Shown here: piece after piece, positions 1 through 64,000 of the stretch | Position numbering within the stretch: the stretch's first letter is position 1 | How the letters are laid out: every line of letters begins with the position of its first letter | Virus record (IMG/VR): IMGVR_UViG_3300033068_001325 | Length of the DNA stretch: 64,000 nucleotides | Strand: one strand, 5' to 3' | Source: an uncultured virus (IMG/VR IMGVR_UViG_3300033068_001325) | Taxonomy: Duplodnaviria; Heunggongvirae; Uroviricota; Caudoviricetes | The notes under the pieces: model-generated | Told to the model about the DNA's origin: nothing | Databases searched by the model: none | Seen by the model: only the letters and a program-made list of their open reading frames with translations | Translations under genes and position numbers: made by a program

Positions 1-216
1 GAGCGCGAGGAGCTCGTGGAAGCCCGCGGTGCAGAGTACCGCGTCGGCGTCATGAGCGAAGACCAGTTTCGCGCCTACCTGTTCGCGATGCGCTGCCGCG
101 GCGAAGACATTCGGCACCGCATGGCCGACTTCACGCCGGTGCTGGCGCCCAAGACGTTCGAAGAACATCGACTCGATACGAGTCACGAGTGGCTCCGGAG
201 GTATCATGGCAGATAA
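1..216 (+). CDS. Hypothetical phage protein, 3' part (open from window start)
   Basis: Frame 1 is open from base 1 to TAA 216; no recognisable motif. Confidence 0.5.
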   Translation, partial: EREELVEARGAEYRVGVMSEDQFRAYLFAMRCRGEDIRHRMADFTPVLAPKTFEEHRLDTSHEWLRRYHGR

Positions 217-253
217 AACCGACATCAGCTGGACCGGAGAGTGCCGTGGGTAG
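206..253 (+). pseudogene. Possible N-terminal remnant of a phage Gp37/Gp68 (DUF5131)-like gene
   Basis: GGAGG at 197-201, then ATG 206 encoding MADKTDISWTGECRG*. The first 10 aa resemble the usual Gp37/Gp68 start (MxxxTxIxWT). Confidence 0.4.
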
Positions 254-938
254 CAAGCTTGGCACGCAAAAGGCAGCAGCGGTGCGTGCCGGATTGCCGC
301 TGGAAGAATACCAAGCGAAGCTGGCGGCTGGCCTAAAGCGTTGCCGAAAATGTCGAGTATGGAAGGACATCACTGACTTTGGCATCGATAAAACTCGCGG
401 TGACGGACGAGCGTCAGCTTGCGGGGATTGTCGGATGGTAGGCACCGGGGAAAAGCCGGGCGCGCGCTTGCGCGCAGCCATGCTCAAGGTCGGACTGAAA
501 TGGTGTCGCGGCTGCAAAGATTGGCTCAATGCCGACATGGTCACCAAGAATGGCGTCTGCAGAAAGCACGAAAACGAGGAAACCAGAAAACGCTATCACT
601 CGGATGAAAATTTCCGCGAGCGTCGCAAAAACAACTCCAATCGTCAGCGGCGAGGCGTCGATTGCGTACCGATTATCGGTGCAGAATCGTTGACTGAGCT
701 GTTTGACGGAATATGCGCCTATTGTCCTGGCGCAGCAGAGGCATGGGACCATGTCATCCCAATCGCCAAGGGAGGCAAGACCGTGCCTGGCAATATTTTG
801 CCAGCCTGCACGCCATGCAACAGCTCCAAGAAAAACTACGATCTTGAAGAGTGGCTTGCCAAGACTGGGCGCGAGTTGAGCTATCGGGCCATCGAGCATC
901 TGTCACTGCATGGCACATTGCCGGAGGATCAGTTATGA
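246..938 (+). CDS. HNH endonuclease with N-terminal CxxC zinc ribbons
   Basis: CAYC...WDHVIPIAKGG...NILPACTPCNSSK; GTG 246 preceded by GGAG; stop overlaps next ATG (ATGA). Confidence 0.85.
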   Translation: MGSKLGTQKAAAVRAGLPLEEYQAKLAAGLKRCRKCRVWKDITDFGIDKTRGDGRASACGDCRMVGTGEKPGARLRAAMLKVGLKWCRGCKDWLNADMVTKNGVCRKHENEETRKRYHSDENFRERRKNNSNRQRRGVDCVPIIGAESLTELFDGICAYCPGAAEAWDHVIPIAKGGKTVPGNILPACTPCNSSKKNYDLEEWLAKTGRELSYRAIEHLSLHGTLPEDQL

Positions 939-1684
939 CGTTCCGCTGCCTGGACCTTGAGACAACAGGATTTCCGAGCGACGAAGAAGGCGCGGCGCCA
1001 ACCGGCATCATGCAGGTTGGCTGGTGCGATTACACCCCGGGTGAGCCGATCGGTGAGCCGGTCTCGCACTTCGTCGATTGCGGTCTGCCGTGCTCGATCG
1101 AGGCGCGCGCCGTTCATCACATCCTCGATTCTGATCTGGCCGGCGCCATGAAGCCGACGGAGGCCTGCGCGCTGCTCGCCAGCGGCCGGCATGAATGCCT
1201 GGTGGCGCACAATGTCGACCACGAGAAGCACTACGTCGGTCCAGGCATCAATCCAGAAACCGACGAAGAGCGAGCGTGGCTCTGCACCTACAAGACGTCA
1301 TTTCGGCTGTGGCCGGAAGCTCCGGGACATAAGCTGCACGAGCTGCGCTACTTTCTCGATCTGGATTCCGCCAATGACTTCGATCCGCGGCTTTGCGAAA
1401 AGCCGCACCGAGCGCCAGATGATGCCTATGTCACCGCGCACCTGCTGCGCCGCGTGCTGCAGGAAGCCGAGAAGCAGGAGATCAGCATCGACCGCTTAAT
1501 GAAGTGGAGCTCTGGACCTGCTTTGCTACACATGTGTTTTTTGAAAAAACATAAAGGCACGCCATGGTCAAAGGTGCCTGCCGACTATCTCGACTGGATC
1601 GTCAACAAGAGCGACATCAAAGATCGCGACATCCGAGCGACAGCAAAATTTTACCTGAAGAGGAATTCTAGTGGGAGCCCCTAG
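935..1684 (+). CDS. DEDDh 3'-5' exonuclease (exodeoxyribonuclease X-like)
   Basis: LDLETTG, VAHNVDHE, HRAPDDAYVT motifs; C-terminal KHKGTPWSKVPADYLDW domain; GGAGG upstream. Confidence 0.9.
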   Translation: MTFRCLDLETTGFPSDEEGAAPTGIMQVGWCDYTPGEPIGEPVSHFVDCGLPCSIEARAVHHILDSDLAGAMKPTEACALLASGRHECLVAHNVDHEKHYVGPGINPETDEERAWLCTYKTSFRLWPEAPGHKLHELRYFLDLDSANDFDPRLCEKPHRAPDDAYVTAHLLRRVLQEAEKQEISIDRLMKWSSGPALLHMCFLKKHKGTPWSKVPADYLDWIVNKSDIKDRDIRATAKFYLKRNSSGSP

Positions 1685-2264
1685 AAAAAATCTGGCCGGC
1701 AAGAAATTTGGTCGCCTCACAGCAATCAGCTGCTTCACGCGAACGTATTGGACATGCCGCTGCAAATGTGGGCGCATCATCGACGTTAGATCTGATGCGC
1801 TTCAAAGGCAAACTTCTTGCGGATGCGAGCGCAATCGCACGGCACCCACTGCCAACCGTCGACATGGCCTGTCGCATCTTCCGGAGGCTCTAATCTGGCG
1901 GTCTATTCTTGGTCGCTGCACGAACAAAAATCACACTTCTTACCCTGACTACGGTGGTCGCGGCATTGATGTATGCGAACGCTGGAAGACTGATTTTCTG
2001 GCCTTCTACGAAGACATGGGGGCGCGCCCTTCGACAAAACATTCGGTCGAGCGCAAGGATAACAACGGTCCCTATTCGCCAGGGAACTGCCGATGGGCCA
2101 CCAAGCCGGAGCAGGCTGCGAACAAGCGAACCAGTATCAAGGTGACCATTAAAGGGCGCACGCAAACCGTGGCCCAATGGGCCGACGAACTGAAGATAAA
2201 CCGAAAGACTGTCTATGCCAGAATCCAGCGCGGGGTTATTCCTGCGCAAGCCCTTCAACCATGA
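1671..2264 (+). CDS. Free-standing HNH homing endonuclease
   Basis: NLAGKKFGRLT...CRCKCG N-terminus; YGGRGIDVCERW; HSVERKDNNGPYSPGNCRWAT...QAANKR. Confidence 0.88.
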   Translation: MGAPRKNLAGKKFGRLTAISCFTRTYWTCRCKCGRIIDVRSDALQRQTSCGCERNRTAPTANRRHGLSHLPEALIWRSILGRCTNKNHTSYPDYGGRGIDVCERWKTDFLAFYEDMGARPSTKHSVERKDNNGPYSPGNCRWATKPEQAANKRTSIKVTIKGRTQTVAQWADELKINRKTVYARIQRGVIPAQALQP

Positions 2265-2275
2265 AAGGAATTCCC

Positions 2276-4177
2276 ATGTCGAGAACTGCTGCTATCCTGA
2301 AGACCGAAGCGCGCACCGCGATCGTGCCGACGCACATGATTGCGATCGCTGACCTGTATCTTGCCAGCGAAGCGCCGAAAGGCATCGAGTTGCAGGTGCG
2401 CGACAGCGGCCGCGGATCGCCGCTGACTGACGAGGAGCTCAAGGCCTCGATCTACAACAACGGCATCATTCATCCGCTGATCTGGAAAGAGCACGCCGGC
2501 AAGCATTACGTCGTCGCCGGCAACCGGCGCCTGCGATTTCTTCGCGAGATTTTTGCCGATGCTCTCGACACGAAGGTGCGCACAGAGAACGTGGCGGACT
2601 ACCCTGGCGACTGGCGCGATGTGGCGATGGACACCAACCTTGCGCTGCCGCCGCATGTGGTCGAGCGCTACGAGATGATTGCGCGTATCGCCAAGGAAGA
2701 GAAGTTGCCCGAGGCCGAAGTGTGCAAGCGCTACGGGATGTCCGATGCGCAGTACCGTCGGGTCATGGCGCTGGGCAAAATGGCGCCGATCGTGCGGCAG
2801 GCCTGGAAGGACGCGAAGATCGACGCGAAGACTGCGCAAGCCTTTACGCTCGAGCCGGATCCTGCCGAGCAGGCCAAAATTTTCGCGACGCTGGAAAAAA
2901 ATAACAAACACGTCACCGACTGGATGGTGCGCGGGCGCATTGTTCCTCCCTCCCAACAGGAGATCGGCAAGCTGGTTGCATTCGTCGGTCTCGACAAAGT
3001 TCGCAAGGCGCGACTTCTGAAACAGGAAGACCTGTTCGGCAGCACTCACATTGTCTCCGATGTGAAGGGCTTGAAAAAACTCGTCGGGGACCGGCTTGCG
3101 AAGGTGCGCGATGAGCTGGTGCAAGCAGGATGGTCGTGGGCACTCCCTTCCGATCAGCTCGGCGCGCACGAGTACCAGTTTGGTGACGTGTACCCTGATC
3201 CAAAGAAGGTAAAAGCGACACCCGAAGAAAAGAAGCGCAGCGACGAAATCGCCAGCCTTCTTGCCGGCGAGATCGAGGGAGAGGAAGAAGATGCCCTGAT
3301 CGAAGAACAGGAACGCATCGAGCAGACGATTGCTTGCCGCGGTTTCAGCGCCGACCAGATGAAGCGCAGCGGCTGCATTCTCAGGGTCGGCCACAACGGT
3401 CAGCTCTATATCACCTACGGCAAGGTGAAGCCGGCCGACAAGGCCAAAACCAGCGCTGCCGAACGCCGCGAGAAGACACCGGCGAAACCAAAAAAGAAAG
3501 CAAAACCTGGCGAAGTGTCCCTGACGAATGCTCTTGCCGAACGCATGTCTTCGCAGCTCGAAAAGGCTTTGTCTGCAGCAATTCCTGCCGCCCCCTACGT
3601 GGCTGTCGCCTCAATCATCGCTGGATTTGCCAGCTCGGGGCATATCGTCAATGTCGATGTCGGCAAGCGCGATGGTCGCTCTTACTTTCATGGAGCGGCA
3701 GCGGACAAGCAGTTTCTTCAGATCTTCAACGGCGCCGTGAAGGCATCGCCGCAAGAGCAGGTAGTCATGCTGGCGAAGGTGGCAGCAGAGGCTCTGGATA
3801 TCCAGGTGCATAGTGCAGAAGCGCAGCAGCCGCATCAAAATCCAGCCCTTCAGGCTTTGGCCGCGGCGCTTCCGAAGACGATCGTTACCAAGATGATAAC
3901 CGATCACTTCGATGCTGCGGACTACTTCTCGGGGATTGGCCTGCCAGCGATCGTCGACGCCGTGCGTTGCGCAATGGACGCCGACCATGCAGCGAAGGTG
4001 GCAAAAATGAAAAAGGGAGATGCCGCGAAGTTTGCGGCAGCTCACCTGAAGAACCTCGGCTATCTGCCGCCGGCGCTGCGCACCGCGCATTATGAAGGGC
4101 CGGTCGAAAAGGCTGAAAAGACAGCGCCGACCAAGAAGACGGCAAAAAAGTCTTCGAAGAGAAAGGCTCGGAAGTAG
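2276..4177 (+). CDS. ParB/RepB/Spo0J-like N-terminal domain protein with HTH and long C-terminus
   Basis: ELKASIYNNGIIHPL...VVAGNRRL ParB/Srx box; HTH-like EAEVCKRYGMSDAQYRRVMAL; AAAGGA upstream. Confidence 0.8.
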   Translation: MSRTAAILKTEARTAIVPTHMIAIADLYLASEAPKGIELQVRDSGRGSPLTDEELKASIYNNGIIHPLIWKEHAGKHYVVAGNRRLRFLREIFADALDTKVRTENVADYPGDWRDVAMDTNLALPPHVVERYEMIARIAKEEKLPEAEVCKRYGMSDAQYRRVMALGKMAPIVRQAWKDAKIDAKTAQAFTLEPDPAEQAKIFATLEKNNKHVTDWMVRGRIVPPSQQEIGKLVAFVGLDKVRKARLLKQEDLFGSTHIVSDVKGLKKLVGDRLAKVRDELVQAGWSWALPSDQLGAHEYQFGDVYPDPKKVKATPEEKKRSDEIASLLAGEIEGEEEDALIEEQERIEQTIACRGFSADQMKRSGCILRVGHNGQLYITYGKVKPADKAKTSAAERREKTPAKPKKKAKPGEVSLTNALAERMSSQLEKALSAAIPAAPYVAVASIIAGFASSGHIVNVDVGKRDGRSYFHGAAADKQFLQIFNGAVKASPQEQVVMLAKVAAEALDIQVHSAEAQQPHQNPALQALAAALPKTIVTKMITDHFDAADYFSGIGLPAIVDAVRCAMDADHAAKVAKMKKGDAAKFAAAHLKNLGYLPPALRTAHYEGPVEKAEKTAPTKKTAKKSSKRKARK

Positions 4178-4240
4178 CCATCTTCACCGCGGCCGCGTTA
4201 TATGCGGCCGCTCACCAAAGTGGACGAAAGGAAGCCGTCA

Positions 4241-4822
4241 ATGTCGATCGAGCACAAGACACCGTTAACCTGGCCGGAAGGCGAGCCGAGAACGCCGGTA
4301 AAGCGCACAAATTCTCCATTCCAAGTTACTCGGTTTAGGACTGAGAGCCAGCTCGAGGAGGAATTGAAGCGGTTCAAAGCCGTCAACATCATCCTGTCCT
4401 ACGATCGCGGCCGCGGCGGTGGAGCTCCGAAGGACAGTGCTGTTGCGCTCTATTTCGATCTCCCTGGCGATCGGAAGATCTCGATCTGCTGCGATCTCTA
4501 CTCCAGGCAGGACGACAACGTGCGCGCAATCTACATGGTCATCGAAGCTATGCGCACGATCGAGCGCTATGGCGGCCAGCATCTGTCGCAGAAATCGTTC
4601 ACTGGCTTTGCGGCACTCCCGCCGCCGAAGGACGTGTGGTCGATTCTCGGCATCAACAAGCAACTCGGCCAGCAGCTGTCGCCGAAGATGCGTCGAGAAT
4701 ATGTCATGGAAGCCTTTCGCGAGCGCGCAAAGGAAGGCCACAGCAAGGGAAATGACATGGCCGCGCTGGTCGAGGCGCGTGACGTCGCTTTGCAGGAGCT
4801 GGGAGTTACCGATGCGAGTTGA
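4241..4822 (+). CDS. Phage protein with C-terminal degenerate J-domain
   Basis: PLTWPEG.PRT N-terminus, VALYF, CDLY...DNVRAI, FTGFAALPPP then WSILGI; HPD replaced by HSK. Confidence 0.7.
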   Translation: MSIEHKTPLTWPEGEPRTPVKRTNSPFQVTRFRTESQLEEELKRFKAVNIILSYDRGRGGGAPKDSAVALYFDLPGDRKISICCDLYSRQDDNVRAIYMVIEAMRTIERYGGQHLSQKSFTGFAALPPPKDVWSILGINKQLGQQLSPKMRREYVMEAFRERAKEGHSKGNDMAALVEARDVALQELGVTDAS

Positions 4823-5015
4823 GATCAGCAAAGTTATCGAGACGAAACTCGGCCGCTATGAGCTGCAGCTGTCGTGCGGCCACGTCAAGTACATCAACCG
4901 GCCGAAGCGGCCGACCAGGAAAGCAATCGCTTGCGGCGTCTGCGCCTTCAACGCGGGGAAGAACGCTGCCGCGCTGGAAATTGAGCGCCGCGGGAAGGAA
5001 TCCGCTGATGGCTAG
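4812..5015 (+). CDS. Small zinc-ribbon protein
   Basis: LSCGH...CGVC; coupled to neighbouring genes. Confidence 0.55.
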   Translation: MRVEISKVIETKLGRYELQLSCGHVKYINRPKRPTRKAIACGVCAFNAGKNAAALEIERRGKESADG

Positions 5016-5421
5016 GCCGGTATGGGCAACGAAGACCGGACGCATGTCGCCCGAGGAGAAGGCCAAGATCGAGGAGCTCGCCGCCAGCATGAAGAAGCCG
5101 ACGGCGGGCAAGATTGCTCGGCGCCTGCAGCGCCACCCGGCAACCGTGAACTGGTACATGCTGCGCAGGGGCCTGATCGAGCGCCGTCCCGGTCATGCCT
5201 TGAAGCCATACATACGCAACGGCGCTATGGTGCATCCCTATACCAAAGAACAGGATGCGCGCCTGATCGAGCTGCGCACCGACAAGCCTGGTCAGCCCCG
5301 AAAGACCTATCGCGAGATTGGCGAGATCCTCACGCGCGAATTCTCGATCGAGCGCGACGCGCACAGCGTACAGGTGCGGATGACGCAATTGGCGTGCGCT
5401 CCAGAAGAGGAGGATATGTGA
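5008..5421 (+). CDS. Tandem HTH/Myb-like DNA-binding protein
   Basis: TAGKIARRLQRHPATVNWY and YTKEQDARLIEL...TYREIGEIL...SVQVR. Confidence 0.65.
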   Translation: MARPVWATKTGRMSPEEKAKIEELAASMKKPTAGKIARRLQRHPATVNWYMLRRGLIERRPGHALKPYIRNGAMVHPYTKEQDARLIELRTDKPGQPRKTYREIGEILTREFSIERDAHSVQVRMTQLACAPEEEDM

Positions 5422-5524
5422 TGTGGTTTTTCACTCGCCGCCGGCGCGCCGTGCGCGGACTGTTTGTTGCTCATGCCTGCGCGCGCCACGCTGACTTCCG
5501 TGTCGAATCTTGGGGGTATGGACC

Positions 5525-5722
5525 ATGAGCAATCCTTGGCACGTCGAAATCAAGAGAGGCCCCGCATTCGGCGGCCCGCTCGCCGGGAGCAACATTGAGC
5601 ACGAGCTCGAGCGCAAGGAAGTCTTCGTTTTGGACAGGATGGTCGGCGCCTATCTTTTCGACGAAGATAAATGGCTGTGGCAGCCGAATGATGCTATGTC
5701 GGTGTCCGCAGCCCTAGAATAG
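5525..5722 (+). CDS. Hypothetical protein
   Basis: ORF in operon context. Confidence 0.45.
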   Translation: MSNPWHVEIKRGPAFGGPLAGSNIEHELERKEVFVLDRMVGAYLFDEDKWLWQPNDAMSVSAALE

Positions 5723-5850
5723 AGACGGCTGGCACGACGGGTGCGGCGTTTCGACGTCTGCTTCCTCCCCGTCGTCACAGCCTGGGGCGGTCGGATTTTT
5801 GCCGTCTTCAAATCCGACCGCCCCTCATTCCGAAATCTGGAGAACTGCAG

Positions 5851-6243
5851 ATGCCCGACATTGAATTCGAATTTCAAGCCATCGTCAGCGACGTGCGCGA
5901 GCGTTTTCAGAAGCGCTACGATGCAAAGAAGGTTGGGAGCGCCAAGACCGACGCTCAGATGGCTGACGCTGGCGAGGATGTTTCGATCGGCTGGTATGTG
6001 TCGCTCGCGCAGTATGGAATCGCGATCTACTTCGGCAAAAACAAACCGGATATTGAGAGGGGCGATACACTCTGTTTGATCTCGCGCAAGATTCCGAAAG
6101 AGCCCCCCCCCAAGCTGGCCATTGCGCCAGCTCCGGCCCCGCCGCCCGTAGATCCTTCTTCGCTGCGCGCCGCCTTCCTTGAAACGCTTCCAGAAGAGCA
6201 GCGCGAGATTGTCGCAAAAATTATCGAGAAGGAATCGACATGA
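5851..6243 (+). CDS. Hypothetical protein
   Basis: GGAG RBS, ATG start, ATGA overlap with next gene. Confidence 0.65.
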   Translation: MPDIEFEFQAIVSDVRERFQKRYDAKKVGSAKTDAQMADAGEDVSIGWYVSLAQYGIAIYFGKNKPDIERGDTLCLISRKIPKEPPPKLAIAPAPAPPPVDPSSLRAAFLETLPEEQREIVAKIIEKEST

Positions 6244-6434
6244 CCTACCAGCAACACGGTGCCTTCAGTTGCGACGAGTGCCCGGAATCGATCGAGACCG
6301 ACGAAGAAGATTTTGCGGCCGCCAAGGCTGCGATCGAGAAGGCTGGCTGGCGCACCTTCAAGGGGCCCGGCGGCGAATGGGCGCAGGCCTGCCCGGTGTG
6401 CGTAGCTGAATTTGCGAAGCGTGCAGCGCGATAG
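6240..6434 (+). CDS. Small zinc-ribbon protein
   Basis: SCDECP...AGW...CPVC. Confidence 0.7.
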   Translation: MTYQQHGAFSCDECPESIETDEEDFAAAKAAIEKAGWRTFKGPGGEWAQACPVCVAEFAKRAAR

Positions 6435-6467
6435 CTGACACCGCAATAACGAACTTGGAGACAGAAA

Positions 6468-7082
6468 ATGGCAACCGGCTATACCCATCCCGTCGTGGAC
6501 GGATCAATCACCGATTTCTCTCAGTTCGCCATGCAATGCGCGAGGGCGTTCGGTGCGCTGATCTCAATGCGCGATGCGCCCATGGACGCCGAGATACCGG
6601 ACGAGTTCGAGCCTTCCGATTACTCGGCAAGGCGACTGGCGGCTGCCAGGGAGAGGTTGGCGGCGCTGGAGTCCATGACCCTCGCCGAGGCAGAGCAGAA
6701 GGCCAACGAGAGCTACGCGGCTCTGTTGAAGGCCCATCTCGATTATCGAGCCCAAATGAGGCTGGAGAATGATCGTCTGGACGCGATGCTCAAACACGTC
6801 AGATCGTGGCACCCACCGACCTCAGAGCACCGCGGCCTGAAGGAATTTATGATCGAACAGCTCACCACTTCGAAGCACGACATGAAGTGGGGCTCGGAAG
6901 AGCCGGTACGACAATCGGCCAAGGATTGGCTCGCTGCCGAAGTGGCCGCCGCCAAGCGCGACGTCGCATACCACGTCAAGAATGACAAGGAAGAGAGGGA
7001 ACGCGCCGCTGGCCGCACCGAATGGGTTCGCGAGCTTCGGGCGTCTTTGAAGCAACCGCACGTATCGTTGACCCCGGCTTAA
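6468..7082 (+). CDS. Conserved-type phage hypothetical protein
   Basis: MATGYT...FAMQCARAFGALISMRD...WHPPTSEH.GLKEFMIEQL; GGAG RBS. Confidence 0.75.
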   Translation: MATGYTHPVVDGSITDFSQFAMQCARAFGALISMRDAPMDAEIPDEFEPSDYSARRLAAARERLAALESMTLAEAEQKANESYAALLKAHLDYRAQMRLENDRLDAMLKHVRSWHPPTSEHRGLKEFMIEQLTTSKHDMKWGSEEPVRQSAKDWLAAEVAAAKRDVAYHVKNDKEERERAAGRTEWVRELRASLKQPHVSLTPA

Positions 7083-7229
7083 AGGAAAGAGTGATGAGCA
7101 TCATTGAGGAGACGGGGAATGATGCACGAAGGACACCGGCTGACTATGAAAAATTTCATGATGATGTTTCTCGCTGGCATCCTAACGTCGATCGGCGCTC
7201 GCCCTCCCGGGCAGCGACTACGTGAAGTG

Positions 7230-7433
7230 ATGGTGCAGCGCTGCGCCGGTTATTCGTTCTACGGTCGCTGCTGGTGCCGATCGGCGTCGACATGTCTCTT
7301 CCGTCGCTGCCCGAACTGTGACATGCCGACCGACCAAGACGGCAAAGCCTTGCTGGACGATTTTTACATGGACGGCGTCGACCGCCACGCTGGCCCGTGT
7401 CCCGATTGCGGCGGACCAATGAGGAAGCTATGA
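7230..7433 (+). CDS. Cys-rich small protein
   Basis: CPNC and CPDCGG motifs; ATGA overlap with next gene; start uncertain. Confidence 0.45.
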   Translation: MVQRCAGYSFYGRCWCRSASTCLFRRCPNCDMPTDQDGKALLDDFYMDGVDRHAGPCPDCGGPMRKL

Positions 7434-7768
7434 TGAAACCTGTTGCTGTTGTTCTTGGCGTGATCGCCATCCTGTTTATTAGCGTCGTCGCCTTTGCCCA
7501 GGAGGCCGCGCCTCCGCCGATCGCGCAGCAGGCCGAGATCATCCCCCTGAAAGTATCCAGGCAGCAGCTCATGCTGATCGGCCAAGGTCTCCAGGAGCTC
7601 CCGGCCAAGCTGGCGAACCCTCTCCTCAACGAGCTGCAAGCCCAGCTGAATGCGGTCGACAAGGCTGTCGCCGACGCCAACCAGAAGGCGGCCGAGGAGA
7701 CCCGCAAGGCGCTCGCCGAGAAGGCCGCGGTCGAAAAGTCCCCGGAGCTGGCAGCCCAGAAGCCCTGA
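7430..7768 (+). CDS. Exported coiled-coil protein
   Basis: Signal peptide MMKPVAVVLGVIAILFISVVAFA/QE; GAGG RBS. Confidence 0.7.
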   Translation: MMKPVAVVLGVIAILFISVVAFAQEAAPPPIAQQAEIIPLKVSRQQLMLIGQGLQELPAKLANPLLNELQAQLNAVDKAVADANQKAAEETRKALAEKAAVEKSPELAAQKP

Positions 7769-7836
7769 TTGCCGGGCTTTACAGCCCCGCCTGTACGTTT
7801 TGGTGCCTCAAGGCACCCCAAGGTGCCTTGGAAAGC

Positions 7837-7882
7837 AAAAAACCCCCGGGCGGCCCTCTAAAAGAGGAACCGCCCGGGGGGT
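7837..7882 (-). terminator. Intrinsic terminator at the convergence of early (+) and late (-) transcripts
   Basis: CCCCCGGGCGG/CCGCCCGGGGG stem followed by T6 on the minus strand. Confidence 0.75.
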
Positions 7883-7951
7883 AAAGTTTGCGCCCTTGGA
7901 GATAGTCCAGAAAACCGCCCTGCCAGGGGCGGCCCGCGAGGAAAACCTACC

Positions 7952-8359
7952 TCACAGCCAGCGAACTGTCACCAGCAAAAGAAACAGCAGCAGCGCCGCG
8001 CCGCCGGACCACAGCCATATCCGGTTGCCGAGATCCTCGACGGTGAGCGCCCGGATCTTGCACAGAAACCCGACCACCACCAAAGCGCCGCCCACAACCA
8101 GCATCCACCACTGCCATAGGCTGAAGCCAATCGACTGGATGACGACGCCAAGGTCGCAGATGTAGATCGCGAGAATGAAATTCATGCCGGGCGGCAGGTG
8201 CAGCCAGTCGTACCAGCCAAGGCCGCGCCGGCGCGTTTCCTTCACCAGGTACATCGTCAGTAGGACAAGCCAGATCCCTTCAGGGAGGATGGCGCCGCGG
8301 CCGTGGAGCTCGAGGAGAAACTGGTAATTCGAAAAGACGAGCTCAAGAAAGTGGTTCAT
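7952..8359 (-). CDS. Multi-pass membrane protein (lysis region)
   Basis: About four hydrophobic segments. Confidence 0.7.
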   Translation of the reverse strand: MNHFLELVFSNYQFLLELHGRGAILPEGIWLVLLTMYLVKETRRRGLGWYDWLHLPPGMNFILAIYICDLGVVIQSIGFSLWQWWMLVVGGALVVVGFLCKIRALTVEDLGNRIWLWSGGAALLLFLLLVTVRWL

Positions 8360-8598
8360 TTCTGCTTTGCCGCCACGTTTTGTGTGTAGGGAATGTTGTG
8401 GCGCTGCGACCAGATGTCGGCCATGGCTTGGCGGACTGGATCGTGCGAGGCATAGGCCGCCCTCATCTTGTCGAGCAGCTCGTCACTTTCGCGAACTGCC
8501 TTGTCGTAGAGGGAGGCCTGTTGCTGCCTCTCCTCCGTCGAGGGCGCCGGATCTCGCCGGCGCCGCGGGCCGAATATACGCCCCAGGATCGACGTCAT
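8356..8598 (-). CDS. Hypothetical protein (lysis region)
   Basis: MTSILGRIFG start; ATGA overlaps at both ends. Confidence 0.6.
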   Translation of the reverse strand: MTSILGRIFGPRRRRDPAPSTEERQQQASLYDKAVRESDELLDKMRAAYASHDPVRQAMADIWSQRHNIPYTQNVAAKQK

Positions 8599-8840
8599 GT
8601 TTTGCGCTCGTTGAAGAGGAACATTTTCAACTCTGCTGCGATCGTGATGACGCGCTCGGCCAGATCCTGGACTTCCCTTGCCTTCCCGTCGAGCTGCTCG
8701 CGCAGTCCGGTCTTTTCTGCGATGTGTTGAGCAATCTGCGCAGATCGGTCGCGGTGCAACCACCACAACGCACCAAATTCAAGGACCGCTGCGACGCTAC
8801 CCGCCCGTTCAACGAAGGCGAGCCACCATTCCGTATTCAT
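8595..8840 (-). CDS. Membrane-anchored coiled-coil protein (holin/spanin-like)
   Basis: One N-terminal hydrophobic segment followed by a coiled coil. Confidence 0.6.
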   Translation of the reverse strand: MNTEWWLAFVERAGSVAAVLEFGALWWLHRDRSAQIAQHIAEKTGLREQLDGKAREVQDLAERVITIAAELKMFLFNERKT

Positions 8841-8870
8841 GACTCGCCACCTACCCCTAGCTGACGGTCG

Positions 8871-9197
8871 TCAGGTGTAACCTGCGTCCTTGTCCCCGGC
8901 CCTCGATTTCTCCACTGCGGAATCGAAATCGGCGTCGATCTCTTTCGAAATCTTGCGCAGCTGCGCAATCTGTTCCTGAGTGGTGGCGGAATTGTTCGCC
9001 AGCATCTCGATCGCGCTGGTGACAATCGGCTTCAGCGCCTTGTATTCGGCGATCACAAGCGGCGCGTACTCCGTCAGAACCTTGATGGTGCTCGACACGA
9101 CGCCGGCGCTGGCCGTCGGCAGCATCGGCAGAAGCGACTTGATAAGCTCAAATACCGCCGGTACGCCGGCGGCCGCGATCGCTGCCATGCTGCTCAC
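8871..9197 (-). CDS. Hypothetical lysis-region protein
   Basis: GTG start overlapping the upstream stop; GGAGG RBS. Confidence 0.6.
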   Translation of the reverse strand: MSSMAAIAAAGVPAVFELIKSLLPMLPTASAGVVSSTIKVLTEYAPLVIAEYKALKPIVTSAIEMLANNSATTQEQIAQLRKISKEIDADFDSAVEKSRAGDKDAGYT

Positions 9198-9610
9198 TGG
9201 TAGCCTCCGATCTTGTAGGCCGCCAGAATGTTCTTCAACGACGCGGTTGCGGCCTTCAATGCGTCGTAGAGCCCCTGGTCACCGATCTCGTCGGGGTGAG
9301 CCTCGACAAAATCCAGAAGAGAGTCCCGCGGTCCGCGGCCGGCGTTCATGGCGACCACGAGCTGCTCGCGGATAGGAGGAGACATGCACGTCGGCTTCTG
9401 AATGCCGGGCGGACAATGCTTCTGCCGGATGTAGACGGTCGCTGTCGCCTCGACCGCGTTGAAGGACTGCACCGCGACGATGACCGCCTTCTTGTTGACG
9501 ACGATCGACTTGGCCGCATCCCACGTCTGCTTGAAGATCTGGACGCTTTCACATCCAGACATCAGCAGGCCGACTGCAAGCAGCGCGGCCGCGATATTCA
9601 ATCGTCGCAT
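9194..9610 (-). CDS. Lipoprotein (lysis region, possible spanin component)
   Basis: MRRLNIAAALLAVGLLMSG/C lipobox; GGAGG RBS. Confidence 0.75.
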   Translation of the reverse strand: MRRLNIAAALLAVGLLMSGCESVQIFKQTWDAAKSIVVNKKAVIVAVQSFNAVEATATVYIRQKHCPPGIQKPTCMSPPIREQLVVAMNAGRGPRDSLLDFVEAHPDEIGDQGLYDALKAATASLKNILAAYKIGGYQ

Positions 9611-9627
9611 TTTCTTCCTCCGTTTGC

Positions 9628-10098
9628 TTACCTGGTGACGGCGGCGGCCGCCTCCGGTGAAACCACCACATTGTCCGGTGTCGCCGGCGACGGCGCGAGA
9701 TCCGGATTGATGATCGCCTTGGTGCCGAGCTCCGGCGACGCCGCCGCGGTAACGATCGCCACCTTGGCCTCCAGGTTGCCGGCCTTTGCCATGGCGAAGA
9801 GTTTGTCCATCGTGGCGCCGATGCCGGAAGAACTGACGCCGAGCTTCCCGAGATAGATCGCGAGAATCGGGAAGACGATGTACCAAATGTTCGCAAACGC
9901 CCCGACGATGTCCTGCGTCGAGGAGTAAATGGTGTTCGCGCTCTTGAGGATCACAACCTGCTGATCCGGGGACAATGTCCCGAGCGCAACGAAGACGGCG
10001 AGGCCGCCGGTCGCGTTTGATGCGAGGTAGCGCATCGCTACTACGACTTTGTTGGTGGTCTCGGACGGCGCTTTGACGGCGGTGGAAGTATCGGTCAT
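9628..10098 (-). CDS. Putative holin
   Basis: Two hydrophobic segments; immediately downstream of the endolysin. Confidence 0.55.
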   Translation of the reverse strand: MTDTSTAVKAPSETTNKVVVAMRYLASNATGGLAVFVALGTLSPDQQVVILKSANTIYSSTQDIVGAFANIWYIVFPILAIYLGKLGVSSSGIGATMDKLFAMAKAGNLEAKVAIVTAAASPELGTKAIINPDLAPSPATPDNVVVSPEAAAAVTR

Positions 10099-10160
10099 TG
10101 CGATTCCCCTGTCGGTTGTCGAACCCATATCAGCAATCGATGCGTGACGCATCCTGATTT

Positions 10161-10721
10161 TTATGACGAGGCGGTCGTCAGGTCGGCGAAGAACGCTTTC
10201 GCTATTGCGGCAATTTCTGCTGCGCGATCAGTACCATTGATGATGCGGCGCGCATTCAGCCAGTCGGTTTTTGCATCGTTAAAATAATCAGACAGCTTTT
10301 TTCCGGTGAAAGTGCCGCGCTCCATGCCTTCGAACATGACGAAGGCGGCAATCTTGGGGTCCAATGCGAGATCAGGATTGATCGTCAGGCTGACATCGAA
10401 CCCCGCGGCATTCAGCAGCTGCGTCATGGCTTTGTAGTTGCGCTCCCACGTCAACTGCACATACCCGCGCCCGATCCATGGCCAGTATTTCTTGCCGCGC
10501 AGATAGGATTGCGATCCACGCTCTGTGATCGGCTGCATGGTGTGCGCCGTTTCCCACTTCGCGGTAGCCAGCATGTAGGCGAGATGGCGCATATCCGTGC
10601 GCTGGCGCCGCTCGAATTCATCGAGGATGCCGTTGCAACCCGCGACCTGGTTGGCGTTCAGCTTGCCGTCGAACGGCTGCTGACGTATCCCATCGAAGAA
10701 CTTTTTTCGATTGATAACCAT
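10161..10721 (-). CDS. Endolysin, GH19/lysozyme-like
   Basis: LAYMLATAKWET...PITE, GRGYVQLTW..NY, ARRIING. Confidence 0.88.
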   Translation of the reverse strand: MVINRKKFFDGIRQQPFDGKLNANQVAGCNGILDEFERRQRTDMRHLAYMLATAKWETAHTMQPITERGSQSYLRGKKYWPWIGRGYVQLTWERNYKAMTQLLNAAGFDVSLTINPDLALDPKIAAFVMFEGMERGTFTGKKLSDYFNDAKTDWLNARRIINGTDRAAEIAAIAKAFFADLTTASS

Positions 10722-10733
10722 TTCGACCTTCCC

Positions 10734-12587
10734 TCAAAATTCTTCGAGTGTGCAGGTTACACTCATGGGAGAAACAGAATTTCCAGACGAGGAAAGCATG
10801 GTTGCATCGAACCAGCGCGCTACTCCGATCGAAAGCCCGGTTACGATGCCTCCAATAGAGAAAGCGGTCTCGTAATTCGCTGCTGCGAGCGTAGCGCCTA
10901 CAATGCTTCCAAGGGCACTTCCTTGGTCGGCGGCCCCATTAACTGGAGCCGATCCGGTGTTGTGCTTTACCTGGGTTCGAGCGGTTGTGACAGCGGCGGC
11001 CAGCCAATAACCCGTGATGATGACGCGGACCCTACCGGAATACACTGGCGTAATCGTGCAAGCGTTTCCGATTCCCATCATGACGGCAGTGTTGCTGACC
11101 GTTCCGGTGGGGTTGGTCGGCGAAGTTTGGGTGACTGCGTTGGTCAGCGACTGCGAGATCGTGACGTTCGTCGTGCCGGACAGTGATATGCCGGCTCCGG
11201 CCGTCAACGACGATGCCTGATTTTGGCAGCCTAGCACGCTGGAATTGTTAAAGAGATATTGTCCGTTTGAACAGGTTCCTCCAATCGTTGTGGATCCCTG
11301 TGTGATGGAGCCGGCCGAGCTGCCCGCCTGCCAGGACGGTAGCCCCGTGTTAACCTGCAGCACCTGCCCGTTCATTCCGATTCCGAGCCGGGCGAGCTGA
11401 CCGCTGGAGTTTCGGTAGTAGAGATCGCCGGTCGCATCCGAGCCCAGCGTCATGGTGATGCCGCCGAGCACGTTGCTGGACGCTGTCAGCGTCTTGTTCG
11501 TCAGTGTATCCGTCGTGGCGCGGTAGACGAAGGTGTCCGTCGCAGCCTGAAGCGTGTTCGTCACGGACCCGAGCGCGCCGGCTGGCGGAGCCACCGTGAC
11601 GCCGCCCGACGTCGTGTTGGCGAAGGTCGCCGAGCCATTGATCGAGCCGGCCACGCCGAACGTCGTCGGCCGCGCCAGAACGATTCCACCGGTCGAGGAG
11701 CCGCCCAGCGTGACGGTGCCGCTGCCCTTGGCATCGATGCCGAGGTTTTCGTTAGTGCCGGAGGAGATCGCAGCGACGGCGACACCGGCACCGGCGGCGG
11801 CGCCGGTGACCTTGATGCCCGTGGCCTGCGATGCCGTGGCGCAGTCGACTTGGAAAGCCGGGCTCGTCGCGCCCTGGCGGCCGATCGCGGCGCAAGCCGA
11901 GTTCGTCGACGTGCCGGTCAGCGTCGCGGAATAGCCGAGCGTGGTGAAGCTGCCGGCGAGCGGACTCGTCGAGCCGATGATGACGTTATTGATCTGGTTT
12001 CCGCCGCCCGAGATCGTGCCGCCCAGCGTAAAGGCGGGTAGCGTGCCGATCGAGGCCGGCGAACCGAGCGCCAGCCCGTTGGGTAGCGTGGTCGAGATCG
12101 ACGGCGTGCCGCTGCCGTTGGTGACCAGCACGCCGTTGTTGACGGTGGCAAGGTTACCGAGGACACCGGCGTTGTTGTAGAGAAGTCCCTTGTCCGTACC
12201 GGACAGAACGGTAGTCGTGCCGACCGTCATCGAAACGGCTGTGGCTCCGATCAAGTCGTAGGTGGCACCGTTGATGCGCGCAAAAAGACTGCTCGATGTT
12301 GCCCACAAATCACCGTTAGCCGGCGAGCCCGGTGCCGTGCCGGGGATGAGATTGAAGCCGGCGGTCGATGCGCCAGGCGCGGCAGTGACGACACGTCCGG
12401 AGAACACGCCGCCAGCGGAATTCATCGGCACATAGCCGAGAGTGTCCTGCTTGCTGGCGAACAGATTGTTCCATTGCGCTGGCGTCAGCTTCTGACCTTG
12501 TGTCAGACCCGGATTCGTCTGCGCAATAGCGACAGATGACGACAGCGCAAACGCGAGCGCTATCGCGCCAACAATCTTTTTCGACAT
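10734..12587 (-). CDS. Tail-fibre-like protein with Sec signal peptide
   Basis: G/S/T-rich beta repeats (GDLYYRNSSGQLARLGIG..GQVLQV); located after the fibre and chaperone genes; MSKKIVGAIALAFALSSSVAIA/Q. Confidence 0.75.
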   Translation of the reverse strand: MSKKIVGAIALAFALSSSVAIAQTNPGLTQGQKLTPAQWNNLFASKQDTLGYVPMNSAGGVFSGRVVTAAPGASTAGFNLIPGTAPGSPANGDLWATSSSLFARINGATYDLIGATAVSMTVGTTTVLSGTDKGLLYNNAGVLGNLATVNNGVLVTNGSGTPSISTTLPNGLALGSPASIGTLPAFTLGGTISGGGNQINNVIIGSTSPLAGSFTTLGYSATLTGTSTNSACAAIGRQGATSPAFQVDCATASQATGIKVTGAAAGAGVAVAAISSGTNENLGIDAKGSGTVTLGGSSTGGIVLARPTTFGVAGSINGSATFANTTSGGVTVAPPAGALGSVTNTLQAATDTFVYRATTDTLTNKTLTASSNVLGGITMTLGSDATGDLYYRNSSGQLARLGIGMNGQVLQVNTGLPSWQAGSSAGSITQGSTTIGGTCSNGQYLFNNSSVLGCQNQASSLTAGAGISLSGTTNVTISQSLTNAVTQTSPTNPTGTVSNTAVMMGIGNACTITPVYSGRVRVIITGYWLAAAVTTARTQVKHNTGSAPVNGAADQGSALGSIVGATLAAANYETAFSIGGIVTGLSIGVARWFDATMLSSSGNSVSPMSVTCTLEEF

Positions 12588-12593
12588 GATGTT

Positions 12594-13250
12594 TTAGACT
12601 CCGCTGAAGTCAGGCTCTTTCCACTGACCGATAGTTTCGGTTGTGAGATCTTCGACATCAGACATGGCTTCCGCTGCCATGAATTCGATCTCTCTTGCAC
12701 GCCGGCGAGCTTCCTGCATTTCACCCAGGAACTTGGCGTCTTCTGCTGGGCGACTTTCGACAATGGCGGTTTGAATATCGACTTCGCCCTCACCAAACAT
12801 ACGCTTGAAAAATCCAGGCTTGGAACCTTGCGCCAGCGCCGCCCCTCTCGCTGCATCGGATTCCTGAATTTTTGTTTCCCGCAGAATCATGAAGCGCTGC
12901 TTGCCGGGAGGAATAATTGACGCAAGCGCCTCGCCTTCCAGCTTCAGGATGCGCGCGATCAGTTCGCGCTTTCGCGACTCTAGCATGTCGGCGCTATCGT
13001 CGATCACTTCATAATCGACTTCAAAATTTTCGTTGATCGCGGCCTCAATCTGATCCGACGCGCGGGGCCGATTGAAGGGTTGAAATCTGTCGACCGGAGC
13101 AATGACTTTGCCGGCAGCGATGTCGGCTTGTTGTTTTTGCAACGCGGCGTGATGGTCGCGCCAATGTCGAAGCGCGCCTGCATGCTCGGCCACGAGAAGA
13201 TCGAACGCGGCATTGGATTCGAGGACCGATTTTTTGATTTTTGCCGTCAT
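12594..13250 (-). CDS. Putative tail fibre assembly chaperone
   Basis: Helical protein directly after the tail fibre gene, ATGA overlap. Confidence 0.55.
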   Translation of the reverse strand: MTAKIKKSVLESNAAFDLLVAEHAGALRHWRDHHAALQKQQADIAAGKVIAPVDRFQPFNRPRASDQIEAAINENFEVDYEVIDDSADMLESRKRELIARILKLEGEALASIIPPGKQRFMILRETKIQESDAARGAALAQGSKPGFFKRMFGEGEVDIQTAIVESRPAEDAKFLGEMQEARRRAREIEFMAAEAMSDVEDLTTETIGQWKEPDFSGV

Positions 13251-14299
13251 AGTTTCTGCCCCCAATTTACGCCGAGACTGCGCTGCACGGTGTTATGGGC
13301 CGTGCCGGAGCCTGATGAAGCGTTGTTGATGCTTATGTCAGTAGTGCTGGAGACGATGTTGATGCTGGCATAGCTGATTGGGCTGTCCGATCCGCCTCCA
13401 GTGCCAGTCAAGGCGTGGTTGGAGCCGCCGATATTTCCGCCGGAAACCCCATGCACATGCCCCGGGTCGGTAAGAGAATTGGGGTGGATGTGGGGCCCGT
13501 TCTCGCTGCCGACGAGCGGATGCAGATTCTCGCCGAGCGTCGACCCCGGCGTGGTGGCATTGCCGGACGTGACCGGAACGCCGGACAAATTGCTCGAGCT
13601 TCCCGCGTCGACGCCGATCAGGCCGGTGCCGCGCCCCTCCGGGAGCTGCAGCCGCTTGCCGGCGACGAAGTCGGCCACTGCGTTCGCGCCGCGCGTCGTT
13701 GCAATGCCGCCGCTGGTATAGATCGCAAGCTGTGAATTCGGCCAGTTGGCGGCAAAAAGAAAGAGCGCGTCGGCATCCGCATAATTGGCGCCCGACGATC
13801 CATTTCCGAGAGTCCAATCCCCGCGCGCGTGAACGTATCCCGTCGGCACCGCTGACAGAAATGGCACCAGGGTTCCGGCTGGAATACCCACTCTAGTCCA
13901 ACCGCTCGATGTCAGAGGATCATCAGGATCTGTCGCATTGTTGTCGACGGTGGAGTACCACTGAGCGCCGAGCACAATATCCGAAGCGACGATAGCCCCT
14001 TCAGGATATCCCCCGACTTCGCCGGCGAAAGTCGCATCGAACGGGATTACGCCGCCTGCCTGAAGCCATTGCTCCCATGCAGTGACGACCTTCAATATTC
14101 CGTTGAAGTCCTGCCCGAACGGCGGAACGCCCCCGGCCGACACTGGCGTAAAGTTGTCAGGCACAAAGCCCGTATCGAACGAAGCTGCGCCATCCTGGAT
14201 TCCAATCTGGGAATCAACCGGCACCGTGCGGATATACGCGCCGGCGGCATTGACGCCCCAGATTTTGGAAAAGCGAAGCGGAATGTCTGCGCGCTGCAT
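13247..14299 (-). CDS. Baseplate-attached tail fibre with collar domain
   Basis: GAASFDTGF...GGVPPFGQDFNGIL...GGYPEGA N-terminus; collar PAGTLVPF...LPEGRG; DPGHVH...GSGTAHNTVQ tip. Confidence 0.85.
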   Translation of the reverse strand: MQRADIPLRFSKIWGVNAAGAYIRTVPVDSQIGIQDGAASFDTGFVPDNFTPVSAGGVPPFGQDFNGILKVVTAWEQWLQAGGVIPFDATFAGEVGGYPEGAIVASDIVLGAQWYSTVDNNATDPDDPLTSSGWTRVGIPAGTLVPFLSAVPTGYVHARGDWTLGNGSSGANYADADALFLFAANWPNSQLAIYTSGGIATTRGANAVADFVAGKRLQLPEGRGTGLIGVDAGSSSNLSGVPVTSGNATTPGSTLGENLHPLVGSENGPHIHPNSLTDPGHVHGVSGGNIGGSNHALTGTGGGSDSPISYASINIVSSTTDISINNASSGSGTAHNTVQRSLGVNWGQKL

Positions 14300-14307
14300 G
14301 ATCGCCT

Positions 14308-14970
14308 CTATTGCACGGAATCGATGGTGTATGAAACGCCGGTGGACACCGGAAGCACGCCGGACTGAGAAACGATGGCAAGCTCCACCGGAGTCAACGC
14401 AAACTCAAACTTGAACGTCATGGTCATGTCCAAGCCGTCGATCACATACGCATTTCCGCGATTTGGAAAAAGCGTCATGAGGATCGCGTTGATGGATGGG
14501 ATTGAACCGTCGCAGATATTTGCAGCTGCCTTGGCCAGCAGTAGTACGCGGTAGGCGCTATCGGTCAAAATGAAATTCGAGCCGATCTGTTGGCCGGAAT
14601 AGAACGGTGCCTGGTTGAACGGCTGCGCTTCCTGCCCGGCTTCCTGAAATCCCAGATACGGCTGATCTCCGGATACGGTGAGGGTTCGACCAACATTGAG
14701 CCGCCGCCCCCAGACATTAAGGCCATATCCCTGCGCCGTGTCGATGTTCATGACCAGATCGAAGAAGCTCTGAAAATTCAGCGTCTGATCGAGATAGGCA
14801 AAGCAGTTTTCGATGAGGCGAGTGAGGATTGGAGAATTCGCGTACTGCGAAATGATCGTCTTCCAGACATTGAACGACGGAATGTCTCCGATCCTCGATA
14901 CGCCGATAATGAAATTGCCGATCGCATTGTCTTCCGGCGTCGGTTGTTCAAACGGGTCCGGACCGCTCAT
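14308..14970 (-). CDS. Baseplate protein (DUF2612-like)
   Basis: TIISQYANSP...NIDTAQGYGLNVWG...DSAYRVLLLAKAAANI. Confidence 0.82.
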   Translation of the reverse strand: MSGPDPFEQPTPEDNAIGNFIIGVSRIGDIPSFNVWKTIISQYANSPILTRLIENCFAYLDQTLNFQSFFDLVMNIDTAQGYGLNVWGRRLNVGRTLTVSGDQPYLGFQEAGQEAQPFNQAPFYSGQQIGSNFILTDSAYRVLLLAKAAANICDGSIPSINAILMTLFPNRGNAYVIDGLDMTMTFKFEFALTPVELAIVSQSGVLPVSTGVSYTIDSVQ

Positions 14971-16385
14971 GTGGTGCTCACTGCAATATTTTCGGCGTTG
15001 ATGGTCGGCACCTGGTCGGCATTCACCGACACCGAGGTATCGTCCGGCAAAATGCTCTTCATCGCACGCGAGCTTATCGTGAGTGTCTTGTTGATCGTCC
15101 AGCTCAGTCCGGCGCCGGCAGTGATTATGGTGCCAGCCGGCACCGAGCCGTCATCCGCTTGCACGGTCTGACCGATGGCGATCGTTCCCGACACGCCGCT
15201 GACCGTCAGCGTGGATCCAGCGATTGCTCCCGTGAAGGAAGCGTTTGGTGCGTTTGTCGATCCCAATGTGATCGTGAGAACCTGTGCCCACTCGCCGAGG
15301 GCGGATACCGATGCGTAGTAGCGACTTGCCAGAATGTTCGAGCCTATCCTGGCGCGCGTGCCACCGTCGGCGCCGGCAAAGGCTGCGATGATGGCCGCCT
15401 GGATCTGCGCCGCGGCGTTCACCGGGATCTGCGCATTGTTCTGCAGGATGATCGCAAAGAGGACCGGAAGAGAGGTTGGCCTGTTGAAAGTCACCGGATA
15501 GGTCGGCAGCGGAGGAGAATAGACACCAGCCGTGTCCTCTACATTGACCGTGGTGTTCCCCGTATAATCGCAGCCCGGGGCCTTTTTCGACCATATGGCC
15601 GCGGCCACATCTGCGTCGGTTCCGCCGACCGCCGACACATAGAGCGACTTGGCCCCTACCGAAACACCCCTGATAGTGACGGGAGAATTGGTGGTGTTTT
15701 CGGTGACATAGGCGTCGAGAACGTCGGCAACCTCCAGAACCGCCCCTTGGACCGCATTAAGAGACCCTACAGCGTTTTTGGCAACAGAGGCGGCCCGACG
15801 TTCCTCAAACTGCGCACGGCTCTCAGTGTCCCTCCCAAGGACGCCGTCGGTCGGGTTTATGATCGAGTCCCAGCCCGGGATTGCCCGGAAAATCTTCGTC
15901 AGGGTTCCGGCCGGGCATGGGATAGGCCCGTAGGTGTTGCACGAGAAGGAAATGGTGACCGTTCCGCCTGCCCCAATAACCCCCTCCTCTGTCGACGTGT
16001 AAAGCTGGCCGTCGGTTGCCTTGGCGATCGATCCCACCGGGATCACGGTTCCTTCGCCGCCGGTGCACAGGGCCGAAACCACCGTGGGGAGCGCCGGCGT
16101 GCGCGAGAGGAAGTACAGCCTGGCGACCGCATCCTGCGCGCGGCCGGAGGCGTAGGCCGGATCGAATTGGTTGAACAGGTTTATGACCTGTGCATTCACC
16201 TCGCCGATGACTGCCGTCAGCGAGCTCGCCAGCTGTCCCTGTGGCGTATTGAGGGCTGGATTTACGTTGCCACCGAAGGCCTCGTTGATGTCGGCCTGCA
16301 CGCCGGAGAGCACTTCCTGCTCTGTCGGCGCAGCAAACCCTCGATCGGTGAAGGTGAGGCCTGGGACGTTTGTCTTCACTGTCAT
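14967..16385 (-). CDS. Baseplate J/gp47-like wedge protein
   Basis: TPQGQLASS...DPAYASGRAQDA...ESRAQFEERR...IWSKKAPGC. Confidence 0.88.
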   Translation of the reverse strand: MTVKTNVPGLTFTDRGFAAPTEQEVLSGVQADINEAFGGNVNPALNTPQGQLASSLTAVIGEVNAQVINLFNQFDPAYASGRAQDAVARLYFLSRTPALPTVVSALCTGGEGTVIPVGSIAKATDGQLYTSTEEGVIGAGGTVTISFSCNTYGPIPCPAGTLTKIFRAIPGWDSIINPTDGVLGRDTESRAQFEERRAASVAKNAVGSLNAVQGAVLEVADVLDAYVTENTTNSPVTIRGVSVGAKSLYVSAVGGTDADVAAAIWSKKAPGCDYTGNTTVNVEDTAGVYSPPLPTYPVTFNRPTSLPVLFAIILQNNAQIPVNAAAQIQAAIIAAFAGADGGTRARIGSNILASRYYASVSALGEWAQVLTITLGSTNAPNASFTGAIAGSTLTVSGVSGTIAIGQTVQADDGSVPAGTIITAGAGLSWTINKTLTISSRAMKSILPDDTSVSVNADQVPTINAENIAVSTT

Positions 16386-16386
16386 G

Positions 16387-16755
16387 CTAGACCGCCGCCA
16401 CTGAGGTTTGGCCGTCGTCGTTCGTGACCTGGATCTGTCCCGTCACGCGGCGATCGGCAATTCCGGTGATGAATACCTTGGCGTTGGCGACACCCGGCAC
16501 CAACAGCGCCTGGCTCGCCATCTTTGCTTTCAGGAGTGGAATGTTCGGCGCGCGGCCGAGCATGGATTTATAGCCCACTCCTAGATTTGAATTGTACCAG
16601 CACTCGCCGGTGCCGTTCGACCTGCTGTCGCTGAAGGTGCGACACGCGCTTGCGGCATCCTGTGCCTGAGAGTACGGCTCGGATGCCACCGCGATGTTGC
16701 CAGAAATGTCGAGCAGCAAATCCCAGGTGTTGACGCCGAGCAAAAGTGTTTTCAT
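16387..16755 (-). CDS. Baseplate wedge / sheath initiator (gp25/gp46-like)
   Basis: WDLLLDISGNIAVA...AQDAASAC...GECWYN; gene order. Confidence 0.75.
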   Translation of the reverse strand: MKTLLLGVNTWDLLLDISGNIAVASEPYSQAQDAASACRTFSDSRSNGTGECWYNSNLGVGYKSMLGRAPNIPLLKAKMASQALLVPGVANAKVFITGIADRRVTGQIQVTNDDGQTSVAAV

Positions 16756-17465
16756 GGCTGCGCCACCGTCGTTACTGCGAATGCGCCCTGTGATGTATGA
16801 TGGTGCGCCTTCAGACCAATGTTGCCGGCGGTGACTTCGCCCGTGGTCGTGAAGTTGCCGGTATAGGTGCCGCCGCCGTCATCAGTGATAGCACCCTGCA
16901 GGCCCAAGCCAGCTTGCATGACAACATCCTGCTGAAAGGTGACCTTACCGGTGAACAGCCAGCCGGTCGAGCTCGAGACAAGCGCATTGCTGTTCTTGTC
17001 GTGCAGTTCCATCCCGGTGTCGGTGAACTTCACATACTGCTCTGGATCGGTGGCATTGAGCACGCCTCCCAGATAGACTCCGTCCGCCTGGTCGAACATG
17101 CGCTGCGAGCCCGGAGGGCCTGCCTTCTTGGTTTCCTTCACTGAAGAGATGTCGCGATCGGCGCACAGTAGCAACCCGATGTCATCGACGGCCGGATCCG
17201 CAAGAACGGCGTTGCTGCCATAGCGCAACGCCATGTATGGCACCCCATAGATTTGTCCTTGCGGGGTTACCTGGCCACTGCCGTCCATCTGCTCGACAAG
17301 CGGAAGAACGGATACGATTTTGGCATCGGTGTCGACGGATACCACCTTGACGATCTTTACCGTCGACAACTGCGCTAGCATGCGCTCGACGATGAAGCTG
17401 ATGGCGTTGTACTCGCTCGCCGCCGTTTCCGGTCGCTGCTGGCCGTAGCCGTCACCCTCTGCCAT
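16752..17465 (-). CDS. Baseplate central spike (Gp138/gpV-like)
   Basis: DPAVDDIGL..CADRDIS..K; C-terminal LKAHHH metal-binding tip. Confidence 0.88.
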   Translation of the reverse strand: MAEGDGYGQQRPETAASEYNAISFIVERMLAQLSTVKIVKVVSVDTDAKIVSVLPLVEQMDGSGQVTPQGQIYGVPYMALRYGSNAVLADPAVDDIGLLLCADRDISSVKETKKAGPPGSQRMFDQADGVYLGGVLNATDPEQYVKFTDTGMELHDKNSNALVSSSTGWLFTGKVTFQQDVVMQAGLGLQGAITDDGGGTYTGNFTTTGEVTAGNIGLKAHHHTSQGAFAVTTVAQP

Positions 17466-18374
17466 CTATCGCACCGGCGGTGTTGGAAGTTTCGGATTAT
17501 AGCCGAGGACATTGGTGTCCCATGGACCACCAGGAAACTCGCACGCAAGACGATGCGAAAGACCGTAGACCACATATTCGCCCGGTGTCAGCACGGAACT
17601 TTCGACTTTAATTTTTTGGCCAAAACCAATCGTTGGATCGTAGAGATTTCGCACCATCACGCCATAGGCATTGTAGCGCGGAAACCCGATCATGCTTCCC
17701 TTCGGCGGCGGAGCAAGCAGTGGAATGAGACCACCGCGCGAGCCGGTGCGCGGCCATATCGCGATGACACCACCTTCTCCATTGTTCCAAAGAACGCCGG
17801 AGCTCTGAATGCACCTTCGCGCCTGATCGCGCAGCGACCCGGTAAATACCGGATTTTTCAGCGTGACATCGACGCCTGAATTTTCGAACCTCAACCCCAT
17901 CTTGGTTGCAAAATTTGACATGATTTCTGCAACGCTTGCCGAACCCTGATAGCTCGTAGCCTCAGCCGGAGCCGCCGCAAAGGCGCCGAGCGTGTGTGCC
18001 GTGATATGGAAGCACGGCTCCGGCATGGCATTAAAGTCAGCTTCTGCGGAAGTGATGTAGCCGACAAAAGCCGTCGACATCTTGCCCGCAATTCCAGCTG
18101 TCAGCGTGATCGAATTCTTGGGCAGAAAATTGATCTGGATGCCGAGTGTCGCCAGCTGGTTCATGAGCGACCGAGTCATTCCCCAAATGGAAAGCTCGAG
18201 CGTGCCATCGGACAAGCCGCCGGCGTTCTGTATATCGGCCGTCATGCGCAAGCCTGCCGGCAACGTGACCTTGTTGCCGCCTTCAGCGAAAGAAGTCGGC
18301 TGCGTTGCCATGGGTGACGGGCTGCGGTCCTGGGACAGCTGAATCGACACGCCGAGTGCGCGCCGCTCAAGCAT
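17466..18374 (-). CDS. Baseplate hub protein
   Basis: LSIWGM...LTAG...AFVGYI; MIGFP; gene order. Confidence 0.75.
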   Translation of the reverse strand: MLERRALGVSIQLSQDRSPSPMATQPTSFAEGGNKVTLPAGLRMTADIQNAGGLSDGTLELSIWGMTRSLMNQLATLGIQINFLPKNSITLTAGIAGKMSTAFVGYITSAEADFNAMPEPCFHITAHTLGAFAAAPAEATSYQGSASVAEIMSNFATKMGLRFENSGVDVTLKNPVFTGSLRDQARRCIQSSGVLWNNGEGGVIAIWPRTGSRGGLIPLLAPPPKGSMIGFPRYNAYGVMVRNLYDPTIGFGQKIKVESSVLTPGEYVVYGLSHRLACEFPGGPWDTNVLGYNPKLPTPPVR

Positions 18375-18687
18375 TGCGGCGCTCCTCGAGCTCGGTCTCC
18401 TCGATGTAGATCAGCTGAAACCGATCGCCGAGACCCGTGTAATCAGGATCGTCGGTGCCGCGCGTGTCGAAAAAGAAAAAATCGCCAAGAAATCCGAGAT
18501 AGGTATTTCGGACGATGCGATTTTCATTCTCACAGAGAACGCCAAGGATGATCGGGCTGCCGCCGACATAGACGTCGATGTAGAGACCATTCGATCGCTG
18601 GTTGACCGACAGGATGCAGCTTTGCCCACCTAGGGCAACAGCTTCGATTTGGTTCGGCAATGCCGACAACGGGATGAGCTGCGCCAT
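18367..18687 (-). CDS. Small baseplate protein
   Basis: IPLSALPNQ...YLGFLGDFFFFDTRGTDDPDYTGLGDRF. Confidence 0.75.
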   Translation of the reverse strand: MAQLIPLSALPNQIEAVALGGQSCILSVNQRSNGLYIDVYVGGSPIILGVLCENENRIVRNTYLGFLGDFFFFDTRGTDDPDYTGLGDRFQLIYIEETELEERRNA

Positions 18688-18696
18688 CTTCCACCC

Positions 18697-19440
18697 CTAG
18701 AACGGCAGCATGGATTTCGCAAGAACACTCTGCACGGCCGCATTTTGTGCGGCTGTAACTGCGGACGACTGCACCGTGCCGTTGCTCACCGTAGGAGATG
18801 CCGATGGAGAGATTGGATTGACGATCGCGGCAGAAAAGCGAGAGTCGAACGAATCCCCAGACTGAGTGATGGCGTTATTGCTGGCGTTGGCGCCGGTGCC
18901 GGATTGCTGCGCATTGGTAAAGCTGGAGGATGCGGTGGTGCGAACCTGTTCGCAAAACATATCGACCACGATGAGTGCCACACCGTTGCTGGCGGTCCTC
19001 CGGTAGTCGAATCGAATTGGATTGACGCTTTCGTAAACCTGCTCTGGCGTAACCGCATCCATGAGATCGAGAGAGGCGCAGGCGGCCGCCGCTGACTCGA
19101 GCAGCTCCTGGCGAGCCGCCACAGTATCGCCGGTGGCAAATCGCAGCACGACATCGTAGGGCGTCTGCACCTTGTTGTAGCTCTCAAAGCCGCCAGCGCT
19201 TTGCTGATTGCTCGGTTCGATGGCGAAGGTGGAGATCCGATAGTTCTGCCGAAACTCAAACGACACCACAGATTCGGCGACGACAACCGGAGCTCCGCCA
19301 AGAAATAGGCCCCACTCAGTTGTCGTTTCCCCGAATAGAGACAGCACATCGGAAAGAACAAGGTCGGCCGCCGCGATCAGCGTGTTGATCGACGGCAGCG
19401 ACGGAACGCCGGGCCCGATCGGCACAAACGGAATTGCCAT
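18697..19440 (-). CDS. Tail tube initiator / baseplate protein
   Basis: ISTFAIE...GFESYNKVQTP...VTPEQVY; follows the tape measure gene. Confidence 0.72.
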   Translation of the reverse strand: MAIPFVPIGPGVPSLPSINTLIAAADLVLSDVLSLFGETTTEWGLFLGGAPVVVAESVVSFEFRQNYRISTFAIEPSNQQSAGGFESYNKVQTPYDVVLRFATGDTVAARQELLESAAAACASLDLMDAVTPEQVYESVNPIRFDYRRTASNGVALIVVDMFCEQVRTTASSSFTNAQQSGTGANASNNAITQSGDSFDSRFSAAIVNPISPSASPTVSNGTVQSSAVTAAQNAAVQSVLAKSMLPF

Positions 19441-20924
19441 CAGTTCTGCCCCGCGTTGGCCTGTGCGGCAAAGGCGCGATTTTTCACCGCCTTCTCAAAA
19501 GAGGCGGCCCACTCATTGGGGTCTGCAGTCTTCGGCGCCTGCACATTGACGGTGCCGATATGGACTTCTGTCGTTGACGTGCTGCCGCCGGCGCTTCCAT
19601 CACGCACGCCCTGCCACCGACCGATCCCCGTGTTCCTGGCGCCATGAAAGGCAGCCCAGCCGTTCTTCTGCACGTCGTCGAGTGCGAATTGAATTCCGGC
19701 CCGCTCATTGTTCGGGTCAGCCGGATCAAGACCGGTCTTGGATCGAAACTGATCTCCCAGATGCCCCTTGCTTCCACCAGGCGATACGTTGAGCTGAAAG
19801 GCTCCGTAGGATGTCTCGCCCGGAATTGTGCTGCGGAAGTTGTTGAAGCCTTCCGATCGCGCAACGGCCATCGCCACGTTCGGATTGATGCCGCGCTTCG
19901 CCGCTTCCGCGCGAATGAAGGCCTCTTTTTCGGCCTGGGAAGAGAAGGCGCCAGCTGTGTAGCCCGAGGATGGAGAAGTGGAAGCGAGCGCGCCCGATTT
20001 CGCCGACGTCCATGTCATGCCCTGCTTTAGAGCGCCCCACAGCTCGCCAAAACTGGTTTGAGAAAATGGGTTCACCCATTTCCGATCGGAAGACAGATCC
20101 TTCGCTACCGTCTGCAGAAAATCCGCAACCGCTCCCGCAACGCTGAAGCCGCCCTCACTCTTCTGTGCAAGCAACTTGCTCGCCTTGCCCTCGATCGCGA
20201 CACTGACAGCGTTCCATGCCTTTGCGAGCTCGCCGGCCTGTTCTGTGCTTTCGCGCGTAGCGACGCCCATGCGCTTCACATAGTCGAGAATGCGCTCCAG
20301 CTTGTCGGGGCCCTGGATGAGCAGATCGTAGAATGCGGGGTCAATTCCCAGGCGGCGCCCGAACAGGCCGGCTGTCGCCGGATCTCGATCGTGGATTGCT
20401 TTCAGGTTGGCGGACAGCTTCTTGAAGCTGTTTTCAATGCTGTCGTTGACGTCGATGATATTGCCGCCGGCGGCCGACACCGCGCGTAGCTCGGAAATGA
20501 GCGGCGACACAGCGCCAATCTTGAAACCGGCGAACGTGTCAGACAGCGTTGTGAACGACTGCGCCATCGCCTGCGCGTCGCCGCCGAAGATCCTGGCCGC
20601 TCCCTGCCAAGCATTGATGGTGGAGGCCGCCACACCAATGTTGCGCTCCAGGCGCCCGAGCGCGGCATTACTCTGCACGATTCCGGTGGTGAACTGCAGG
20701 AGACCCTTGCCGCCGGTGAACGCGGCAAACATGGTCAGGGCCGACGTGCGCAACATGCCGATCGCGTCGGCTGCTTTGCTGGAGCTGTGCTCAATTCTCT
20801 TTGCAGAAGAAAGCTGCTGCTCCTCGAACTTCTTTGCAGCTTCGTAAGCTTCGCGTTGCCCTTTGGTAAACTTGCTCGGGTCCAGACCGAATTCAACGAC
20901 GAAACTGTCAATGATCATCGGCAT
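19440..20924 (-). CDS. Tape measure protein with lysozyme/SLT-like domain
   Basis: IIDSFVVEFGLD start; IRAEAAKRGINPNVAMAVARSEG...SYGAFQL. Confidence 0.82.
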   Translation of the reverse strand: MPMIIDSFVVEFGLDPSKFTKGQREAYEAAKKFEEQQLSSAKRIEHSSSKAADAIGMLRTSALTMFAAFTGGKGLLQFTTGIVQSNAALGRLERNIGVAASTINAWQGAARIFGGDAQAMAQSFTTLSDTFAGFKIGAVSPLISELRAVSAAGGNIIDVNDSIENSFKKLSANLKAIHDRDPATAGLFGRRLGIDPAFYDLLIQGPDKLERILDYVKRMGVATRESTEQAGELAKAWNAVSVAIEGKASKLLAQKSEGGFSVAGAVADFLQTVAKDLSSDRKWVNPFSQTSFGELWGALKQGMTWTSAKSGALASTSPSSGYTAGAFSSQAEKEAFIRAEAAKRGINPNVAMAVARSEGFNNFRSTIPGETSYGAFQLNVSPGGSKGHLGDQFRSKTGLDPADPNNERAGIQFALDDVQKNGWAAFHGARNTGIGRWQGVRDGSAGGSTSTTEVHIGTVNVQAPKTADPNEWAASFEKAVKNRAFAAQANAGQN

Positions 20925-21160
20925 CAGGGTGCCTTCGGCGGGTTGAGAACGCGCCGGTTGTGCGCGTCGATCGCGACGATGTCGAGCATGTCGAAACAAT
21001 CCTTCAAGCTGTAGACCGTCGACAACTCGTGCAGCGTGGCCATCCGCATTGAAATCACACGGCTGGTGATTGGTCTTCTTGGGTAACCGAGGAGCTTGCC
21101 CTCTGCATCGCCGAGCTCACCGCCGCTAATTTCGATGTGAGCTCGGCCAAAGTAAAACCC
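20924..21160 (-). CDS. -1 frame extension of the tail assembly chaperone (gpGT-like)
   Basis: -1 frame open from G_GGT_TTT (21160-21154) to TGA 20926-20924; encodes VISMRMATLHELSTVYSLKDCFDMLDIVAIDAHN; absent from the ORF track. Confidence 0.8.
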   Translation of the reverse strand, partial: GFYFGRAHIEISGGELGDAEGKLLGYPRRPITSRVISMRMATLHELSTVYSLKDCFDMLDIVAIDAHNRRVLNPPKAP

Positions 21161-21540
21161 GTGTGCAGCTCTACAATGGCCTGTCGAAGCTCGAGCAGCG
21201 TCGACACTTCCTCGACCTGCGAGCGCTCAAATGGCTGCGTTATAATTTCAGAATGCTTGATCGAAACGCAAGCCGGCAACATTTCTCGCCATAGTGGGAG
21301 AATAGATTCCTCTTTTGCTCCCATGAAGGCCTGATAGCCAACAAGCGGAATAGCCAGAACCCCGAGCCCCATCATTTCCTGGGGGATGACGATCCCGCTG
21401 GTGCCGAGAGCCATAAGCGCGCGCAGTCCCCATTCTTCTGCCTGCACTGCGTCGACTTCGGTTACGACAAAAACTTTCCCGGCGTCGCGATTGTTCGTCG
21501 CGTTCGCCGGGATGGAAACCAGTGTCTTCCGTCTTGCCAA
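21055..21540 (-). CDS. Tail assembly chaperone (gpG-like)
   Basis: RDAGKVFVVTE..A.QAEEW..RAL; between tube and tape measure genes; probable TTG start. Confidence 0.78.
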   Translation of the reverse strand: MARRKTLVSIPANATNNRDAGKVFVVTEVDAVQAEEWGLRALMALGTSGIVIPQEMMGLGVLAIPLVGYQAFMGAKEESILPLWREMLPACVSIKHSEIITQPFERSQVEEVSTLLELRQAIVELHTGFTLAELTSKLAAVSSAMQRASSSVTQEDQSPAV

Positions 21541-21542
21541 AT

Positions 21543-21971
21543 CTAGCTCGGGTTGGGCACAACCCGCTCCCATACGATCGTTGCGCGCCGCGCTTTCAGT
21601 ACCCGGCCGGCTTCGGGCATCGGCGTCCAATCGCGAAGGATGCCGCGGCGCATCGTGAACTTCGACCCGACGGACGTCAAGATCGTGGTGCCCTGGATTC
21701 GGTACAGCGTAAGATCCGCCTTCTGCCGAAGCGCGATCTGATCGAAGAAAAACACCGACGGCGAATCCGCCATCAGGTCAAAGCTTTGCTCCGTCGGATT
21801 GTAGACGGCGCCGCCAGTCAGGTTGCCGTCGACGCCCATCTGGGTTTCCGCGACAGCCAGGACGTTGACGCCGTAAATGTTGTCAGCACTGAATTGCTGG
21901 ATCTGCTGAGGAATGTCGAATAGGCCGGCCACCGCCAGCATGATGACTGCATTGGCCGAAGTGATATCCAT
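21543..21971 (-). CDS. Tail tube protein
   Basis: DITSANAVIML...QQFSAD...MGVDGNL; follows the sheath gene. Confidence 0.82.
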   Translation of the reverse strand: MDITSANAVIMLAVAGLFDIPQQIQQFSADNIYGVNVLAVAETQMGVDGNLTGGAVYNPTEQSFDLMADSPSVFFFDQIALRQKADLTLYRIQGTTILTSVGSKFTMRRGILRDWTPMPEAGRVLKARRATIVWERVVPNPS

Positions 21972-22008
21972 GGCGAAGTCCCTTTTTCTTGAATGGAGGA
22001 AGACGGAA

Positions 22009-23745
22009 TCAGATCAGGACGATCGACGCCATTTCGAACTGCTGCACCGACTGGCCGTCGACATAGTAGAACGTCATGGGAGGCGAGCCGCGCGCAGCGC
22101 GCACTTCCGGCGCCGCAACGCCGATGTCCAGATACCAGCCCTGATTTGTCAGGGTGCTCGCAACATCCTTGTCCGCGCTGTCGTTGACGGCCGCCTTCTG
22201 CGATCCTGACAGCGCCACCCCGGCGCGGTAGGCGCCGAAATTGAGATACTGCTCGATCGTGTCGGCGAGCGCTGCCTCGATCAATGCCCGGCCCGCCGCA
22301 TTGTATGGGATCGAGTAGGCGTTCTGCAGAAGGTTCGCCAAATCGCGGGTAAATGCACTGTTGAGAGCGATCTGGTTGACATAGCTATCAGCCCACAAGA
22401 AATCCCCGGAGATCGAGCCATCGGTGTACCAGCGCCATTCTTCATCTCCATCGGCCGAGACTTCATAGAAATTGTAGCCGTTGGCCAGAAGATTGTCGTG
22501 CACTGTGTCGTCGCTTACGCCCACGGCCATTCCGGACTGTGATCGGAAGGCGAGCGTCACACGACCGTTGGTCTGTCGAAAGTCGATCGACGCGATGGCT
22601 CCGCATACAAAAGCACAAAGGTTGGCAAAATCCAGCGCGTCATCCGGCTCCGGCTGCCAGTTGCAGATCGTTCCGGAAATGCTGGCGTCCTGGATGAGTC
22701 GCGATAGACAGCTCGTTGCATCAGCGCTGGCCGTCGGCGCCGCGTCACTGTCGATCGCAACATAGACGAAGCGGTTGCTCTGCGTCGCATTCCATGTTGC
22801 GAAAGCGAGACGTTCGCTGTTTTCGTCGACGGCATCAGGATTGAAGGTCAGCATGAAGCTGGCGAATGCCCTGGTCACCTGCACCAAGGCATTCATAAAC
22901 GCCGCCGGCGTCGTCACGGCGGCAGCTCCCTGAGACAAAACCGCTCCAGTTGCCAACGTCATCTTCAGGCTCGCCGCGATGGTGCCGGTGGCGAACGCCG
23001 CGGTAGAGCTCGCGCCCACCGTCGGCGAAATGACTTTGAAAGCTCCGGCCACGCTGTCGTAGCTCACGCCAGCGAGCGTCGAAGTCATCGCCTCACTGCC
23101 GACGGTTTGCGACGCGCTCACCTGATACGTGCCAGCACCGCCCGGCGTGCCCGTGAGCTGCGACTTGATGTAGGTGCCTGCCGTCACTCCAGATCCAGCG
23201 ACTTTCCCGCCGATGTCAATTTCGCCGGTGACGCTGGAGGCGGTGAGCGTGGTCCCGGAAATGGCGCCGGTAAAGGATGCCGAGTTGGGCCCGTACACAT
23301 CCAGCGCAGCGCCGATGATTTGCGCAGCATTGGAGAAAGACGTGGCACCGGAAAGGTTCGGGTTTCCGCTCTTGGTGATGCCATCCAGGACGATCGAAAG
23401 AGATCCGGAAATCGCCTGCAACTGCACCAGCGTCAACGCCGAGACATCGCCGCCAAGCAGATACGCGCCGACATCCTCCGTGTTGTACTGAGCGAAGAGA
23501 ATCTTACCGGGCTTCCTGTTGGAGTTGTCGAAGCCGGCAAAATACTTCGCGGCTGCGCGCGCTTCGATCGTGTCGTCGCCGAAATAGTTTGAGACCGCAA
23601 GAGCGCTCCCGAGGGTGAGCACCGTTCCGATCGGCACGCGCCAATTGGTGGTCAGCAGCAGGCCGGCAAGCACAAGATCGCTGCCGCCGGCGGCCAGCAC
23701 CGACGGAGTAATGCGGACAACTTTGGTGATGGAGACGGTGCTCAT
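22009..23745 (-). CDS. Tail sheath protein (DUF3383-like)
   Basis: VRITPSVLAAGG...YFAGFDNS...ISGDFLWADSYVNQI...IPYN..G...ARGSPPMTFYY.DG. Confidence 0.9.
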   Translation of the reverse strand: MSTVSITKVVRITPSVLAAGGSDLVLAGLLLTTNWRVPIGTVLTLGSALAVSNYFGDDTIEARAAAKYFAGFDNSNRKPGKILFAQYNTEDVGAYLLGGDVSALTLVQLQAISGSLSIVLDGITKSGNPNLSGATSFSNAAQIIGAALDVYGPNSASFTGAISGTTLTASSVTGEIDIGGKVAGSGVTAGTYIKSQLTGTPGGAGTYQVSASQTVGSEAMTSTLAGVSYDSVAGAFKVISPTVGASSTAAFATGTIAASLKMTLATGAVLSQGAAAVTTPAAFMNALVQVTRAFASFMLTFNPDAVDENSERLAFATWNATQSNRFVYVAIDSDAAPTASADATSCLSRLIQDASISGTICNWQPEPDDALDFANLCAFVCGAIASIDFRQTNGRVTLAFRSQSGMAVGVSDDTVHDNLLANGYNFYEVSADGDEEWRWYTDGSISGDFLWADSYVNQIALNSAFTRDLANLLQNAYSIPYNAAGRALIEAALADTIEQYLNFGAYRAGVALSGSQKAAVNDSADKDVASTLTNQGWYLDIGVAAPEVRAARGSPPMTFYYVDGQSVQQFEMASIVLI

Positions 23746-23768
23746 GATTAGCGCATCCTTCTGGGGGG

Positions 23769-24350
23769 TTAACCGGTGGCGCTGGCCGTACTGTTGGGCC
23801 AGCTAGCGGGGTTGGTCTCGACGTCGACAATGCCGACAGCAAGCGTTCGCGCAGATTCGGTGACGCGAGTCAGCGTGAAATTGACCTGTAAATTCGCCTC
23901 GACAATCCATCGATCCTCATACTGCTTTTCGCCGCTGACGAATTGTGCCTGGCGTGGATCGTCGGCAAACAGCGGCGCGATGTCATCGTAGCTTTCAAAA
24001 AATTCGACCGCGTAGCTGTCACGGAACATGGTCGAGATCCGCGCCGAATTGTTGAAAGACTCTGGCCCGTGAACGTCGAGCTGGATGACGACTTGGGCGG
24101 ACTGCCTTGTCTTCGCCTCGGCACCGAGGGCCTGGAGCTCGTTGAAATTGGTCGACAGACGCGGCATGCGAAGCGGAGTCATCACGACGTAATTGGTCTC
24201 GCTCGGCTCCGATACCCGATTTTCCTGGCCGACGACAACAACGTGCCCGACGAAAGGAGATGCAGTTTGTGGAGGAAGAACGTCCTGCAGAAAAGCCCGA
24301 AGCGCCTCGAATACGTCGTCTTCCGTTGGCTCTTGGATAAACGTCGTCAT
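23769..24350 (-). CDS. Neck / tail terminator protein
   Basis: GQENRV.EP...IQLDVHG...PLFADDP.Q..F..GEKQYEDRW. Confidence 0.78.
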   Translation of the reverse strand: MTTFIQEPTEDDVFEALRAFLQDVLPPQTASPFVGHVVVVGQENRVSEPSETNYVVMTPLRMPRLSTNFNELQALGAEAKTRQSAQVVIQLDVHGPESFNNSARISTMFRDSYAVEFFESYDDIAPLFADDPRQAQFVSGEKQYEDRWIVEANLQVNFTLTRVTESARTLAVGIVDVETNPASWPNSTASATG

Positions 24351-27300
24351 GCCGCCTTCTCCAACCACATCGGATCGTTATCGTTCGAGGCCGGATCCAT
24401 ATCCCGCTTCAACAGAAAATTGAACATGCCCGTAAAGACGCCACGTCCGCTTGATCCATAAACCTGTCCATAAACGAAGGGATCACCCTCAATATCGTTG
24501 AAGCCGAGCGCTGAATAGGATGGCCATGTCGGCATCTTCGTCCAGGTGTTTCCTCCAGTGCAGGATGCCGATGCTCCAGAATTTCCGTGGTTCGCATCGT
24601 CGGTTGACTTCCATAGCCCGTAGTCCCCGTTGTACCAGCCAAGAACATAAATCGTGGGATAAGAGTTCCCCGGCTTCGCTCGGCCAAACCCGAACCCAGT
24701 CGGTTCGGAAAACCCACTGACCTGCTGCCATGTCACGGCGCTATTGCTATCGCCATTGCACGCGCGCCAAAGACCACTTGCTGCCGGATGATCGGCGTTG
24801 AGTGTTGGATTGTTGGCCGAAGCCCCTACAGGGCCAGAAGTGTAGAACAGATGCCCGCTTTCTCCTGGCACTGTTTTGATTTTCGAGTTGAACCCCCCGT
24901 TGGACTGCCACGATCCAGTCGCCGCAACTTGAACTAGCGTTCCTGATGGACTCCCGCAACCTGTCCACTTGTAGAGGCCAGTCGGGTAGTTGACGGCGAA
25001 GAACGTATTCGGCTGGACATAATCGGCAGCCACTTGTCGGGTGGCTAGGTAGGCTGCGAAGCCCCAGCCGGTTGCAGTCCAAAGGGCCGCACCGTTCGGA
25101 ATGCTGCGCCCTGTCGGGACCGCAAGGCTCAGAGTGACGTTCGGTGAACTGACCGAGGCGAGCGTATTCACATAGTCTCGACCGTCGTCCATCGGAATGT
25201 GGACGACGCTTCCGGCGGAAAGTCCCGACGTGCTGGCAAGCTGAATTACCGTGGTGCCCGCCGAGTACGGGCCACCGACCACGGTAGTTTGCGCTGGTGG
25301 TATGGCGGATGGGTAAGTCATCTGCGTCCACGACTGCCCGCCGTCCGTCGTGCAGATAGGGTACGAGCTGTTGCCCGCCACCATCGCGATATTGGTGCGA
25401 CTCGCCGCGGCGATGTAGCCTCCCGGCTCGCGCCACTTCGCGCCAATTCCGCCTCCGGTATAGGCGTTCGAGAAGGTGGAGCTTGGCCCGAGCGTGACCG
25501 CTCCAGACGCCCCCGATCCTGCAACGCTCTCAGCAATCCAGCACCCGTTTGCCTCAGTGGTGCCCAGCACACTTGAGAAGCAGACCGGCTCTCCGTTCGC
25601 GAGCAGCCCGAAGTTCCGATACATGTATGAGACGCGGATTTTTCCGCCGCTGTTGGCGGTATCAATCACGTTGAGCGTTCCGCCCCACGACGACATCTGC
25701 GTCGGTGCCGGAGACCACATGATGTAGCTGCCGCCCGTCGTGCTCATGCCGGCGCTATAGGTTGCGCCGACGAGATCGAACTGCGTGGGACTTATCTTGT
25801 TGACGGTGTAGCAGGCACCGCCGCCGATTAAATTGCTAGACGGCGTTACTGTCGAGATCGAGCAGACGATTGAGCCTGTGCCCGCACTCCACGTCGTCAG
25901 GCTGGCGGCGTCAGGTGTCGTCACGCGAACAACGCCAGATCCATTGTTCGAAATGCTGGTAGCCGGAACTTGCGAACCCCAAGTCCCGAAAGGCATGAAA
26001 GTCGCAAATCTATCAGTCGAGTAGCCGGACCAATCTAGTGTTCCGTTGAAATTATCGCTGATCTTGGCGACCAGAAACCCGCCATCGTTCGGCGGATTTG
26101 CGACACCGGAACCAAAGGTCAGCGTCCTCGCGGCGAGCCCTGGATAGACCGTACTCAGATTGCGGTTGTCCATCGTGTTGTAGGCGAACAGGCCGTTGTC
26201 CTGCTGCCCGATGACGGGCTTGTTGGCCTCCGGAACAGCGATGTTCCAGCCGATGCTTCCTTCTGTCCCGTCAGAAATCGATGTCCACACAAAACTGCTG
26301 GTAGGGAACGTCGTCGAATAGACCGCCTGTCCTCCCCCGAAAATCAGAAGGTCGTTGTTGAGCGGGTCAAACTCGACGGCCCCTGCAGTCATGTAGGCTT
26401 CATTGGCGAGAGCCGTCCACGGCGCATCGCCGGCTGCTCGCGTGAATGCAAGCTCTGCGGTGAACGAACTGCCACCATCCGATGACGAGCGAATGGCGCC
26501 GTTATTGCCGAGCACGACGACATGGTTCGTGTTGGCCGGATTGATCGCCACCCAATGGCAGCAATTTCCGCTGCCGGACAGCTTACTTGTCCAGGAACCC
26601 GCTGCCCCACCGCTATAAGTCCAGACCGTACCGCTCGCCGATGGCGTTCCCGATACGATCCAAACGACACCACTCGTAGGGTGAACCATCAACGCTTGCG
26701 CGGTAGTCGGTCCTCCAGCGGGAGCCGCCGCATATGTCGCTCCGGCATCTACAGAAACGTAAAGCCCGCCAGCGCCGTTGTTCGTGAAGATGTAAATCTT
26801 ATTCGTACAAACAGCGCTTCCACAAACCGACGTCCCCGAAGCGGGATCGAATGCGATGTTGTAGCCGTTGGTCGCAAGCGGAATGCTGCCGGTCGAGATT
26901 TGCGTCCAGGTGGTCGCGGCACCAGCTCGACCGTTCTTCGTTTCCCAGATTCCGTCCCCGTAGGTTCCTACGATGACGTGATCCGGGTTATTCGGGTCAA
27001 CCGCCATGCGGCGGCCACCGAGGCGACGCGGCTGATCATTCGAGTTGTCGTTGACGCTCTGCGGCCAACCAGAACCGCTCTCGCTCGCCTTCACCCATCG
27101 GATGCTGCTCGGCGTCGTTGTGTCGATCGTCGTCGAGACATAGACGAAGTTGCCATAGTTCATGTAGGCAACAGTCGCCGCCGATGGTGCCCCGGCTATT
27201 TCAAGGACGCCGTTACTGGAAGGACTCTGGAATTTTTGCGAGGTTCCTGTTGTTGGCTGAACGCCGTAGTTTGCTGCTGGCATCGTCGTCGAGTTGATGA

Positions 27301-27565
27301 CGTCGTACCAGCATCCGGTTACGGCCTGGGGGCCGCAGTTGGCCAGGTTGGCGGTCCAGATATATCCGCCGAAAACGTCGGCGCGGAGAAAGCGAACGCC
27401 CGTCGTCGAGAGATCGGTTCCAACGATCAGACCGCCGCCGCCCGTTTTGAGCGGGATGAATGTATTGGTAACCGGCGGGGATATTACATTGACCGCATGT
27501 TGCGACCATGAACAAAAAAATATTGCTATCGCGCAGAGTAGCGAAGCCCGAAAAAGTTTTTTCAT
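24347..27565 (-). CDS. Signal-peptide-bearing GH74/BNR beta-propeller protein (putative depolymerase or receptor-binding appendage)
   Basis: GGGG...RADVFGGYIW, MAVDPNNP, Asp-boxes SVDAGATY, SSDGGSSF, TTDGGQSW; MKKLFRASLLCAIAIFFCSWS N-terminus; ATGA overlaps. Confidence 0.8.
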   Translation of the reverse strand: MKKLFRASLLCAIAIFFCSWSQHAVNVISPPVTNTFIPLKTGGGGLIVGTDLSTTGVRFLRADVFGGYIWTANLANCGPQAVTGCWYDVINSTTMPAANYGVQPTTGTSQKFQSPSSNGVLEIAGAPSAATVAYMNYGNFVYVSTTIDTTTPSSIRWVKASESGSGWPQSVNDNSNDQPRRLGGRRMAVDPNNPDHVIVGTYGDGIWETKNGRAGAATTWTQISTGSIPLATNGYNIAFDPASGTSVCGSAVCTNKIYIFTNNGAGGLYVSVDAGATYAAAPAGGPTTAQALMVHPTSGVVWIVSGTPSASGTVWTYSGGAAGSWTSKLSGSGNCCHWVAINPANTNHVVVLGNNGAIRSSSDGGSSFTAELAFTRAAGDAPWTALANEAYMTAGAVEFDPLNNDLLIFGGGQAVYSTTFPTSSFVWTSISDGTEGSIGWNIAVPEANKPVIGQQDNGLFAYNTMDNRNLSTVYPGLAARTLTFGSGVANPPNDGGFLVAKISDNFNGTLDWSGYSTDRFATFMPFGTWGSQVPATSISNNGSGVVRVTTPDAASLTTWSAGTGSIVCSISTVTPSSNLIGGGACYTVNKISPTQFDLVGATYSAGMSTTGGSYIMWSPAPTQMSSWGGTLNVIDTANSGGKIRVSYMYRNFGLLANGEPVCFSSVLGTTEANGCWIAESVAGSGASGAVTLGPSSTFSNAYTGGGIGAKWREPGGYIAAASRTNIAMVAGNSSYPICTTDGGQSWTQMTYPSAIPPAQTTVVGGPYSAGTTVIQLASTSGLSAGSVVHIPMDDGRDYVNTLASVSSPNVTLSLAVPTGRSIPNGAALWTATGWGFAAYLATRQVAADYVQPNTFFAVNYPTGLYKWTGCGSPSGTLVQVAATGSWQSNGGFNSKIKTVPGESGHLFYTSGPVGASANNPTLNADHPAASGLWRACNGDSNSAVTWQQVSGFSEPTGFGFGRAKPGNSYPTIYVLGWYNGDYGLWKSTDDANHGNSGASASCTGGNTWTKMPTWPSYSALGFNDIEGDPFVYGQVYGSSGRGVFTGMFNFLLKRDMDPASNDNDPMWLEKAA

Positions 27566-28995
27566 CCCCCGATAAACCTCACACCCGAGCCATGCTGCCT
27601 CTGAGTCGATCCTGCATCCAAATAACTCGTAGCCGATCCAACCGGACCCGGACATCCTGCATTAGCTGCCGGCGAATTAGAGGGAATGGAAAAATCTCCG
27701 CTGCCAGGGTTCCCCAAAAGTGGGTTTGTCGTCAGTTCCGAACTATTGAGCGTAAAATTGACGACGTTGGTCCCCGCAGATGCGTAAAACACATTGCATC
27801 CATGATTTGTCGTCGTGACATCCGATCCCGATGGTAGCGAGACGTTCGCGCCAGAACCATTATTTTGAAAAATGCTGTTCCACAGGCTTGAATTTACTTG
27901 AGCTCCGGCAACTACTTCAAGCCCTACGCTGTTGTTGTAGACGGTGCTACCCGTGATGGTGAACGCGATGGTGGAGGTGCTCGATCCTGATGAGTGATAA
28001 ATCCCTCGCCCCGTGTTGTTCGCGATCGTACTGTTGAGGATGGTAGTGCTGGAGTTGGCGAACGACATTTCCACGCCGTCACCGCCGCAGCCATGCAGGT
28101 AGCTGGCAACAAGTAGAAGGCCACCAAATGTTCCGTTGCGTACGCAATCTCCGCCGACTCCGACAACCTCGCTGTTAAGTATCTGCGCCGTCGCCGCTAG
28201 CTGGATTCCGTCTCCCGTTCCGCCACCGCTAGGGTGATTCACCTTTACATTGCTAATCTGGCTCCAGTTATTGAATGCCGTCATGAGCGCGCCACTCGAT
28301 CCGGATTGGCGCAATTCCAGATTGCTTATGACGTAGTAACTGACGCCGCTCGCATTGATGACATTCACATTGTTCGCACCGACATCGAGAAGGATGCGGG
28401 GGCCGCCCGGTTTTCCGATAATGCGTATCGGCCCGGTGGTCAGGTCTCCGCTTACGATCCCGGTCCAGAAAGCCGCCGTTCGCGCTGCTGGATCGTTGTT
28501 GAATTGGACGGTATCCCCCGGACGAACGGAGCCTAAGATAACGATGGCTCCCGAACCTGACGGGTAGAGATAGCGCCCACCTATTGCCCAACTCGATCCC
28601 GAGCAACTAGAGCACGTCGGCGCAGCGGGGGCTCCGCTTGTGGTGACCGAGCAGGAGCCCGATCCGGTGCAACCGGTTACTCCCGTAATCCAGAAAATTT
28701 TGTTTTGACCGGAGTTGTTCGTCGCATTGTTGAGATAGATTGCTTGATCACCAGCTACCGAGAGTCCTGTGAGATTGGTGTTGGTGTCGAGCGTTATCGT
28801 ATTTGTCCCGGTAGTCCACGCAGCCGCCGCCCCAGAATATGGGGCCGTGTTGGCATCAGTAGTTCCCGAGTTGGTGGCTGACCCTCCGGTGTCGACATAG
28901 ATCGTTCCGGATGCAGCATAGGAAATCTTGGGCGTAAAAACGCACAGCAAGACGAGGGCGGCGATCAGGCGCCGGACCACAAACTTCTTCATCAT
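27562..28995 (-). CDS. Signal-peptide-bearing right-handed beta-helix (pectin-lyase-like) protein
   Basis: IYVDTGGSATNSG; repeats ILNSTIANNTGRGI, ITGSTVYNN; NPLLGNPGSGDFSI..NSPA..AG; MMKKFVVRRLIAALVLLCVFTPKISYA/A. Confidence 0.8.
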   Translation of the reverse strand: MMKKFVVRRLIAALVLLCVFTPKISYAASGTIYVDTGGSATNSGTTDANTAPYSGAAAAWTTGTNTITLDTNTNLTGLSVAGDQAIYLNNATNNSGQNKIFWITGVTGCTGSGSCSVTTSGAPAAPTCSSCSGSSWAIGGRYLYPSGSGAIVILGSVRPGDTVQFNNDPAARTAAFWTGIVSGDLTTGPIRIIGKPGGPRILLDVGANNVNVINASGVSYYVISNLELRQSGSSGALMTAFNNWSQISNVKVNHPSGGGTGDGIQLAATAQILNSEVVGVGGDCVRNGTFGGLLLVASYLHGCGGDGVEMSFANSSTTILNSTIANNTGRGIYHSSGSSTSTIAFTITGSTVYNNSVGLEVVAGAQVNSSLWNSIFQNNGSGANVSLPSGSDVTTTNHGCNVFYASAGTNVVNFTLNSSELTTNPLLGNPGSGDFSIPSNSPAANAGCPGPVGSATSYLDAGSTQRQHGSGVRFIGG

Positions 28996-29009
28996 GCGAG
29001 CCCCTTCCC

Positions 29010-30464
29010 TTAACCAGAATACCCAGAGGCCGTACAAATTACGCTAGCCCCCGTCGTGACATTTTGTGCGTAGAGACCGTTTCCAGAGGTTGTCCAGAAG
29101 AGGGGAGTTGATCCTGTTCCTTGCTCACCACCGCCGTTAGCTGACACCGAGAGCGTGTCGAGAACCGTTCCTCCACTTCCATCCTGTATCTGAACCTTCG
29201 TCCCAACCCCGTTAGATGGGTCTCCCTTGCAAGCCACTCGCGTTATATAGAGGCGGTTAGATGCAACCGCGGCCACTACCTGCGTGCTTGTTGTGCCCGT
29301 CATCGCTGCCGTGGTCCCTTTTACAAAGGGAGCCCCGAGCGCAAGTGTCCCGGGGAAGCCAGATACCATGGTTCCGGGCCTCTGATCGACGACGAGAGCC
29401 GTATCGGTCGCAGCAGCCGGCGTGCTGGCTGCCTTCACCGTCGATCCGTTAGTGCCGTCGGTCAGGCGACTAAAAATTGGATTTGAGATCGAGAGTAGCG
29501 ACGCTCCCTGCTGCAGTTTCACATTCCCGATCCATGTATCGGAAACCTGCGCCGGCAAAGGATTCAAGGATGAATTCGCTTGAGCCTTTATGACTGCAAG
29601 CATAGAGCACGAGGCCGTTGATGTTGGAAGCGAACATGGGGAATCCGTCGGCGTTCCAAGTGCGGAATTTGCGGTCGCTTGGTTCGCCGATGTCGCCGCT
29701 CCGGTCGGAAGAACTGACGTCTTGACGTTCACCCACGCGCCGTTCGTCGAGTCGCCGCGCAGGCGATCGAACGTCGTCCCATTGTAGACCATCGGGAAAG
29801 ACTGGCCCTGGACAAGACCAGCCGTCGGCGGTGTGAACGTATCGGCTAGCGCAGCGCTCGTTACGCGCGCAGCCGCCATATTCGTTCCATCAGAGAAGCC
29901 GGCAGCCGTCCCGGTCGCAGGGAAGGCAGATCCAAAACTGCTCGACGTTCCTCCACCGCCGCCAGCAGAGCTCCCGCCGCCAGCGCCGGTGCCGAGGCCA
30001 GATCCACCGACCATATTGGCCGTCGTGGATCCTCCCGTGGCGATACAGTGCAGCGTCGTCACACCGCTCGGGATCGTGAATTCAAACCAGCTCTGCGGCG
30101 CAATCAGCTTGTCGGCCACGGTCGCAGCAACGCCATTGACGTTGCAGTACATCGGATTTGAGCCGACGTTGCTGACGTCGACCACCGCACCAGTCGGCAG
30201 CGTGCCCGAGCTGTCGCTGGTCGTAACTGTCAGCGGCGTGCCGCGCGCGCCCGCGGCGCTGGGGAGAAAACCGGTAAGGCTTCCAGAGATCGGAAGCGGC
30301 GCAACACCGGAACAGGGTACAGCCTGGTTGCTGCCGTTCTGGCACATGAGCTGGACGCCAACGACATTCTTGCCGGCAGTCGGCGTCTTGAATTCGTTTT
30401 GCGCCGATGCGGGCGCAGCGGCGAACAGTGCCGCGGCCAGCGCGGCAAGACGAAGAAGCTTCAT
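29010..30464 (-). CDS. Signal-peptide-bearing fibre-like protein
   Basis: MKLLRLAALAAALFAAAPASA/QN; YNGTTFDRLRG, LPTGAATSANQ, VKAASTPAAATDTALVV fibre-type motifs. Confidence 0.78.
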   Translation of the reverse strand: MKLLRLAALAAALFAAAPASAQNEFKTPTAGKNVVGVQLMCQNGSNQAVPCSGVAPLPISGSLTGFLPSAAGARGTPLTVTTSDSSGTLPTGAVVDVSNVGSNPMYCNVNGVAATVADKLIAPQSWFEFTIPSGVTTLHCIATGGSTTANMVGGSGLGTGAGGGSSAGGGGGTSSSFGSAFPATGTAAGFSDGTNMAAARVTSAALADTFTPPTAGLVQGQSFPMVYNGTTFDRLRGDSTNGAWVNVKTSVLPTGAATSANQATANSALGTPTDSPCSLPTSTASCSMLAVIKAQANSSLNPLPAQVSDTWIGNVKLQQGASLLSISNPIFSRLTDGTNGSTVKAASTPAAATDTALVVDQRPGTMVSGFPGTLALGAPFVKGTTAAMTGTTSTQVVAAVASNRLYITRVACKGDPSNGVGTKVQIQDGSGGTVLDTLSVSANGGGEQGTGSTPLFWTTSGNGLYAQNVTTGASVICTASGYSG

Positions 30465-30472
30465 GAAACCCC

Positions 30473-30886
30473 CTACGGGAAAGGTGAAGTGGGAGACAGG
30501 TTGTCGGTTTGCAGGGTGATGGCGAACGTGCACCAGTTGGGCCACCGCTCGAGCACATGCGTGCATAGCCAGGTCGTTCCGTCCGGCAATGCTCCCGACG
30601 GGAAGACAAGCAGATCGCCGCCGAACTTGTCGACGCGGATCTGCGCGAAGACTTGAGGATCGCAGTAGACCTTGCGATGGACGCCCTGAATATTGAGGCT
30701 GTCCATTTGCTTCAGGTCGTCGTCAGTCATCGCCTGCAGCTGAATCTTGATCGTGCTTTTGGTGTAGCTCGGCGTGCGCTTTCCGCTCGCCGCAGTCGTC
30801 GGGCCAGTGTTGTGCCAGAGCTGCGCATAGATGTTCGGATTGATCGCTGATGTCGCGAAGTTTGCGATCGCGCGCAGGTTCACCAT
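30473..30886 (-). CDS. Head closure / head-tail joining protein
   Basis: NLRAIAN....INP...G.RTPSY...QLQAM...GGDLL.F...WL...VLE.WP.W. Confidence 0.78.
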   Translation of the reverse strand: MVNLRAIANFATSAINPNIYAQLWHNTGPTTAASGKRTPSYTKSTIKIQLQAMTDDDLKQMDSLNIQGVHRKVYCDPQVFAQIRVDKFGGDLLVFPSGALPDGTTWLCTHVLERWPNWCTFAITLQTDNLSPTSPFP

Positions 30887-31311
30887 CCGCGGAATCTCCG
30901 GCCTTCGGTCTTGCGGCGCTCACGCGCGGTACGGGCGGAAAGTTTTGGCGTAAGGATTTTCATGCTGTCGACAGCGCCGTCCTTGGTGCCGTCGATCAGG
31001 ATGAGCTGCGCATTGTGCTGGAATATTCCCTTGGCCAGGTTCAAATCCAGCTGCGGCTCTTTCGGATCAAGATAGGGCTTCAGCTGCTCGCCACGTTCGG
31101 CGCGCGCCAGGTTTTCCGCCTCTATCTTGTCGTTGAATTCAATGATCTGGGAAACGATGGAATAGGCCAGCGTCGGCAGCGCCGCGTAGCATATTGCCCT
31201 TCGCGTGAGTGGGCCGAGATCTTCAAGAGCCGCCAGCTCGAGCTCTGTGAGAACAGCGCCGCGATGGGACGCCGGCGCTGCAATTCCGTTGCTTCCTCTT
31301 CTGACCAACAT
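30880..31311 (-). CDS. Hypothetical protein
   Basis: GAGGAGG RBS; in operon. Confidence 0.55.
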   Translation of the reverse strand: MLVRRGSNGIAAPASHRGAVLTELELAALEDLGPLTRRAICYAALPTLAYSIVSQIIEFNDKIEAENLARAERGEQLKPYLDPKEPQLDLNLAKGIFQHNAQLILIDGTKDGAVDSMKILTPKLSARTARERRKTEGRRFRGW

Positions 31312-31370
31312 CGCCATCCTCCTCGCGAGGCCCGTTTTCTTACACGAGCTCTCGCGAGAAGGCGATGCTC

Positions 31371-32531
31371 TTATGAGATGCGATAGAGGGTCCACGCACC
31401 GGTTCCGGTCTTCCTCGCCCGGAAGCGACCAGACACGTTCTGCGCGATCGTCAGCACGCCGACCGTGGTCCAGCTGTTGGGCACCACGGTGATGGTATTG
31501 GCGCCGCCCGACGTGTTGATGATCGAGAAATCGAACGAGTCGTTGTTGGCCGCATCCGGAATGGCAGTGTCCATGGCCGACTGAAGCGGCAGCGTCAAAT
31601 TGATCGCACCGCTGGGAGTGGACTGGATAATTCCAGCGAGCAGCTGGGCTGCGGACAGCGTAGCGGCCGTGTCCTGGGTGGCCTGCGCCCCCTGCGCGCG
31701 CAAACCGACGCCGAGCTGGCGAACCGAACCCGCTACGCCAGAACCATTCGGGGCACCGCCCTGGATGATGACGGAGCCGCCATTGGCGTTTCCGCCAGAT
31801 CCAGCGCCGCCGGTGAGGCTTGCAACTCCACCGGTACCGCTCGTGGCGCCACCAGCACCGCCGACCAGACCGACAGCGCCGCCGGCCCCCGTGGCACCGC
31901 CGACCCCACCGGTGACTTGGGCAGCTCCGCCGGCCGCGGAACCTTGACCAGCACCACCGGTTACGGCCGCGGCACCACCGGCCGCGTTGCCCGCAGTACC
32001 GGCACCGCCGACGAGCGATGCGGCGCCACCAGCTCCGGATGTCGATCCACCAGCGCCGCCGGTCACGCTCGCGGCACCGCCGATCCCGGTCGCGCCAGGC
32101 ACGCCGCCAAGCAGGGAAGCCGCACCACCAGCATTAGCCGACGTCGACGACGTGCCGCCCTTCGCCTGAATGGAGCCGCCCTGCGCGGCCGCAAGGCCTT
32201 GGAAGAGGCATGGCGTTGCGGTGCACCCGCTGCCTTGGGTGTTGACGGAAGTGAACGTGCCGGCGCGCGGCGTCGTCGCGCCGATGATCATGTTGTCGAT
32301 CGAGCCCGCCGCACCAGTCGCGCGATTGGGCGGAAGAAACGGAAACGGGATCTGCCCGTTACGATCGGTCAGGAAAATGGTGTTCGCGGGCTGCGAGCGC
32401 GCCGGCAACATGAGGACAGCCAGCACCGCCGCGATCAGCAGCACCGCCAGCACAATATCGAAAATCCGATGACGCAAGAACGTGCCCGGGTGAAGTCGGG
32501 GAACGTCCATCTTGTTGAATGACGAAAACAT
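31371..32531 (-). CDS. Gly-rich repeat fibre/decoration protein with N-terminal hydrophobic signal
   Basis: About 8 repeats of GGAxx(L/V)xGGxG; C-terminal TLSAAQLLAGII...SFDFSIIN...RFRARKTG..AWTLYR domain; IVLAVLLIAAVLAVLMLPARS/Q. Confidence 0.75.
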   Translation of the reverse strand: MFSSFNKMDVPRLHPGTFLRHRIFDIVLAVLLIAAVLAVLMLPARSQPANTIFLTDRNGQIPFPFLPPNRATGAAGSIDNMIIGATTPRAGTFTSVNTQGSGCTATPCLFQGLAAAQGGSIQAKGGTSSTSANAGGAASLLGGVPGATGIGGAASVTGGAGGSTSGAGGAASLVGGAGTAGNAAGGAAAVTGGAGQGSAAGGAAQVTGGVGGATGAGGAVGLVGGAGGATSGTGGVASLTGGAGSGGNANGGSVIIQGGAPNGSGVAGSVRQLGVGLRAQGAQATQDTAATLSAAQLLAGIIQSTPSGAINLTLPLQSAMDTAIPDAANNDSFDFSIINTSGGANTITVVPNSWTTVGVLTIAQNVSGRFRARKTGTGAWTLYRIS

Positions 32532-32547
32532 GAGGCTCTCCTGCTCT

Positions 32548-33078
32548 CTACGGTTTGGGTGGTTTGGCGGCTTTGGCGATCGACGCATATTTGGCTGCGC
32601 CGGCAGTGGAAGGTGACGTGGTGATTGCGCCAACGGTGCCGTAGCGCACTTCCCAGGCGATGGCGTTTATCGTGTCCCCGTGCTCTATCAGAGGTTTGTC
32701 GAAACCCTTCTTCGCGATCGTCGACGCCGCAAGCGGCGGTGACCACAGATCAAGATAGGATTCTTTCAGCTGGCCCTTGATGGCCTCGCCTGTGCGTTCG
32801 AGCGTCAGCCGCAAATCGTAGTTTGTCGCCTTCAGCTGGTAGGCGATTCCTTGCGGCCACTCGCCGGCCTTTGCCGCGATCATGTTCCGAAAAGCCGGCC
32901 GCGGCGGCATCTTATCAGTACCGAATTCAAGCCGGAACGCGCGCAGCGCCAGGGAATCGCCGTTCGGCGCCGTCGCTCCCTCCAGAAACCCGACCCGAAG
33001 CGTCCCGGGTTCCTTCAGCTTGGCCGCCATCTGGGCGAGCGCCTGGTGCAGCTTCTTGCCGCCCTTGATCTCGGCCAT
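32548..33078 (-). CDS. Neck / tail completion protein
   Basis: LRVGFLEGAT...EFGT...PPRPAFR...PPLAASTIAKKGFDKPLIE. Confidence 0.82.
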   Translation of the reverse strand: MAEIKGGKKLHQALAQMAAKLKEPGTLRVGFLEGATAPNGDSLALRAFRLEFGTDKMPPRPAFRNMIAAKAGEWPQGIAYQLKATNYDLRLTLERTGEAIKGQLKESYLDLWSPPLAASTIAKKGFDKPLIEHGDTINAIAWEVRYGTVGAITTSPSTAGAAKYASIAKAAKPPKP

Positions 33079-33190
33079 ATGTGATCCCCGGTCACAAACA
33101 AACCCGGAACTCTCGATTTGTTCCGCTTCAGAAGCCAGGTGGCAGCCAAATGGCGGGTGCATAGCCCGCCAAATGGCTGTTTCCCGGGCT

Positions 33191-33652
33191 TTATGAGGCT
33201 GCCTGTGAGTTTTCCTCGGCCGGCGCACCCTTCGGCGGCACCGCCGTGGGGTCGATATCCACGCCGTCGCTAGCGTTCGGGTCTTCACCGGGAGCGTCCG
33301 GCTTTTCGGTGGAACCGTCGACCGTGTCCCCCAGCGACAGCAGCACCTGCAGGGCCTCCCGGTTCCCGGCCAGCCAGTCGAGCAGGTCGACCACACTCGG
33401 GTCGGCCAGGCGCTCGATCGCCGCCAGCTGCTCGGGCTTCAACTTGGGCAGCTCGTCGAAAGAGATCTGCACCCGGGCAACCGACTCGCCGAGATCGTCG
33501 ACGCGCTTGCGCAAGTCATCGAGCGACGTAGTGTCCATATTGTCGAAGGCGTTGAGCGCCGACTCGAGTCGGGCGAGCAATCCGCCGTCGAATAGCCGCT
33601 CGAGGCGTACCTTGAACGCATCGAGCAATTTCAATCTGGCATCCAAATCCAT
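33191..33652 (-). CDS. Hypothetical acidic coiled-coil protein
   Basis: AGGAGG RBS; in operon. Confidence 0.62.
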   Translation of the reverse strand: MDLDARLKLLDAFKVRLERLFDGGLLARLESALNAFDNMDTTSLDDLRKRVDDLGESVARVQISFDELPKLKPEQLAAIERLADPSVVDLLDWLAGNREALQVLLSLGDTVDGSTEKPDAPGEDPNASDGVDIDPTAVPPKGAPAEENSQAAS

Positions 33653-33686
33653 TCGTCTCCTCCTACTGGTTTGTGGCGCCTGCCTA

Positions 33687-33980
33687 TCAGGCGCCGGGCT
33701 TTTCCTTCTCGTCGCCGGGCTTTTCCTTCTCGTCGGCCTGCGCCGGCGCCTCTTCAACGATGGTGTCGACCCCGGGCTCACCGACGATCTGGCTGGTGTC
33801 CTTCGGCCGCGCGATCGTCACGATGCCGCTTTCGAGAATGCCAGGATTCTGCGTAGCCCACCGGCGCGCAAAATCCTCGTCGACCTTGTTGACACCGGAC
33901 TTCAAGACGACGTCCGGCAAACCTTCCAGCTTCAGGCGCAGACCACTCTTCGGCCTGCAGATTACATTGACCGTGCTCAT
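33687..33980 (-). CDS. Hypothetical head-region protein
   Basis: ATGA overlap; ends with a duplicated DEKEKPG. Confidence 0.62.
   Translation of the reverse strand: MSTVNVICRPKSGLRLKLEGLPDVVLKSGVNKVDEDFARRWATQNPGILESGIVTIARPKDTSQIVGEPGVDTIVEEAPAQADEKEKPGDEKEKPGA
33692..33733. repeat. 21-bp tandem duplication (in frame)
   Basis: CGCCGGGCTTTTCCTTCTCGT x2. Confidence 0.9.
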
Positions 33981-34498
33981 CGTGTCCTTCTCCCAGGAAA
34001 ATAGCCGAAGCCTCCGCCGGTCACGCCATTATCAATTCCGGTTCCGAAACGTGTCGGACCCGGAAGATAACGCGCGCGCCGAAAGGCGGCCGTGGCTTGC
34101 CAAAAACTCGCCCCGTAAGGCGTCTGCAGAAACCACGCACTATTCGGTTCGGATGGATATTCCGTCGAAACCGATACTGAGCCTTCGCTCGCGCTCGACA
34201 CTCGGCCGACCAGGCCAGGCGCGCCGGCGCTTCCAGTGCGAGCGCCGTCACCATTCGGACCGAAAGACACCTGCAGCAGGTGAGCCGTCAGCATGAACAT
34301 CAGCGTGGTCTGCAACGCAACCGTCGGAACAGGGCTGGTGCCATCGTTGCGCAGATAGATCGTGGCGACGTCGAACTGCGCCTGAAGCGTCCCGGACGCT
34401 ATGCCGGTGAAATTGGGATATGCAGTGAGGAATGCTGTCTCATCCCAAACCGCGATCGGCCCGCTTTCACCAGCGCATATGACCGGGAAGTACGACAT
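33977..34498 (-). CDS. Head-tail adaptor (DUF4054-like)
   Basis: FLTAYPNF...LTAHL...GLVGRVSSASEGSVSVS...WFLQTPYGASFWQ. Confidence 0.88.
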   Translation of the reverse strand: MSYFPVICAGESGPIAVWDETAFLTAYPNFTGIASGTLQAQFDVATIYLRNDGTSPVPTVALQTTLMFMLTAHLLQVSFGPNGDGARTGSAGAPGLVGRVSSASEGSVSVSTEYPSEPNSAWFLQTPYGASFWQATAAFRRARYLPGPTRFGTGIDNGVTGGGFGYFPGRRTR

Positions 34499-34509
34499 GG
34501 CTGCGATTC

Positions 34510-35115
34510 CTACTTCTTCGGCCGCGGCGTTTCGTCGTCGATCTCCACGTCACCGACATTCTGATTGTTGGTCGTCATGACGCGCGGATCCTTATCCTGC
34601 GCCAGCGGCTCGAGCCCGGTTCGCATGTCACCGCGCTCCCGCGCGTAGGACATGGCTTCCGCTTCCGTATCGAAGCCGGCAATCAATCCCTTCTGGACGA
34701 TGTCGAGCCCGGGATTCTGCTCAACCCATTTGCGCCAGAAATCAGCCGGCACATCGCGGGTGATCGACCATCCATCGATAATCGGATAGGCCGGAATGAG
34801 GCCAAAGCCAAGCACCGCGGGCCTGATGCGTACCTTCTCCGGCATTCGCATCGGCAGGCGCTGCGTTCGGGTGCCGCCGCCCATGACCTGCACTTGCTGG
34901 TCGACGAAGCTGAAGAGCTGCAAGTAGATACCGCGCGGCAATTTGCTGACCACAAAAACGGTCGACTGCGCCGCGCCGGCAACTTCGGCCGATTTGTCGA
35001 TCGTTGGCGCCGCCACGGGCGCGGCGGCAGAGGAAGCTTCGGGAGTGGAAGGAGTCGCGGCTGCCTTCCGTGCGGCTTTCGCTGCAGCGGCGGCTTTCTG
35101 TGCCTTGTTCGCCAT
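34510..35115 (-). CDS. Conserved-type protein downstream of the capsid gene
   Basis: VVSKLPRG...VPADFWRKW...TGLEPL; GAGG RBS. Confidence 0.72.
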   Translation of the reverse strand: MANKAQKAAAAAKAARKAAATPSTPEASSAAAPVAAPTIDKSAEVAGAAQSTVFVVSKLPRGIYLQLFSFVDQQVQVMGGGTRTQRLPMRMPEKVRIRPAVLGFGLIPAYPIIDGWSITRDVPADFWRKWVEQNPGLDIVQKGLIAGFDTEAEAMSYARERGDMRTGLEPLAQDKDPRVMTTNNQNVGDVEIDDETPRPKK

Positions 35116-35155
35116 GTTCGGTGCCTCTCATTTAAGAGCTGGAAAGTGGGGTTTG

Positions 35156-35194
35156 AAAAAATCCCCGGAGCAACGCGGGCGCGAAGCTCCGGGG
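35156..35194 (-). terminator. Intrinsic terminator after the major capsid gene
   Basis: CCCCGGAGC/GCTCCGGGG stem followed by a T-tract on the minus strand. Confidence 0.72.
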
Positions 35195-35239
35195 CAGGAG
35201 GGGTTTGAACCCGGCGGAGCCGCCGGCGTCGTTCTTGTA

Positions 35240-36358
35240 TCAGATGCCGATCATGCTGGCGATGGCAAAAGGCTGGCGAATGACGGCGCCGAGAGTGCCG
35301 CCCACCATCTTCTGCTTGTAGCTCGACATGTCCGGGATCAGGCGGCCGGCGCGCATCTTCAGATTATAGGCGACGTAGCCGGTCTTCTGCTTGCGAACGT
35401 CGGTGCAGATCATCTGCGCGAAGTTGCCGCCGACCACGCCTTGCGGGTTGGTGGCGGACTCCTCGCCGTACTGGACCGCCGAAACGATCTTCAGGTTCGG
35501 CAGGTTCTTCTTGATGAGATCCGACACGTTGACGTCGAAGCTGTTCGTCGCGGTGATCGCGAACTCGGACTGCGGCGACAACGCCAGAACGAAGTTGGAC
35601 TTCAGGTTGATGTTACCACCCGACTGATTGATCAGCTGGATGATCATCGACTGAATGTCGAGATAGATTTCGTTCGGGGTTGCGGTGATGACGTTGTTCG
35701 TCACCCACTTGTTGTTGCCGTAGGCCTTCGGCGAAGGCGTGAGCGCCGCCGTCAGGTTCGGGTCATTCAGAATGCCGTAGTTCTGCAGGCCGGAGATCCC
35801 GAAGAAGTACGACGTGTTCTGATACTGGTTGATGACCCAGGCCGCCGCAGCATTCAGCTCATTCAACCAGTTGATCTTCGCAGCGCCGGCGACATCGAGC
35901 TCACGATCGCCGTACTGGATGATGGTCTGGAAGAGGAACGGCTGTCGGCTCGGGAAGTTGGTGTTCGCATTCACCGAACCGTTGTTGCTGTAGTCGCCAT
36001 AGGCCGACGTCTCGCCCGTGTGCTCGATCGTCGGGAACATGACGCTGTTGAGCGTCCAATCGCCCTTCTGGACTTCATCGAAGATCGACGTCGCCTCGAG
36101 TGGCGAGAAGAGAACTTCGTAGACTTCCGGGTCGATCATGGTCGTGAGCCAAACCGGAATACCGGTGTTGGCTACGGTGGTGATGCCGGGGTTGGCATCC
36201 ATGGCCAGGCGCAGGCCTTCGAGACCGTCGAACGCCATCTCCACGTTCTCGCCCCAGCCGGCAGGGATGTAGGACTGCACGTTGGGGAATGATACGCCCA
36301 TGGAGTGGAAGCGGCGAGCATCGCTCGCAAACTTCGCGCGGGCTTCTTGCAGATTCAT
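35240..36358 (-). CDS. Major capsid protein (DUF2184-like, HK97 fold)
   Basis: KGDW...GETSAYGDYS...YFFGISGLQNYGILNDPNL...GAVIRQPFAIASMIGI. Confidence 0.92.
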   Translation of the reverse strand: MNLQEARAKFASDARRFHSMGVSFPNVQSYIPAGWGENVEMAFDGLEGLRLAMDANPGITTVANTGIPVWLTTMIDPEVYEVLFSPLEATSIFDEVQKGDWTLNSVMFPTIEHTGETSAYGDYSNNGSVNANTNFPSRQPFLFQTIIQYGDRELDVAGAAKINWLNELNAAAAWVINQYQNTSYFFGISGLQNYGILNDPNLTAALTPSPKAYGNNKWVTNNVITATPNEIYLDIQSMIIQLINQSGGNINLKSNFVLALSPQSEFAITATNSFDVNVSDLIKKNLPNLKIVSAVQYGEESATNPQGVVGGNFAQMICTDVRKQKTGYVAYNLKMRAGRLIPDMSSYKQKMVGGTLGAVIRQPFAIASMIGI

Positions 36359-36383
36359 GAGAGTGCCTCTCTGTCTAGGAAAG

Positions 36384-36412
36384 AAAAAAGGCGCTCCCGC
36401 AGGGGATGCGCC
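36384..36412 (-). terminator. Terminator-like hairpin just upstream of the capsid gene
   Basis: GGCGC.TCCC/GGGAGCGCC followed by T6 on the minus strand. Confidence 0.55.
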
Positions 36413-36476
36413 CGGGTTTCGAGTTGAACTACGATTTGAGGATGGACCGCCTCTGCGGGGCCGAAGCCCCGCTCTA

Positions 36477-37460
36477 TCACTTCACGCGAGCGATCTTCAC
36501 CAGCGCGCCGACAGCACCGGCACTCTTGCAGTACCAGTCGGTCTCGATCGAGTCCTGAGACGTGATCGTGGTCGAGCCGACAACGGTGTTGTTGTCGACC
36601 GCATAGGTGCCGGCCGCGCCAGGCGAACCGGTGATCTGCTGCGAAATGACCGTGCCGGCGACAACACCGGAACCGGTGATGACTTCGCCGACGTTGTATT
36701 CGCCGGTGACGGTGCCGGCCGTCATGATGCCGTAGGTGCCGGAAATGGTCGTGCCGGCCGCAACGCTCTGGTTGGGGATCGACACGGCATACCGACCGAC
36801 ACCGCCCAGGTCCTCGCCCGACTCGAGCGGCAGGAGCTGCTCGACCACCTTCGTCCCCGACGCAACGCCGGAGCCGGAGAGCGTGGTGCCCGGGCGCACG
36901 ACGCCGGAGTTGACCGTGTCGACATACAGCACGTTGTCGACAATCGAGCCATCCACGGACGACGTCGCCGCAGCGATCGACGCGGTGGAAGAGCCGCCCG
37001 ACGGCGTGGAGCCCGCGGCCGCGAACATCACGGCGCCGTCCTTGTATCGCGCGAAGGCCTTCATGCCGGGAAGAGCTTGCGCCGAAGCGTTGGCGTTCTC
37101 TACCCACATTCCCACGATCGAAAAGAGCTCGATCTGGAATCCCTTCTGCAGATACTCCACCGCAGTTGCCAGGTAGGCCGTGATGAGGCCCTGCTGGCTG
37201 CGGTGCACGAGGCCGGCCGGCGCGCCGGAACCGAACGTGTTGACGCGGGCCGGAGCGCCGTCGCTGTCGATGTTGGCATAGTCGAGCCAGCCGAAGCGGC
37301 CGACAACCGCGCCGTCGACCACAACGTCATCGATGACGCCGTAGCCGGCCACGAGTGCGCCAGCTCCCGCATCGACAGTGGAACGCGGATTTGCGTCGCA
37401 GAAATCGCCGGCGACGGCGGGCGCCTGATAGGCTTGAACCTGTGACGGAAAGTCACCCAT
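36477..37460 (-). CDS. Head decoration / cement protein with inserted beta modules
   Basis: QAPAVAGDFCDANPR...VGRFGW...GLVHRSQQGLIT..L...ETDWY...GALVKI; located between protease and capsid genes. Confidence 0.82.
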   Translation of the reverse strand: MGDFPSQVQAYQAPAVAGDFCDANPRSTVDAGAGALVAGYGVIDDVVVDGAVVGRFGWLDYANIDSDGAPARVNTFGSGAPAGLVHRSQQGLITAYLATAVEYLQKGFQIELFSIVGMWVENANASAQALPGMKAFARYKDGAVMFAAAGSTPSGGSSTASIAAATSSVDGSIVDNVLYVDTVNSGVVRPGTTLSGSGVASGTKVVEQLLPLESGEDLGGVGRYAVSIPNQSVAAGTTISGTYGIMTAGTVTGEYNVGEVITGSGVVAGTVISQQITGSPGAAGTYAVDNNTVVGSTTITSQDSIETDWYCKSAGAVGALVKIARVK

Positions 37461-37594
37461 TTCAGTCTTCCTTCAAGTTGTGTTGGGAGAGGGGAGTGCG
37501 CTTCATTTTTCAGACCGACTTATCGACCGGAAAACTGAAGCGCGGTTTTGCCCCTCCCCCGTTTCGGGAGAGGGTTTTTCGATGCGCGCGGCGA

Positions 37595-39853
37595 TCAGCC
37601 GGCGCGGCGAACACGGGCGGCGTTGGGGAAACGCTTGGTGAAATCGTCCCCACCGTCTTCGGAAGCAGCGTCCTGCGCCAGCTGCTGTTGCTTGCGGCCG
37701 GCGCGCGGCACAAGAGCCCACGCGGTCTTCAGGGCAAAGAGATCCTTGATCTTGGCCGCGCTCTTGTTGCCGACCATCTCAAAGGCCTTCTGATAGACGC
37801 CCTCGGCCGAGTCGAACGCCATGCCGATCTCGCCGACCACGCCCTTGACGTCGGCCTGCGCCTCCTGGATCGCCCGCATGGTGGCCATGGTCTCGCGCTT
37901 GACCTTGTCGCCATGCTTGGCGAGCGCAGCATCCATGCCGAGCTCGTCCTTCTTGCCGTCGGGCCCGTCCTCCTGCTCGACGACATCCTTGTCCTTCGCG
38001 CCGCCGGCAGCCGCCAGCCGCGCCTTCATGTCGTCGGTCGGACCATCTTCGGCGCCGGCCTCGCCCATGCCAGGCATGCCGGCAATGACGTCGTCGGGGA
38101 CGCCCTTTTCCTTCAGGTAAGCGGCGATCGCGGCGAGGCCGCCATCCTCGGCGCCCTCCTCGGCATCCGGGTCCATTTTGCCGGCCGCGGGATCCACGCC
38201 GGCCGCGGGATCGACCTCCTCCCCGATCTCGGCGTCCTTCACGGTCTTGTCGCCCTCGATCGAGGCCATCAGCTTCTGGACGCCATCGACCACGCCGGCC
38301 AGGTCGGCGTCCTGCGCGAGCTTGCCCTTGAGCAGAGCACCGATGCCGGCGCCGATGGTCTTGATCGTGGAAGCGTTGAACTTGCCGGCCTTCACCGCAG
38401 TGAACAGCGGCTTGACGTCCGGAAGCGCGGCGTCCTGCGCAAGCTTCAGCGTTGACAGGTGAGCACGGATAGCGCCGTAGGCAACGCCAGCCTTCAGGCT
38501 CACGATCTTCTTCGACATTGTAGTCTCCTCGGTTGGTTGAAGTGCTTCGTCACCCACGACGACGTCTTCGCCGGCGCGGCCTTTCTTCACGAGGGCAACA
38601 TGATTGCCCACCATGTTTCGCATCACTCCGTCGTAGGGTTCCCCCTCGTACACTCCCGGCGTCATGTCAGCGTCGTAGCTGTAGGCACTGGAGAGCTCTT
38701 TCTGATCGCCGCTTTCGACATGATCGATGCCGTCACGAGACCAGATAGCGAGTGAATTGTAGAGATACGGATGCACATACTCGGCATTGGAGCCGGTGGT
38801 GCCGACCGTGATTTCGCCGTCGTGATCGTCGGCTGTGTGCGGACGATGCTGCGACAGCAGCGGCAGATTGTTGAACGTCTTCGCCGCCTTCTTGATTTCG
38901 TCCGGATGGCGCAGCAACCGGTAAATTCGGTTCGGCTCGAGGCCCAGCTCCCGGGCGCGCGGGATCTCTCGTCCGTAGTACGGGTTCACACACGCCTTGG
39001 TGATTGGCGAGCTCTTCACATGCAGCCGGGCGAAGTTGTCCGTTCGCCGCACCGATTCCGAGCTCTTGTCGAAGGCCAGGGTGACCACCAGGCCATGACG
39101 GCCGATGGTGATCCCCTCGGGCGCCCGATCGAAAGCCAGGGCCGGCTCGAGCTCGGCCGCCTGCCGGGCGATCTCTTCCAAGAGGGCTTCGGCGAACTCG
39201 TCGCTGGCGAGGCTCGGCTTCATGGGCGCGTAGGTTATGGGGCTCACCCCCGACCCGCCGCAGCCAGCGCACCCCCGGCCTCCACAAGCCGAATGAACGC
39301 TATCCTGCGCAAGGTCGCCGTCGGCGCACGCCCAATCGAAAAGCTCCCGGCCGGATGGAACCCGATCAAGGGTCTCCTCGACCGCCGGATGGAGCGGTCG
39401 CGGCAGGTCATCGAGATTGGCCCAAGCGTGATCGCTGTGCTCATGGTTGAGCTTCGGGGTGAACTTCTGGACCGGCCGCACGAAGGTATGGAACGCCATG
39501 TTGTTCGGCGTGCGGACCTGGTGCAGCAGCTTCATGGGGCCGCGGCCGTCATAGCCGGCTTCTTCGATGGTCTCCCGGTGCGCGGCCGCGATCGGCGCTT
39601 CGCCAGGTTCACAGCCTCCGCCCGGAAGGGCCCAATGCCCCACGAAATTGTCGACGCCCTCTTGGCCACCGCGCTTCAGCAGCAGAATCGAGCCGTCGCG
39701 CGCGACATGGATGATTCCGGCGGCGTGCCCGCGCACCGGCTCGGCGTCGCCGGCGAGAAACTTCTCCGCAACATCACGCGGGATCCCGAGCGTCGATCGA
39801 CCCTCCTCTGCCGCCCACATGGCGCGGCGCTGCGCCTCACTCTTGATCGGCAT
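37595..39853 (-). CDS. Nudix hydrolase - prohead protease (DUF2213-like) - scaffold fusion
   Basis: Nudix box GGGCEPGEAPIAAAHRETIEEAG; ITKACVNPYYGREIP...KELSSAY...NHVALVKKGRAG; acidic scaffold tail. Confidence 0.88.
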   Translation of the reverse strand: MPIKSEAQRRAMWAAEEGRSTLGIPRDVAEKFLAGDAEPVRGHAAGIIHVARDGSILLLKRGGQEGVDNFVGHWALPGGGCEPGEAPIAAAHRETIEEAGYDGRGPMKLLHQVRTPNNMAFHTFVRPVQKFTPKLNHEHSDHAWANLDDLPRPLHPAVEETLDRVPSGRELFDWACADGDLAQDSVHSACGGRGCAGCGGSGVSPITYAPMKPSLASDEFAEALLEEIARQAAELEPALAFDRAPEGITIGRHGLVVTLAFDKSSESVRRTDNFARLHVKSSPITKACVNPYYGREIPRARELGLEPNRIYRLLRHPDEIKKAAKTFNNLPLLSQHRPHTADDHDGEITVGTTGSNAEYVHPYLYNSLAIWSRDGIDHVESGDQKELSSAYSYDADMTPGVYEGEPYDGVMRNMVGNHVALVKKGRAGEDVVVGDEALQPTEETTMSKKIVSLKAGVAYGAIRAHLSTLKLAQDAALPDVKPLFTAVKAGKFNASTIKTIGAGIGALLKGKLAQDADLAGVVDGVQKLMASIEGDKTVKDAEIGEEVDPAAGVDPAAGKMDPDAEEGAEDGGLAAIAAYLKEKGVPDDVIAGMPGMGEAGAEDGPTDDMKARLAAAGGAKDKDVVEQEDGPDGKKDELGMDAALAKHGDKVKRETMATMRAIQEAQADVKGVVGEIGMAFDSAEGVYQKAFEMVGNKSAAKIKDLFALKTAWALVPRAGRKQQQLAQDAASEDGGDDFTKRFPNAARVRRAG

Positions 39854-40223
39854 CTTCGATACCTCCGAAGGCGCCCGGCGCATACGGCCAGTCGGGCAGC
39901 TCGACAGTCTGTCCATTCAGCTTGTGCGGGTTGTCACCGCAAAACTGAATTTTCCCGTCGGTGATGAAGTAGTGGCAAAGCGTGCGGCGCTGCCCCGCCG
40001 GCAGTGGCTCACCCTCGTCATCGTGAATGGTGAAGTTGAGCACCGACGGCTTGAAGGTCGGCCGATCGAAATCGCCGTTGAAATCCCATTTCGGCGGGCC
40101 GCCTTCGATCACGACGCCGTGCGGCTCTTCACAGCCAGGGCACCAGTGCATCAGCCGCACAGTTTTGCGGCCGTCCTGCAGTGTGCCGACCGCTCTGCGA
40201 AGCTTCTTGCCAACCGCTCCCAT
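39837..40223 (-). CDS. DUF6527-like zinc-binding protein
   Basis: WCPGCEEPH...WDFNGDFDRPTFKPSVL...CHYFITDGKIQFCGD..H. Confidence 0.78.
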   Translation of the reverse strand: MGAVGKKLRRAVGTLQDGRKTVRLMHWCPGCEEPHGVVIEGGPPKWDFNGDFDRPTFKPSVLNFTIHDDEGEPLPAGQRRTLCHYFITDGKIQFCGDNPHKLNGQTVELPDWPYAPGAFGGIEDADQE

Positions 40224-40240
40224 CGCCACCCCCAAAATGC

Positions 40241-40395
40241 AAAAGGCCTCTCGTACCAGCCAAGGTGCGCGAGAGGCCTTCCGATTGCGAAGTCCAGCAG
40301 CGCCTGAGAACGGGGGTTCCGCTAGGGATGCCGGCTTCGAATTGTTCCGTCAGCGTCACGAACGATTCAGGTAGCCCGGACTTTTCTATCCCTTC
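40241..40395 (-). ncRNA. Candidate structured RNA or leader ending in an intrinsic terminator
   Basis: Long-range pairing AAGTCCGG/CTGGACTT and CCTGA/TCAGG, followed by hairpin AAGGCCTCTCG/CGAGAGGCCTT plus Ts. Confidence 0.45.
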
Positions 40396-40447
40396 AGTCG
40401 GGACCGGACCCACTTTGCCGTCAAGCCGCGCGTCCGCGGCCGCTGAC

Positions 40448-40900
40448 TTATTCGATTGTCATGTTCTCCGGCTCGAGCTCGAGCTCGTCGACCATGATGA
40501 CAAATTCCTCGGTGCGGCCAAGCTTCTTGCCGATCGCACGCATTGCCGTATTCTTGATGTGCGTCGCGCTCTCGATCGTGCGGCATTTGCGCTGCTGCGC
40601 GATCGTGCGGACGGCATTGTACATCAGCTTGTAGACGCCGCGGCCGCGGTACTCCTCCACGACATACGACAGCTGCAACCACATGCGCCCGATCGGCGCA
40701 TCGTGCGCGAAGGAGATCATGCCGGCGGGCACAAATTCGCGCCCCTGCTCGACCGCGACCAGCACGCATTCCCATGACGCCGAAATTTCGGCGCGCGAGT
40801 CCGCGAAACCCTTGGAGATCAGTTCCGCTTGCGCTCGTACTGCCAGGATCGATGCATCCGGAAATAGCCCGAGTGACCCTACCAAAACCCGAGCTCTCAT
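40448..40900 (-). CDS. GNAT acetyltransferase
   Basis: YVVEEYRGRGVYKLM acetyl-CoA motif A; NTAMR. Confidence 0.85.
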   Translation of the reverse strand: MRARVLVGSLGLFPDASILAVRAQAELISKGFADSRAEISASWECVLVAVEQGREFVPAGMISFAHDAPIGRMWLQLSYVVEEYRGRGVYKLMYNAVRTIAQQRKCRTIESATHIKNTAMRAIGKKLGRTEEFVIMVDELELEPENMTIE

Positions 40901-41367
40901 TCGAGCATCCCCGGGCACGGCAGCGACAAGCGCCGGAGATATTGCTTCTCCGTCTCCCACGGCACCGGCGCCTTCTCGCACTCCTTCAGCAGCTTCCGGT
41001 GACGCCGCTCCTGCGCCGGCGTGTTCTTCGGCAGCTTGTCGGCGCCGATCACGGGAAGGTCGGCCGCCATCTGCTGGCGCGTGAGATCGTTTGGCTCGAA
41101 TTGAGATCTGGTAACGCTCTCAAAAATTTCCTGCACGCGAGCTGGTTGTGTGCCGCCGTAGGCCATTGGATGACAATTGTCGTTGATCCAATCGGGAGAC
41201 GCGATCGTATAGACCTTGGCGTCGCCCTCCATCGTCATGGTCGTTATAGCGGTAAAGTCAGGCCCTGCGCCCAAGTCAACGGCCACTACCGGCGCCGCGC
41301 TTGCAACACCCGCTACGCCGGCAATCGCGCCGGCAGCCGCTGCGAAAAATCCTCGTCTCGAAAGCAT
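40897..41367 (-). CDS. Protein with twin-arginine (Tat) signal
   Basis: MLSRRGFFAAAAGAIAGVAGVASA; GAGG RBS. Confidence 0.65.
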   Translation of the reverse strand: MLSRRGFFAAAAGAIAGVAGVASAAPVVAVDLGAGPDFTAITTMTMEGDAKVYTIASPDWINDNCHPMAYGGTQPARVQEIFESVTRSQFEPNDLTRQQMAADLPVIGADKLPKNTPAQERRHRKLLKECEKAPVPWETEKQYLRRLSLPCPGMLE

Positions 41368-41409
41368 AGCTTCCTCCTCTTTTGCTCGAGGAGGAGCTGA
41401 TAGCACGAG

Positions 41410-41604
41410 CTATAGGGAGTCGTCACGCGCGGAAGTCGGGCGCACCACTACAGCCTGATTGCCGCGCGCCCGATCGCGCTTTTCTTCCCGGTTATTGTCC
41501 ATGGCCTGCTTGAGCGAGAAGCGGACAACAAGCGCTGTGGTCACACCCACCACCGCGATGGCGATCGGCCAGCTTCCGGCCAAAATCTCCAATGCTCTCA
41601 ACAT
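41410..41604 (-). CDS. Small membrane protein
   Basis: One hydrophobic segment; RBS. Confidence 0.55.
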   Translation of the reverse strand: MLRALEILAGSWPIAIAVVGVTTALVVRFSLKQAMDNNREEKRDRARGNQAVVVRPTSARDDSL

Positions 41605-41710
41605 TTCCTGCCTCCCTGTTGCGTGCCAGCCGCGTTACCGCTGCAGCTGATCTCCGGCTTCTTGGCCCTCTCGAGCTCCATGGCGCCTGTCGGTAACCGC
41701 CCCTGGTATC

Positions 41711-41944
41711 TCAGTTGCACCGCGGAAAGCACGTCGGATGGTGCTGGCGATGCCGTATGCTGCCGTCACTCCGCACATTGACCGGACGGCGATCGTGGAA
41801 AGGGCGAATCGACGGAGCCGCGCCGTAAGAAAGCTGGAGCGCCTCCCTCGGGGGCACGGCTCCGTCGACATTCGCCAGCGCGGCGGGGGCAACACCCACC
41901 ATGCCAGCAAGCGAAAGAAGCAAAATCCTCAGCAGGCCCTTCAT
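41711..41944 (-). CDS. Small exported protein
   Basis: MKGLLRILLLSLAGMVGVAPAALA/N; ATGA overlap. Confidence 0.5.
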   Translation of the reverse strand: MKGLLRILLLSLAGMVGVAPAALANVDGAVPPREALQLSYGAAPSIRPFHDRRPVNVRSDGSIRHRQHHPTCFPRCN

Positions 41945-42132
41945 TTCATTTCCCTGATAGCTGCAACGATTCGGTCGCTCGTTTCCTCAAAGGAATCGAT
42001 CACAACTTGGCAGGCCCAAAAGAGACACCCAGCAAACCCACCCACCATCAGCGTACCGGGGCTGCCCCAAATAAAATAGGCGCCGATCAGGGAGAAGGAC
42101 AAGGCAACAAACAAACTCATAAATTTCTTCAT
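41941..42132 (-). CDS. Small two-helix membrane protein
   Basis: Two hydrophobic segments; ATGA overlaps. Confidence 0.55.
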   Translation of the reverse strand: MKKFMSLFVALSFSLIGAYFIWGSPGTLMVGGFAGCLFWACQVVIDSFEETSDRIVAAIREMK

Positions 42133-42683
42133 GAAAACCCCGGCACCACCGTTACCGACCGTTTCCTGTGCAACTTGGCGCGAACCTCCGGAGAAGCCAT
42201 CGCGACTTTAGTGGCTGCACTCACAGCCTGTCGACGCTCTTCAGAATGCTTGCGCCCTCGTAGAGTTGCGGAAGTCTTTGCATTGCTTTCGGGACGGCGC
42301 ACCCGCGCCCGACTGGCAGCGGCAATCTTGGCTATGGCCTCCGGTGTATGTCGGCGTCCATCCATGGGATTTAGATCGCCGCCTAGAGCAGTGTTATAAC
42401 CAAATTGCCAGTCGCATGTTTTGAACGCAGCGATGGCGGAAATCTCTAATTCCTTGATGTAATCAGGTCTGCCACGCACTAGAACGCGCAGCGTACCGCC
42501 ATGCTTGCGGATAGCTCGGCAAATACGTCGATCGTATTTGCGTGAAGCCTTTAGATGGTCGCGCCAGCGATCAGCCGGGTTACGATTTGTGATTCCGAAG
42601 TAGCGCTTTCCGTTCGAAAATTCGATGACATAGAGCGCTGTCAGCTGAAGCCTGGAACTACCGTTATGCTCTGACACCGACAA
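42129..42683 (-). CDS. GIY-YIG homing endonuclease with NUMOD3-like repeats (start uncertain)
   Basis: ALYVIEFSNGKRYFGIT...RW.DH...E...GYN; GRRHTPEAIAKI, GRKHSEERR. Confidence 0.85.
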   Translation of the reverse strand: MSVSEHNGSSRLQLTALYVIEFSNGKRYFGITNRNPADRWRDHLKASRKYDRRICRAIRKHGGTLRVLVRGRPDYIKELEISAIAAFKTCDWQFGYNTALGGDLNPMDGRRHTPEAIAKIAAASRARVRRPESNAKTSATLRGRKHSEERRQAVSAATKVAMASPEVRAKLHRKRSVTVVPGFS

Positions 42684-43480
42684 TTGATAAGCTCCCCAGG
42701 ATAGATATAGCGACGTACTTTGGGATCATTATCATACCACCCTTTGGTCGTATCGTACAGCTTCCCATCGTTGGCAAGGTGCGTCGGCCGCGGCTCTTTC
42801 CCGGCTTTCGAATGACGCCACTTCGACTTCGTCAACCCGAGCTCGAGCTTGCGCGCGCGGTCCATCGCGCCAGTGGCCATGTTGTTCTGAGTGCGGGCGA
42901 TCAGCGCTGCGCGCCTTTTCGTCACCCCGTAGTTTTTCTCCAGTGTGCGCGCGAGGCCGCCAAGATCGCGCCCCGCCTGGATCGACCGCATGACGTCGCC
43001 CTGGACGTTCTTCAGGTACTGCTGCGGAATCGATTTGATGAGCTCGACGTTCTGCTGGAGCGTCGCCTTCATGACGTCGCGCATGGCCGGCGTCATCGTG
43101 AATTTCACCGTCCAGTTTGCCTCGCGCAGGATCCGCGCCAACTGCGCGTCATTGCGCTGCGCGACTTCGAACATGAAGTGCTTGGCGATTTTCTTCGCCG
43201 CCTTGTCCCACAGCTTCTGCCACCGGTCGGTGAGCTCTTTGATGGTGCGCGTGAGCTCGTTGGCCGGCAGGACGTCGTCCATGGCGAGCGGCTCGTTGTT
43301 CTTGTACCGCGCCTCGATCCAATAGCTGACCGATCGGTCCATGCGCTCAATCAGTCGATCGAGCTTGGCGCGATAGGCAGCTTCAACACCGGCGCTCGGC
43401 GCATTCGGTTCAAGGTCAATCCATTTGGCGACACGGCGGTTGCCAGTCGTCTCAATCGCTCGGAAGGCGGTTGCTGGCAT
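42641..43480 (-). CDS. Minor head morphogenesis protein (MuF / SPP1 gp7-like)
   Basis: NVELIKSIPQQY...RAALIARTQ...WRHS....PRPTH...PGELINCRC. Confidence 0.9.
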   Translation of the reverse strand: MPATAFRAIETTGNRRVAKWIDLEPNAPSAGVEAAYRAKLDRLIERMDRSVSYWIEARYKNNEPLAMDDVLPANELTRTIKELTDRWQKLWDKAAKKIAKHFMFEVAQRNDAQLARILREANWTVKFTMTPAMRDVMKATLQQNVELIKSIPQQYLKNVQGDVMRSIQAGRDLGGLARTLEKNYGVTKRRAALIARTQNNMATGAMDRARKLELGLTKSKWRHSKAGKEPRPTHLANDGKLYDTTKGWYDNDPKVRRYIYPGELINCRCQSITVVPGFS

Positions 43481-43548
43481 GGGTGAGCCTGTCGATCGAG
43501 GGCGGGCGCCGGCGCGTGCTGCGCGAACCTCGCCCAAGGATCACGCGA

Positions 43549-43821
43549 TCAAGTCGAGGGCTTGCGGTCTCCTCCGCCCTGAAAGCCGCCCCCGGAGTTG
43601 CCGGAGCCCTCCTCCCCGTTTCCCTCCAGGGCCTTCACGTCGTTCTCCATCTCCGTGAAAGCCTTCTCGCGGTCGTCGAGCTCCGCCTCGTTCACGCGGA
43701 AAGCCTCATCGCCCCGGCTTTCCAGCTGGTCGAGCCGTTCCCCGAGCGCGTCGGCGCGATCGTCCCAAGCCTTTCGCACGTTGCGCATGCGCTCGGAAAT
43801 GTCGCGCAGCTTCTTAGACAT
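43549..43821 (-). CDS. Small coiled-coil protein
   Basis: GAGGAGG RBS. Confidence 0.6.
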   Translation of the reverse strand: MSKKLRDISERMRNVRKAWDDRADALGERLDQLESRGDEAFRVNEAELDDREKAFTEMENDVKALEGNGEEGSGNSGGGFQGGGDRKPST

Positions 43822-44098
43822 CGTCCCCTCCTCGAGTCGAGCGATCGAGCGCGACAGATGCAGGTCCAGCAGTTTTGACAGCTGCAGTGTCTGCTCGCCG
43901 TAGAGATCCCGGATCGAAGCCGGCCTTTCGGAGGGCTTCGTGCAATTCTTGTTCGAACCGCACACGGGCGCGCTCCGATGGTGGAATCAACACTCGCTTG
44001 CGTGGGCGCCGGCGCCAATCGACATCAGGCGCCTGCCCTCGAGCAATATGGGCGAGGCTGCAGTGGCGATCGTTGATGCCGCTTCGATACCTACTCAT
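43814..44098 (-). CDS. Hypothetical basic protein
   Basis: Overlaps both neighbours in operon fashion. Confidence 0.4.
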   Translation of the reverse strand: MSRYRSGINDRHCSLAHIARGQAPDVDWRRRPRKRVLIPPSERARVRFEQELHEALRKAGFDPGSLRRADTAAVKTAGPASVALDRSTRGGDDV

Positions 44099-44345
44099 CC
44101 GCCGGCGCGTCCGGCTGGATGTCGTCTGGATCGACTTCGTTGCCGTCGGCGTCGAAGACCTTCGGCTTAAACGCTGGAGCATCCTTGTCGACGACGTTCA
44201 AGCCACCGTCCAATATGCCAATGCCGCTGCTATCGCGGTTTGGGACTATTCCATCCCCGTACTCAGCACCAGCGTCCATCGCGAGAACAGGCATTCCCTG
44301 AATGCCCTCGATCGTGGCTCGCAACCTCCGTGATTTTCTGCTCAC
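44091..44345 (-). CDS. Small protein with LAMD motif (possible processed internal head protein)
   Basis: Basic N-terminus, VLAMDA, acidic C-terminus; abuts the portal stop. Confidence 0.55.
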   Translation of the reverse strand: MSRKSRRLRATIEGIQGMPVLAMDAGAEYGDGIVPNRDSSGIGILDGGLNVVDKDAPAFKPKVFDADGNEVDPDDIQPDAPADE

Positions 44346-47300
44346 TCACAGCTCCCTCAGCGTGATGTGGTTGCCTTCGACCTTCTCCACGTAGAAGCGT
44401 GTGCCGGACTTGAAGAGCACTTCCGCTTCGTTGTGATAGTTCGAAATTTTCTGCACGTCGCGGCCGCTCTTACCATGAACCGTGTACTGATGGCTACCCG
44501 ACCATACGTTCTTGTTTTTGCTGGTGGAAGTGAAGCCGCGCTCCTCGACCACCATGCCCTCCTTGTAGAGAGCGAACTGCTCAGCCGTGAGCGATGCCTT
44601 GCGATAGGTCGTGCCCTGGTATGCCGGCATCTTGTCGAGACCGGCATTGATCGACTTCATGAGCTTGTACTGCGCCACCGTCATTACGCCCTTGCGCAGC
44701 TGGTCGTTGACGCCGCGATAGTGCGAACCGGTATAGGCGATCACGCCCACCGCCTCTTCCGGCGTGAGATAGTTGGTGAGGCCGGCAGTCTGCAGCTTTG
44801 CCTTTGCGTTCTTGATGTAGCTGCCCGAAGCCTTGTGACCACCGAACAGCGCTTCCATCGCCTCATAGTGGTCTTTCATTTCGGGGTTCTTCGCGAACTG
44901 CTCCTCGAGCGCCTTCTTCTCGGCCTCCATCTTCTGCTGCTGCTCCCAGGCAGCCTTCTCCTGCTCCGCTTTCAGCAGCTCTGCCTTTTGCTTTTTCTCG
45001 ACCTTCACAAGCTCCGTCATGTCGACGCCAAGCTGCTTGAAGTCGGCGACCTTCTCGTTGAGTTGGTCGTTCGTTAGGCCTTCTTTGCCTTCCCATTTCT
45101 TGTTGAAGGCATCGAGCAGATCGTTGGCCTGTTTCTTCATGGTTTCCGTTTCCGGCTTATCGCCGGGCACGTACTGCATCTTCAGCGCAACGCCCTTCTT
45201 CGCCTTCTCCTTGTCAGCCGGCGAGGCCTCGGGAGCCTTTGGCTTCGGTTTCTCGAGCGACACGCCCTTTTCAGCCAAAAGCTTTTTCACTTTATCATGC
45301 GCCGAAGCATTGAACTGCTGCGCAAAATCAGGATGGTCCGCGATCAAGCTTTTCAGCTTCTCTGGATTGTCCTTCGCACCAGCGTCAGCAAAGGCACCGA
45401 GCCATTCTGCATAAGTTGATGGCTTCTGACCGGCGGGAGGAGCATTAGGAATTTTCGGTGAGGCAGGCTGCTTCTTGTTGAGCTCCTCCGCCTTCTTCAG
45501 CGTTTCACCAAGCGGCGTGCCCACGATTGCAGATGGGGGCTCGGGGATCGCTCCGGTCTCTGCGGCCTTCTTCGTCACCGCATCCTGCTTGGAAGCCTTC
45601 TTCGCGGCCTGCTCTTTCTTGAAGGCCTCGAGCTCCTCGGCCGTCATCTTGGTGCCGAAATACTTGCCGTCCTTCTTCTCCAGCTTCATGCCGAGAGCGG
45701 CTGCCTGCGCCGGCATCGAGACCGACGGCCAGCCCATTTCGGTCATGAGCTCTTTCGGCGTGGTCCCCTTTTCGAGGAGCCAGCCGATGTGCTCCTTTTT
45801 GGACTTGAAGACCGGCTTGTCGCCTTTATCGGCTTCGGCTTCTTCGCCTTCCTCGCCACCGCCACTCTCCCCTGCGCCCTTTGGCGCGAATTTGCCGTCC
45901 TTCTTGCGAGGGTGCTTGCCCTCGTCGAACGTGGCTTCGTCGAACGCGAACACGTCGGGCGCTACTTCGGTCGGATCGCCATCGAATGACAGGTCTTCGG
46001 TCTCGCCAGGCTCTTCGGCGTTCTCGAGGCGCGCGGTGTAGCCGTTGCCAATGACATCGGTCTCCATATCGGATTCCGAGAGGTTGGCGCCGATCGCGTC
46101 CATGGCCGCGCCCATCATGGCTTCGTCTTCGGCCTGGAGCTGGAAGCGCTTCGCCAGATCCTGCTTGCGAGCAATGAGGATGTCGGCCAGCTCCTTGTCT
46201 CCGCCGACGGCCTGCCGGATCTTGGCGTCCGGGATCGCGGTGACGCGCGCGACGGATTCCTTCAGCTCCTCCGGGCTCATCTTCCCGTACAGCCGCGCGG
46301 CATCGGGCGACATGCTCGGATTGCGCATGCTGTCGATCTCGGAAACCTTGGGCCCGAATGCGCTGCCCTTCGGTCCGCCCTGCGCGCGGTAGCGCAAGCT
46401 GCCCCCGACATCGAGCGTCACCGGCTCGCCGGCGCGGATGCCCTGGTTGTCACCGCCGGTGCCGGCCGCATCCCAATTGGATAGCCACGCATGCACACCG
46501 AAGTCGCGCGCTGCCGCCTTGCGCTCCTCCGCCGTCATGGAGCTGATGCGATTCTTGTCGAGCTGCTCCCATGCCGTCACGACATGGTCGGGGCCGGCCT
46601 CACGATAGTCGAGCGTGTTGACGCCGGCGAGCTGGTACAGGCGGGCCGCCGCTTTCTCGTTCGCGACATGCTCTTTCGTTTTCGGCTTCTTGACGTAGAA
46701 CTTCGCGCCGGCGTCATCGGTATAGACACCACCCTCATTGGTGCCGAGCTTGCCGCCGGTCTTCTTCAACTTCGACACATCCAGCTTCTTCGAAGCTTCG
46801 GTCGTGCTCGAGCTGCCACTTTCGGATGCCGGATTCTTCGATCCACCGCCCGTTGATCCAAATTCTCCGTTCTCGGCGCGCGGATGATCGGCTTCGTTCC
46901 ATTCGTCGCTCGCTCCCTGGTCAAATCCGCCGTCGGCTTCGCCGCCGTCACTGCCTCCGCCTTCGCGCCCCCCGAATGGATCGTCCCCACCCTCGGGGTC
47001 AGGCTCGGGCGCCTCGGGGACGTCGGCCGGGTCGATGTCGTGGTACTCCGAGTCGGCGTCGTTGGCCACCCGCGTGCGCGCTTCGGCGTTGGTGATAATG
47101 CCCTTGTCGATGAGCATTCCGTCGGTCTCCGCTTCGATCTTGCGGATTTCGGCGAGCTCCTTGTCGGTCATCGACCACAGCGGCACGAAGGTAAAGGTGA
47201 TTTCGTCGTCAACCTCACCCCATAGCGACCGCATGATGAAGTGGATCACGGTCTGCAAGTGATCGCGGAAGAACTGCTCCTGGAACGCGGCGATGGTGTC

Positions 47301-48866
47301 ATAGAAAGCGCGGATTTCACCTTCGCTCGATGCGTTGAGGCCGGTCGGCGTGATGCCCAGCAGGATGATCAGCGGAATGCCGCTGACTGCCGACATCTGC
47401 TCTTGCGACTGCGCCTGCAGCTTGTCGAGGCTGCCAAGCGGCGTCGACACGTTGAAAAACTCTTCCGTGTCCTTGTCGAGCACGAATGAGCCGGCATTTG
47501 TGCGCATCGTATTGAATAGCTCGATGCGCTTGATCGCCTCCACCCCGCCGATTTCGAGATCGGCAGCCATGTTGGTGTAGACGCCGCTGACCGAGAACGA
47601 TTCGACCAAATCGCACACCGCTTGCCGCGTGCGCAGCCAGTTGTCGACATACGGCTTGGCCATCTGCGACATGGAAAGGCCGCCGAACGCATAGGCCGGC
47701 TTCAGAATGTCGGGGACTTCACGGCCGACGAAGCGCAGCAGGCGCGAACGGTGCACGGTGATGCCGTTCACATACCAGTGCTCGGGATTGTACCAATCGG
47801 CCTTCAGCGGATTGAGCGAGTTGTAGTTGGCCGGATAGCACCACATCGGCTCAACAGGGCGCACAGCTTTCAGCTTGCGCTTCTTGTTGACCTTCACCTT
47901 GGAAACGGTGCCGCGACCATTGCCGATCGGCGTCTGCAGCTCCTCGCCTTCGACTCCGAGATCGACAAACAGGTGATACCGGCCAAACCAGCCGTCACCC
48001 TCGGCGATGGTGTAGAAGGCGTCCTTCACGCGAAGGCGCCGCATTTCGTCTTCCAGCTCCTTGATGCGCTTGGCCTTGTCGAGCGACCGCTTCCTCTTCA
48101 CGGAATCGCGCACGCGCTGCTTGGTGTCGTCGAGCTCCGCCTCCGCTTCGTCGAGCTCCGCTTCCGCCGGGTCAGCCGGCACACCAGGCGCGCCGCCGCC
48201 ATCATTCACACCAGGCTTCGGCTCTGGACCCGGCGCCTCGTAGTCCTCATCGGGCGAATTGACGGTGTGGAACTGGATCCACTTGCGCGTCATCTCCGTC
48301 GCAATGCGTTCGGAGATCCGCCGATACTCGGCCCGCTGGGTGAGGGCGGCCAGGTACGAATACCCCAGAAAGCCGATTCCCTCGGCGAACGACACGTTGA
48401 GAGCGTCGCCCGCCCATGCCCCGACTTGGCCTATCTGGCCGGCCACCAGGCCATCGGGGCTGTAGTCCTGCCCCAAACCAGCGTCCTGCGCGAGCTTGCG
48501 GGCCGTTACCCCCTTGGGAAGCACCCCCTTTGGCGGTTCCCATGGAGCCAGGTACGAACCGGACGCCAGGGCTGCCTCAGCCAGCGGATTTCGCTTCCGC
48601 CGCATGCCCCGGGCGGCCTCGATCAGCTTTTCCATGTGCTGGCGGCGCTCGGCCGGGGTGGCGACCGCCCCTGCAGGCGGTGCAGGAGCCGCTGGCGTGG
48701 CCGCCGGTGCGGTTTTGGCGACTTCCGGCACCTTGGGCGCTACCGGCGAGCGGGCAGCCCTGTTGGCCTCCCTGCGCGTGCTGGCCCGCCCCGCGCCCAC
48801 GATCGCGCGCGTGAGGCCCGCGGCAATCGCCGCCTGCCGATCGGCCCGGGTGCGCCGCACCGTCAC
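44346..48866 (-). CDS. Portal protein (DUF1073-like) fused to kinase-like and ADP-ribosyltransferase domains
   Basis: Follows TerL; FLGYSYLAAL.QRAEYR, HRSRLL, LLGITPTGLNASSEGE, FTFVPLW; then GTNEGGVY...FYVK...NE...WLSNWD...DN...LDVGG; then YR...GFTSTS...EAEVLF. Confidence 0.9.
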   Translation of the reverse strand: MTVRRTRADRQAAIAAGLTRAIVGAGRASTRREANRAARSPVAPKVPEVAKTAPAATPAAPAPPAGAVATPAERRQHMEKLIEAARGMRRKRNPLAEAALASGSYLAPWEPPKGVLPKGVTARKLAQDAGLGQDYSPDGLVAGQIGQVGAWAGDALNVSFAEGIGFLGYSYLAALTQRAEYRRISERIATEMTRKWIQFHTVNSPDEDYEAPGPEPKPGVNDGGGAPGVPADPAEAELDEAEAELDDTKQRVRDSVKRKRSLDKAKRIKELEDEMRRLRVKDAFYTIAEGDGWFGRYHLFVDLGVEGEELQTPIGNGRGTVSKVKVNKKRKLKAVRPVEPMWCYPANYNSLNPLKADWYNPEHWYVNGITVHRSRLLRFVGREVPDILKPAYAFGGLSMSQMAKPYVDNWLRTRQAVCDLVESFSVSGVYTNMAADLEIGGVEAIKRIELFNTMRTNAGSFVLDKDTEEFFNVSTPLGSLDKLQAQSQEQMSAVSGIPLIILLGITPTGLNASSEGEIRAFYDTIAAFQEQFFRDHLQTVIHFIMRSLWGEVDDEITFTFVPLWSMTDKELAEIRKIEAETDGMLIDKGIITNAEARTRVANDADSEYHDIDPADVPEAPEPDPEGGDDPFGGREGGGSDGGEADGGFDQGASDEWNEADHPRAENGEFGSTGGGSKNPASESGSSSTTEASKKLDVSKLKKTGGKLGTNEGGVYTDDAGAKFYVKKPKTKEHVANEKAAARLYQLAGVNTLDYREAGPDHVVTAWEQLDKNRISSMTAEERKAAARDFGVHAWLSNWDAAGTGGDNQGIRAGEPVTLDVGGSLRYRAQGGPKGSAFGPKVSEIDSMRNPSMSPDAARLYGKMSPEELKESVARVTAIPDAKIRQAVGGDKELADILIARKQDLAKRFQLQAEDEAMMGAAMDAIGANLSESDMETDVIGNGYTARLENAEEPGETEDLSFDGDPTEVAPDVFAFDEATFDEGKHPRKKDGKFAPKGAGESGGGEEGEEAEADKGDKPVFKSKKEHIGWLLEKGTTPKELMTEMGWPSVSMPAQAAALGMKLEKKDGKYFGTKMTAEELEAFKKEQAAKKASKQDAVTKKAAETGAIPEPPSAIVGTPLGETLKKAEELNKKQPASPKIPNAPPAGQKPSTYAEWLGAFADAGAKDNPEKLKSLIADHPDFAQQFNASAHDKVKKLLAEKGVSLEKPKPKAPEASPADKEKAKKGVALKMQYVPGDKPETETMKKQANDLLDAFNKKWEGKEGLTNDQLNEKVADFKQLGVDMTELVKVEKKQKAELLKAEQEKAAWEQQQKMEAEKKALEEQFAKNPEMKDHYEAMEALFGGHKASGSYIKNAKAKLQTAGLTNYLTPEEAVGVIAYTGSHYRGVNDQLRKGVMTVAQYKLMKSINAGLDKMPAYQGTTYRKASLTAEQFALYKEGMVVEERGFTSTSKNKNVWSGSHQYTVHGKSGRDVQKISNYHNEAEVLFKSGTRFYVEKVEGNHITLREL

Positions 48867-50518
48867 CGGCGCCTCTTCATCTGGCGAGCACGGTCAAGCG
48901 TGCTGTCGGCAATCTTCATGGGGCCTCGCTCTGTTCGAGCAAACAACATCATCACGGCGTCGGCCAGGTTCGGCGACTTCGTGCCAGGCGGTTTCTTGTC
49001 TACCAGCATTTTGCCGGTCGGCGACTGTCCATAGCGGGGCTGCGAAAGCTCGCCGACCAGGCGCGTGCAGTACGGCAGCTCGGCCGGAATGCAAATGATC
49101 TCGTCAGGATCGCACGGCTTGTTCTCGCGCACCCAAAGATACGTGGCTCGAAAGCGCCGGCGCAGCGACCACCATCCCTGCGCCTTCATGTTCTTGAAGT
49201 AGTCTTCGTTCTTTCGACCCTTGACGTCTTCGGCTTCGGGCAGCACCACCGCGCCGCTGCCGCGGAAAGCGATCGTTGAAATCTGCCCGATGTGTTCGGC
49301 CTTGCGCGCCTCGTTGAGCACTCGCGCATCGCCGCGCACGCCGGCGCCCAAGCCATCAGCGTCATACTTGAAAGCGTTGAGGCCGTGCTTGTCGCAAAGC
49401 TCAAATACCTTCGTCACGGAATCGAAGATGTCGCCACCTTCACCAGTCCATTCCGCCAACGACGTCAGCACGACGCCGTGCGCGGTGACGAAAGCGTTCT
49501 TGTCCTTCCCCTCGTCGGCGACGTCCATCGCGCCGCGCTTCTCGCCGGTCGGCCGAATAGCGAGCTTCTTGTGAGCGTCGATCGCCGCGCGCACCCACTC
49601 GGCCGGAATGATAACGCCCTCGATCGAGGCCGAATAGTTGATGTCGATTTCCTGCGCGACGACTACGGGGTCGTCGATGTCTTCGACTTGCTTTTCGTAC
49701 CAGGCTTCATCTTTGCGCGGGTCGTCGCGCCAATGCAGCGTGAAGACTTCGATCTTCCCACTATGCCGGCGGTGCGCAAATGAGTTGGCCAAGCCATGCG
49801 GCGTCGAAATGTCGATGCGGCAGTTGGTCGTCTGTGAAAGGGCAAAGTCGACCGCTTTCGGGTTCTGCAAGTACGAGCTCTCGTCAACGAAATAGATCGC
49901 CTTGCGGTCACCGCGTCCGATGTTGTCTCCGGACTGCCCCGTCATTGTAGAGCCATTCGGGAACAGTATGCGCATGTGCGGCGCATACCGGTTCGGATCC
50001 CACGCGCCTTTGAATTCGCGCGGCAGCTCCTGCATGAAGACGCGGGCTTTCCAGAACAGCGACTTCGGGTCACCGATCTTGTCGACGTAGTCCTCCGTCA
50101 CGGAGCCGTAGCCAATGTTCATGCCGGGATAGAACAGGCAGAGCGTGCAGCCCATCGCTACGGCCAGCCAGGAGAGCCCACCATCTCGAGACTTGTCCGC
50201 CAGGCCAGGCCTGCGTTCACGCCATTTGCGGAAGATGAATTGACAGAATTCGACCTGCTTTGGGAACAGGACAAACGGCATCATGGATTCTTCGCCGACG
50301 TCGAGCTTGCGCGGGTCGACGGTGACGCCCCAATCGCCGATGAAATCCCACGGGTTCTCGCGATAGTAGTCGCGCAGCGCTGCGAGATATACCTCGCGCT
50401 CCGCCTCGGGCATGCTGCGGATGGCGCGCAGCCGCTCCGCTCGCTGCCTCCAGATCAGCTCGTAGCCAGGCGCCGGGTTCTTCCAGTCGAACGCCGGCAG
50501 CGCGCCGCTACGCGCCAT
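48863..50518 (-). CDS. terL: Terminase large subunit
   Basis: DKSRDGGLSW Walker A, YFVDES Walker B, ISTPHG, MDVADEG, SPNLADA. Confidence 0.93.
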   Translation of the reverse strand: MARSGALPAFDWKNPAPGYELIWRQRAERLRAIRSMPEAEREVYLAALRDYYRENPWDFIGDWGVTVDPRKLDVGEESMMPFVLFPKQVEFCQFIFRKWRERRPGLADKSRDGGLSWLAVAMGCTLCLFYPGMNIGYGSVTEDYVDKIGDPKSLFWKARVFMQELPREFKGAWDPNRYAPHMRILFPNGSTMTGQSGDNIGRGDRKAIYFVDESSYLQNPKAVDFALSQTTNCRIDISTPHGLANSFAHRRHSGKIEVFTLHWRDDPRKDEAWYEKQVEDIDDPVVVAQEIDINYSASIEGVIIPAEWVRAAIDAHKKLAIRPTGEKRGAMDVADEGKDKNAFVTAHGVVLTSLAEWTGEGGDIFDSVTKVFELCDKHGLNAFKYDADGLGAGVRGDARVLNEARKAEHIGQISTIAFRGSGAVVLPEAEDVKGRKNEDYFKNMKAQGWWSLRRRFRATYLWVRENKPCDPDEIICIPAELPYCTRLVGELSQPRYGQSPTGKMLVDKKPPGTKSPNLADAVMMLFARTERGPMKIADSTLDRARQMKRRR

Positions 50519-50672
50519 CCTTTTTCACTTCCTCAAGCGGCACCAGGCGCACCCAGCGCCCGCTCCGCACCTGCCATCGCTGACCTGTTGAGCCACTGGC
50601 AATAAAACCTTCCGGATAGTTGGCAGCGCTTGCCGCCGGCGGCCAATCTGGCGGCAGGTTACGATCGGTCAT
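50508..50672 (-). CDS. Small hypothetical protein
   Basis: Coupled to neighbours. Confidence 0.5.
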   Translation of the reverse strand: MTDRNLPPDWPPAASAANYPEGFIASGSTGQRWQVRSGRWVRLVPLEEVKKDGA

Positions 50673-50872
50673 GCGCTTCGCTTCCCCCACAGCGCCCACA
50701 CATAGCGCTGATAGTCCGCGTTCATACGATCACGCAGGCGTTCGGCCGCCGCTCGATCGACAAAGAGAGGCGTCTTCGGCTTGGTGCCATGGCTCGGCCG
50801 ACCGACAATGCCGAACTTGTCGGGACGGCCCCACACCGGCACCCGCGCAACGCGGTAGGGCTCAAAGATCAT
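50669..50872 (-). CDS. Small hypothetical protein
   Basis: ATGA overlaps on both sides. Confidence 0.5.
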   Translation of the reverse strand: MIFEPYRVARVPVWGRPDKFGIVGRPSHGTKPKTPLFVDRAAAERLRDRMNADYQRYVWALWGKRSA

Positions 50873-51375
50873 GCCTTCTTCGCCTTCTTTTCCGGCTGCT
50901 CGGCCGGCGCTTCAGGTTGAAGGTCGATCAGCTCAGAGCTGTCGCGCAACATGCGATAGGCTTCCTGCGCCGACATGCGCGTGATGGCGCCGACCACTCC
51001 GCCCGCCGGCACCGCGCCGCCAGGTGGCGTCTCCACCGACAGCGTGACCGACTTGAACTTCGGCGACTGAAAGTTGGCCAGCTTCGAAGCGGTATCCACC
51101 GTCAGCTCGAGATAGCGGTGGAACTTCTCATCGTTCGGATCCCGACCAGGCCCAGCGATCTCATTTGCCTCGAGCGGCTGGTGCTTGGCCGCTAGACCCA
51201 TCGACAGATGCATGATGTCGTCGAGCACGTCGACCGCCATCTTGCGCCCGGTCTCGCGCTTCTTCGTCAGCTCCACCAGCTGCTGCTGCGCCGCCGCCAG
51301 CTCCCGCTCCAGCGTCGCCCGGTCGAAGGAACCTTTCTTCTTCCCAGCACCAGGCCGAGCACCCCCACGAGGCAT
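50869..51375 (-). CDS. terS: Terminase small subunit
   Basis: MPRGGARPGAGKKKGS N-terminus; ASKLANFQSPKF; upstream of TerL. Confidence 0.78.
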   Translation of the reverse strand: MPRGGARPGAGKKKGSFDRATLERELAAAQQQLVELTKKRETGRKMAVDVLDDIMHLSMGLAAKHQPLEANEIAGPGRDPNDEKFHRYLELTVDTASKLANFQSPKFKSVTLSVETPPGGAVPAGGVVGAITRMSAQEAYRMLRDSSELIDLQPEAPAEQPEKKAKKA

Positions 51376-51394
51376 CCGCGCGCTCCCGAAGATT

Positions 51395-51640
51395 TCAGAA
51401 TTTCAATTCCGAGGGCGACGCGGCCGGACACTCAGGCAGAGCGCCCCGGATGACAGTCGCCTCGGTTGAAACAATGGAAATGGCCAAGGCTGGACCATCG
51501 GGGAGCGCTGCGCGGATGCGCGCGGCCGGAATGAGCAGCCAGAAGCCCGCCACGAGCATGAGGGCGACAACGAGAATGAGGGCGCATCCGATAGCGCTTT
51601 TGGCGACGCTGGTCATGCGGTCTTCAGCGGTAGGCGACAT
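51395..51640 (-). CDS. Small membrane protein
   Basis: Hydrophobic segment; GGGAG RBS. Confidence 0.5.
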   Translation of the reverse strand: MSPTAEDRMTSVAKSAIGCALILVVALMLVAGFWLLIPAARIRAALPDGPALAISIVSTEATVIRGALPECPAASPSELKF

Positions 51641-51743
51641 GGCTTTCTCCCTCCCCCCTCCGGGGGCTTCGCCCCGGTAGGGGTTTGTTTACCAACCCAC
51701 AGTAGCTTGACGTCGGTCACAAGCCAAACGGAGGGCCAAAATG

Positions 51744-51910
51744 CTAGAAAAACCTGCTGCCCCTTTGCCAAAGGGGTGCACCGTATACGGTCGCTCATGC
51801 CGGTGCTGCTATATCGACCAAAAGCTGCGCGTCTCTCACCCATCCCCGAAGGCGATGGGCTTGTGTGGGGCTTCACCCGCCTCCGCGCCGCAGCAGGAAC
51901 TTTCTTCTAG
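51744..51910 (-). ncRNA. Candidate multi-stem structured RNA upstream of the packaging genes
   Basis: Closing stem CTAGAA..CCTGCTGC/GCAGCAGG..TTCTAG enclosing several hairpins, a cUUCGg loop and complementary loops GGTCG/CGACC. Confidence 0.55.
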
Positions 51911-51920
51911 GGCAAAATGC

Positions 51921-52187
51921 CTATGCGGCGCAATTGCCGTTCCCTGCGGCTGCTGCCACGCTGGCTGCATCTGTCCCGATCACCGCCGCCCGCGCAGCGA
52001 GCTCTGCCGCAGCCTTGGCGGTCGCTTCCCGATCGGCGACGCCCTCCCGACGCCCGTCGACAAAGAGCACCCAGGATCCGGTAGGAAGCCCGTCGGCGGC
52101 CAGCACCTGCCGGACATATAGCTGCACACCGGCAACAACCTGATAAGCGCCACGCGCCCGGCCGTGAGTGAGCTGCCAATCTGCCAT
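51921..52187 (-). CDS. Hypothetical protein
   Basis: GAGGGG RBS. Confidence 0.45.
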   Translation of the reverse strand: MADWQLTHGRARGAYQVVAGVQLYVRQVLAADGLPTGSWVLFVDGRREGVADREATAKAAAELAARAAVIGTDAASVAAAAGNGNCAA

Positions 52188-52220
52188 TTCGTGCCCCTCA
52201 AACTTTTTTGAAAAAGGCAC

Positions 52221-52258
52221 TTGAAAAACGATGCCGGTTACTATACTGTAGCTTTAGT
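52221..52258 (+). promoter_or_regulatory. Sigma70-type promoter, copy 1
   Basis: TTGAAA-17 bp-TACTGT inside TACTATACnnTAGCTTTAGT. Confidence 0.7.
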
Positions 52259-52298
52259 TGAGCCGGACGGTTCAACGCTTCAAAACCCGGAGGGTCCA

Positions 52299-52373
52299 AT
52301 GACAATCGAACGAATGTTTTTCTACTTCTTCCTCGCACTGATAGCTCTCGCTGTCGCTGGCTCTATAGCTTGA
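52299..52373 (+). CDS. 24-aa hydrophobic peptide
   Basis: GGAGG RBS; MTIERMFFYFFLALIALAVAGSIA; below the ORF-track cutoff. Confidence 0.55.
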   Translation: MTIERMFFYFFLALIALAVAGSIA

Positions 52374-52390
52374 ACCGGGAGACTCGCGCT

Positions 52391-52843
52391 ATGTCCAACA
52401 ACCGCTTCGCAGAATTATTGGCAGTCTTCGAAAGCGAAGTCTCCAATCGCTCCCTCGACATCAGCGGCAAACGCCGTGAGACAGTTATAGCCGCGCTCCG
52501 CATCGCCGCTACGTATGTTCCACTGCCCAACATCCCCCACGCCACCGACAACGAAAAGCGCATCGTAGGCAAATTAGTCGAAGACCTACTGGCTGCAGGC
52601 TTCAAGATTTCGGTCAACGACGGCGAAGAAATCTGCCTTCGGAGATCATTCGATCCTTCCGAGATTTTTTCTGCTCTTTCCAGCACCAGCCAAGACTACC
52701 TGATTGTGCACGGCAATAGAATTGCTGACCGATGGGTAAGACTGATTTGGGGCAACGACGTTGATGTCATTAGCGATTATCACGTCGGCCTCGAGCCCTA
52801 CCTCGCCGGTGCCAATGCTCTCGCAAATGAGCTCGATTCGTGA
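52391..52843 (+). CDS. Hypothetical phage protein
   Basis: GGAG RBS; ISVNDGEE...LIWGNDVDVISDY. Confidence 0.72.
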   Translation: MSNNRFAELLAVFESEVSNRSLDISGKRRETVIAALRIAATYVPLPNIPHATDNEKRIVGKLVEDLLAAGFKISVNDGEEICLRRSFDPSEIFSALSSTSQDYLIVHGNRIADRWVRLIWGNDVDVISDYHVGLEPYLAGANALANELDS

Positions 52844-53043
52844 GCCGCACTTCCGCACAAGAGGGCGCGCGCATCGCGCGCCATATGATCGCCGACCAAG
52901 TCGCGACAGCGCTGCGTGCCTTCTATGGCTCTGATGCTCTCGTTGAGGTAGGCGAAACCAACACCGGTCTGCAGCAGCTGCGCCTGCAGCTACGTGATGG
53001 ACCTATCTTTCATCTCACCCTGACGAAAGCGAGAAACCAGTGA
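52840..53043 (+). CDS. Hypothetical protein
   Basis: GTGA overlaps. Confidence 0.55.
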   Translation: MSRTSAQEGARIARHMIADQVATALRAFYGSDALVEVGETNTGLQQLRLQLRDGPIFHLTLTKARNQ

Positions 53044-53219
53044 GCCCAAATTACAAACCCTGCGACATCAGCGAATGCAGCCGCTCATACTTGGAGTGGC
53101 TTGCCGCCGAATTGGAGCGGCAGAAGGCAGAAGGAAAGCCGATCAATCAAGCCTATCTTGACAATGTGAAGAAAGCCATTCCCTTCGCGCCGCTGCACTT
53201 CATTACTCACGAGCTCTGA
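53040..53219 (+). CDS. Hypothetical 59-aa protein
   Basis: GTGA overlap; open frame read by hand. Confidence 0.5.
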   Translation: MSPNYKPCDISECSRSYLEWLAAELERQKAEGKPINQAYLDNVKKAIPFAPLHFITHEL

Positions 53220-53243
53220 TACAGCAAATGCTGCATTGAGGGC

Positions 53244-53281
53244 TTGATGCCAGCCTGAAACTACTATACCATAGCTTTAGT
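53244..53281 (+). promoter_or_regulatory. Sigma70-type promoter, copy 2
   Basis: TTGATG-17 bp-TACCAT inside TACTATACnnTAGCTTTAGT. Confidence 0.7.
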
Positions 53282-53300
53282 CAAACGGAAGGGAAGCCCG

Positions 53301-53477
53301 ATGACGCCAGCTAAAATCAAACTCGACAAGACCACTCCGCTGTCAGTGCTTCGCGCGCTGGCGCTGTCTTTCGCCCGCGACATCGACAATGGCGAGGATC
53401 GGGACGGCGAGCTCCGCTGCGAGCTCGAGCGAGTGATGTCTCTTGTCCCCGACGCCAGGGAGGCGCGTTTCACATGA
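53301..53477 (+). CDS. Hypothetical 58-aa protein
   Basis: Purine-rich RBS; ATGA overlap; read by hand. Confidence 0.55.
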   Translation: MTPAKIKLDKTTPLSVLRALALSFARDIDNGEDRDGELRCELERVMSLVPDAREARFT

Positions 53478-53707
53478 TGGCCAAGAAGCACAAGGTTCTG
53501 AAGCCGGGATACTATCCCCTCACGCTCACCGCGGAAGTTTTTGCGCTGGTCGTCGCCAAGCCGATCTTCAAGACGCCGTTCGCAGTCTGCAAGCCGAACG
53601 GCAAATGGAATGTCGCCATCACCATCTCGACGAAAGACCAGATCGAAACCGCGGCGCTGCCCGGCGAGAACTGGTCGGACACCGTCAAGCGCATGGTGAA
53701 GAAATGA
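53474..53707 (+). CDS. Hypothetical protein
   Basis: GGAGG RBS; ATGA overlaps. Confidence 0.6.
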   Translation: MMAKKHKVLKPGYYPLTLTAEVFALVVAKPIFKTPFAVCKPNGKWNVAITISTKDQIETAALPGENWSDTVKRMVKK

Positions 53708-54135
53708 CCGAAGGCCACCGCATCAACGACGCCGGCGCAGCGCTCGCCTTCCTGCTGGCCGGCAAAGCCACGGTAACGCTGAAGAGCGAAGCCACCGGCG
53801 ACCATCTCACCTTTCAGGTGCGCAAGTGGAGCAAGGCGAAGAACGGCACCATGCACTTCGTCAGCGTGCGCACCGGAAACGACTTCGCCAAGATCGGCGT
53901 CATCCGAAACGGCGATCGCTTCTGGCATGACGACGACCGCACCGACCTGCCGCACAGCGACAATCGCGTGAAGGGTTTCCGCTACGCTTTCCAGCATCTG
54001 TGCGAGAAGCACATGCCGCCGAAGTGCGAGGTTTGGCACGAAGGTTCATGCGGCCGCTGCGGCCGCCCGCTCAACGACCCCGAGTCGATCGAGCGCGGTA
54101 TTGGCCCCGAGTGCCTGAAGAAGATGGGAGGCTGA
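53704..54135 (+). CDS. DUF6011-like zinc-finger protein
   Basis: FLLAGKATVTLKS..TG.HLTF; CGRCGRPLNDPESIERGIGPEC. Confidence 0.82.
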   Translation: MTEGHRINDAGAALAFLLAGKATVTLKSEATGDHLTFQVRKWSKAKNGTMHFVSVRTGNDFAKIGVIRNGDRFWHDDDRTDLPHSDNRVKGFRYAFQHLCEKHMPPKCEVWHEGSCGRCGRPLNDPESIERGIGPECLKKMGG

Positions 54136-54137
54136 TT

Positions 54138-54371
54138 TTGACCGAAGCACTCATGAACCTGACGTTCAATCGCTGGATAAACAGTCTTGCTGACAGCGAC
54201 CCAATTTTGGCGCTTGACCGCGAATTGGTGAAGCGCGCCTTCACTGTAGGTTGGGAAAACCGGCATGATGGCACCAACATTGCGGAAGAGCCGCCGCCAC
54301 CGATCGACGACGGCAGCTGCGACCCTCTTTACGGCCTGCGCATCGATAGTGCCGATTGCGGCGAGAATTGA
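54138..54371 (+). CDS. Hypothetical protein
   Basis: GGAGG then TTG (alternative ATG 54153). Confidence 0.5.
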   Translation: MTEALMNLTFNRWINSLADSDPILALDRELVKRAFTVGWENRHDGTNIAEEPPPPIDDGSCDPLYGLRIDSADCGEN

Positions 54372-54411
54372 TTTTAACCGGGCTCTGCCCACAACACGAG
54401 AGGAAGTCACC

Positions 54412-54606
54412 ATGACCAAGAAGACCACCCGCAAGGACGAAGTGATCGCGATGATGAAGCGCAAGTCGGGCGCCACCGTCGAGCAGATTTGCGCGAAGAC
54501 CGGCATGCAGGCGCACAGCGCGCGCGCCTTCATCTCGCGGCTCGACGTTGAAGTGACGAAGACCAAGAACGGCGATAAGCCGACGGTCTATAGCGTGATG
54601 GCCTAA
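54412..54606 (+). CDS. DUF3489-like winged-helix protein
   Basis: KDEVIAMMKRKSGATVEQICAKTGMQAHSARAFIS. Confidence 0.8.
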   Translation: MTKKTTRKDEVIAMMKRKSGATVEQICAKTGMQAHSARAFISRLDVEVTKTKNGDKPTVYSVMA

Positions 54607-54673
54607 TGCAATACGACGCTCATATACGCGCATGGCTTAGGTGGTGGGTTTATTTCGACTCAGTCCACACTGC

Positions 54674-55954
54674 CTAAGCCGCTTTCTTCTTCGCGCGCTC
54701 GCGCGCAACCTGGTCGAACGATTTGCCGGTGGCCTGCAAGGTCGCCGGCATTTTCGTGAACTTCTGCCATCGACGCACGGCCAGATCGACGAAGACCGGA
54801 TTGAGCTCGAGCGCCAGGCACCGGCGCCCCGTCATCTCGGCCGCAATCATCGTGGTGCCGCTGCCGCAGTAGGGTTCGAAGACGCTATCGCCCGGTGCGC
54901 TGAAGAGCTTCAGGATTCGCTGCATGAGCGCCACGGGCTTCGCCCACGGCACCGGCCGCTCCCAATGCCCCGTCGAAAACAACTTGCTGTACTCGGCCAT
55001 TTCCAGCCCCTTCTGCGGGGCAAGCTTTCCGATTGCGACGATGTAGTCGAGATCCGGAATTAGGTGGTTGTTGTTCGCCGGCAGCGCCGCTTGTCGGTGC
55101 AGCACATACAGATCCCAAGACTCCTTCGTCGAGCGCGCCAGATCAAGATAGTCCGGCAGCAGTTCGCGCGACGTGAAGATGATGTTGGTCTCGCGCAGCT
55201 CGCACAGTTTCGACACTTCGAACTTATCGACGCCGGCGGCAATGATCTTCTTCGCCTGATTGGTCGACGGCTTGCGATAAAGGCCACCGCCGTTGCGGTC
55301 GTGCTCGTACTTGTACGGCGGGTCGGTCGCCATAAGCTTCGGGTCGTCGTCGCCGAGCAGCTTTTCTACCGTCTTCCCGTTCAACGAGTCGCCGCACATC
55401 AGGCGGTGGTCGCCCAGCAGCCAGATGTCGCCGCGCGCGCTCACCACGCGCTCTTCTTCGAGCTCGCCCTCGTCGTCAGGGTTTGCGCCGGCAGCACCGG
55501 GGTTGCCGCCAATAAACGTAGCGAGGCGCACCTTGTCGAAGCCAGTCAGGTTCAACGGATAGTTGACCTTCGCAAGCTCTGTGAGACCGACACGAAGAAG
55601 CTTGTTGTCGAAGCCAGTCATTGCCGGCAGCGCATTGTCACTGATGACGATTGCCCACTTCTCAGCCGCCGTCAGTCCCTTGCGCACGATCGTTGGAATT
55701 TTTGCGCCGATTTTGACGCATACCAAACGACGCCCATGCCCTTTCAGCACAACGTCATTTTCATCAACGAGAGCCGGCTGGTCAAAACCATGGGCCCGGA
55801 TGTTTTCTTCGATGGCGTTGAGCTGTGCCTGTGTGTGGATCTTGGGATTGTTCGGGAAAGGCTTCAGCTCGTTGGGGTCGCGCAGCACGATTTCGGTCGC
55901 GACAAATTTCAACTTTTCGATCGGAATAGCAGCTTGAGCTTTTTTCTTCCTCAT
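54674..55954 (-). CDS. ParB-N fused N6/N4 DNA methyltransferase
   Basis: NNPKIH...GHGR; GDIWLLGDHRLMCGDS; TDPPY; KPVAL; EPYCGSGTT. Confidence 0.9.
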   Translation of the reverse strand: MRKKKAQAAIPIEKLKFVATEIVLRDPNELKPFPNNPKIHTQAQLNAIEENIRAHGFDQPALVDENDVVLKGHGRRLVCVKIGAKIPTIVRKGLTAAEKWAIVISDNALPAMTGFDNKLLRVGLTELAKVNYPLNLTGFDKVRLATFIGGNPGAAGANPDDEGELEEERVVSARGDIWLLGDHRLMCGDSLNGKTVEKLLGDDDPKLMATDPPYKYEHDRNGGGLYRKPSTNQAKKIIAAGVDKFEVSKLCELRETNIIFTSRELLPDYLDLARSTKESWDLYVLHRQAALPANNNHLIPDLDYIVAIGKLAPQKGLEMAEYSKLFSTGHWERPVPWAKPVALMQRILKLFSAPGDSVFEPYCGSGTTMIAAEMTGRRCLALELNPVFVDLAVRRWQKFTKMPATLQATGKSFDQVARERAKKKAA

Positions 55955-56373
55955 GCCGTCACCGGCTCGCGCCGCGGCCGCACGCGCCCCTCGTCACGTC
56001 GAGCGTCGCTGACATTGCGACGCTTCGACATCAAGCCTCGCTTCTCGGCCCACTCGCGCATACGCCGGCGAATTCGCCTCCATGGCACCACGTCGGGAGC
56101 GTCGTCACGATCAATGTCCGCGTCGTGCCGATCGCGCAAATGCTCGCCGAGCATCGCATTGGTGTGGGCCAGGCAATCCTTGAGCATCTCACCGTCGAGA
56201 TCGAGCATGTCCAGGCGCTGCTCGATCCGGTGGCAACGAATTCCGAGCATCTTGGAATCGGCAAACCCACCGACCTGCTGCATGCGCGTGATCTCGCGCT
56301 GCTGATCGCGCACAAGCTGCTCGAGCTTCGCAATTCGCTCCTGGTCGGTCGGCGCCTTTTTCTCGTCGCCCAT
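55951..56373 (-). CDS. Hypothetical coiled-coil protein
   Basis: ATGA overlap with the methylase gene. Confidence 0.55.
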   Translation of the reverse strand: MGDEKKAPTDQERIAKLEQLVRDQQREITRMQQVGGFADSKMLGIRCHRIEQRLDMLDLDGEMLKDCLAHTNAMLGEHLRDRHDADIDRDDAPDVVPWRRIRRRMREWAEKRGLMSKRRNVSDARRDEGRVRPRREPVTA

Positions 56374-56391
56374 CTGGGTTCCCAGCCCTTC

Positions 56392-56434
56392 AAAAACGCC
56401 AACGGGCCCGGGTTTCCCTCGGGCCCGCCTGGCG
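56392..56434 (-). terminator. Intrinsic terminator / attenuator about 60 nt downstream of a TTGACA box
   Basis: CGCCA.GCGGGCCCG/CGGGCCCGTTGGCG followed by T5. Confidence 0.72.
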
Positions 56435-56515
56435 GTCCATTGCCTCTTGGCGTAATACCCCCTGCGGGGCTCGCACGCGCATTGAGTGTCACGGGTTGTC
56501 AAAATTGCAAGCGGT

Positions 56516-56551
56516 CGGACGGGTACGCGGACGGGTACGCGGACGGGTACG
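56516..56551. repeat. Three perfect 12-bp tandem repeats
   Basis: CGGACGGGTACG x3, followed by an AT-rich tract. Confidence 0.92.
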
Positions 56552-56659
56552 CGCGGGGTATGAGGATACGAATACCCAAATAAAATGATGCAAAATCAAA
56601 TGTTTGATTTTTTATCGGCATTTTGTAAAGAAAAATTTGGAATAAAGGAGGATTTTCCG

Positions 56660-57172
56660 TTGCCAGCCCCAATTCCTACAAAGACCTGCCCGAAATGCAG
56701 CCATGCCAAAAGGATTACCGATTTCTACAAATCCTCCCGAATCGGAGGGGATGGCTATGACAATGTATGCAAGAAGTGCAGGGCCCAATATTCGAAAAAC
56801 TGGCGCCAAGAAAACGTCCACATCAACTACAACATCACCAAAGATCACCACCAATACATGCTCGAAATTCGTGGCGAGCGGTGCCCAATCTGCGGTGAGA
56901 AAGACGAAGTCCCGCACATCGATCACTGCCATAAAACCGGAAAGGTCCGGGGCTTACTTTGTCAGCGATGCAACATGGCCCTCGGCTTCCTCCGAGACAA
57001 CCCGCGCGCCTGCCTTCGCGCCGCGGTCTACCTGCAGAGCGCAGGAGAGCCCGGATTCCCTTGCAATTTAGGAACACTCGATAGTCTTGTAATGGAAGCC
57101 TTCGCCAATCTCACGCCCCGCCGACGCATGAGAGTGGGGATTCGGTTCAAAGGCCCTGCTGCCGGCCATTAG
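56660..57172 (+). CDS. Endonuclease VII-like (HNH) free-standing endonuclease
   Basis: AAGGAGG then TTG; CPKC; CPICG...HIDHCHKTGKVRGLLCQRCNMALG. Confidence 0.88.
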   Translation: MPAPIPTKTCPKCSHAKRITDFYKSSRIGGDGYDNVCKKCRAQYSKNWRQENVHINYNITKDHHQYMLEIRGERCPICGEKDEVPHIDHCHKTGKVRGLLCQRCNMALGFLRDNPRACLRAAVYLQSAGEPGFPCNLGTLDSLVMEAFANLTPRRRMRVGIRFKGPAAGH

Positions 57173-57633
57173 AGCACCGCTGGAGCGTTTCCGCCAGAAT
57201 CAGGCAGGGACGCCCCATGGCGGCGCCCGCGCGCATGAGAGGCGTGCTCACGAAGCACCAGCTCGGCCTCGTAATATTGGCCAGTCACCCCCCACAGCAC
57301 CAAGGCCAACAGGAACGGGTCGACCCCGTACCGGCGCCAAAAAATCCCCTCGTTACCTGCGCGACCTTCTTCGTCATGGTGCGGCCGACACCCAGGCAAT
57401 GTCCACCGATCATCTGCCGTCTGTCCGCCCCCAGCCGGCTCCTTGCCATGCAGCCGCGAACCATCCCGCAAGTGCATAGGATCGTCAGCCTGGATCTCAC
57501 GCCCTTCGACCAAGCAGCAGACGCACGGCAGCGTCTTGATAAACTGCCGATGGCGATCGTTCTTCACGCGCGGCGTCCTCACCGGCTTCAACCGGGATTC
57601 CCATCCGCCCTCGGGCACAATGCGAGCAGCCAT
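57169..57633 (-). CDS. DUF968-like HNH-fold nuclease
   Basis: HRQFIKTLPCVCC...DPMH...DDRWTLPGCRPHH. Confidence 0.78.
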   Translation of the reverse strand: MAARIVPEGGWESRLKPVRTPRVKNDRHRQFIKTLPCVCCLVEGREIQADDPMHLRDGSRLHGKEPAGGGQTADDRWTLPGCRPHHDEEGRAGNEGIFWRRYGVDPFLLALVLWGVTGQYYEAELVLREHASHARGRRHGASLPDSGGNAPAVL

Positions 57634-57751
57634 CACCAACTCCGGCCGCAAGTCGTGCAGCTATGCACTGGCGTTCGCGTGCCGTCGACTTCGACGCGGT
57701 CGTAAAAGACCCAGCGGTGAAACACCAAACACCAAAAATATCGGAACATCT

Positions 57752-58123
57752 TCACCATGACGGCTCCTCGTCTTTGAGAATTGCTTCGATATGAGCAAGA
57801 GCGAGATCGCCATCGATCAATAATCGCGACGTTCTCAGCTTCTGTAACCGGTTCACCATGCGCGCGTTGCGCTCCATCGATCGCTGCAGCTGCTTGGCGA
57901 GCGAGGCCTCAGCGGTGGCACCCGCCGGCGGATACCAGCCGGGGATGCCGTTCAGCGCAAACGTTCGATGCACATTCTTCGTGATGTCCCAAGCCTCGAG
58001 CAGCCACTGCGGGTCGGGATGCCATGGCGTTGAACCAAACGAGATGCGCGTCGGCTCGATCGGCCGCAACGCGCGCTCGCCGCGATAGTTGGTGTAATCA
58101 ATAACGACTGCAGTCTCGCTCAT
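57752..58123 (-). CDS. Stand-alone WYL-like domain protein
   Basis: IDYTNYRGE...RPIEP..I.FGSTPWHP.PQWLLEAWD..K...RTFAL. Confidence 0.8.
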   Translation of the reverse strand: MSETAVVIDYTNYRGERALRPIEPTRISFGSTPWHPDPQWLLEAWDITKNVHRTFALNGIPGWYPPAGATAEASLAKQLQRSMERNARMVNRLQKLRTSRLLIDGDLALAHIEAILKDEEPSW

Positions 58124-58389
58124 GTCAGCCCCTTCCGAAGTTTCTTAGCTTCCTTTGTCAGCCGGCGAAGGTTTTCCTTCCCCTGCTCGGGATGGTCTCG
58201 GAATCTAGTCCAAAGCGCGATCATGTAGTTGGCGAGCGCAACGCGCGATCGCTTCGTCATGCTGCCGGCGTAGCCCGCCGGACGATCGCCGTCCCAGACA
58301 CACAGATTTGTCGTCAAGCCCACCACGCCGCTCCAAAACTCCCACGAGCAGCCCGGCGCCTTTATCGGCATTTTTTTGTGGATGTTCAT
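58120..58389 (-). CDS. Hypothetical protein
   Basis: ATGA overlaps. Confidence 0.55.
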   Translation of the reverse strand: MNIHKKMPIKAPGCSWEFWSGVVGLTTNLCVWDGDRPAGYAGSMTKRSRVALANYMIALWTRFRDHPEQGKENLRRLTKEAKKLRKGLT

Positions 58390-59219
58390 GTGGGCGCCTT
58401 TCCGTCTCGCTTGAGACCTTCAACGATCAGTTTGATTGCTTCCTTGCGGTCTCGATAAAACACCTGCCGATGCACGCCGATGTCGCGGCACTTCCTCGCG
58501 ATCGGTGCACCCCATGCGCGCCACATCGCACCGAGATTGGCAAAGCCAGCAAGGTCAGGATGCTCTTCGCGTAAATAGGTGAGGGTCCACCCAAGCGATT
58601 CTTCTGCACGGCGCATTTCGTCTGCCGACGGAAGCCCGCTCTTGAACCGATGCGCGATCGCGTTGCGTAGCGACTTGTTGCCGGCCTGGTGCACAAGGTC
58701 AGACATCTGCCTGATAACTTGAGGCATCGCATTTCCAAATTCGCGCGGATATACGCTGCCCGAGGTAGCGCGAAACAGCGTCTTGAATGCCTCGGTCAAC
58801 CGCTCCTCGACCAAACCTTCGGTCCACTCGACTCCAGAAATGCGCGCACGCGCTGTGAGCTCTTCCTGTCTCTCACGACGGCGGCGGGATAGAACACCAG
58901 GATCCACCGGCACCGTCTCGCCGGAAAACGATTCCACTCGATCGGCTTCTTTGCGCAGGAGCTGCATTTTGTCGTCGACATTTCCTACAGGGGAAATCAA
59001 GTCGTCCGGCAATGGAGCCAGAACATCTTCACGATCGATGTCGGCTTGGCCGATCAATCCATCGGGACCAACCTGCAACGGCCAGTCGCGATCCTTGAAC
59101 CTTTCCTTCAAGCGGCGTCGATGCTTTCCAAGCTTGCGGTTTTCCCGCTCGTTTTCAAGCCGACGCTCTTTGCGGTTTGCCAAAATCGCAGGATCAGAGG
59201 GCTTTTTTGTATCCACCAT
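58386..59219 (-). CDS. Putative late transcription regulator / antiterminator (DUF6362-like)
   Basis: WTEGLVEERLTEAFKTL...PSADEMRRAEESLGW and C-terminal HTH; after the replication genes, in the lambda Q position. Confidence 0.6.
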   Translation of the reverse strand: MVDTKKPSDPAILANRKERRLENERENRKLGKHRRRLKERFKDRDWPLQVGPDGLIGQADIDREDVLAPLPDDLISPVGNVDDKMQLLRKEADRVESFSGETVPVDPGVLSRRRRERQEELTARARISGVEWTEGLVEERLTEAFKTLFRATSGSVYPREFGNAMPQVIRQMSDLVHQAGNKSLRNAIAHRFKSGLPSADEMRRAEESLGWTLTYLREEHPDLAGFANLGAMWRAWGAPIARKCRDIGVHRQVFYRDRKEAIKLIVEGLKRDGKAPT

Positions 59220-59237
59220 CAGAAAGCCTGCATCATC

Positions 59238-61742
59238 CTAAAATGGCATCGGGTCTGTCGAGCTCTCGCCCGGTGCAAGAATTGGCTTTGGTGGATCCTT
59301 CTTCTTCGGAACAGGAGGCCATTGCAATCCCTTACCATATACGCGACGGCCGGTCGGCCAAATCCAATGCGTATCAGTGCCGGGCTCTTGCATAATTCCG
59401 ATGACATTGTAGGGCACCAAACTCTCGTGGAATCTGCGCGTGCGCGCCTTCAAGCGACCGCGATATTTAGCCTCGTCTTCACCCTCTTCCTTCGGCTGAC
59501 TGAGCCGATATTGGCGGGCAAGATCGGTCCACTTCACAACCTTCCCAATCGAGTTTGGAATCTGCAGGTGTGCTGGAGGAGGAACGCCGACGGTGTCGAT
59601 CGCCTTCAATAGAGCCTGGAATACACCGACGTCATGTCCCTTCAAGTAGAAGCCTTCAGGACGCGGCCGGCCAGCAGCATGCTCATCGATCACTTCGCCA
59701 GGAACATGCTGCGCTGGCTCGATCGACACCATTGACGTAATGGGGTCGCCATCTTCGTCCGTTCCGATCTCCACCGGCTCGAGAACAAACTCCCATTGCA
59801 CACGGTCATCGCCCTCGCGCTGCTTTTGAATGACGCCACGGCGAACGACTCGACCATTGTCATCACGCTTTTCCGTTTTCGCCTTCGCATCTGTGACAAC
59901 GCGCTCGATCAGAATTGCGGTCTCGATATTATTGAAAAACTGCTCATTGCCACGATGCTTTCCTTCAGCATTGGTATGGCCAATGATAATCAGCGGCGCG
60001 CCCGTCAGGTCACGCAATGTCTGATAGTTTTCGAGAATGCGATTGATGTCTTCCGACTTGATTTCGCTCGAGCCTCGCGACGCTGCATTATGCGTGTCGA
60101 CGACTACGGCTCCTAGCGGGAGCTGGAATCCTTGCGACATCTGCACAATTTCGTCAGCAAGCGCCTTGGCATTGTCTTCGCTGGCGAACAGGTTCGGCGG
60201 CCGCGTGACCCAAGCAAATGAATGCAGGTCCGCAGCTGTCATCCCGTAGTGCTGGAGATAGGCGCGCAGCCGGTTTTCAAAACCTGTGGCGCCTTCATAG
60301 GTGAGATAGACTGATCCGCATGGAATGACCTTCCTGCCGGCAAAAGGCTCACCGCTGTGCATGTGCATCAGCATGTCGAGGCACTCAAATGTTTTGCCTG
60401 ATCGGCTTGGCCCCATCAGCAGCGCGTTGTCGTGCATGGGAAGGATTCCCTTGATGCGCCACGGATAGGCGCGCACTGGAGCGCCAAGATCGAATGAAGT
60501 CTTTGCCCCGAATTTCGATTTATAGGGCTCCGGCTTCCATTCCTTCAGTCCGTCTACAATCTCCAGCAATTGCTCCTTGGTGCCGCCAGCGATATCGCGC
60601 CAGTCCTTGACGTCACCCTTCATCGGACACTGCTGCCACACGTCGCGGAAATTGAGCGACTGCACCAGCTCGACGCCAACCGCCTTCAACATCGGAGCCA
60701 GCTTGGCTACGCGCTCGGCACCTGCGCGATCGTTATCCTGGAGAATGATGACGTTACGAGCACCGCGGAAAAACTCGGCGCAGGCCGGCGTGAAATGCTT
60801 CGCTCCGCCGGAGTTGGTTACGGCCAGCAAGCCCCACTCGGTCAGCACGTCGACCTTCGCTTCACCTTCGGGAATGAAGATCGAGCGTTGATCTTCCTTC
60901 GGCTCCTGCAGCTCGTCGATCACGGCATTGGCATTGTAAAGCCAGTGATCGACGTTGCCGAGCTCGGCAAATGTGCGAACCGTGATGTTATTCCACTTCA
61001 GCCGCTCCTCATTCGCCCGCAGCCATGCAGAGCTCCGCGCCGTCTTGATGAATTCAAACGGTTCGTTGCTGTCTCGGTCCAGCACGTCAAGGCCAAGAAT
61101 CCAGGTGCCGTCGCCGGCCGGGCGGCGCTGCATGAATGTCTTCCAGATTTTGCCTTCCCGCGTGCGCTTCCACTCACCATCAGGCATGCGCTCCTGCATG
61201 CGCACGACCTGGTAGAGCAACTGGTTTTCCGGATCGACATAGTTCCACTCGGCTATGACTTCCCGTTTTCCCTGCGCAGCAGGGCGAGCGGAAGCGCCGG
61301 CATTCTCTGCAGCATCTCCCACACTTCCCGCAGCCCGATCTCCTCGAGCTGCTCGCGCACCTTCTGCTCGGCCTGGAGGGGGTCGAGATTCTCGTCCTGC
61401 ATTGTCATGTCGACCAGACGAAGCCGCAGACTGTCGAGCTCCGTTTTTGTGGCTCCCCTCCATGAGATCGACGCCGGCGAGCTGCGCAAGCTCTTTGACC
61501 GCCGCCGGGAAGTCGAGGCCTTGATAGATTTGCATGTATTCGAAGACGTCGTGCCCTTTGCCATCGCCGTCCTTTCCGAATTCGCACCAGATTTTCTTGC
61601 CGTCGTTGACCGTGAAGGACTCGTTGCCCTTCTGCACCCACTCGCCCGCACCCTTCTTCACCAACTGAATATACGAGCCGATGACGTCGCTCGGCTTCAA
61701 ACGAGTTTTGATTTCTTCGATGTCGCGCGGGTCGAATGACAT
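59238..61742 (-). CDS. Primase-helicase (TOPRIM plus RepA/AAA_25 helicase)
   Basis: IFIPEGEAKVD, ILQDNDRAG, KGDVKDW; GPSRSGKT, VVVDT, IIGHT, KQRE. Confidence 0.9.
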   Translation of the reverse strand: MSFDPRDIEEIKTRLKPSDVIGSYIQLVKKGAGEWVQKGNESFTVNDGKKIWCEFGKDGDGKGHDVFEYMQIYQGLDFPAAVKELAQLAGVDLMEGSHKNGARQSAASSGRHDNAGRESRPPPGRAEGARAARGDRAAGSVGDAAENAGASARPAAQGKREVIAEWNYVDPENQLLYQVVRMQERMPDGEWKRTREGKIWKTFMQRRPAGDGTWILGLDVLDRDSNEPFEFIKTARSSAWLRANEERLKWNNITVRTFAELGNVDHWLYNANAVIDELQEPKEDQRSIFIPEGEAKVDVLTEWGLLAVTNSGGAKHFTPACAEFFRGARNVIILQDNDRAGAERVAKLAPMLKAVGVELVQSLNFRDVWQQCPMKGDVKDWRDIAGGTKEQLLEIVDGLKEWKPEPYKSKFGAKTSFDLGAPVRAYPWRIKGILPMHDNALLMGPSRSGKTFECLDMLMHMHSGEPFAGRKVIPCGSVYLTYEGATGFENRLRAYLQHYGMTAADLHSFAWVTRPPNLFASEDNAKALADEIVQMSQGFQLPLGAVVVDTHNAASRGSSEIKSEDINRILENYQTLRDLTGAPLIIIGHTNAEGKHRGNEQFFNNIETAILIERVVTDAKAKTEKRDDNGRVVRRGVIQKQREGDDRVQWEFVLEPVEIGTDEDGDPITSMVSIEPAQHVPGEVIDEHAAGRPRPEGFYLKGHDVGVFQALLKAIDTVGVPPPAHLQIPNSIGKVVKWTDLARQYRLSQPKEEGEDEAKYRGRLKARTRRFHESLVPYNVIGIMQEPGTDTHWIWPTGRRVYGKGLQWPPVPKKKDPPKPILAPGESSTDPMPF

Positions 61743-61747
61743 TTGCG

Positions 61748-62341
61748 TCAGGACTTCCTATCGAACTTCGTTTTTTCGCGCCCCCATGTCGACCAACCTT
61801 CACGCGACTGACGCGCGAAGATGTCGGCGCGTCGCCAACCAGGAGTCAGCCGCTCGAGCTCGGCATAAAATTCATCCGGCTTGCGTGAATTTTCGCGCGC
61901 AAGACCCGGCAACTCTGCCTCACCGAAGGTCTCGATCAGGTTCTTCATATCCCGACCACGAAAGCCATGTCCCCTGCGCGCAGTAATGAGATACGGCTCG
62001 CAGACGGTGCGAACAATATGCCCGGGGCCCCATCGTAGCTTGCCGTTGACGCTGCGCTTTGACCATGCTCCGCCGGTTTTTACTTCAAGGCCGAACACAT
62101 CCTGAATAATGCGCGCCTGCTTTGCGATCAGCGGCCATGTAACCCAGAAGAAGACAACACCGCGCGGCGATAGCAGATCCTCCGGCCGCGTTTGTTCTAT
62201 TTCCTGGAGCGTCATGGTGTCGTATTGCGGCGTCTTCTTCCGACCGCTGTCGGCCCACGTCTCCCACGGCCACGGGTAGTCGATCATCACCAGATCGAAG
62301 GCACCAATAGGAAGCGGCCGGAAGAACGAATGCTCAATCAC
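61748..62341 (-). CDS. MT-A70 family adenine methyltransferase
   Basis: DLVMIDYPW...YDTMTL.EI...FFWVT...NSRKPDEFY...DIFARQSREGWSTWG. Confidence 0.88.
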   Translation of the reverse strand: MIEHSFFRPLPIGAFDLVMIDYPWPWETWADSGRKKTPQYDTMTLQEIEQTRPEDLLSPRGVVFFWVTWPLIAKQARIIQDVFGLEVKTGGAWSKRSVNGKLRWGPGHIVRTVCEPYLITARRGHGFRGRDMKNLIETFGEAELPGLARENSRKPDEFYAELERLTPGWRRADIFARQSREGWSTWGREKTKFDRKS

Positions 62342-63351
62342 GAGACTTCCTTCATGATGAGACCGAAGCCGGGATAATATTCAATTTTCAGACCGATTTC
62401 GGCGAGCTGCTTGTTCATGGCAAGGCATGCGTGCCGAACCTCATCACGATGCTTTTCCGTATTGGAGCCGATCACTTCTTGAGCCAAGAAGGCCTCGCTG
62501 ATATGCCCCTTTCCCATGGCAATTCGCAGTTTGCTCGCAAAAATGTAGTAGCGCGACGTCGGCAACATGACTGACTTGTCGCCATGATTGAACTCCACTC
62601 CCTTCGGAGCAGGAATTGTCGGCTTCGGTGCAACCTTCGGCGCCAGTGGCGCTACCTTTGGAGGAGATATGGCTGGCGCAGGCGAAGATTTTGCAGCACC
62701 AGGCAACACAAAGTTGATCCCGCTGCGCGCAAGCTTTTCAGCTTTGACAAAATCATAGAGAACAGCTGTCCAGCTATCAGGCATTGCCGCCCAATACTTC
62801 ACACGCGCCCAATCGCGAATCTGTGGTCCGGATGCGGCCCCTCCTAAGGCAGCTATCGCCTCAACTGCAATTGCCAAATTGGTAGGAATACTTGCAGGAC
62901 GCCCCGCTTTCGATGGAGCTCCTCCTACATTGCGGTTTGCTTTGGACGCTTCAACCGAAATGATACGTGCCGCTTCTTGAACGGTTTCTGCCGAGCTCGA
63001 CCGCTCGCTTCCCATCCGGGTTTCCTCGGGCGCTTCCGTGGTCTTCGCGTCTCCGCTCCCACTCGCTACGCCTTCGGCGCCGGCCATAGCCTCGTCCGTC
63101 GGCTCGGCAGAACTCTTGATTGGAGCAGTACCAGGATCGGAGAGTGTGTCTCCGGGCACAAGCCATTCAATCTCGATGCGTTCGGCAGGCCCATAGACCA
63201 TGTCGAGAATAGACTCCATGGCGCGCAGCCACTCGAGTCGATCGGCCAACGGCCACACGGCGCCGCGCGCTGGAAGACGTTTGAGCATCTCGACAATAAC
63301 CGGGTCCGTCCAACCCGGGACGCCGTCAACGCTTTCGGCTTTGCTTGTCAT
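62338..63351 (-). CDS. Hypothetical protein with possible winged-helix domains
   Basis: Long ORF; start chosen at MTSKAES after AAGG. Confidence 0.6.
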   Translation of the reverse strand: MTSKAESVDGVPGWTDPVIVEMLKRLPARGAVWPLADRLEWLRAMESILDMVYGPAERIEIEWLVPGDTLSDPGTAPIKSSAEPTDEAMAGAEGVASGSGDAKTTEAPEETRMGSERSSSAETVQEAARIISVEASKANRNVGGAPSKAGRPASIPTNLAIAVEAIAALGGAASGPQIRDWARVKYWAAMPDSWTAVLYDFVKAEKLARSGINFVLPGAAKSSPAPAISPPKVAPLAPKVAPKPTIPAPKGVEFNHGDKSVMLPTSRYYIFASKLRIAMGKGHISEAFLAQEVIGSNTEKHRDEVRHACLAMNKQLAEIGLKIEYYPGFGLIMKEVS

Positions 63352-63622
63352 CCTTCGCCGCCCTTTCCAGCTCCTGCCGCTCGAGCCACTCGACCAAAGT
63401 GCAGACATCTCGCATAGCCTGCAGCTCGCGCTGGTGCTCTTCCGCCATTCGTTTTTCCCCGCAATTCGCACCGCTGCAGGGGATAGGTTCGCCGTCTTCG
63501 TCGCGTTGCCCGCATGTCGGTGACAGGCAATTGCGCCGCGCGTAGTCCCGCAAGATGTGAACGCGATACAGCGCCCATGCGTAAATTCGATCGCGGGGGC
63601 GCTGCTCACTCAGGGATGTCAT
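63326..63622 (-). CDS. Small Cys-containing protein
   Basis: CLSPTC...CSGANC; overlaps both neighbours. Confidence 0.45.
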   Translation of the reverse strand: MTSLSEQRPRDRIYAWALYRVHILRDYARRNCLSPTCGQRDEDGEPIPCSGANCGEKRMAEEHQRELQAMRDVCTLVEWLERQELERAAKDDKQSRKR

Positions 63623-64000
63623 CGCTATCGTCAACGAACAGCCTCGCCGCCGCCCTCTCTGTTGCCCTGGTCGGCGCCGTCGGCTCGTCAAACATCTTCG
63701 GCGAATCGATGCCGCGCTTTCCGCGAGATTTCCCCTCCGTCTCCGCATACCACGCGGCAATCAGGAAGGCCTCGGCACGCTGATGGTCTTTTTTGCGCGC
63801 GAGAAAGGGCGCAATCTGCGGATAGCGGCGAATGGCCAGCTGCCGCGCGGGCTCCTTGCCGGCATCGCCTCCGGGCAAATTGAAATGGCGCTTCCACACG
63901 GCCGGCATGACGACGTGCTGCAGCGGGATTCCGAGACACGCCACTACCGCCTTGATCGCGTACCAGCCGCCGCCGAACTTGAATGTCGACGCCACGCCCA
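63606..64000 (-). CDS. RuvC-like Holliday junction resolvase, 3' part
   Basis: STFKFG...PAVWKRHF...KKDHQRAEAFLIA. Confidence 0.82.
   Translation of the reverse strand, partial: GVASTFKFGGGWYAIKAVVACLGIPLQHVVMPAVWKRHFNLPGGDAGKEPARQLAIRRYPQIAPFLARKKDHQRAEAFLIAAWYAETEGKSRGKRGIDSPKMFDEPTAPTRATERAAARLFVDDSDDIPE

Follow-up and report, generated by a model that had tools for sequence, protein, structure and literature searches.

Predicted Sec-exported fibre- and depolymerase-like proteins encoded in the structural operon of a tailed phage

Why should genes in the structural operon of a tailed phage, whose particle is built in the cytoplasm, begin with signals for export? The question is raised by a 64,000-nucleotide stretch of DNA (hereafter the window), made up of the late operon of an uncultured, contractile-tailed myovirus. 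This soil phage probably infects a Bradyrhizobium-type bacterium of the Hyphomicrobiales, and by sequence comparison its backbone resembles that of Burkholderia phage phiE131: phiE131/PE067-type myoviruses (DUF3383 sheath) have the same gene order, with 30–57% protein identity, over the region bounded by the portal and the fibre N-terminus. Sec-type leaders stand at well-placed start codons in five of the late genes (A–E), all of them encoded on the minus strand. Their neighbors proved to be those named in the original prediction: we located a head protein (phrog_1912; 30473..30886, minus strand) upstream and a neck terminator (PF23961; 23769..24350, minus strand) downstream of A–C, a Neck1/tail completion protein (32548..33396, minus strand) upstream of D that matches phrog_222 on residues 104–254 and whose true start is probably internal to the called ORF, and the sheath (22009–23745).

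All five N-termini begin with a basic n-region, continue with a hydrophobic core free of charged residues and end in a small-x-small site. Gene A (484 aa, 29010..30464) starts with an ATG at 30464 behind GGGGG, 8 nt past the stop of the head gene, and its 21-codon leader (30402..30464) has a predicted cleavage site at PASA/QNE. The 27-codon leader of B (477 aa, 27562..28995; leader 28915..28995, site ISYA/ASG) begins with an ATG at 28995 behind AGGGAAGGGG. The ATG of C (1072 aa, 24347..27565) at 27565 overlaps the stop of B as ATGA and opens a leader of about 21 codons (27503..27565) with a less clear site, CSWS/QH. Gene D (386 aa, 31371..32531) has an ATG at 32531 behind AGGAG and a 46-codon N-terminal segment (32394..32531) with a long n-region, a 20-residue hydrophobic core and a site at PARS/QPA, which could be either a cleavable leader or a signal anchor. 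Gene E (617 aa, 10734..12587) starts with an ATG at 12587 and a 22-codon leader (12522..12587, site VAIA/QTN). Ribosome-binding sites and ATGA overlaps back the called starts of the five genes, so that those originally named (30464, 28995, 27565, 32531 and 12587) are well supported as real.

Leaders were called by a crude rule (n-region, core and site) and by comparison with relatives. Among 31 late proteins in the window, the rule picked out A–E and, as one false positive, the sheath. Whether homologues keep the leaders had been proposed as a check, and they do: with drifting sequence, leaders persist in 111 of 120 relatives of A, in 101 of 116 relatives of E, and in most relatives of C. Conservation is lower in the leader columns than in the next 60 mature columns (0.46 vs 0.74 for E, 0.46 vs 0.54 for A), and the profiles of A and E have nothing but the leader in common. 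Export of A–E is well supported as a prediction from these leaders and comparisons. The same data bear on a reading in which the five proteins are ordinary virion parts made in the cytoplasm, with translation really starting past the hydrophobic segments, or with these segments acting as oligomerization helices there. Long spurious 5' extensions do arise in high G+C DNA, and the rule's false call on the sheath would suit this reading, but the leader starts directly follow upstream stops with a ribosome-binding site or ATGA coupling, and the n-region, core and AXA pattern is kept in hundreds of relatives despite the drift. Together with even cysteine counts and a B family in which leader and cysteine cluster occur or vanish together (both below), this makes an artefact of annotation very improbable.

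The mature cysteine counts in the window are all even (A 8, B 8, C 14, D 2 and E 6). Close cysteine pairs quoted in the original prediction are all present, but occur in all five proteins rather than in four: C41/C51 and C277/C286 in A, C109/C115 in B, C77/C85 and C248/C253 in C, C439/C454 in E, and also C103/C108 (GCTATPC) in D. Even counts recur among leader-bearing relatives of A (104/111), E (96/101) and B (15/17), although parity is partly inherited among relatives, so that these counts are not fully independent and a binomial treatment overstates their independence. On the other side, one relative of E, in Labrys (L140), has a leader and no cysteine. Some relatives of C are cysteine-rich yet apparently leaderless; for at least one of these a cluster member is 24 residues longer, which makes its start call doubtful.

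The B family (n = 25) divides into 17 members with a leader and 8 without. The latter begin exactly at the predicted mature end, aligned at GTIYVDTGG, and the leaderless start of one (P0137) is confirmed on the DNA by a stop codon immediately 5' of its ATG. Leaderless members average 3.9 cysteines versus 8.1 in leader-bearing ones (Mann-Whitney p = 0.003), and the CTGSGSC...TC..SC cluster is found in none of the eight. Leader conservation, even cysteine counts and this covariation back the originally proposed export and oxidative folding, and disulfide formation in A–E is a well-supported prediction. As export signals and paired cysteines on five proteins imply maturation outside the cytoplasm, five fibre-like or sugar-cutting proteins very probably mature away from the compartment in which the particle is built.

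Comparison with related phages indicates how these genes came to lie among structural ones. Neck1, the head gene and the neck terminator adjoin, with nothing between them, in phiE131 and in L012, L014, L015 and L016, whereas the window carries D and A–C as insertions. A–C are also missing from L097/98 and from L099 (major capsid protein 81% identical). By gene order, A–C form a 7.9 kb cassette, inserted so that it separates the head-completion gene from the neck terminator, and in some relatives D is likewise an insertion into the phiE131-like backbone. The cassette is translationally coupled to the structural genes, the ATG of the neck terminator overlapping the stop of C as ATGA, and A–C would therefore be made late and in structural amounts.

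An AlphaFold2 (AF2) model of B (pLDDT 85.9) shows a right-handed beta-helix following the leader (residues 1–27), with Pel9A, PL6 alginate lyase and a K1 capsule-specific polysaccharide lyase as closest folds; the match to Pfam Beta_helix, at 24.6 bits, falls slightly below the cut-off. As modeled, B resembles polysaccharide lyases and comes closest to lyases that are secreted and to the capsule depolymerases of phages. C is predicted to be a GH74-like glycosidase, a beta-1,4-glucanase-type enzyme with a double beta-propeller. It matches PDB GH74 chains (6p2m, E = 1.7e-16; also 6p2l and 4lgn) from residue 34 onward, and both Asp positions are conserved (Asp63 in 138/150, Asp456 in 144/150); relatives of C number 1277, and a Pfam Sortilin-Vps10 match stayed below threshold (19.3 vs 33 bits). 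A belongs to a family of 238 proteins for which no Pfam family was found. The leader (residues 1–21) is followed by a cysteine loop, a conserved jelly-roll N-domain (about 60–160), a disordered Gly-rich linker and a C-terminal jelly-roll (380–484), and on this AF2 model and its fold matches A is a predicted fibre with two jelly-roll domains. Seven of eight viral A loci have the leader, and neighboring genes can have one too (three consecutive in L008 and L003, two in L007). The A N-domain occurs in phages of differing terminase, portal and capsid families, in which no further protein of the window was matched within 8 kb of it; its presence alongside unrelated structural genes suggests that its partner belongs to the host and not to the virion.

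The alternative raised in the original prediction, enzymes secreted late in infection, is a good fit for B and C. Their mature chains open directly with the enzyme fold. With no docking part preceding that fold in B and C, a mobile N-domain in A, and relatives that do without A–C, release of A–C as free enzymes would fit better than attachment to the virion. We lean towards a whole explanation in which A–E would be Sec-exported, disulfide-folded, glycan-directed proteins, A–C being free periplasmic enzymes or fibres and D and E exported fibre modules. For the substrates of B and C and the fate of A–E after export we infer the following course. A–E would be made as Sec precursors, signal peptidase I would remove the leaders, with D possibly staying membrane-anchored, and the proteins would fold in the periplasm with every cysteine paired. 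Most likely, A–C would build up there as soluble, disulfide-stabilized proteins and act on the host envelope or on extracellular polysaccharide, within the periplasm or once freed at lysis, which could open the way for progeny or degrade the receptors left on debris. The substrate of B and C could be either host EPS or plant polysaccharide; as Sec in a diderm host delivers to the periplasm only, action on an extracellular polymer would need lysis or a further secretion step. A counterpoint to a wholly free fate is that all five genes lie inside the structural operon and are coupled to it.

D combines its N-terminal segment with a fibre motif, Gly-rich repeats and a conserved C-terminal domain; 43 viral relatives share the Gly-rich and C-terminal module, three of them with leaders. 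The D locus also directly follows Neck1 in five related phages (L094, L095, L097/98, L099 and L112), and leaderless versions of the same C-terminal module are found at this neck locus in related phages. An alignment (A5) reveals an N-terminal swap at D, with classical short leaders at the aligned position in L094 and L099, suggesting that D is an exported version of the neck-locus fibre module. E, with a leader (residues 1–22), a conserved N-domain (23–130; family n = 116), fibre repeats common to 67 viral loci and a variable C-terminus, occupies the distal tail-fibre slot adjoining the lysis genes. Where phiE131 has one leaderless 678-aa fibre, the window has fiberN, g12594 and E. fiberN (350 aa, 13247..14299, minus strand), a baseplate-attached fibre stub with neither leader nor cysteine, matches phrog_12796 and other tail-fibre families over residues 1–137 and the phiE131 fibre at its N-terminus, and has its own variable C-terminal part (alignment A3). 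g12594 (223 aa, 12594..13265, minus strand) is acidic, without leader or cysteine, and a family search found no family for it; it lies between fiberN and E in all close relatives. The order fiberN, g12594 and leader-bearing E is conserved in L021, L030 and L137, a fiberN N-domain closely precedes the E-like gene at 9 of 16 genome loci, and E follows a cysteine-free stub in the distal-fibre slot of at least 11 related phages or prophages. Loci L137 and L144 are prophages of Bradyrhizobium sp. LjRoot220 and Rhizobium freirei PRF 81, respectively. E is predicted to be an exported version of a tail-fibre module. In the account that we favor, D and E would be exported forms of fibre modules that in other phages are joined to N-terminal domains of cytoplasmic type, and they would end up free, on the cell envelope or on the particle.

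Placing them on the particle, as the original prediction does, leads to a reading that we consider possible but doubtful: E at least, and perhaps D and A, would be virion appendages exported to and disulfide-bonded in the periplasm, and would join cytoplasm-built particles at lysis or once the holin has breached the inner membrane. The docking site would be the fiberN stub for E, perhaps with g12594 as the link, and the neck for D. The position, repeats and conserved gene order of E, its constant N-domain and variable C-terminus, its six cysteines against none in fiberN and g12594, the paired leaderless and leader-bearing versions of D behind Neck1, and the translational coupling are all consistent with such docking. 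Moreover, the lesions that holins make are very large, and until spanins act the outer membrane remains whole, so particles and periplasmic proteins could meet while confined. However, fiberN with its variable C-terminal part may itself be a complete receptor-binding fibre, the backbone relatives dispense with A–D, and the host partner suggested for A and the undocked enzyme folds of B and C point elsewhere. We found no precedent for such assembly in the published literature.

The A and E families also share a layout with the mosaic adhesive trimer (MAT) fibres of Bdellovibrio bacteriovorus, as these appear in text excerpted from Caulton et al. 2024 (PMC10769870): a signal peptide, a conserved beta-rich N-domain of ~100–130 aa and a variable fibre. 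The MAT genes belong to the chromosome of a predatory bacterium, which displays the fibres on its own surface, whereas A and E sit among the structural genes of a phage operon and are translationally coupled to them; the likeness is one of layout. It suggests a reading, in our view improbable, in which the A and E N-domains anchor fibres to the host envelope, coating the infected or lysogenic cell or masking its receptors, so that further phage is blocked or the cell sticks to its neighbors. Conservation of the N-domain over unrelated phage backbones within one host group would agree with this, and signal-peptide phage proteins are known from the envelope, such as lambda Lom (excerpt of PMC12309495). 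Against it, coupling ties the genes to late structural ones and they have no promoter or terminator of their own (promoter-like sites 3 vs 3.2 in shuffles and terminator-like sites 8 vs 11.4, not above shuffles), the 64 kb of the window showed no integrase, no route over the outer membrane is evident, and known exclusion proteins are unlike an enzyme of the size of C. PF13884, which we take to be the S74 chaperone-protease domain occurring in part of the MATs, is present on three E-family members; A, D and E of the window had no S74 match.

Published literature yielded no description of exported fibre/depolymerase modules in a tailed-phage structural operon, and Sec-dependent maturation of fibres and enzymes would be a route for which we found none in tailed phages. 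Phage depolymerases, as tailspikes or free enzymes, are likened to B by its beta-helix and to C by its predicted glycosidase activity. Known ones, in the text excerpted from Fernandes and Sao-Jose 2018 (PMC6116005), are synthesized in the cytoplasm and have an N-terminal particle-binding part or are released as surplus, the free enzyme producing halos; B and C differ in having Sec leaders, the catalytic fold at the mature start and paired cysteines. Lambdoid prophage toxins are made late, Sec-exported and released by lysis. Other exported late proteins include the signal-peptide endolysin Lys44 of fOg44 and SAR endolysins (same excerpt), and, by the title of its structure (PDB 6i56), XepA of PBSX. 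Lys44, SAR endolysins, Lom and XepA likewise use host Sec and reach the periplasm or wall before lysis. This group comprises lysis proteins, small envelope proteins or toxins, not large fibre, receptor-binding or depolymerase modules, and none is known to belong to a family of hundreds of variable members within structural operons.

With the secreted bacterial GH74 endo-xyloglucanases (6p2m, 6p2l, 4lgn, 6p2o and 5jwz), C aligns over both halves of the propeller, starting at its mature N-terminus, and it shares with them a signal peptide and the two Asp positions. C differs in its low identity, an insert of ~280 aa between the halves, its place in a phage late operon and an SsrA-like tail. The last 14 codons of C (24350..24391, minus strand), with NDN and a terminal KAA, resemble the alphaproteobacterial SsrA tag; the Bradyrhizobium lablabi tmRNA tag found by ARAGORN begins ANDN and ends AA, and an SsrA-like ending is present in 16 of 81 long C-family representatives.

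The minus strand of the window from about 50.5 kb to 9.2 kb forms a single late operon of a contractile-tailed phage, in which large terminase, portal fusion, head morphogenesis, protease and major head genes are followed by head-completion and neck proteins, sheath (DUF3383), tube, tape measure and baseplate, and finally by a fibre, endolysin and lysis genes. Among cultured phages, the Burkholderia phages of phiE131/PE067 type come closest (sheath identity ~49%), and similarity and gene order are shared with them from the portal to the fibre N-terminus. Megablast of 16 kb of the window against the phage collection gave zero matches, and no integrase or tRNA was seen within the 64 kb. Two fragments identical to the window are present in the viral collection, where the nearest record (G001) begins at 30827 and excludes genes A–C. 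We focused on five minus-strand genes of this operon, A (29010–30464), B (27562–28995), C (24347–27565), D (31371–32531) and E (10734–12587), whose products had been predicted to be exported, oxidatively folded and attached to particles at or after lysis, or else to be late secreted enzymes.

The five start codons on which this original prediction relied are the best supported ones, as judged by ribosome-binding site (RBS) placement and gene overlaps. A starts 8 nt past the stop of the head gene (30473–30886) with GGGGG ahead, B starts 14 nt past A with AGGGAAGGGG ahead, and D has AGGAG ahead of its start; the ATG of C overlaps the B stop as ATGA, as does the ATG of the neck terminator gene (23769–24350) with the C stop. 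A Sec-type signal peptide (hereafter leader) has a positive n-region, an uncharged core of ~8–15 residues and small residues at −3/−1, and in all five proteins the N-terminus runs from a basic n-region through an uncharged hydrophobic core to a small-x-small site. Leaders were called by a rough rule based on these features that flags 6 of the 31 late proteins of the window, namely A–E and the sheath, the latter an evident false positive. Signal-peptide features are clear in A, B and E, while the cleavage site of C is less clear and the leader of D is long, with 25 residues in its n-region and 20 in its core. The possibility that the leaders are artefacts, with the true starts downstream of them, was rejected because both RBS placement and leader conservation oppose it.

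Homologues largely keep the leaders, which are found in 111 of 120 relatives of A, 101 of 116 for the N-domain of E and 17 of 25 for B. A has 238 relatives in a large protein collection, none with a Pfam family; the 111 are drawn from the best 120 of these, and the other nine begin inside the conserved domain and are thus taken to be cut sequences. C has 1277 relatives, and most of the 50 inspected carry a leader directly before the GGGG start of the fold. Among viral loci the leader of A relatives is visible on the DNA in seven of eight cases, and adjoining genes are leader-bearing as well: three in a row in locus L008 (including a C-like protein of 868 aa), three in L003 and two in L007. Conservation in the leader columns is weaker than in the mature columns after them, and in a comparison of the A and E family profiles only the leader aligns. 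In three related contigs (L004, L005 and L006, ~7962–9805), an ORF of 187 aa encodes an A-like leader and N-domain, and the next ORF, 599 aa long and in another frame, matches the last 150 aa of C at its end (38%), the pair representing either a frameshifted or recoded fusion of the A N-domain to the C C-terminal domain or a sequencing error, in three contigs.

The cysteine content of the mature chains, meaning those after predicted cleavage, follows the leaders. A, B, C, D and E have 8, 8, 14, 2 and 6 mature Cys, respectively. All of the close Cys pairs quoted in the original prediction are present; its count of four proteins in five holds for the four it named and is too low overall, as D also has such a pair (C103/C108), making five of five. 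Among leader-bearing relatives, the mature Cys count is even for 104 of 111 in the A family, 96 of 101 in the E family and 15 of 17 in the B family, figures for which binomial p-values are too optimistic because the relatives share ancestry and are not independent. The counts span 2–21 and fall in variable C-terminal parts, which argues that the parity goes beyond what inheritance alone explains.

The B family is a natural experiment on the association between leader and cysteines. Of its 25 members, 17 have a leader and 8 begin with Met and then at once the mature GTIYVDTGG motif. Mean Cys content is 3.9 in leaderless versus 8.1 in leader-bearing members (Mann–Whitney p=0.003), and the cluster CTGSGSC...TC..SC is complete in 11 of the 17 leader-bearing members, partial in five more, and present in 0 of the 8 leaderless ones. 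The leaderless relative P0137 has a stop codon directly before its ATG on the DNA; as a query for related loci it returned its own contig alone, and its context of replication genes gives no sign of whether the protein is structural. Within the E set, weaker leaderless matches are ordinary fibres with 0–3 Cys, and one leaderless close relative has 0 Cys. Rare leaderless members of the E N-domain family (locus L147, 6989–8986, with 1 Cys, and protein P0226 with 0 Cys) start right at the mature motif, paralleling the leaderless B-family members.

There are counter-examples: one E relative from a Labrys prophage has a leader and zero Cys, and several apparently leaderless C relatives are Cys-rich, at least one of which has a cluster member longer by 24 residues. 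Cys parity and its co-occurrence with the leader nevertheless indirectly support disulfide-bonded extracytoplasmic proteins as the fitting description of these families. Taken with leader conservation and the covariation of leader and cysteines in the B family, this supports the export and oxidative folding that had been predicted, and on sequence grounds we regard it as very likely that A–E are Sec-exported and oxidatively folded.

Comparison with relatives indicates that genes A–C were inserted into the locus. The genes for Neck1 (32548–33396 in the window), the head protein and the neck terminator abut in phiE131 and in four related loci (L012, L014, L015 and L016), and L097/98 also lacks A–C, as does L099, which has a major head protein 81% identical to that of the window; A–C therefore constitute a 7.9 kb lineage-specific insertion. 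Neighbouring genes across the insertion are 8 or 14 nt apart or overlap (ATGA, twice), and no excess of promoter-like or terminator-like sites was found. We rejected a classical moron, as the genes are inserted between otherwise adjacent neighbours yet lack a promoter and terminator of their own. The tight coupling to structural genes and the lack of promoter or terminator excess likewise disfavour classical morons and lysogenic conversion, and the coupling points to a role late in infection.

For C, a phmmer search of the PDB returned 6p2m_A as the best match (E=1.7e-16, query residues 119–556 and 865–1047), with further matches to 6p2l_A, 4lgn_A, 6p2o_A and 5jwz_A. The match to GH74 runs from residue 34, the mature N-terminus, across both propeller halves, which are separated by an insert of ~280 aa. 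D63 of C aligns with the Asp of RTDIGGAYRW and D456 with that of GDQGVF in 6p2m, positions that we take to be the GH74 catalytic pair, and they are kept in 138 and 144, respectively, of 150 C-family representatives. With two beta-propeller halves and both Asp residues matched, C is predicted to be a GH74-like glycosidase. The C-terminus of C (24350–24391, minus strand) reads ...PASNDNDPMWLEKAA, and a similar ...NDN...AA tail occurs in 16 of 81 long family representatives. In Bradyrhizobium lablabi, the tmRNA tag identified with ARAGORN is ANDNFAPVAQAA; the C tail likewise starts ANDN-like and ends in AA. The tail may mimic the host degradation tag and, speculatively, could mark for ClpXP those copies that fail to leave the cytoplasm.

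The AF2 model of B is a right-handed beta-helix (pLDDT 85.9, pTM 0.84). Its nearest folds by Foldseek are the pectate lyase Pel9A (E=6.5e-5), a PL6 alginate lyase and a Klebsiella K1 capsule-specific polysaccharide lyase, matches with TM-scores of only 0.4–0.5, and the Pfam Beta_helix family scores 24.6 bits against a cut-off of 25.9. B has no particle-binding N-domain of the tailspike type: the mature chain begins at GTIYVDTGG, the conserved motif that is also the very N-terminus of leaderless relatives. As sole query against viral contigs, B returned the same phage only. The model of A contains two confident jelly-roll domains with a disordered Gly-rich stretch between them, and its fold matches are generic jelly-rolls (phage cement proteins, Ena pili, TNF-like lectins and uncharacterised viral proteins), from which no function can be named. 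Pfam and PHROGs yielded zero matches for A, D, E and the fibre-locus gene g12594, and the protein atlas matched unnamed viral clusters only.

A fate as free proteins fits A–C best. Both B and C start with an enzyme fold and have no docking part, the phage backbone works without A–C, and the N-domain of A also occurs in phages with a terminase, portal and capsid of other families. Near the A N-domain in those unrelated phages no other window protein was matched, and its occurrence on unrelated backbones suggests that its partner is conserved in the host, not part of the virion. A–C would mature in the periplasm as disulfide-stabilised glycan-binding and glycan-cutting proteins, and might act on envelope polysaccharide from within or be freed at lysis.

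D and E occupy a different kind of position. Both have a fibre motif and repeats that also occur in many ordinary phage fibres. A D-like gene lies directly after Neck1 in five related phages. Its product begins with a classical leader in three of them (L094, L099 and L112), and in the other two (L095 and L097/98) a leaderless N-terminal domain of ~60–90 aa precedes the same Gly-rich and C-terminal module. This module has 43 viral relatives, with leaders in only those three. E follows the baseplate genes, fiberN (13247–14299, minus strand) and g12594 (12594–13265) and precedes the endolysin gene. In the window, fiberN, g12594 and E take the place of the single 678 aa fibre of phiE131. FiberN (350 aa, 0 Cys) has the N-terminus of the phiE131 fibre, and g12594 encodes an acidic protein of 223 aa with 0 Cys. 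The order fiberN, g12594, E is kept in L021, in L030 and in prophages of Bradyrhizobium sp. LjRoot220 and others. Among 16 genome loci with the E N-domain, mostly from Hyphomicrobiales, a leader is visible in 12, and in 9 the fiberN N-domain lies immediately upstream; the E repeat is common to 67 viral loci. A baseplate-binding N-domain is absent from E and found on fiberN (phrog_12796 and others), E having a leader and a different N-domain. FiberN has many His-x-His motifs in its C-terminal third, the part in which the window and L021 differ, the rest being 66% identical; no Pfam family matches this region, and a tail-collar domain assigned to it by eye was dropped, since Pfam gave no support even at E=1.

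For E and D, slots and modular evolution are virion-fibre-like, and the evidence on attachment is balanced. A rival account of the locus holds that cytoplasmically assembled tailed particles are supplied with some of their host-recognition proteins from the periplasm, an arrangement that would be common among soil Hyphomicrobiales phages. E, and perhaps D and A, would be Sec-exported and disulfide-locked, and would dock onto the Cys-free fiberN stub (perhaps via g12594) or onto the neck, within the brief period between inner-membrane opening by the holin and outer-membrane disruption by the spanins. We consider this account somewhat improbable. We likewise see a real, though minority, chance that the design of A–E hides a new assembly route.

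The textbook account places tailed-phage assembly entirely in the cytoplasm, and fibres and depolymerases of phages are regarded as cytoplasmic products. Several large families depart consistently from this rule: A with 238 relatives, the E N-domain with 116, and C with 1277, of which most of those inspected have leaders. The nearest described design is that of the mosaic adhesive trimer (MAT) fibres of Bdellovibrio, which the A and E families resemble when compared by layout alone. MAT fibres combine a signal peptide and a conserved beta-rich N-domain with variable phage-like fibres, and are cellular surface adhesins (PMC10769870). Known exported phage proteins include signal-peptide and SAR endolysins (PMC6116005), Lom (PMC12309495) and XepA (PDB 6i56), and free phage depolymerases are described as well (PMC6116005). 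We found no description of Sec-signal fibres or depolymerases in a tailed-phage structural operon in the literature covered, a body outside which most subscription journals lie. A–E are a variant on exported phage proteins, phage depolymerases and phage-like exported fibres.

If the proteins act as free enzymes, every burst of a soil phage sets free stable glycanases with disulfide bonds, one of them of GH74 type, which bears on how viral "carbohydrate genes" in soil metagenomes are read. If the proteins instead join particles, a new assembly route would follow, and prediction, expression and engineering of receptor-binding proteins would change because oxidative folding would be needed. Related prophages are present in cultured Bradyrhizobium, Rhizobium and Labrys strains, making the question directly testable.

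Elsewhere in the window, a 773 aa ORF (37595–39916, minus strand) joins a NUDIX hydrolase-like N-terminal part (residues 64–201) to a head maturation protease (279–771), and a 1506 aa ORF (44346–48866, minus strand) fuses a portal (147–710) to a long C-terminal part, residues 1289–1499 of which match minor head or virion structural families. Several genes of the homing-endonuclease, HNH or endonuclease VII kinds lie at 42129–42683 (minus strand) and at 189–938, 1671–2264 and 56585–57172 (plus strand), one of them within the head module. Other leaders are also present: a twin-arginine type (MLSRRGFF...) begins a 156 aa ORF (40897–41367, minus strand) that has a strong RBS, is placed between the protease and head-morphogenesis genes and matches no family, and a 111 aa plus-strand ORF (7433–7768) has an RBS and a clear leader, with no family found. 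Downstream of the endolysin gene (10161–10721) and a membrane-protein ORF (9628–10152), a 138 aa ORF (9194–9610, minus strand; GGAGGAAG ahead of its start) has a lipoprotein-like leader ending ...LLMSGC, and its product is probably a spanin component.

Follow-up and report, generated by a model that had tools for sequence, protein, structure and literature searches.

Phage proteins in which several effector domains share a single chain, with genes located in the portal-terminase head region, are described in main-text passages of Iyer, Burroughs, Anand, de Souza, and Aravind (2017; PMC5512222) and Iyer et al. (2022; PMC9503650). Those passages include PBECR, 2H, and InPase domains fused to portals (e.g., BcepF1.124), ADP-ribosyltransferases (ARTs) joined to head or portal proteins of myoviruses, and Nudix domains joined to MuF, the portal, or the capsid-processing peptidase; packaging and injection of the fused effectors were predicted. 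The polyvalent-protein kinase described there has lost its C-terminal subdomain and occurs mainly in phages of Verrucomicrobia-Chlamydia and Bacteroidetes.

Like the protein described below, T4 Alt and the MuF-fused ART toxins have a head-associated R-S-E ART whose entry into the host together with the DNA is presumed. T4 Alt lies free inside the head and follows a scheme of capsid targeting and protease processing. In the MuF toxins (Jamet et al. 2017; PMC5576092) the carrier is MuF, whereas here it is the portal; Jamet et al. mention portals only as neighbours, and a kinase is not mentioned. The type VI effector Tre1 of Serratia proteamaculans (PDB 6DRH/6DRE), for which a passage of PMC11606950 gives FtsZ Arg174 as the ADP-ribosylated residue, shares its R / S-T-S / E-x-E active site with the ART here. 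Tre1, however, is delivered by the PAAR/T6SS spike and neutralised by the immunity hydrolase Tri1, whereas the carrier here is a phage portal.

The window analysed is a 64,000-nucleotide stretch of DNA from an uncultured virus (IMGVR_UViG_3300033068_001325). Its features that bear on the portal-cargo gene are the following:

48863..50518 (-), upstream gene, probable large terminase (weak match)
44346..48866 (-), whole portal-cargo gene, an uninterrupted ORF of 1506 codons plus stop
48429..48866 (-), aa 1-146, Ala/Pro-rich N-terminal extension
47037..48428 (-), aa 147-610, portal core, PF06381 / DUF1073 (Pfam and PHROG matches)
46803..47036 (-), aa 611-688, acidic, Gly-rich linker (D+E 26%, G 23%)
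46860..46904 (-), aa 655-669, junction motif 1, EWNEADHPRAENGEF
46122..46802 (-), aa 689-915, protein-kinase-like domain, HipA/CtkA/PI4KII-type (motifs and AF2 model)
45888..45932 (-), aa 979-993, junction motif 2, TFDEGKHPRKKDGKF
45642..45809 (-), aa 1020-1075, small winged-helix-like domain (AF2 model; lost in one run's contig)
44826..45641 (-), aa 1076-1347, Lys/Ala/Pro-rich, helical linker region (composition and AF2 model)
44349..44825 (-), aa 1348-1506, R-S-ExE ADP-ribosyltransferase domain (Pfam, PDB sequence match, fold)
43814..44182 (-), small conserved ORF of 122 aa without a family, immediately downstream of the portal-cargo gene
42641..43537 (-), plain MuF-like head protein of 298 aa (PF04233)
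37595..39916 (-), second cargo carrier (Nudix aa 64-182, DUF2213 aa 279-771)

The preliminary description had placed a 1506-aa gene after terL and had named the portal, not MuF, as the carrier. Both statements held: the frame is single and open, and the MuF gene is separate and plain. The call of the neighbour as terL stood in part, with a match to phrog_5989 (E 1.2e-7) that is weak, and none in Pfam or NCBIfam. The portal-cargo gene starts with GTG, shares GTGA with the terL stop, and is translationally coupled to terL. In the second carrier, the DUF2213 part corresponds to the PHROG 'head maturation protease', and the Nudix domain is fused on its N-terminal side.

We consider it practically certain that one intact gene joins a portal, a kinase-fold domain, and an ART, both as to the fusion and as to the identities of the domains. 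Mis-assembly, or an overlooked stop or frameshift fusing a portal gene with a separate effector gene, is extremely improbable and already contradicted. Nothing was found in favour of such an artefact; a G6 run is present at aa 632, within the linker. Against it, an identical 1506-aa product is encoded by two further IMG/VR viral contigs (L001 and L002), and the orthologue in L003 (66% identity) is a single ORF of 1615 codons. Contigs from runs X1 to X3 cover the gene without indels, except for one X3 variant with an in-frame 228-nt deletion that removes the winged-helix-like domain; the X2 contig bridges 45526-48866 without gaps. GC3 is 0.79 across the entire ORF, and portal and kinase domains are both present in 66 of the 120 long relatives among those listed. 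The same domain order is kept in 12-13 diverged orthologues (45-74% identity). In run X5, third codon positions took 25 of 34 listed substitutions (9 more lie beyond the 34).

The N-terminal extension is coding, because R20 and G24 are invariant in 13 orthologues. PF06381 matched aa 170-582 (E 2e-73, 247.6 bits; cut-off 33.8) and phrog_146 matched aa 147-710 (E 4e-102), in agreement with the earlier placement of the end of the core near aa 610 and of an acidic linker after it. Both junction motifs follow the consensus [WF]xExxHPRxxxG[KQ]F; in motif 1, residues E658, H661, P662, R663, G667, and F669 were invariant in the 13 orthologues. An HPR motif lay within 150 aa of the core in only 80 of 153 extended portals, and none was present in the Nudix-DUF2213 protein of the window. 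A conserved device for making an additional short portal (e.g., a frameshift) was looked for and not found. Twelve 97-kDa tails round the portal channel might hinder packaging.

For the middle domain, an atypical-kinase layout of HipA/PI3-4K type had been proposed, and both the layout and the fold were borne out. The AF2 model (pLDDT 93.8, pTM 0.90) gave CtkA as the best match with VIA-align (Z 13.9, rmsd 3.4, 195 aligned), followed by CotH (Z 12.2), PI4KIIalpha (11.7), HipA (10.8), and MavQ (10.6); all 50 matches listed were kinase-fold enzymes. Foldseek returned 125 PDB matches at E<=1e-3, with CtkA first. The full set of kinase-like motifs was present: the G-loop GGKLGTNEGG, K726, E737, H792, N797, D799, D806-N807, and D819-x-G821-G822, invariant or nearly so across 23 family members and 13 orthologues. 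Their positions agreed with the secondary structure expected. In the model the G-loop sits between strands 1 and 2, strand 3 ends at K726, E737 is in the helix after strand 3, D799 through N807 precede strand 120-123, and D819 follows strand 126-129.

Pfam and NCBIfam searches with the domain (E<=10 and E<=0.1) had no match, and neither the best PDB sequence match (E 0.35) nor an hhalign comparison with E. coli HipA (E 0.12) was significant. Because the relation to kinases is seen by fold alone, the residue equivalences follow from motif order and not from residue-level superposition. The catalytic-loop pattern W-L-x-N-x-D...D-N resembles W303-L304...D309...N314 in HipA of E. coli K-12 (residues taken from its gene). 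Unlike the HipA/CtkA/PI4KII-type kinases, the domain is a compact 227 aa with 8 residues between D799 and N807, and has its own invariant YRAQGxPKGxxF segment downstream of DxGG. The family comprises 3988 clusters without a Pfam or NCBIfam model; in one diverged member, P0125, the N-lobe matches Pfam HipA_C, HipA_2, and APH. Kinase folds also serve other chemistries, and pseudokinases exist. Judged by its residues, the domain looks catalytically intact, and it is probably an active kinase.

As the preliminary description had it, the terminal domain is an arginine-type R-S-ExE ART; in sequence and in its predicted fold it is Tre1-like. PF03496 matched it well above threshold (E 2e-12, 47.3 bits; cut-off 23.4), and PF01129 also matched the segment (E 5e-7). 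Tre1 was the best sequence match (E 4e-18) and the model superposed on 6drh_B (E 4e-13, TMt 0.83, rmsd 2.5 A, 32% identity). Residues R1422, S1447-T1448, E1480, and E1482 were invariant in the 13 orthologues. No ARH or macro-type gene was found among the scanned head-module and other window proteins. The Lys/Ala/Pro-rich region described before the ART proved to be of low complexity only in part: the AF2 model folds aa 1020-1075 into a winged-helix-like unit, leaves aa 1105-1138 disordered, and has helical segments to 1340, including a long helix at 1266-1326.

Among the relatives compared, the kinase-fold domain and the ART form a recurrent module. The portal preceded the kinase in 102 of 102 proteins, the kinase preceded the ART in 124 of the 126 having both, and no more than 40 aa separated the ART from the C-terminus in 149 of 154. 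The same cargo modules recurred as parts of portals, of the DUF2213 head protein, and of free virion proteins; 5 of 33 non-portal proteins had a Nudix-kinase-DUF2213 arrangement. The novelty first implied for portal-fused cargo was overstated, given the effector, ART, and Nudix portal fusions in the published passages (PMC5512222, PMC9503650). The kinase of those passages belongs to another family, the domain here matching no Pfam model, and the passages contain no kinase-then-ART module. HPR as a motif does not occur in the main text, which was the part compared. Three features look new to the literature: the kinase-fold family, in which an ART usually comes next and a Nudix domain is often attached; the junction motif; and the shifting of cargo between two sites, the C-terminal end of the portal and the N-terminal end of the DUF2213 head protein.

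As an overall explanation, we propose that the portal of a contractile-tailed phage with a genome of roughly 70-76 kb has been extended at its C-terminus into a polyvalent effector, and we regard this as probable. Flexible linkers would connect the kinase-fold domain, the small winged-helix-like domain, and the Tre1/Alt-type ART. The kinase-fold domain and the ART are most likely capsid-borne enzymes for delivery into the host. Passages of PMC10329688 describe a related, E217-type portal whose C-terminal barrel reaches into the head and touches DNA. Because this barrel faces the head, portal topology soundly places the cargo, very probably, in the capsid interior. Each portal subunit entering the prohead would bring in one copy, giving at most 12 per virion; the preliminary description had put forward about 12 copies of each enzyme and a role in host takeover or anti-defence. 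The portal remains in the capsid, so injection would need cleavage; the cargo would be cut free, probably in the linkers bearing [WF]xExxHPRxxxG[KQ]F, although the HPR motif as candidate cleavage site is a guess. Freed cargo would exit through the portal and tail along with the DNA. As soon as infection begins, a host protein would have arginines ADP-ribosylated by the ART, and a protein or metabolite of the host would be phosphorylated by the kinase-fold domain. We give release and injection slightly better than even chances.

Cargo that is never released would stay tethered to the portal and act locally, either in the producing cell near the procapsid or packaging vertex (e.g., on phage proteins, or on sensors by which the host recognises portal or terminase) or within the capsid, as a plug that has a structural role or organises DNA. 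This is quite unlikely. In its favour, cleavage is a prediction, a passage of Iyer et al. (2022; PMC9503650) has head-gene-linked ARTs possibly countering portal/terminase-targeting immunity, and the modelled winged-helix-like unit and Lys-rich helices could touch DNA, which the E217 barrel contacts (PMC10329688). However, the kinase-ART module also occurs portal-free, in large virion-gene-linked proteins, and N-terminal to DUF2213, so that a transferable payload is a better fit than a structural role tied to the portal. Both enzymes are complete, with invariant catalytic residues, and the winged-helix unit is dispensable in the natural deletion variant.

It is rather unlikely that the kinase-fold domain, instead of being a host-protein kinase, is functionally coupled to the ART, as a regulator or pseudo-enzyme gating it until delivery, or as an enzyme that, together with Nudix, acts on the ADP-ribosyl mark or on molecules of the NAD+/ADP-ribose type. 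In favour of this reading, the two domains adjoin in both orders in the multi-copy giants P0155 (kinase-ART...ART-kinase) and P0165 (ART-kinase...kinase-ART), and an ART accompanies 81 of the 150 best kinase-domain representatives. Nudix occurs in 18 of 33 non-portal carriers, in 20 of 120 portal fusions among those listed (read from Pfam assignments), and two genes away in Mecenats66; the closest folds include small-molecule and lipid kinases (PI4KII, MavQ, and APH). Yet 59 of the 150 best representatives, some of them fragments, have the kinase without an ART, 28 of the 120 listed portal fusions have an ART without the kinase, and Orisa03 has portal-ART alone; each enzyme can thus do without the other. 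A pseudokinase is disfavoured by the complete K/E/D/N/D constellation, and the structure that matched best is that of a protein Ser/Thr kinase.

Capsid-borne delivery can be approached in cultured phages. Orisa03_00004 of a Pseudomonas phage (703 aa), annotated only as a hypothetical protein, has a PF06381 portal, an acidic linker, an HPR motif, and a PF03496 ART, but lacks the kinase domain. In gp129 of Yersinia phage fHe-Yen8-01 (2146 aa), the kinase-fold domain (aa 1578-1789) is followed by a C-terminal ART, as here, but the protein is not portal-fused. Our literature search found no publication on fHe-Yen8-01; the gp129 record reads 'phage particle associated protein' (an unreferenced annotation). 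Orisa03, with a minimal portal-ART, and fHe-Yen8-01, with a particle-associated kinase-ART, offer test systems.

The open reading frame at 44346-48866 on the minus strand contains 1506 codons without interruption. Its GTG start shares the sequence GTGA with the stop codon of the 551-codon gene upstream, for which we found a weak large-terminase match (phrog_5989, E 1.2e-7) and no match in Pfam or NCBIfam. The portal core, PF06381 (Phage_portal_3 / DUF1073), was located at aa 170-582 (E 2e-73, 247.6 bits vs. a cut-off of 33.8, profile positions 2-355 of 357). PHROGs placed the portal at aa 147-710, and the tail of the protein matched PHROGs whose annotation is virion structural or head protein. 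The gene adjoins the candidate terL in a packaging/head module, with MuF, DUF2213 and capsid genes downstream, the position expected of a PF06381 portal, and the module is that of a contractile-tailed phage. By segment composition, the linker at aa 611-688 is acidic and Gly-rich, and a Lys-rich stretch lies beyond aa 1000. The surrounding genes that bear on the analysis are as follows; L003 is another IMG/VR contig, which carries an orthologue of the portal-cargo gene.

Genes downstream of the portal-cargo gene

43814-44182, minus strand (as the portal-cargo gene): small conserved ORF
42641-43537: plain MuF protein, 298 aa, PF04233
42129-42683, minus strand: GIY-YIG homing endonuclease (phrog_314, E 8e-20), overlapping the MuF end
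40448-40981, minus strand: GNAT acetyltransferase, also in L003
39837-40235, minus strand: DUF6527 protein, also in L003
37595-39916, minus strand: 773-aa protein with Nudix (aa 64-182) and DUF2213 / PHROG 'head maturation protease' (aa 279-771)
24347-27655, minus strand: 1102-aa ORF, unmatched in Pfam and PHROGs, that precedes the neck-terminator and sheath genes

The 1506-aa protein had no MuF match and is thus not a MuF-fused toxin; PF04233 fell on the separate 298-aa protein, in agreement with the plain, separate MuF gene of the preliminary description. The homing endonuclease has no counterpart at the syntenic L003 locus. Small ORFs between portal and MuF (43814-44182 and 43549-43965), sought as immunity genes, matched no Pfam or PHROG family. 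The Nudix part of the 773-aa protein is a variable N-terminal addition, because the L003 orthologue aligns only to aa 260-771; on the function of DUF2213 the literature searched held nothing. Farther downstream are capsid-type, sheath, tape-measure and baseplate genes, some of which match E217-type Pfam families.

Several observations bear on whether the long ORF is real. Two other IMG/VR contigs encode the same 1506 residues, and L003 contains a single ORF of 1615 codons with 66% identity. Contigs covering the gene in three runs of one study showed no insertion or deletion, and one of them spans 45526-48866; these best-matching runs may be the window's own sample and do not count as independent evidence. 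In a second study, an estuary metagenome, one run contained a relative at 95-99%; among the differences listed (9 more exist), 25 of 34 were at third codon positions and 10 amino acids were changed. A contig of run X3, one of the three runs covering the gene, had a 228-nt in-frame deletion (45662-45889, minus strand), which removes aa 993-1069, precisely the Gly/Glu linker plus a winged-helix-like unit, and keeps the ART frame. An artefactual origin of the long ORF is effectively excluded, and the portal-cargo gene is not an assembly accident.

A programmed frameshift that would give a short and a long portal was also considered and rejected. Five X XXY YYZ heptamers were present in the gene, all of them outside aa 590-700 and all with GGG as the YYY triplet. 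A run of six G residues at about 46969-46974 (aa 632), in the Gly-rich linker, is a position at which a -1 slip would lead to a stop at about aa 639; this run is absent from the orthologous L003 DNA, the comparison being of two DNA sequences.

The domain at aa 689-915 had no Pfam family at E<=10 (HipA_C, HipA_2, PI3_PI4_kinase, APH and the polyvalent-protein kinase included) and no NCBIfam family at E<=0.1, and by sequence it appears to lie outside every described family. Its best PDB sequence match was the N-terminal part of Legionella LepB (E 0.35), across the Gly-loop and the YVKKP strand; hhalign with Escherichia coli HipA gave E 0.12, which is not significant. A sequence-profile link to solved kinases was sought with the A1 profile, which retrieved nothing but ARTs, because some of its alignment rows carry an ART. 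Exhaustive HMMER searching of 1.84 billion cluster representatives placed 3988 proteins in the family at E<=1e-3, the 3988 being clusters at 50% identity; 2582 of them passed E<=1e-10, and 577 passed E<=1e-30. Members range from 225 to 7004 residues, some with two to five copies of the domain.

An AlphaFold2 model of the domain, built from an alignment of 23 members, had a pLDDT of 93.8 and a pTM of 0.90, and has the two-lobed kinase fold of the HipA/CtkA/PI4KII branch. Foldseek gave 125 PDB matches at E<=1e-3, with the Helicobacter kinase CtkA first, followed by PI4KIIIbeta, LepB, TTK and aminoglycoside and macrolide phosphotransferases. VIA-align, which is independent of Foldseek, was run on 48,161 chains and also ranked CtkA first (Z 13.9, rmsd 3.4 A, 195 residues), ahead of CotH (12.2), PI4KIIalpha (11.7), HipA (10.8), MavQ (10.6) and then Rio, Fam20 and actin-fragmin kinase. 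It found 33 chains at Z>=8, and all 50 of the matches listed were kinase-fold enzymes. These results bear out the HipA/PI3-4K-type fold that had been proposed from motifs.

The motifs named in that proposal are the conserved ones. In 13 orthologues (45-74% identity) the G-loop glycines, K726, E737, H792, N797, D799, D806-N807 and D819-x-G-G were invariant, and the same residues were invariant or nearly so in the 23-member alignment. They follow the canonical order along the secondary structure of the model, catalytic equivalence being assigned by motif order and not by residue-level superposition. The W-L-S-N-W-D799...D-N807 loop parallels W303-L304...D309...N314 of the E. coli K-12 hipA product, in which D309 has a catalytic role. 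A diverged five-copy relative, P0125, had Pfam matches to HipA_C, HipA_2 and APH across its N-lobe. In the ESM Atlas, the neighbours of the domain were unnamed clusters; among named clusters, the nearest contain HipA_2 (in 46% of members) or PI3_PI4_kinase (in 16%). Both observations hint at the same kinase relation.

The region between the kinase-fold domain and the ART (aa 916-1347) was examined in a model of aa 1001-1506 (AlphaFold2, pLDDT 81). Composition agrees with the Lys-rich region of the preliminary description, beyond aa 1000; however, the region is more than low-complexity sequence, because it contains a folded unit. This winged-helix-like unit (helix-helix-helix-hairpin, aa 1020-1075) was modeled with confidence, and its residues are mostly invariant. 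Residues 1105-1138 are disordered in the model and are followed by helical segments, including a long helix at 1266-1326, up to the ART.

At the C-terminus, PF03496 matched aa 1360-1497 of the full protein (E 1.8e-10, 40.9 bits vs. 23.4). With the segment aa 1348-1506 alone, PF03496 scored 47.3 bits (vs. 23.4) and PF01129 29.7 bits (vs. 22.3). The nearest solved relative was a chain of PDB 6DRH/6DRE (E 4e-18), in which TYRK corresponds to TYRG, GFTSTS to GFMSTS, and NEAEV to NEAEV. The fold matched 6drh_B (E 4e-13, TMt 0.83, rmsd 2.5 A, 32% identity). This search gave 110 matches at E<=1e-3; all matches listed were ARTs, with XopAI, ExoS/T, HopU1, Vis, C3 and VIP2-type toxins after 6drh_B. The catalytic motifs TYR(1422)K, FTS(1447)T(1448)S and NE(1480)AE(1482)V aligned with their 6drh_B equivalents, and R1422, S1447, T1448, E1480 and E1482 were invariant in the 13 orthologues. 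The R-S-E triad with ExE is therefore present at the C-terminus as first described, and the earlier reading of the sequence as portal, kinase-fold domain and ART was accurate. 6DRH is the Tre1-Tri1 pair of Serratia proteamaculans; the text of PMC11606950 describes Tre1 as having an R-S-ExE site and ADP-ribosylating FtsZ at Arg174.

Long relatives were collected with a word-seeded search, which found 153 proteins of 828-2636 residues; a domain scan was performed on the 120 listed. A second set consisted of the best 150 of the 3988 kinase-domain representatives, many of which are metagenomic fragments. Because both sets were picked by likeness to the portal-cargo protein, the proportions below are not population frequencies.

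Domain combinations in 120 listed long relatives and in the best 150 of 3988 kinase-domain representatives

Long relatives, portal + kinase + ART: 58
Long relatives, portal + ART: 28
Long relatives, portal + kinase: 8
Long relatives, portal with neither kinase nor ART: 25
Long relatives, no portal match: 1
Kinase representatives, portal + kinase + ART: 41
Kinase representatives, kinase + ART, no portal: 40
Kinase representatives, portal + kinase: 10
Kinase representatives, kinase alone: 59

The domain order in both sets is nearly fixed. In the two sets together, the kinase followed the portal in 102 of 102 proteins, the ART followed the kinase in 124 of 126, and in 149 of 154 the ART was no more than 40 residues from the C-terminus. 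In the multi-copy giants P0155 and P0165, kinase and ART are adjacent in either order; these two, like P0125 (3416 aa) and P0219 (7004 aa), belong to the giants with two to five kinase-fold copies. Precomputed Pfam matches among the 120 listed relatives showed other portal cargo: Nudix (20), eukaryote-type topoisomerase I (7), Zeta toxin (3), PF18763 (3), PF23474 (2) and Hint (1). In a Pfam scan of 33 carriers without a portal, 18 had Nudix and 5 had the order Nudix-kinase-DUF2213; in the phages of these five, the kinase domain is carried by the other head protein.

Species-representative genomes contained 24 portal-core relatives, in prophages of Alpha- and Betaproteobacteria (among them Rhizobiales, Bosea, Methylobacterium, sphingomonads and Paraburkholderia) and in a few MAGs of other phyla. 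None of the 24 had a kinase or ART, and only 3 extended more than 100 residues past the core. In the portal of a Xanthobacter agilis prophage (L016, 953-4720, plus strand; PF06381), the core is extended at the C-terminus by 752 aa that contain two HPR motifs and gave only a sub-threshold phosphoribosyltransferase match; this extension is cargo other than kinase or ART.

The HPR motif is a junction motif that occurs in both linkers flanking the kinase domain, as EWNEADHPRAENGEF at aa 655-669 and TFDEGKHPRKKDGKF at aa 979-993, and these are its only two occurrences in the window. A Gly/Ser run comes directly after the consensus, which reads [WF]-x-E-x-x-H-P-R-x-x-x-G-[KQ]-F. The pattern HP[RK]xxxGx[FWY] occurred 250 times in 169 of 256 proteins and 0 times in shuffled copies. 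Of 153 extended portals, 80 have the motif no more than 150 residues past the core, at a median distance of 65, and 91 of 222 kinase domains have it in the 120 residues that precede them. Portals with different cargo (the L016 and L026 loci) and the Pseudomonas phage Orisa03 contain it as well. It is not a universal mark of cargo, being absent from the Nudix-DUF2213 protein of the window. No description of it was found in the literature searched, including the main texts of Iyer et al. 2017 and Jamet 2017. Its position suggests a putative processing or docking signal.

Among cultured phages, 655 records matched the portal-cargo protein, with a maximum coverage of 38%. The kinase domain was found in just 20 of the 50,697 records, and their annotation goes no further than 'hypothetical protein' or 'ADP-ribosyltransferase'. 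In gp129 (2146 aa) of Yersinia phage fHe-Yen8-01, on which the literature searched held no paper, the kinase is at 1578-1789 and an ART is C-terminal; the record notes a 'phage particle associated protein'. ORF50 of Morganella phage Mecenats66 has the kinase and then the ART, with a Nudix gene two genes downstream. Phage Dolphis also encodes a kinase-ART protein. BFVD added the Gordonia phages GodonK and Sixama, an uncultured-phage 'HK97 portal' and a Mycobacterium phage ART protein. Gene 00004 of Orisa03 (L033, 2270-4381, plus strand; 703 aa, 'hypothetical protein') has PF06381 at 100-453 and PF03496 at 545-681 (E 5e-19), and is a minimal portal-linker-ART fusion with the HPR motif. The tblastn rows of Orisa01, Orisa02 and Orimi01 were identical to that of Orisa03. 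These simpler forms in cultured phages make the questions raised here testable.

The general idea of portal-borne effector cargo is already published, and any novelty of such cargo in itself does not stand. The main text of Iyer et al. 2017 (PMC5512222) defines polyvalent proteins and reports PBECR, 2H and InPase domains fused to portals; its polyvalent-protein kinase has no C-lobe and is a different family from the kinase-fold domain described here. The text of Iyer et al. 2022 (PMC9503650) states that the ARTs of myoviruses may occur as fusions with head or portal proteins, describes Nudix domains fused to MuF, portal and capsid-processing peptidase, and predicts packaging and injection. The literature searched made no mention of the kinase-fold family, its pairing with ARTs or the HPR motif, with the reservation that the figures and supplements of the Iyer papers may show such architectures; it also held no experimental test or demonstration of a portal-tethered payload. 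Effector cargo on phage head proteins has so far been predicted from genomes, and this locus is a clean and conserved case of it. The locus also brings to light a kinase-fold family of very large size that has no Pfam or NCBIfam model and accompanies ARTs and Nudix enzymes.

The fusion of portal, kinase-fold domain and ART is intact and conserved, with its full set of catalytic-type residues, and the payload modules turn up repeatedly, on two distinct head proteins as well as in free proteins linked to the virion. With two effector-type domains behind a portal in one polypeptide inside the head module, the protein has the make-up of a polyvalent protein. The one indirect indication that it would be present in virions and reach the host is the particle-associated annotation of the homologous gp129 of fHe-Yen8-01. 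Portal C-termini point into the capsid. In the E217-type portal described in PMC10329688, a helical barrel at the C-terminus extends into the head, and the structure leaves residues 529-765 unresolved. T4 Alt is an ART that is packaged in the head and injected, as summarised in the texts of PMC5512222 and PMC9503650. In the mechanism that we propose, one copy of the cargo would be brought into the prohead per portal subunit, cleavage in the linkers would free it, and it would exit with the DNA; the ART would then modify arginines of a host protein, and the kinase-fold domain would phosphorylate a host protein or metabolite. Twelve copies of ~97 kDa would amount to roughly 1.2 MDa by our own arithmetic, which is small beside a genome of ~76 kb.

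Release may not occur, in which case the cargo would remain attached to the portal and have a local action. A second alternative is that the kinase-fold domain is coupled to ART/ADP-ribose chemistry instead of being a protein kinase. A kinase injected as proposed would add a new class to the enzymes of immediate-early host takeover or anti-defence, and the HPR motif could help to show how capsid cargo is processed. A more far-reaching scheme, which we regard as improbable, is that kinase-fold domain and ART form one two-enzyme weapon, in which the former gates the ART or further modifies the ADP-ribosyl mark or an immune signal derived from NAD+/ADP-ribose, with Nudix as a third partner. The HPR motif would in that scheme signal processing or docking within a general system for loading cargo into capsids, whose payload modules could move among the C-terminus of the portal, the DUF2213 head protein and free proteins of the virion.

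Within the head module of the window, the GNAT acetyltransferase and the DUF6527 protein are possible further packaged effectors. The replication module (54674-55954, 61748-62341 and 59238-61742, all on the minus strand) encodes two DNA methyltransferases (N6_N4_Mtase and MT-A70) and a primase-helicase (CHC2 zinc finger plus AAA_25).

Follow-up and report, generated by a model that had tools for sequence, protein, structure and literature searches.

To our knowledge, how non-structural proteins are chosen to be packed and injected is largely unknown for tailed phages other than T4. Elsewhere, short, conserved peptides that are flexibly linked to unrelated enzymes mark the cargo of a shell or an injection machine: (i) encapsulin cargo-loading peptides, usually C-terminal and with a known binding pocket on the HK97-fold shell, and (ii) MIX, the N-terminal marker motif of type VI secretion effectors. 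Both kinds of peptide help to recognise cargo by its sequence.

T4 CTS, as described in the relevant passages of a review (PMC9958956), was an N-terminal peptide of ~10 residues that was conserved in IPII and IPIII, directed non-structural proteins to the scaffolding core, was transferable to foreign proteins, and was coupled to processing by the prohead protease gp21. Passages of the SPN3US paper (PMC10052503) gave the gp245 protease code as a three-residue P3-P1 motif with an acidic end, measured by MS; the cuts removed N-terminal propeptides, each holding several sites, from proteins of the portal, the capsid, and ejection. Polyvalent proteins, in passages of Iyer et al. 2017 (PMC5512222), were multi-enzyme products of late/virion genes, fused to portal or MuF and proposed to be packaged and injected; their cargo included ART, kinase, NUDIX-like, zeta-toxin, InPase, PBECR, and ddrB-ParB domains. 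The passages searched named no recurrent header peptide in Iyer et al. 2017, described no HPR-type header in the SPN3US paper, and held nothing on a motif, linker, or cleavage in Jamet et al. 2017 (PMC5576092); the papers found on DUF2213 included no cleavage study, and passages of a phi24B preprint had no bearing on the tag.

The tag reported here (consensus [WF]xExxHPRxxxGxF) was found in the window, i.e., the whole 64-kb stretch of DNA that was analysed. A sequence-only reading of the window had named no assigned function for this motif, and none was found in Pfam, NCBIfam, PDB, or the literature searched: the tag regions had no Pfam or NCBIfam match, no Pfam LPD family covered a tag, a PDB search with the tag profile found no match up to an E of 10, and literature searches by motif notation, capsid targeting, ejection, and polyvalent proteins returned no description.

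The portal-cargo gene and its two tags

The portal-cargo polyprotein gene P0001 (44346..48866, minus strand; ORF list, translation, and Pfam) encoded 1506 aa and was carried by a roughly 76-kb myovirus. It sat between the TerL and MuF genes. The genes around it, assigned by family search and all on the minus strand, were those of (i) the terminase large subunit directly upstream (48863..50518), (ii) the SPP1 gp7-type head morphogenesis protein MuF (42641..43537), which carried a conserved LAMD|D, and (iii) a 773-aa protein composed of NUDIX, DUF2213 head protease, and scaffold parts (37595..39916), whose protease alignment A5 displayed invariant H82, S134, and H164.

P0001 had the order portal, tag, CtkA-like kinase fold, tag, Lys-rich region, and ADP-ribosyltransferase (ART), all on the minus strand. 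The portal domain (residues 170-582, 47121..48359) matched Pfam Phage_portal_3 of the HI1409 family at 2e-73 (247.6 bits vs a gathering score of 33.8), as well as phrog_146 and, below its cut-off, TIGR01555. It was followed by an acidic Gly/Pro/Asp/Glu linker recognized in the sequence (residues 612-650, 46917..47033), tag 1 (WNEADHPRAENGEF, residues 656-669, 46860..46901), a Gly/Ser-rich spacer (residues 670-690, 46797..46859) supported by logo and pLDDT, and the CtkA-like atypical protein-kinase fold (residues 693-911, 46134..46790). Tag 2 (FDEGKHPRKKDGKF, residues 980-993, 45888..45929) preceded a region with weak Pfam matches only (residues 1005-1340, 44847..45854), composed of a small conserved segment and then a Lys/Ala/Pro/Glu-rich, coiled-coil-like stretch; an Atlas search with residues 1000-1345 returned no match. 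The terminal ART domain (44376..44789) matched ADPrib_exo_Tox (PF03496) over residues 1360-1497 at 40.9 bits (cut-off 23.4) and contained YRG at 1383, STS at 1447, and EAE at 1480, which we take to be the catalytic R, S-T-S, and E-x-E; by its Pfam score and its R, STS, and ExE motifs, it belonged to the R-S-E class. The sequence-only reading had placed two HPR motifs at the head of two cargo modules; both were located in this one minus-strand ORF, tag 1 before the kinase-like domain (AlphaFold2 model and CtkA match) and tag 2 before the ART-containing part (Pfam).

The AlphaFold2 model of the module after tag 1 had a mean pLDDT of 80. Its best structural match was Helicobacter pylori CtkA (chain 3akk_D; VIA Z 14.2; 199 residues aligned at an rmsd of 3.9 A), followed by HipA (Z 11.3), PI4KII-alpha (11.2), and Rio1 (10.8), and the predicted model thus represented a protein-kinase-like fold of the CtkA/HipA/PI4K/Rio group. 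K72, E83, D145, N153, and D165 were invariant across 74 kinase-module sequences, and their order suggests that they would be the kinase Lys, Glu, catalytic-loop Asp/Asn, and metal-binding Asp. Residues 640-1000 of P0001 matched no Pfam family, Kinase-PolyVal (PF18762) included, at E up to 10; hhalign of alignment A3 against a Kinase-PolyVal-bearing protein aligned the tag alone, and the kinase profile, run against PDB sequences, had insignificant uS15m matches only. The tag was rejected as a part of the kinase domain: 115 of 120 cellular-type kinase-domain homologues lacked it.

The two tags were the only HPR...G.F strings in the six frames of the 64-kb window, and the DNA pattern of the tag core had two matches vs 0.14 expected, a count reached by one of 100 shuffles. 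E658, H661, G667, and F669 of tag 1 were invariant in all 22 portal-fusion relatives, and in a more varied set of 55 portal fusions, the tag accounted for 6 of only 23 near-invariant columns. This conservation, the scarcity in the window, and the shuffles together ruled out a chance origin. Tags 1 and 2 were identical at 34 of 60 bases and differed in synonymous codons, so conservation acts at the protein level. Residues 1-36 of the model, corresponding to protein residues 655-690, had pLDDT below 50, and this predicted disorder of tag and spacer is as expected for a linear motif.

The roles offered for the motif from sequence had included DNA binding and capsid targeting. The former is unlikely, the tag and its flanks being acidic in the logo; the latter, in its plain form, would be redundant here, both modules being covalently joined to the portal. 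A tag that is kept in cargo already tethered to the portal must act at or after cleavage, i.e., release.

Spread of the tag across proteins, phages, and hosts

The tag profile retrieved 3529 protein clusters among 1.84 billion. Each of the best 150 matches harbored 2 to 18 tag copies, and 149 top matches held 438 tags with a median spacing of 260 aa. Across these 438 tags, an aromatic residue at -5 (94%) and Glu at -3 (96%) were found without being imposed by the search pattern, and a Gly-rich run appeared at +9 to +15 in the logo of the top matches. In 56 of the 149 top matches, no more than 60 residues separated the first tag from the N-terminus, and in 13 the tag His was among the first 20 residues; the last tag came as close as 100 residues to the C-terminus in 3. 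A single tag out of 169 was located inside a Pfam stretch vs 38.4 expected. Fixed flanks, placement near the N-terminus, and avoidance of Pfam stretches indicate a header, rather than a linker or a part of a domain.

The building of a motif profile and the tabulation of attached domains, as the sequence-only reading had proposed, bore out a modular header of diverse cargo domains. The domains behind the tag were ART, histidine phosphatase, GNAT, NUDIX, topoisomerase IB, zeta-toxin kinase, SET, Acb1, InPase, PBECR, and ddrB-ParB. The unit of tag plus kinase was located behind the portal in the window and in loci L005, L009, and L049, and before the protease in L025. Phages with different portals (at least three families: Phage_portal_3, Portal_Mu, and lambda-type) and with several protease types had an almost identical tag core, and prophage copies were present in about 15 bacterial phyla. 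Gordonia phage Sixama gp73 began with the tag, and its gene adjoined the portal gene. A tblastn search of 50,697 phage records with a 31-aa tag window gave 11 weak matches. The NUDIX module on the protease of the window phage carried no tag, and the tag is thus not obligatory for cargo.

Viral and bacterial tag loci were collected with a degenerate DNA pattern. Head context (either the tagged ORF itself contained a head-assembly domain or a neighbour was a head or packaging gene) was observed, as a raw count, in 59 of 69 viral loci found with this pattern and was not seen in the other 10. In bacterial genomes, 16 of 50 tag loci matched this head family vs 0 of 20 chance-like control loci. A portal, MuF, or head-protease domain was present in 25 of 74 scanned top profile matches, and no conjugation domain was found in these 74. 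Enrichment in head-module proteins, on which the sequence-only reading had staked its proposal, was therefore observed in both collections. On sequence grounds, cargo modules in the head genes of many phage lineages bear the tag as a discrete header that is conserved at the protein level.

Candidate cleavage sites of the head protease

Candidate protease sites of A-x-D type were recognized along P0001 (all minus strand): (i) LAQD|A in the N-terminal extension of the portal (residues 125-129, 48480..48494), with the consensus LAMD conserved in 22 relatives; (ii) GASD|E before tag 1 (residues 651-655, 46902..46916), with D654 and W656 at least 90% conserved in relatives; (iii) AAMD|A after the kinase-like module (residues 920-924, 46095..46109), with AALDA as the consensus in relatives; and (iv) FAFD|E before tag 2 (residues 973-977, 45936..45950), with VFAFDE as the consensus in relatives. 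GASD|E lay one residue ahead of the tag 1 aromatic, and FAFD|E three residues ahead of the tag 2 aromatic. The leader of the major capsid protein contained LAMD|A (residues 51-55 of gene 35240-36358; 36194..36208, minus strand), conserved in 31 distinct homologues, and the protease-scaffold protein (see above) carried LASD|E plus three LAQD|A sites.

The pattern [LVIMFGA]A.D[AE], defined post hoc from these same sequences, occurred 12 times in the portal fusion, the protease-scaffold protein, and the capsid protein together vs ~2 expected. TerL and a 1102-aa ORF at 24347-27655 had one occurrence each; MuF, the minor head protein, and four ORFs on the neck/tail side had none. Across 23 relatives that are only 26-36% identical, the scaffold regions held 84 A-x-D sites vs 11.1 expected; these phages, like those of the 31 capsid-protein homologues, are related and not independent. 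An Asp stood 1-3 residues before the tag aromatic in 21 of 23 tags of the clade, and the candidate sites lay before the tags, with no A-x-D site found between a tag and its module. Since A-x-D is conserved and recurs in the capsid leader, portal, MuF, and scaffold, it is probably the cut site of the DUF2213 protease. GASD|E and FAFD|E, which had been proposed as putative cut sites from the window, fit this shared motif conserved in relatives.

The residues before the tag were alike within a phage and unlike between lineages (ATAALA|F, TFAAD|W, ADAE|W, and RKD|W); a lineage-specific junction motif thus precedes the tag, as judged from the aligned sequences. That the tag is anatomically a modular header placed after a protease site is held with high confidence.

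Such an anatomy would also suit a prime-side docking element, which recruits the head protease to module junctions or orients it there and has no later role. The tag abuts a candidate cut site in every lineage examined and is kept in tethered cargo, which needs release and not targeting, and an own cut for each module would explain one tag per module. However, the LAQD|A and LAMD|A sites in scaffold, capsid protein, portal, and MuF would be cut untagged; the gap of 1 to 3 residues between Asp and the aromatic is odd for an active-site cleft; a cut would remove almost nothing from the 13 of 149 proteins with the tag His in their first 20 residues; and one identical tag would serve several protease families. 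Docking of the protease as the role of the tag is considered unlikely.

Readings of the tag and comparison with described systems

The tag stands before each module here and before head-associated enzymes in phages of many bacterial phyla, and it is therefore probably an undescribed label for proteins carried in the capsid and injected. Ejection is inferred because ART, kinase, topoisomerase IB, Acb1, and similar enzymes have cytoplasmic targets. Our preferred account, put forward tentatively, is that of an N-terminal address peptide, which would be exposed by cleavage and would hold or align the freed cargo for ejection.

In this account, the portal protein would bring both enzyme modules, a CtkA-like kinase and an arginine-type ADP-ribosyltransferase, into each prohead in twelve copies apiece. 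Within the prohead, the DUF2213 serine protease would probably cut after A-x-D, and the same signal would serve in trimming the capsid leader, the portal N-terminus, and MuF and in chopping the scaffold. Each released module would start 1-3 residues before the tag, followed by the disordered Gly/Ser spacer; a conserved head partner would read the tag and retain the freed enzyme, and the tagged enzyme, lined up N-terminus first, would leave through the portal with the DNA. We infer the cleavage, the position of the new N-terminus, and both the existence and the identity of the reader. An uncontrolled complex prediction that joined the tag to capsid protein, MuF, and the protease domain of the DUF2213 protein scored 0.00 and has no bearing on binding either way.

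A wider version is regarded as rather doubtful; in it, the tag is a near-universal tailed-phage signal for injected proteins, an N-terminal address that head-protease cleavage exposes and that a conserved feature of the portal/DNA-exit path, or the cell, reads, so that any tagged enzyme would stay in the capsid and travel with the DNA. A point against the preferred account is the uniformity of the tag across portal and protease types and ~15 phyla, which is hard to square with a fast-evolving phage-encoded receptor; an intrinsic property or a reader common to all hosts (a host protein or the ribosome) would suit it better.

The same uniformity bears on a role in the infected cell, where a universally conserved host component would read the tag, e.g., a chaperone that refolds the threaded enzyme, or where ClpS/ClpAP would limit the life of the injected enzymes by the N-end rule, the cut leaving Trp/Phe at or near the new N-terminus. 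This rule recognises aromatic N-terminal residues and needs a spacer. The near-identical core in prophages of ~15 phyla and across head lineages fits a universal reader of this kind; a disordered spacer lies behind the tag, and in several lineages the aromatic comes immediately after the repeated junction motif. In the window clade, however, the inferred cut would leave an N-terminal Glu or Ala, not an aromatic; the second and third positions after the aromatic are acidic (Asp/Asn, and Glu in 96%), and acidic residues there weaken the binding of ClpS. Conservation of H, P, R, G, and F goes far beyond the needs of a degron, and the unrelated targets of the cargo make a common localisation signal unlikely. 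A role in the infected cell is rated as quite unlikely.

A tag with no dedicated reader is very improbable. It would be either a junction cassette that travels along when modules are shuffled or a nascent-chain element at which translation pauses from one module to the next, so that each would fold on its own. Tagged modules do move among portal, protease, and separate genes, and the wide host range would suit the ribosome as a universal reader. However, a DNA-level recombination cassette was rejected on the 34/60 base identity and synonymous differences (see above), which leave no DNA identity to drive recombination; the tag is conserved to the same degree as the portal core, which points to selection on the peptide; and tags at the very start of a protein have no upstream domain for pausing to protect.

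The tag is one short peptide that heads kinases, ARTs, topoisomerases, NUDIX hydrolases, the anti-CBASS protein Acb1, and many uncharacterised modules, in several head lineages and ~15 host phyla; as a label for carried proteins, it would offer a sequence handle to list candidate injected effectors in metagenomes. Its residues H, P, R, G, and F are a mutational target for packaging, release, and delivery; the tag itself is a candidate tool to load proteins into capsids; and tag plus A-x-D would give a first cleavage rule that can be tested on the DUF2213 head proteases, a large and uncharacterised family. If the signal were universal, injected proteins of uncultured phages would be readable from sequence, and ~30 added residues could load foreign proteins into capsids.

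Compared to the encapsulin and MIX peptides, the tag had a likeness of logic only and no sequence resemblance. T4 CTS is cut off by the prohead protease, and P1 is Glu in SPN3US. Compared to the SPN3US code as given in the passages of its paper, the A-x-D pattern behaved the same in sequence at putative sites, and it differed in the DUF2213 protease family and in Asp at P1. P0001 resembled the polyvalent proteins in its two effector-type domains (kinase fold and ADPrib_exo_Tox), portal fusion, and head-gene position, and most tag-profile matches fitted the phage-type polyvalent/portal-fused effector class, as both are characterized in passages of PMC5512222. It departed from the polyvalent theme of zincin-like metallopeptidase processing in these passages: P0001, in which Pfam detected no peptidase family (whole protein searched up to an E of 1, fragments up to 10), would be processed by the DUF2213 protease. 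Unlike T4 CTS, as far as the review passages describe it, the HPR tag was carried by portal- or protease-tethered cargo, in up to 18 copies per protein and in many lineages and phyla, and it lay downstream of the inferred cut, so that it would stay on the mature cargo.

Portal fusion protein and its two tags

The phage was about 76 kb (the longest sequence with the portal–cargo polyprotein P0001 was 76,205 bp) and had contractile-tail genes (sheath, baseplate, and tape measure). Its head module lay on the minus strand in the following order: terminase large subunit TerL (48863-50518), portal fusion gene encoding the 1506-aa P0001 (44346-48866), small ORFs, MuF (42641-43537), GIY-YIG/NUMOD3 homing endonuclease ORF (42129-42683, overlapping the MuF 3' end), 773-aa NUDIX + DUF2213 protease + scaffold protein (37595-39916), minor head protein, and major capsid protein (35240-36358). 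P0001 was composed of Phage_portal_3 (residues 170-582; Pfam, 2e-73), an acidic linker, tag 1 (WNEADHPRAENGEF, residues 656-669), a Gly/Ser spacer, a kinase-like domain of about 220 residues without a Pfam family (window 46134-46790, minus strand), tag 2 (FDEGKHPRKKDGKF, residues 980-993), a region of about 340 residues without assigned function, and ADPrib_exo_Tox (ART; residues 1360-1497) with R, STS, and ExE motifs.

The two HPR peptides picked out in the sequence-only reading were present, and their coordinates and domain calls were correct; they were the only HPR...G.F strings in the six frames of the window, and the core DNA pattern of the tag had two matches against 0.14 expected. The two tags shared 34 of 60 bases and differed in synonymous codons. 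E658, H661, G667, and F669 were invariant across 22 portal-fusion relatives; among 55 more diverse portal fusions, just 23 columns of a 601-residue segment were at least 90% conserved, six of them tag residues. Judged by sequence, the tag was demonstrably a discrete peptide under selection at the protein level; together with the spacer, it was predicted to be disordered in a structure model of the kinase-like module.

The kinase-like domain model (mean pLDDT 80) had Helicobacter pylori CtkA as its top structural match (VIA Z 14.2, 199 residues, rmsd 3.9 Å), with HipA, PI4KII-alpha, and Rio1 ranking below. Membership of Kinase-PolyVal was rejected by Pfam search and profile comparison, and Pfam held no entry for this CtkA-like kinase family (the window domain and P0025-P0144). 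The family was large and consisted of bacterial proteins of about 230 aa, many of them fused to CDKN3/dual-specificity phosphatase, suggesting that the two form a kinase-phosphatase pair in cells.

Several other features of the window were recorded. MuF and the homing endonuclease ORF had a common C-terminal peptide TVVPGFS with different codons, and ..GFS was the end of the MuF family consensus; from these sequences, it looks as if the homing endonuclease gene had entered at the extreme end of MuF, with a recoded copy of the last codons. The protease-scaffold protein started with MPIKSEAQRRAMWAAEEG, a string presumably also found on other phage proteins, and was laid out as NUDIX (residues 64-182), LASD↓EF (↓, candidate cut), DUF2213 (297-457), and scaffold; its NUDIX module had no HPR tag, and relatives at loci L025, L081, and L082 had NUDIX-tag-X. 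A ParB-like domain fused to a DNA methyltransferase was encoded at 54674-55954, and a second methyltransferase (61748-62341) adjoined the primase/helicase gene, both on the minus strand.

Distribution of the tag and its position relative to cargo

When 1.84 billion representative proteins were searched with a profile of 23 tags (31 positions), 3529 proteins matched at E<=1e-3, 311 at 1e-10, and five at 1e-30; the best 150 of the 3529 had 2-18 tag copies each. One of them, P0223 (7334 aa, 15-18 tags, from a 409,570-bp contig), presumably consists of many cargo modules in a row and comes from a phage of very large size. Pfam was applied to 74 of 149 top proteins (every second by rank, excluding the one of 7334 aa): 25 had a head-assembly domain, 31 had cargo-type domains alone, and 18 had no domain. 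The head-assembly matches comprised 14 Phage_portal_3, three Portal_Mu, one lambda-type portal, one Peptidase_S78, one DUF2213, and five MuF (two of them under the gathering score), and no conjugation or secretion-system domain was found by Pfam among the 74.

Viral contigs were also scanned with a degenerate DNA pattern independent of protein family, yielding at least 126 stretches, and 70 distinct contigs were examined. Among the matches listed, the tag was inside an ORF in 69 of the 70 contigs, and 31 of 68 tagged ORFs had a portal, protease, or MuF domain by Pfam. The enrichment in head modules on which the sequence-only reading had staked its claim was borne out: 59 of 69 viral loci, as a raw proportion, either carried a head-assembly domain on the tagged ORF itself or had a head-and-packaging neighbour (Pfam on 68 tagged ORFs and PHROGs on 128 flanking ORFs), four of these 59 depending on weak matches, and the same searches saw no head context at the other ten. 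In one genome per bacterial species, this degenerate DNA pattern had 76 matches, 55 with the aromatic residue; about 50 looked like real tags and about 20 were chance-like, the latter close to the expectation from pattern information content. Head-family HMMs matched within 3 kb of 16 of the 50 tag loci versus 0 of the 20 chance-like ones, so the enrichment extended to bacterial genomes. The host phyla (four assignments checked, the remainder from record titles and general taxonomy) were Actinomycetota, Bacillota, Pseudomonadota, Bacteroidota, Planctomycetota, Verrucomicrobiota, Gemmatimonadota, Armatimonadota, Abditibacteriota, Acidobacteriota, Chloroflexota, Nitrospirota, Elusimicrobiota, Patescibacteria, and others.

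The 149 top proteins contained 438 tag copies by a loose pattern, with an aromatic residue at -5 in 94% and Glu at -3 in 96% (neither required by the pattern), a Gly-rich run at +9 to +15, and a median tag-to-tag spacing of 260 residues. Of the 149 proteins, 56 had their first tag within 60 residues of the N-terminus, and just three had their last tag within 100 residues of the C-terminus; one of 169 tags was inside a Pfam stretch versus 38.4 expected (56 proteins with Pfam matches). By these positions, the tag acts as a header rather than a trailer and avoids domains.

Tags were present at 24 of 80 loci retrieved via the portal, and 33 of 34 matches were on the portal strand with aromatic-Glu context, the remaining one being chance-like and on the opposite strand. 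At these loci, the tag was found (i) ahead of cargo, namely ART, histidine phosphatase, GNAT, NUDIX, topoisomerase IB, and ART-PolyVal; (ii) in N-terminal extensions of the DUF2213 protease; and (iii) in stand-alone genes located between the protease gene and either MuF or the portal. The tag-plus-kinase unit stood behind the portal in the window and at three further loci (L005, L009, and L049) and inside a NUDIX-tag-kinase-protease-scaffold protein at L025, and 115 of 120 kinase-like homologues (171-545 aa) had the domain at the start and no tag. Three distant cultured examples also bore the tag: Pseudomonas phage Orisa03 had portal, then DFDENKHPRSDDGKF, then an ART-like end; Gordonia phage Sixama gp73, encoded directly after the portal, had the tag at its start; and the third was a Helicobacter prophage. 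These arrangements showed, at sequence level, that the tag heads interchangeable cargo units within head genes.

Several stand-alone tagged proteins (P0245 and P0281; loci L147, L223, and L249) had an alternating His leader (such as HVHVHI or HIHLH) a few residues before the tag. Some apparently stand-alone tagged ORFs abutted or overlapped the protease ORF start in another frame (L082:12849-14034 with 14033-15803, L031:14806-15991 with 15881-17828, and L055:11419-12532 with 12535-14755), which suggests translational coupling or frameshift fusion to the protease. In the Peptococcaceae genome bin L207, the codon of the conserved tag Trp was replaced by TGA (minus strand, near position 322), where its near relative L279 had TGG; a nonsense change, an error in sequencing, or recoding could account for this.

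Candidate cut sites ahead of the tag

GASD↓E and FAFD↓E fitted one pattern: hydrophobic/Gly, Ala, any residue, Asp, then Ala/Glu. It occurred five times in the portal fusion, five times in the protease-scaffold protein (LAQD↓A three times), and twice in the capsid protein, with about two expected in all; there was also one match each in TerL and a 1102-aa ORF (24347-27655) and none in MuF, minor head protein, or four neck/tail-side ORFs. The pattern was defined after viewing window sequences, and therefore the tests that count were the relatives: (i) scaffold regions of 23 relatives, just 26-36% identical to that of the window, had 84 sites versus 11.1 expected (2-6 each); (ii) the capsid protein kept LAMD↓A(Q)P at about residue 50, at the start of the PHROG capsid match, in 31 distinct homologues, including the Helicobacter prophage; (iii) LA(M/Q)D was kept at the portal N-terminus; (iv) A-x-D was kept in MuF with Asp invariant; and (v) among 23 clade tags, Asp was 1-3 residues ahead of the aromatic in 21 and Ala two before that Asp in 16.

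The DUF2213 domain, the presumed cutter, had invariant His82, Ser134, and His164, a spacing which we take to be reminiscent of Ser/His head proteases. Residues right before the tag varied by lineage yet repeated within one phage: lambda-type portals went with ATAALA↓F, a Mu-type portal with TFAAD↓W, and SPP1-type portals with RKD↓W, and (V/I)ADAE↓W was a further form. Such a pattern would be expected of phages that each use a protease of their own to cut right in front of a shared tag. The earlier interpretation stood as far as a modular header after a probable cut site, and the function it proposed for the tag beyond that did not share in this support.

Possible roles of the tag and comparison with known systems

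The head protease would free each cargo unit and make the tag its new N-terminus; twelve copies each of the kinase unit (residues 655 to about 923 or 976) and the ART unit (977-1506) would then be loose inside the capsid. Because each unit is already joined to the portal, its entry does not need the tag; yet the tag was as conserved as the portal core, and therefore it must act at or after release. We tentatively prefer an address peptide that would hold or position the freed cargo and lead it out N-terminus first. A prime-side docking element for the head protease, in keeping with the tag's place after candidate cuts, was rather unlikely, as tag-less candidate sites exist in scaffold and capsid, the spacing between cut site and tag varies, and some proteins carry the tag right at their start. 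The main difficulty for any phage-encoded reader is that the tag is nearly identical across portal families, protease families, and host phyla. Action in the infected cell via a universal host reader, possibly as an N-end-rule-like timer, was judged quite improbable, and a tag without a reader, or one acting in ribosome pausing, very improbable. DNA binding, an option of the sequence-only reading, is unlikely because the peptide is acidic.

The tag matched no Pfam family, NCBIfam model, or PDB chain, and no description of it was found in the open-access papers and preprints searched, in agreement with the sequence-only reading, which knew of no assigned function. P0001 plainly belonged to a known class, the phage-type polyvalent, portal-fused effectors (Iyer et al. 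2017, PMC5512222). The passages of that paper that were searched proposed metallopeptidase processing for polyvalent proteins and named no header peptide. With the tag, the way in which phage capsids select and deliver cargo can be tested directly. In T4 (PMC9958956) and SPN3US (PMC10052503), portal, capsid, and ejection proteins are stripped of propeptides at a motif of three residues; the cuts were measured there and are predicted from sequence in the window phage, and the likeness between these systems is one of style.
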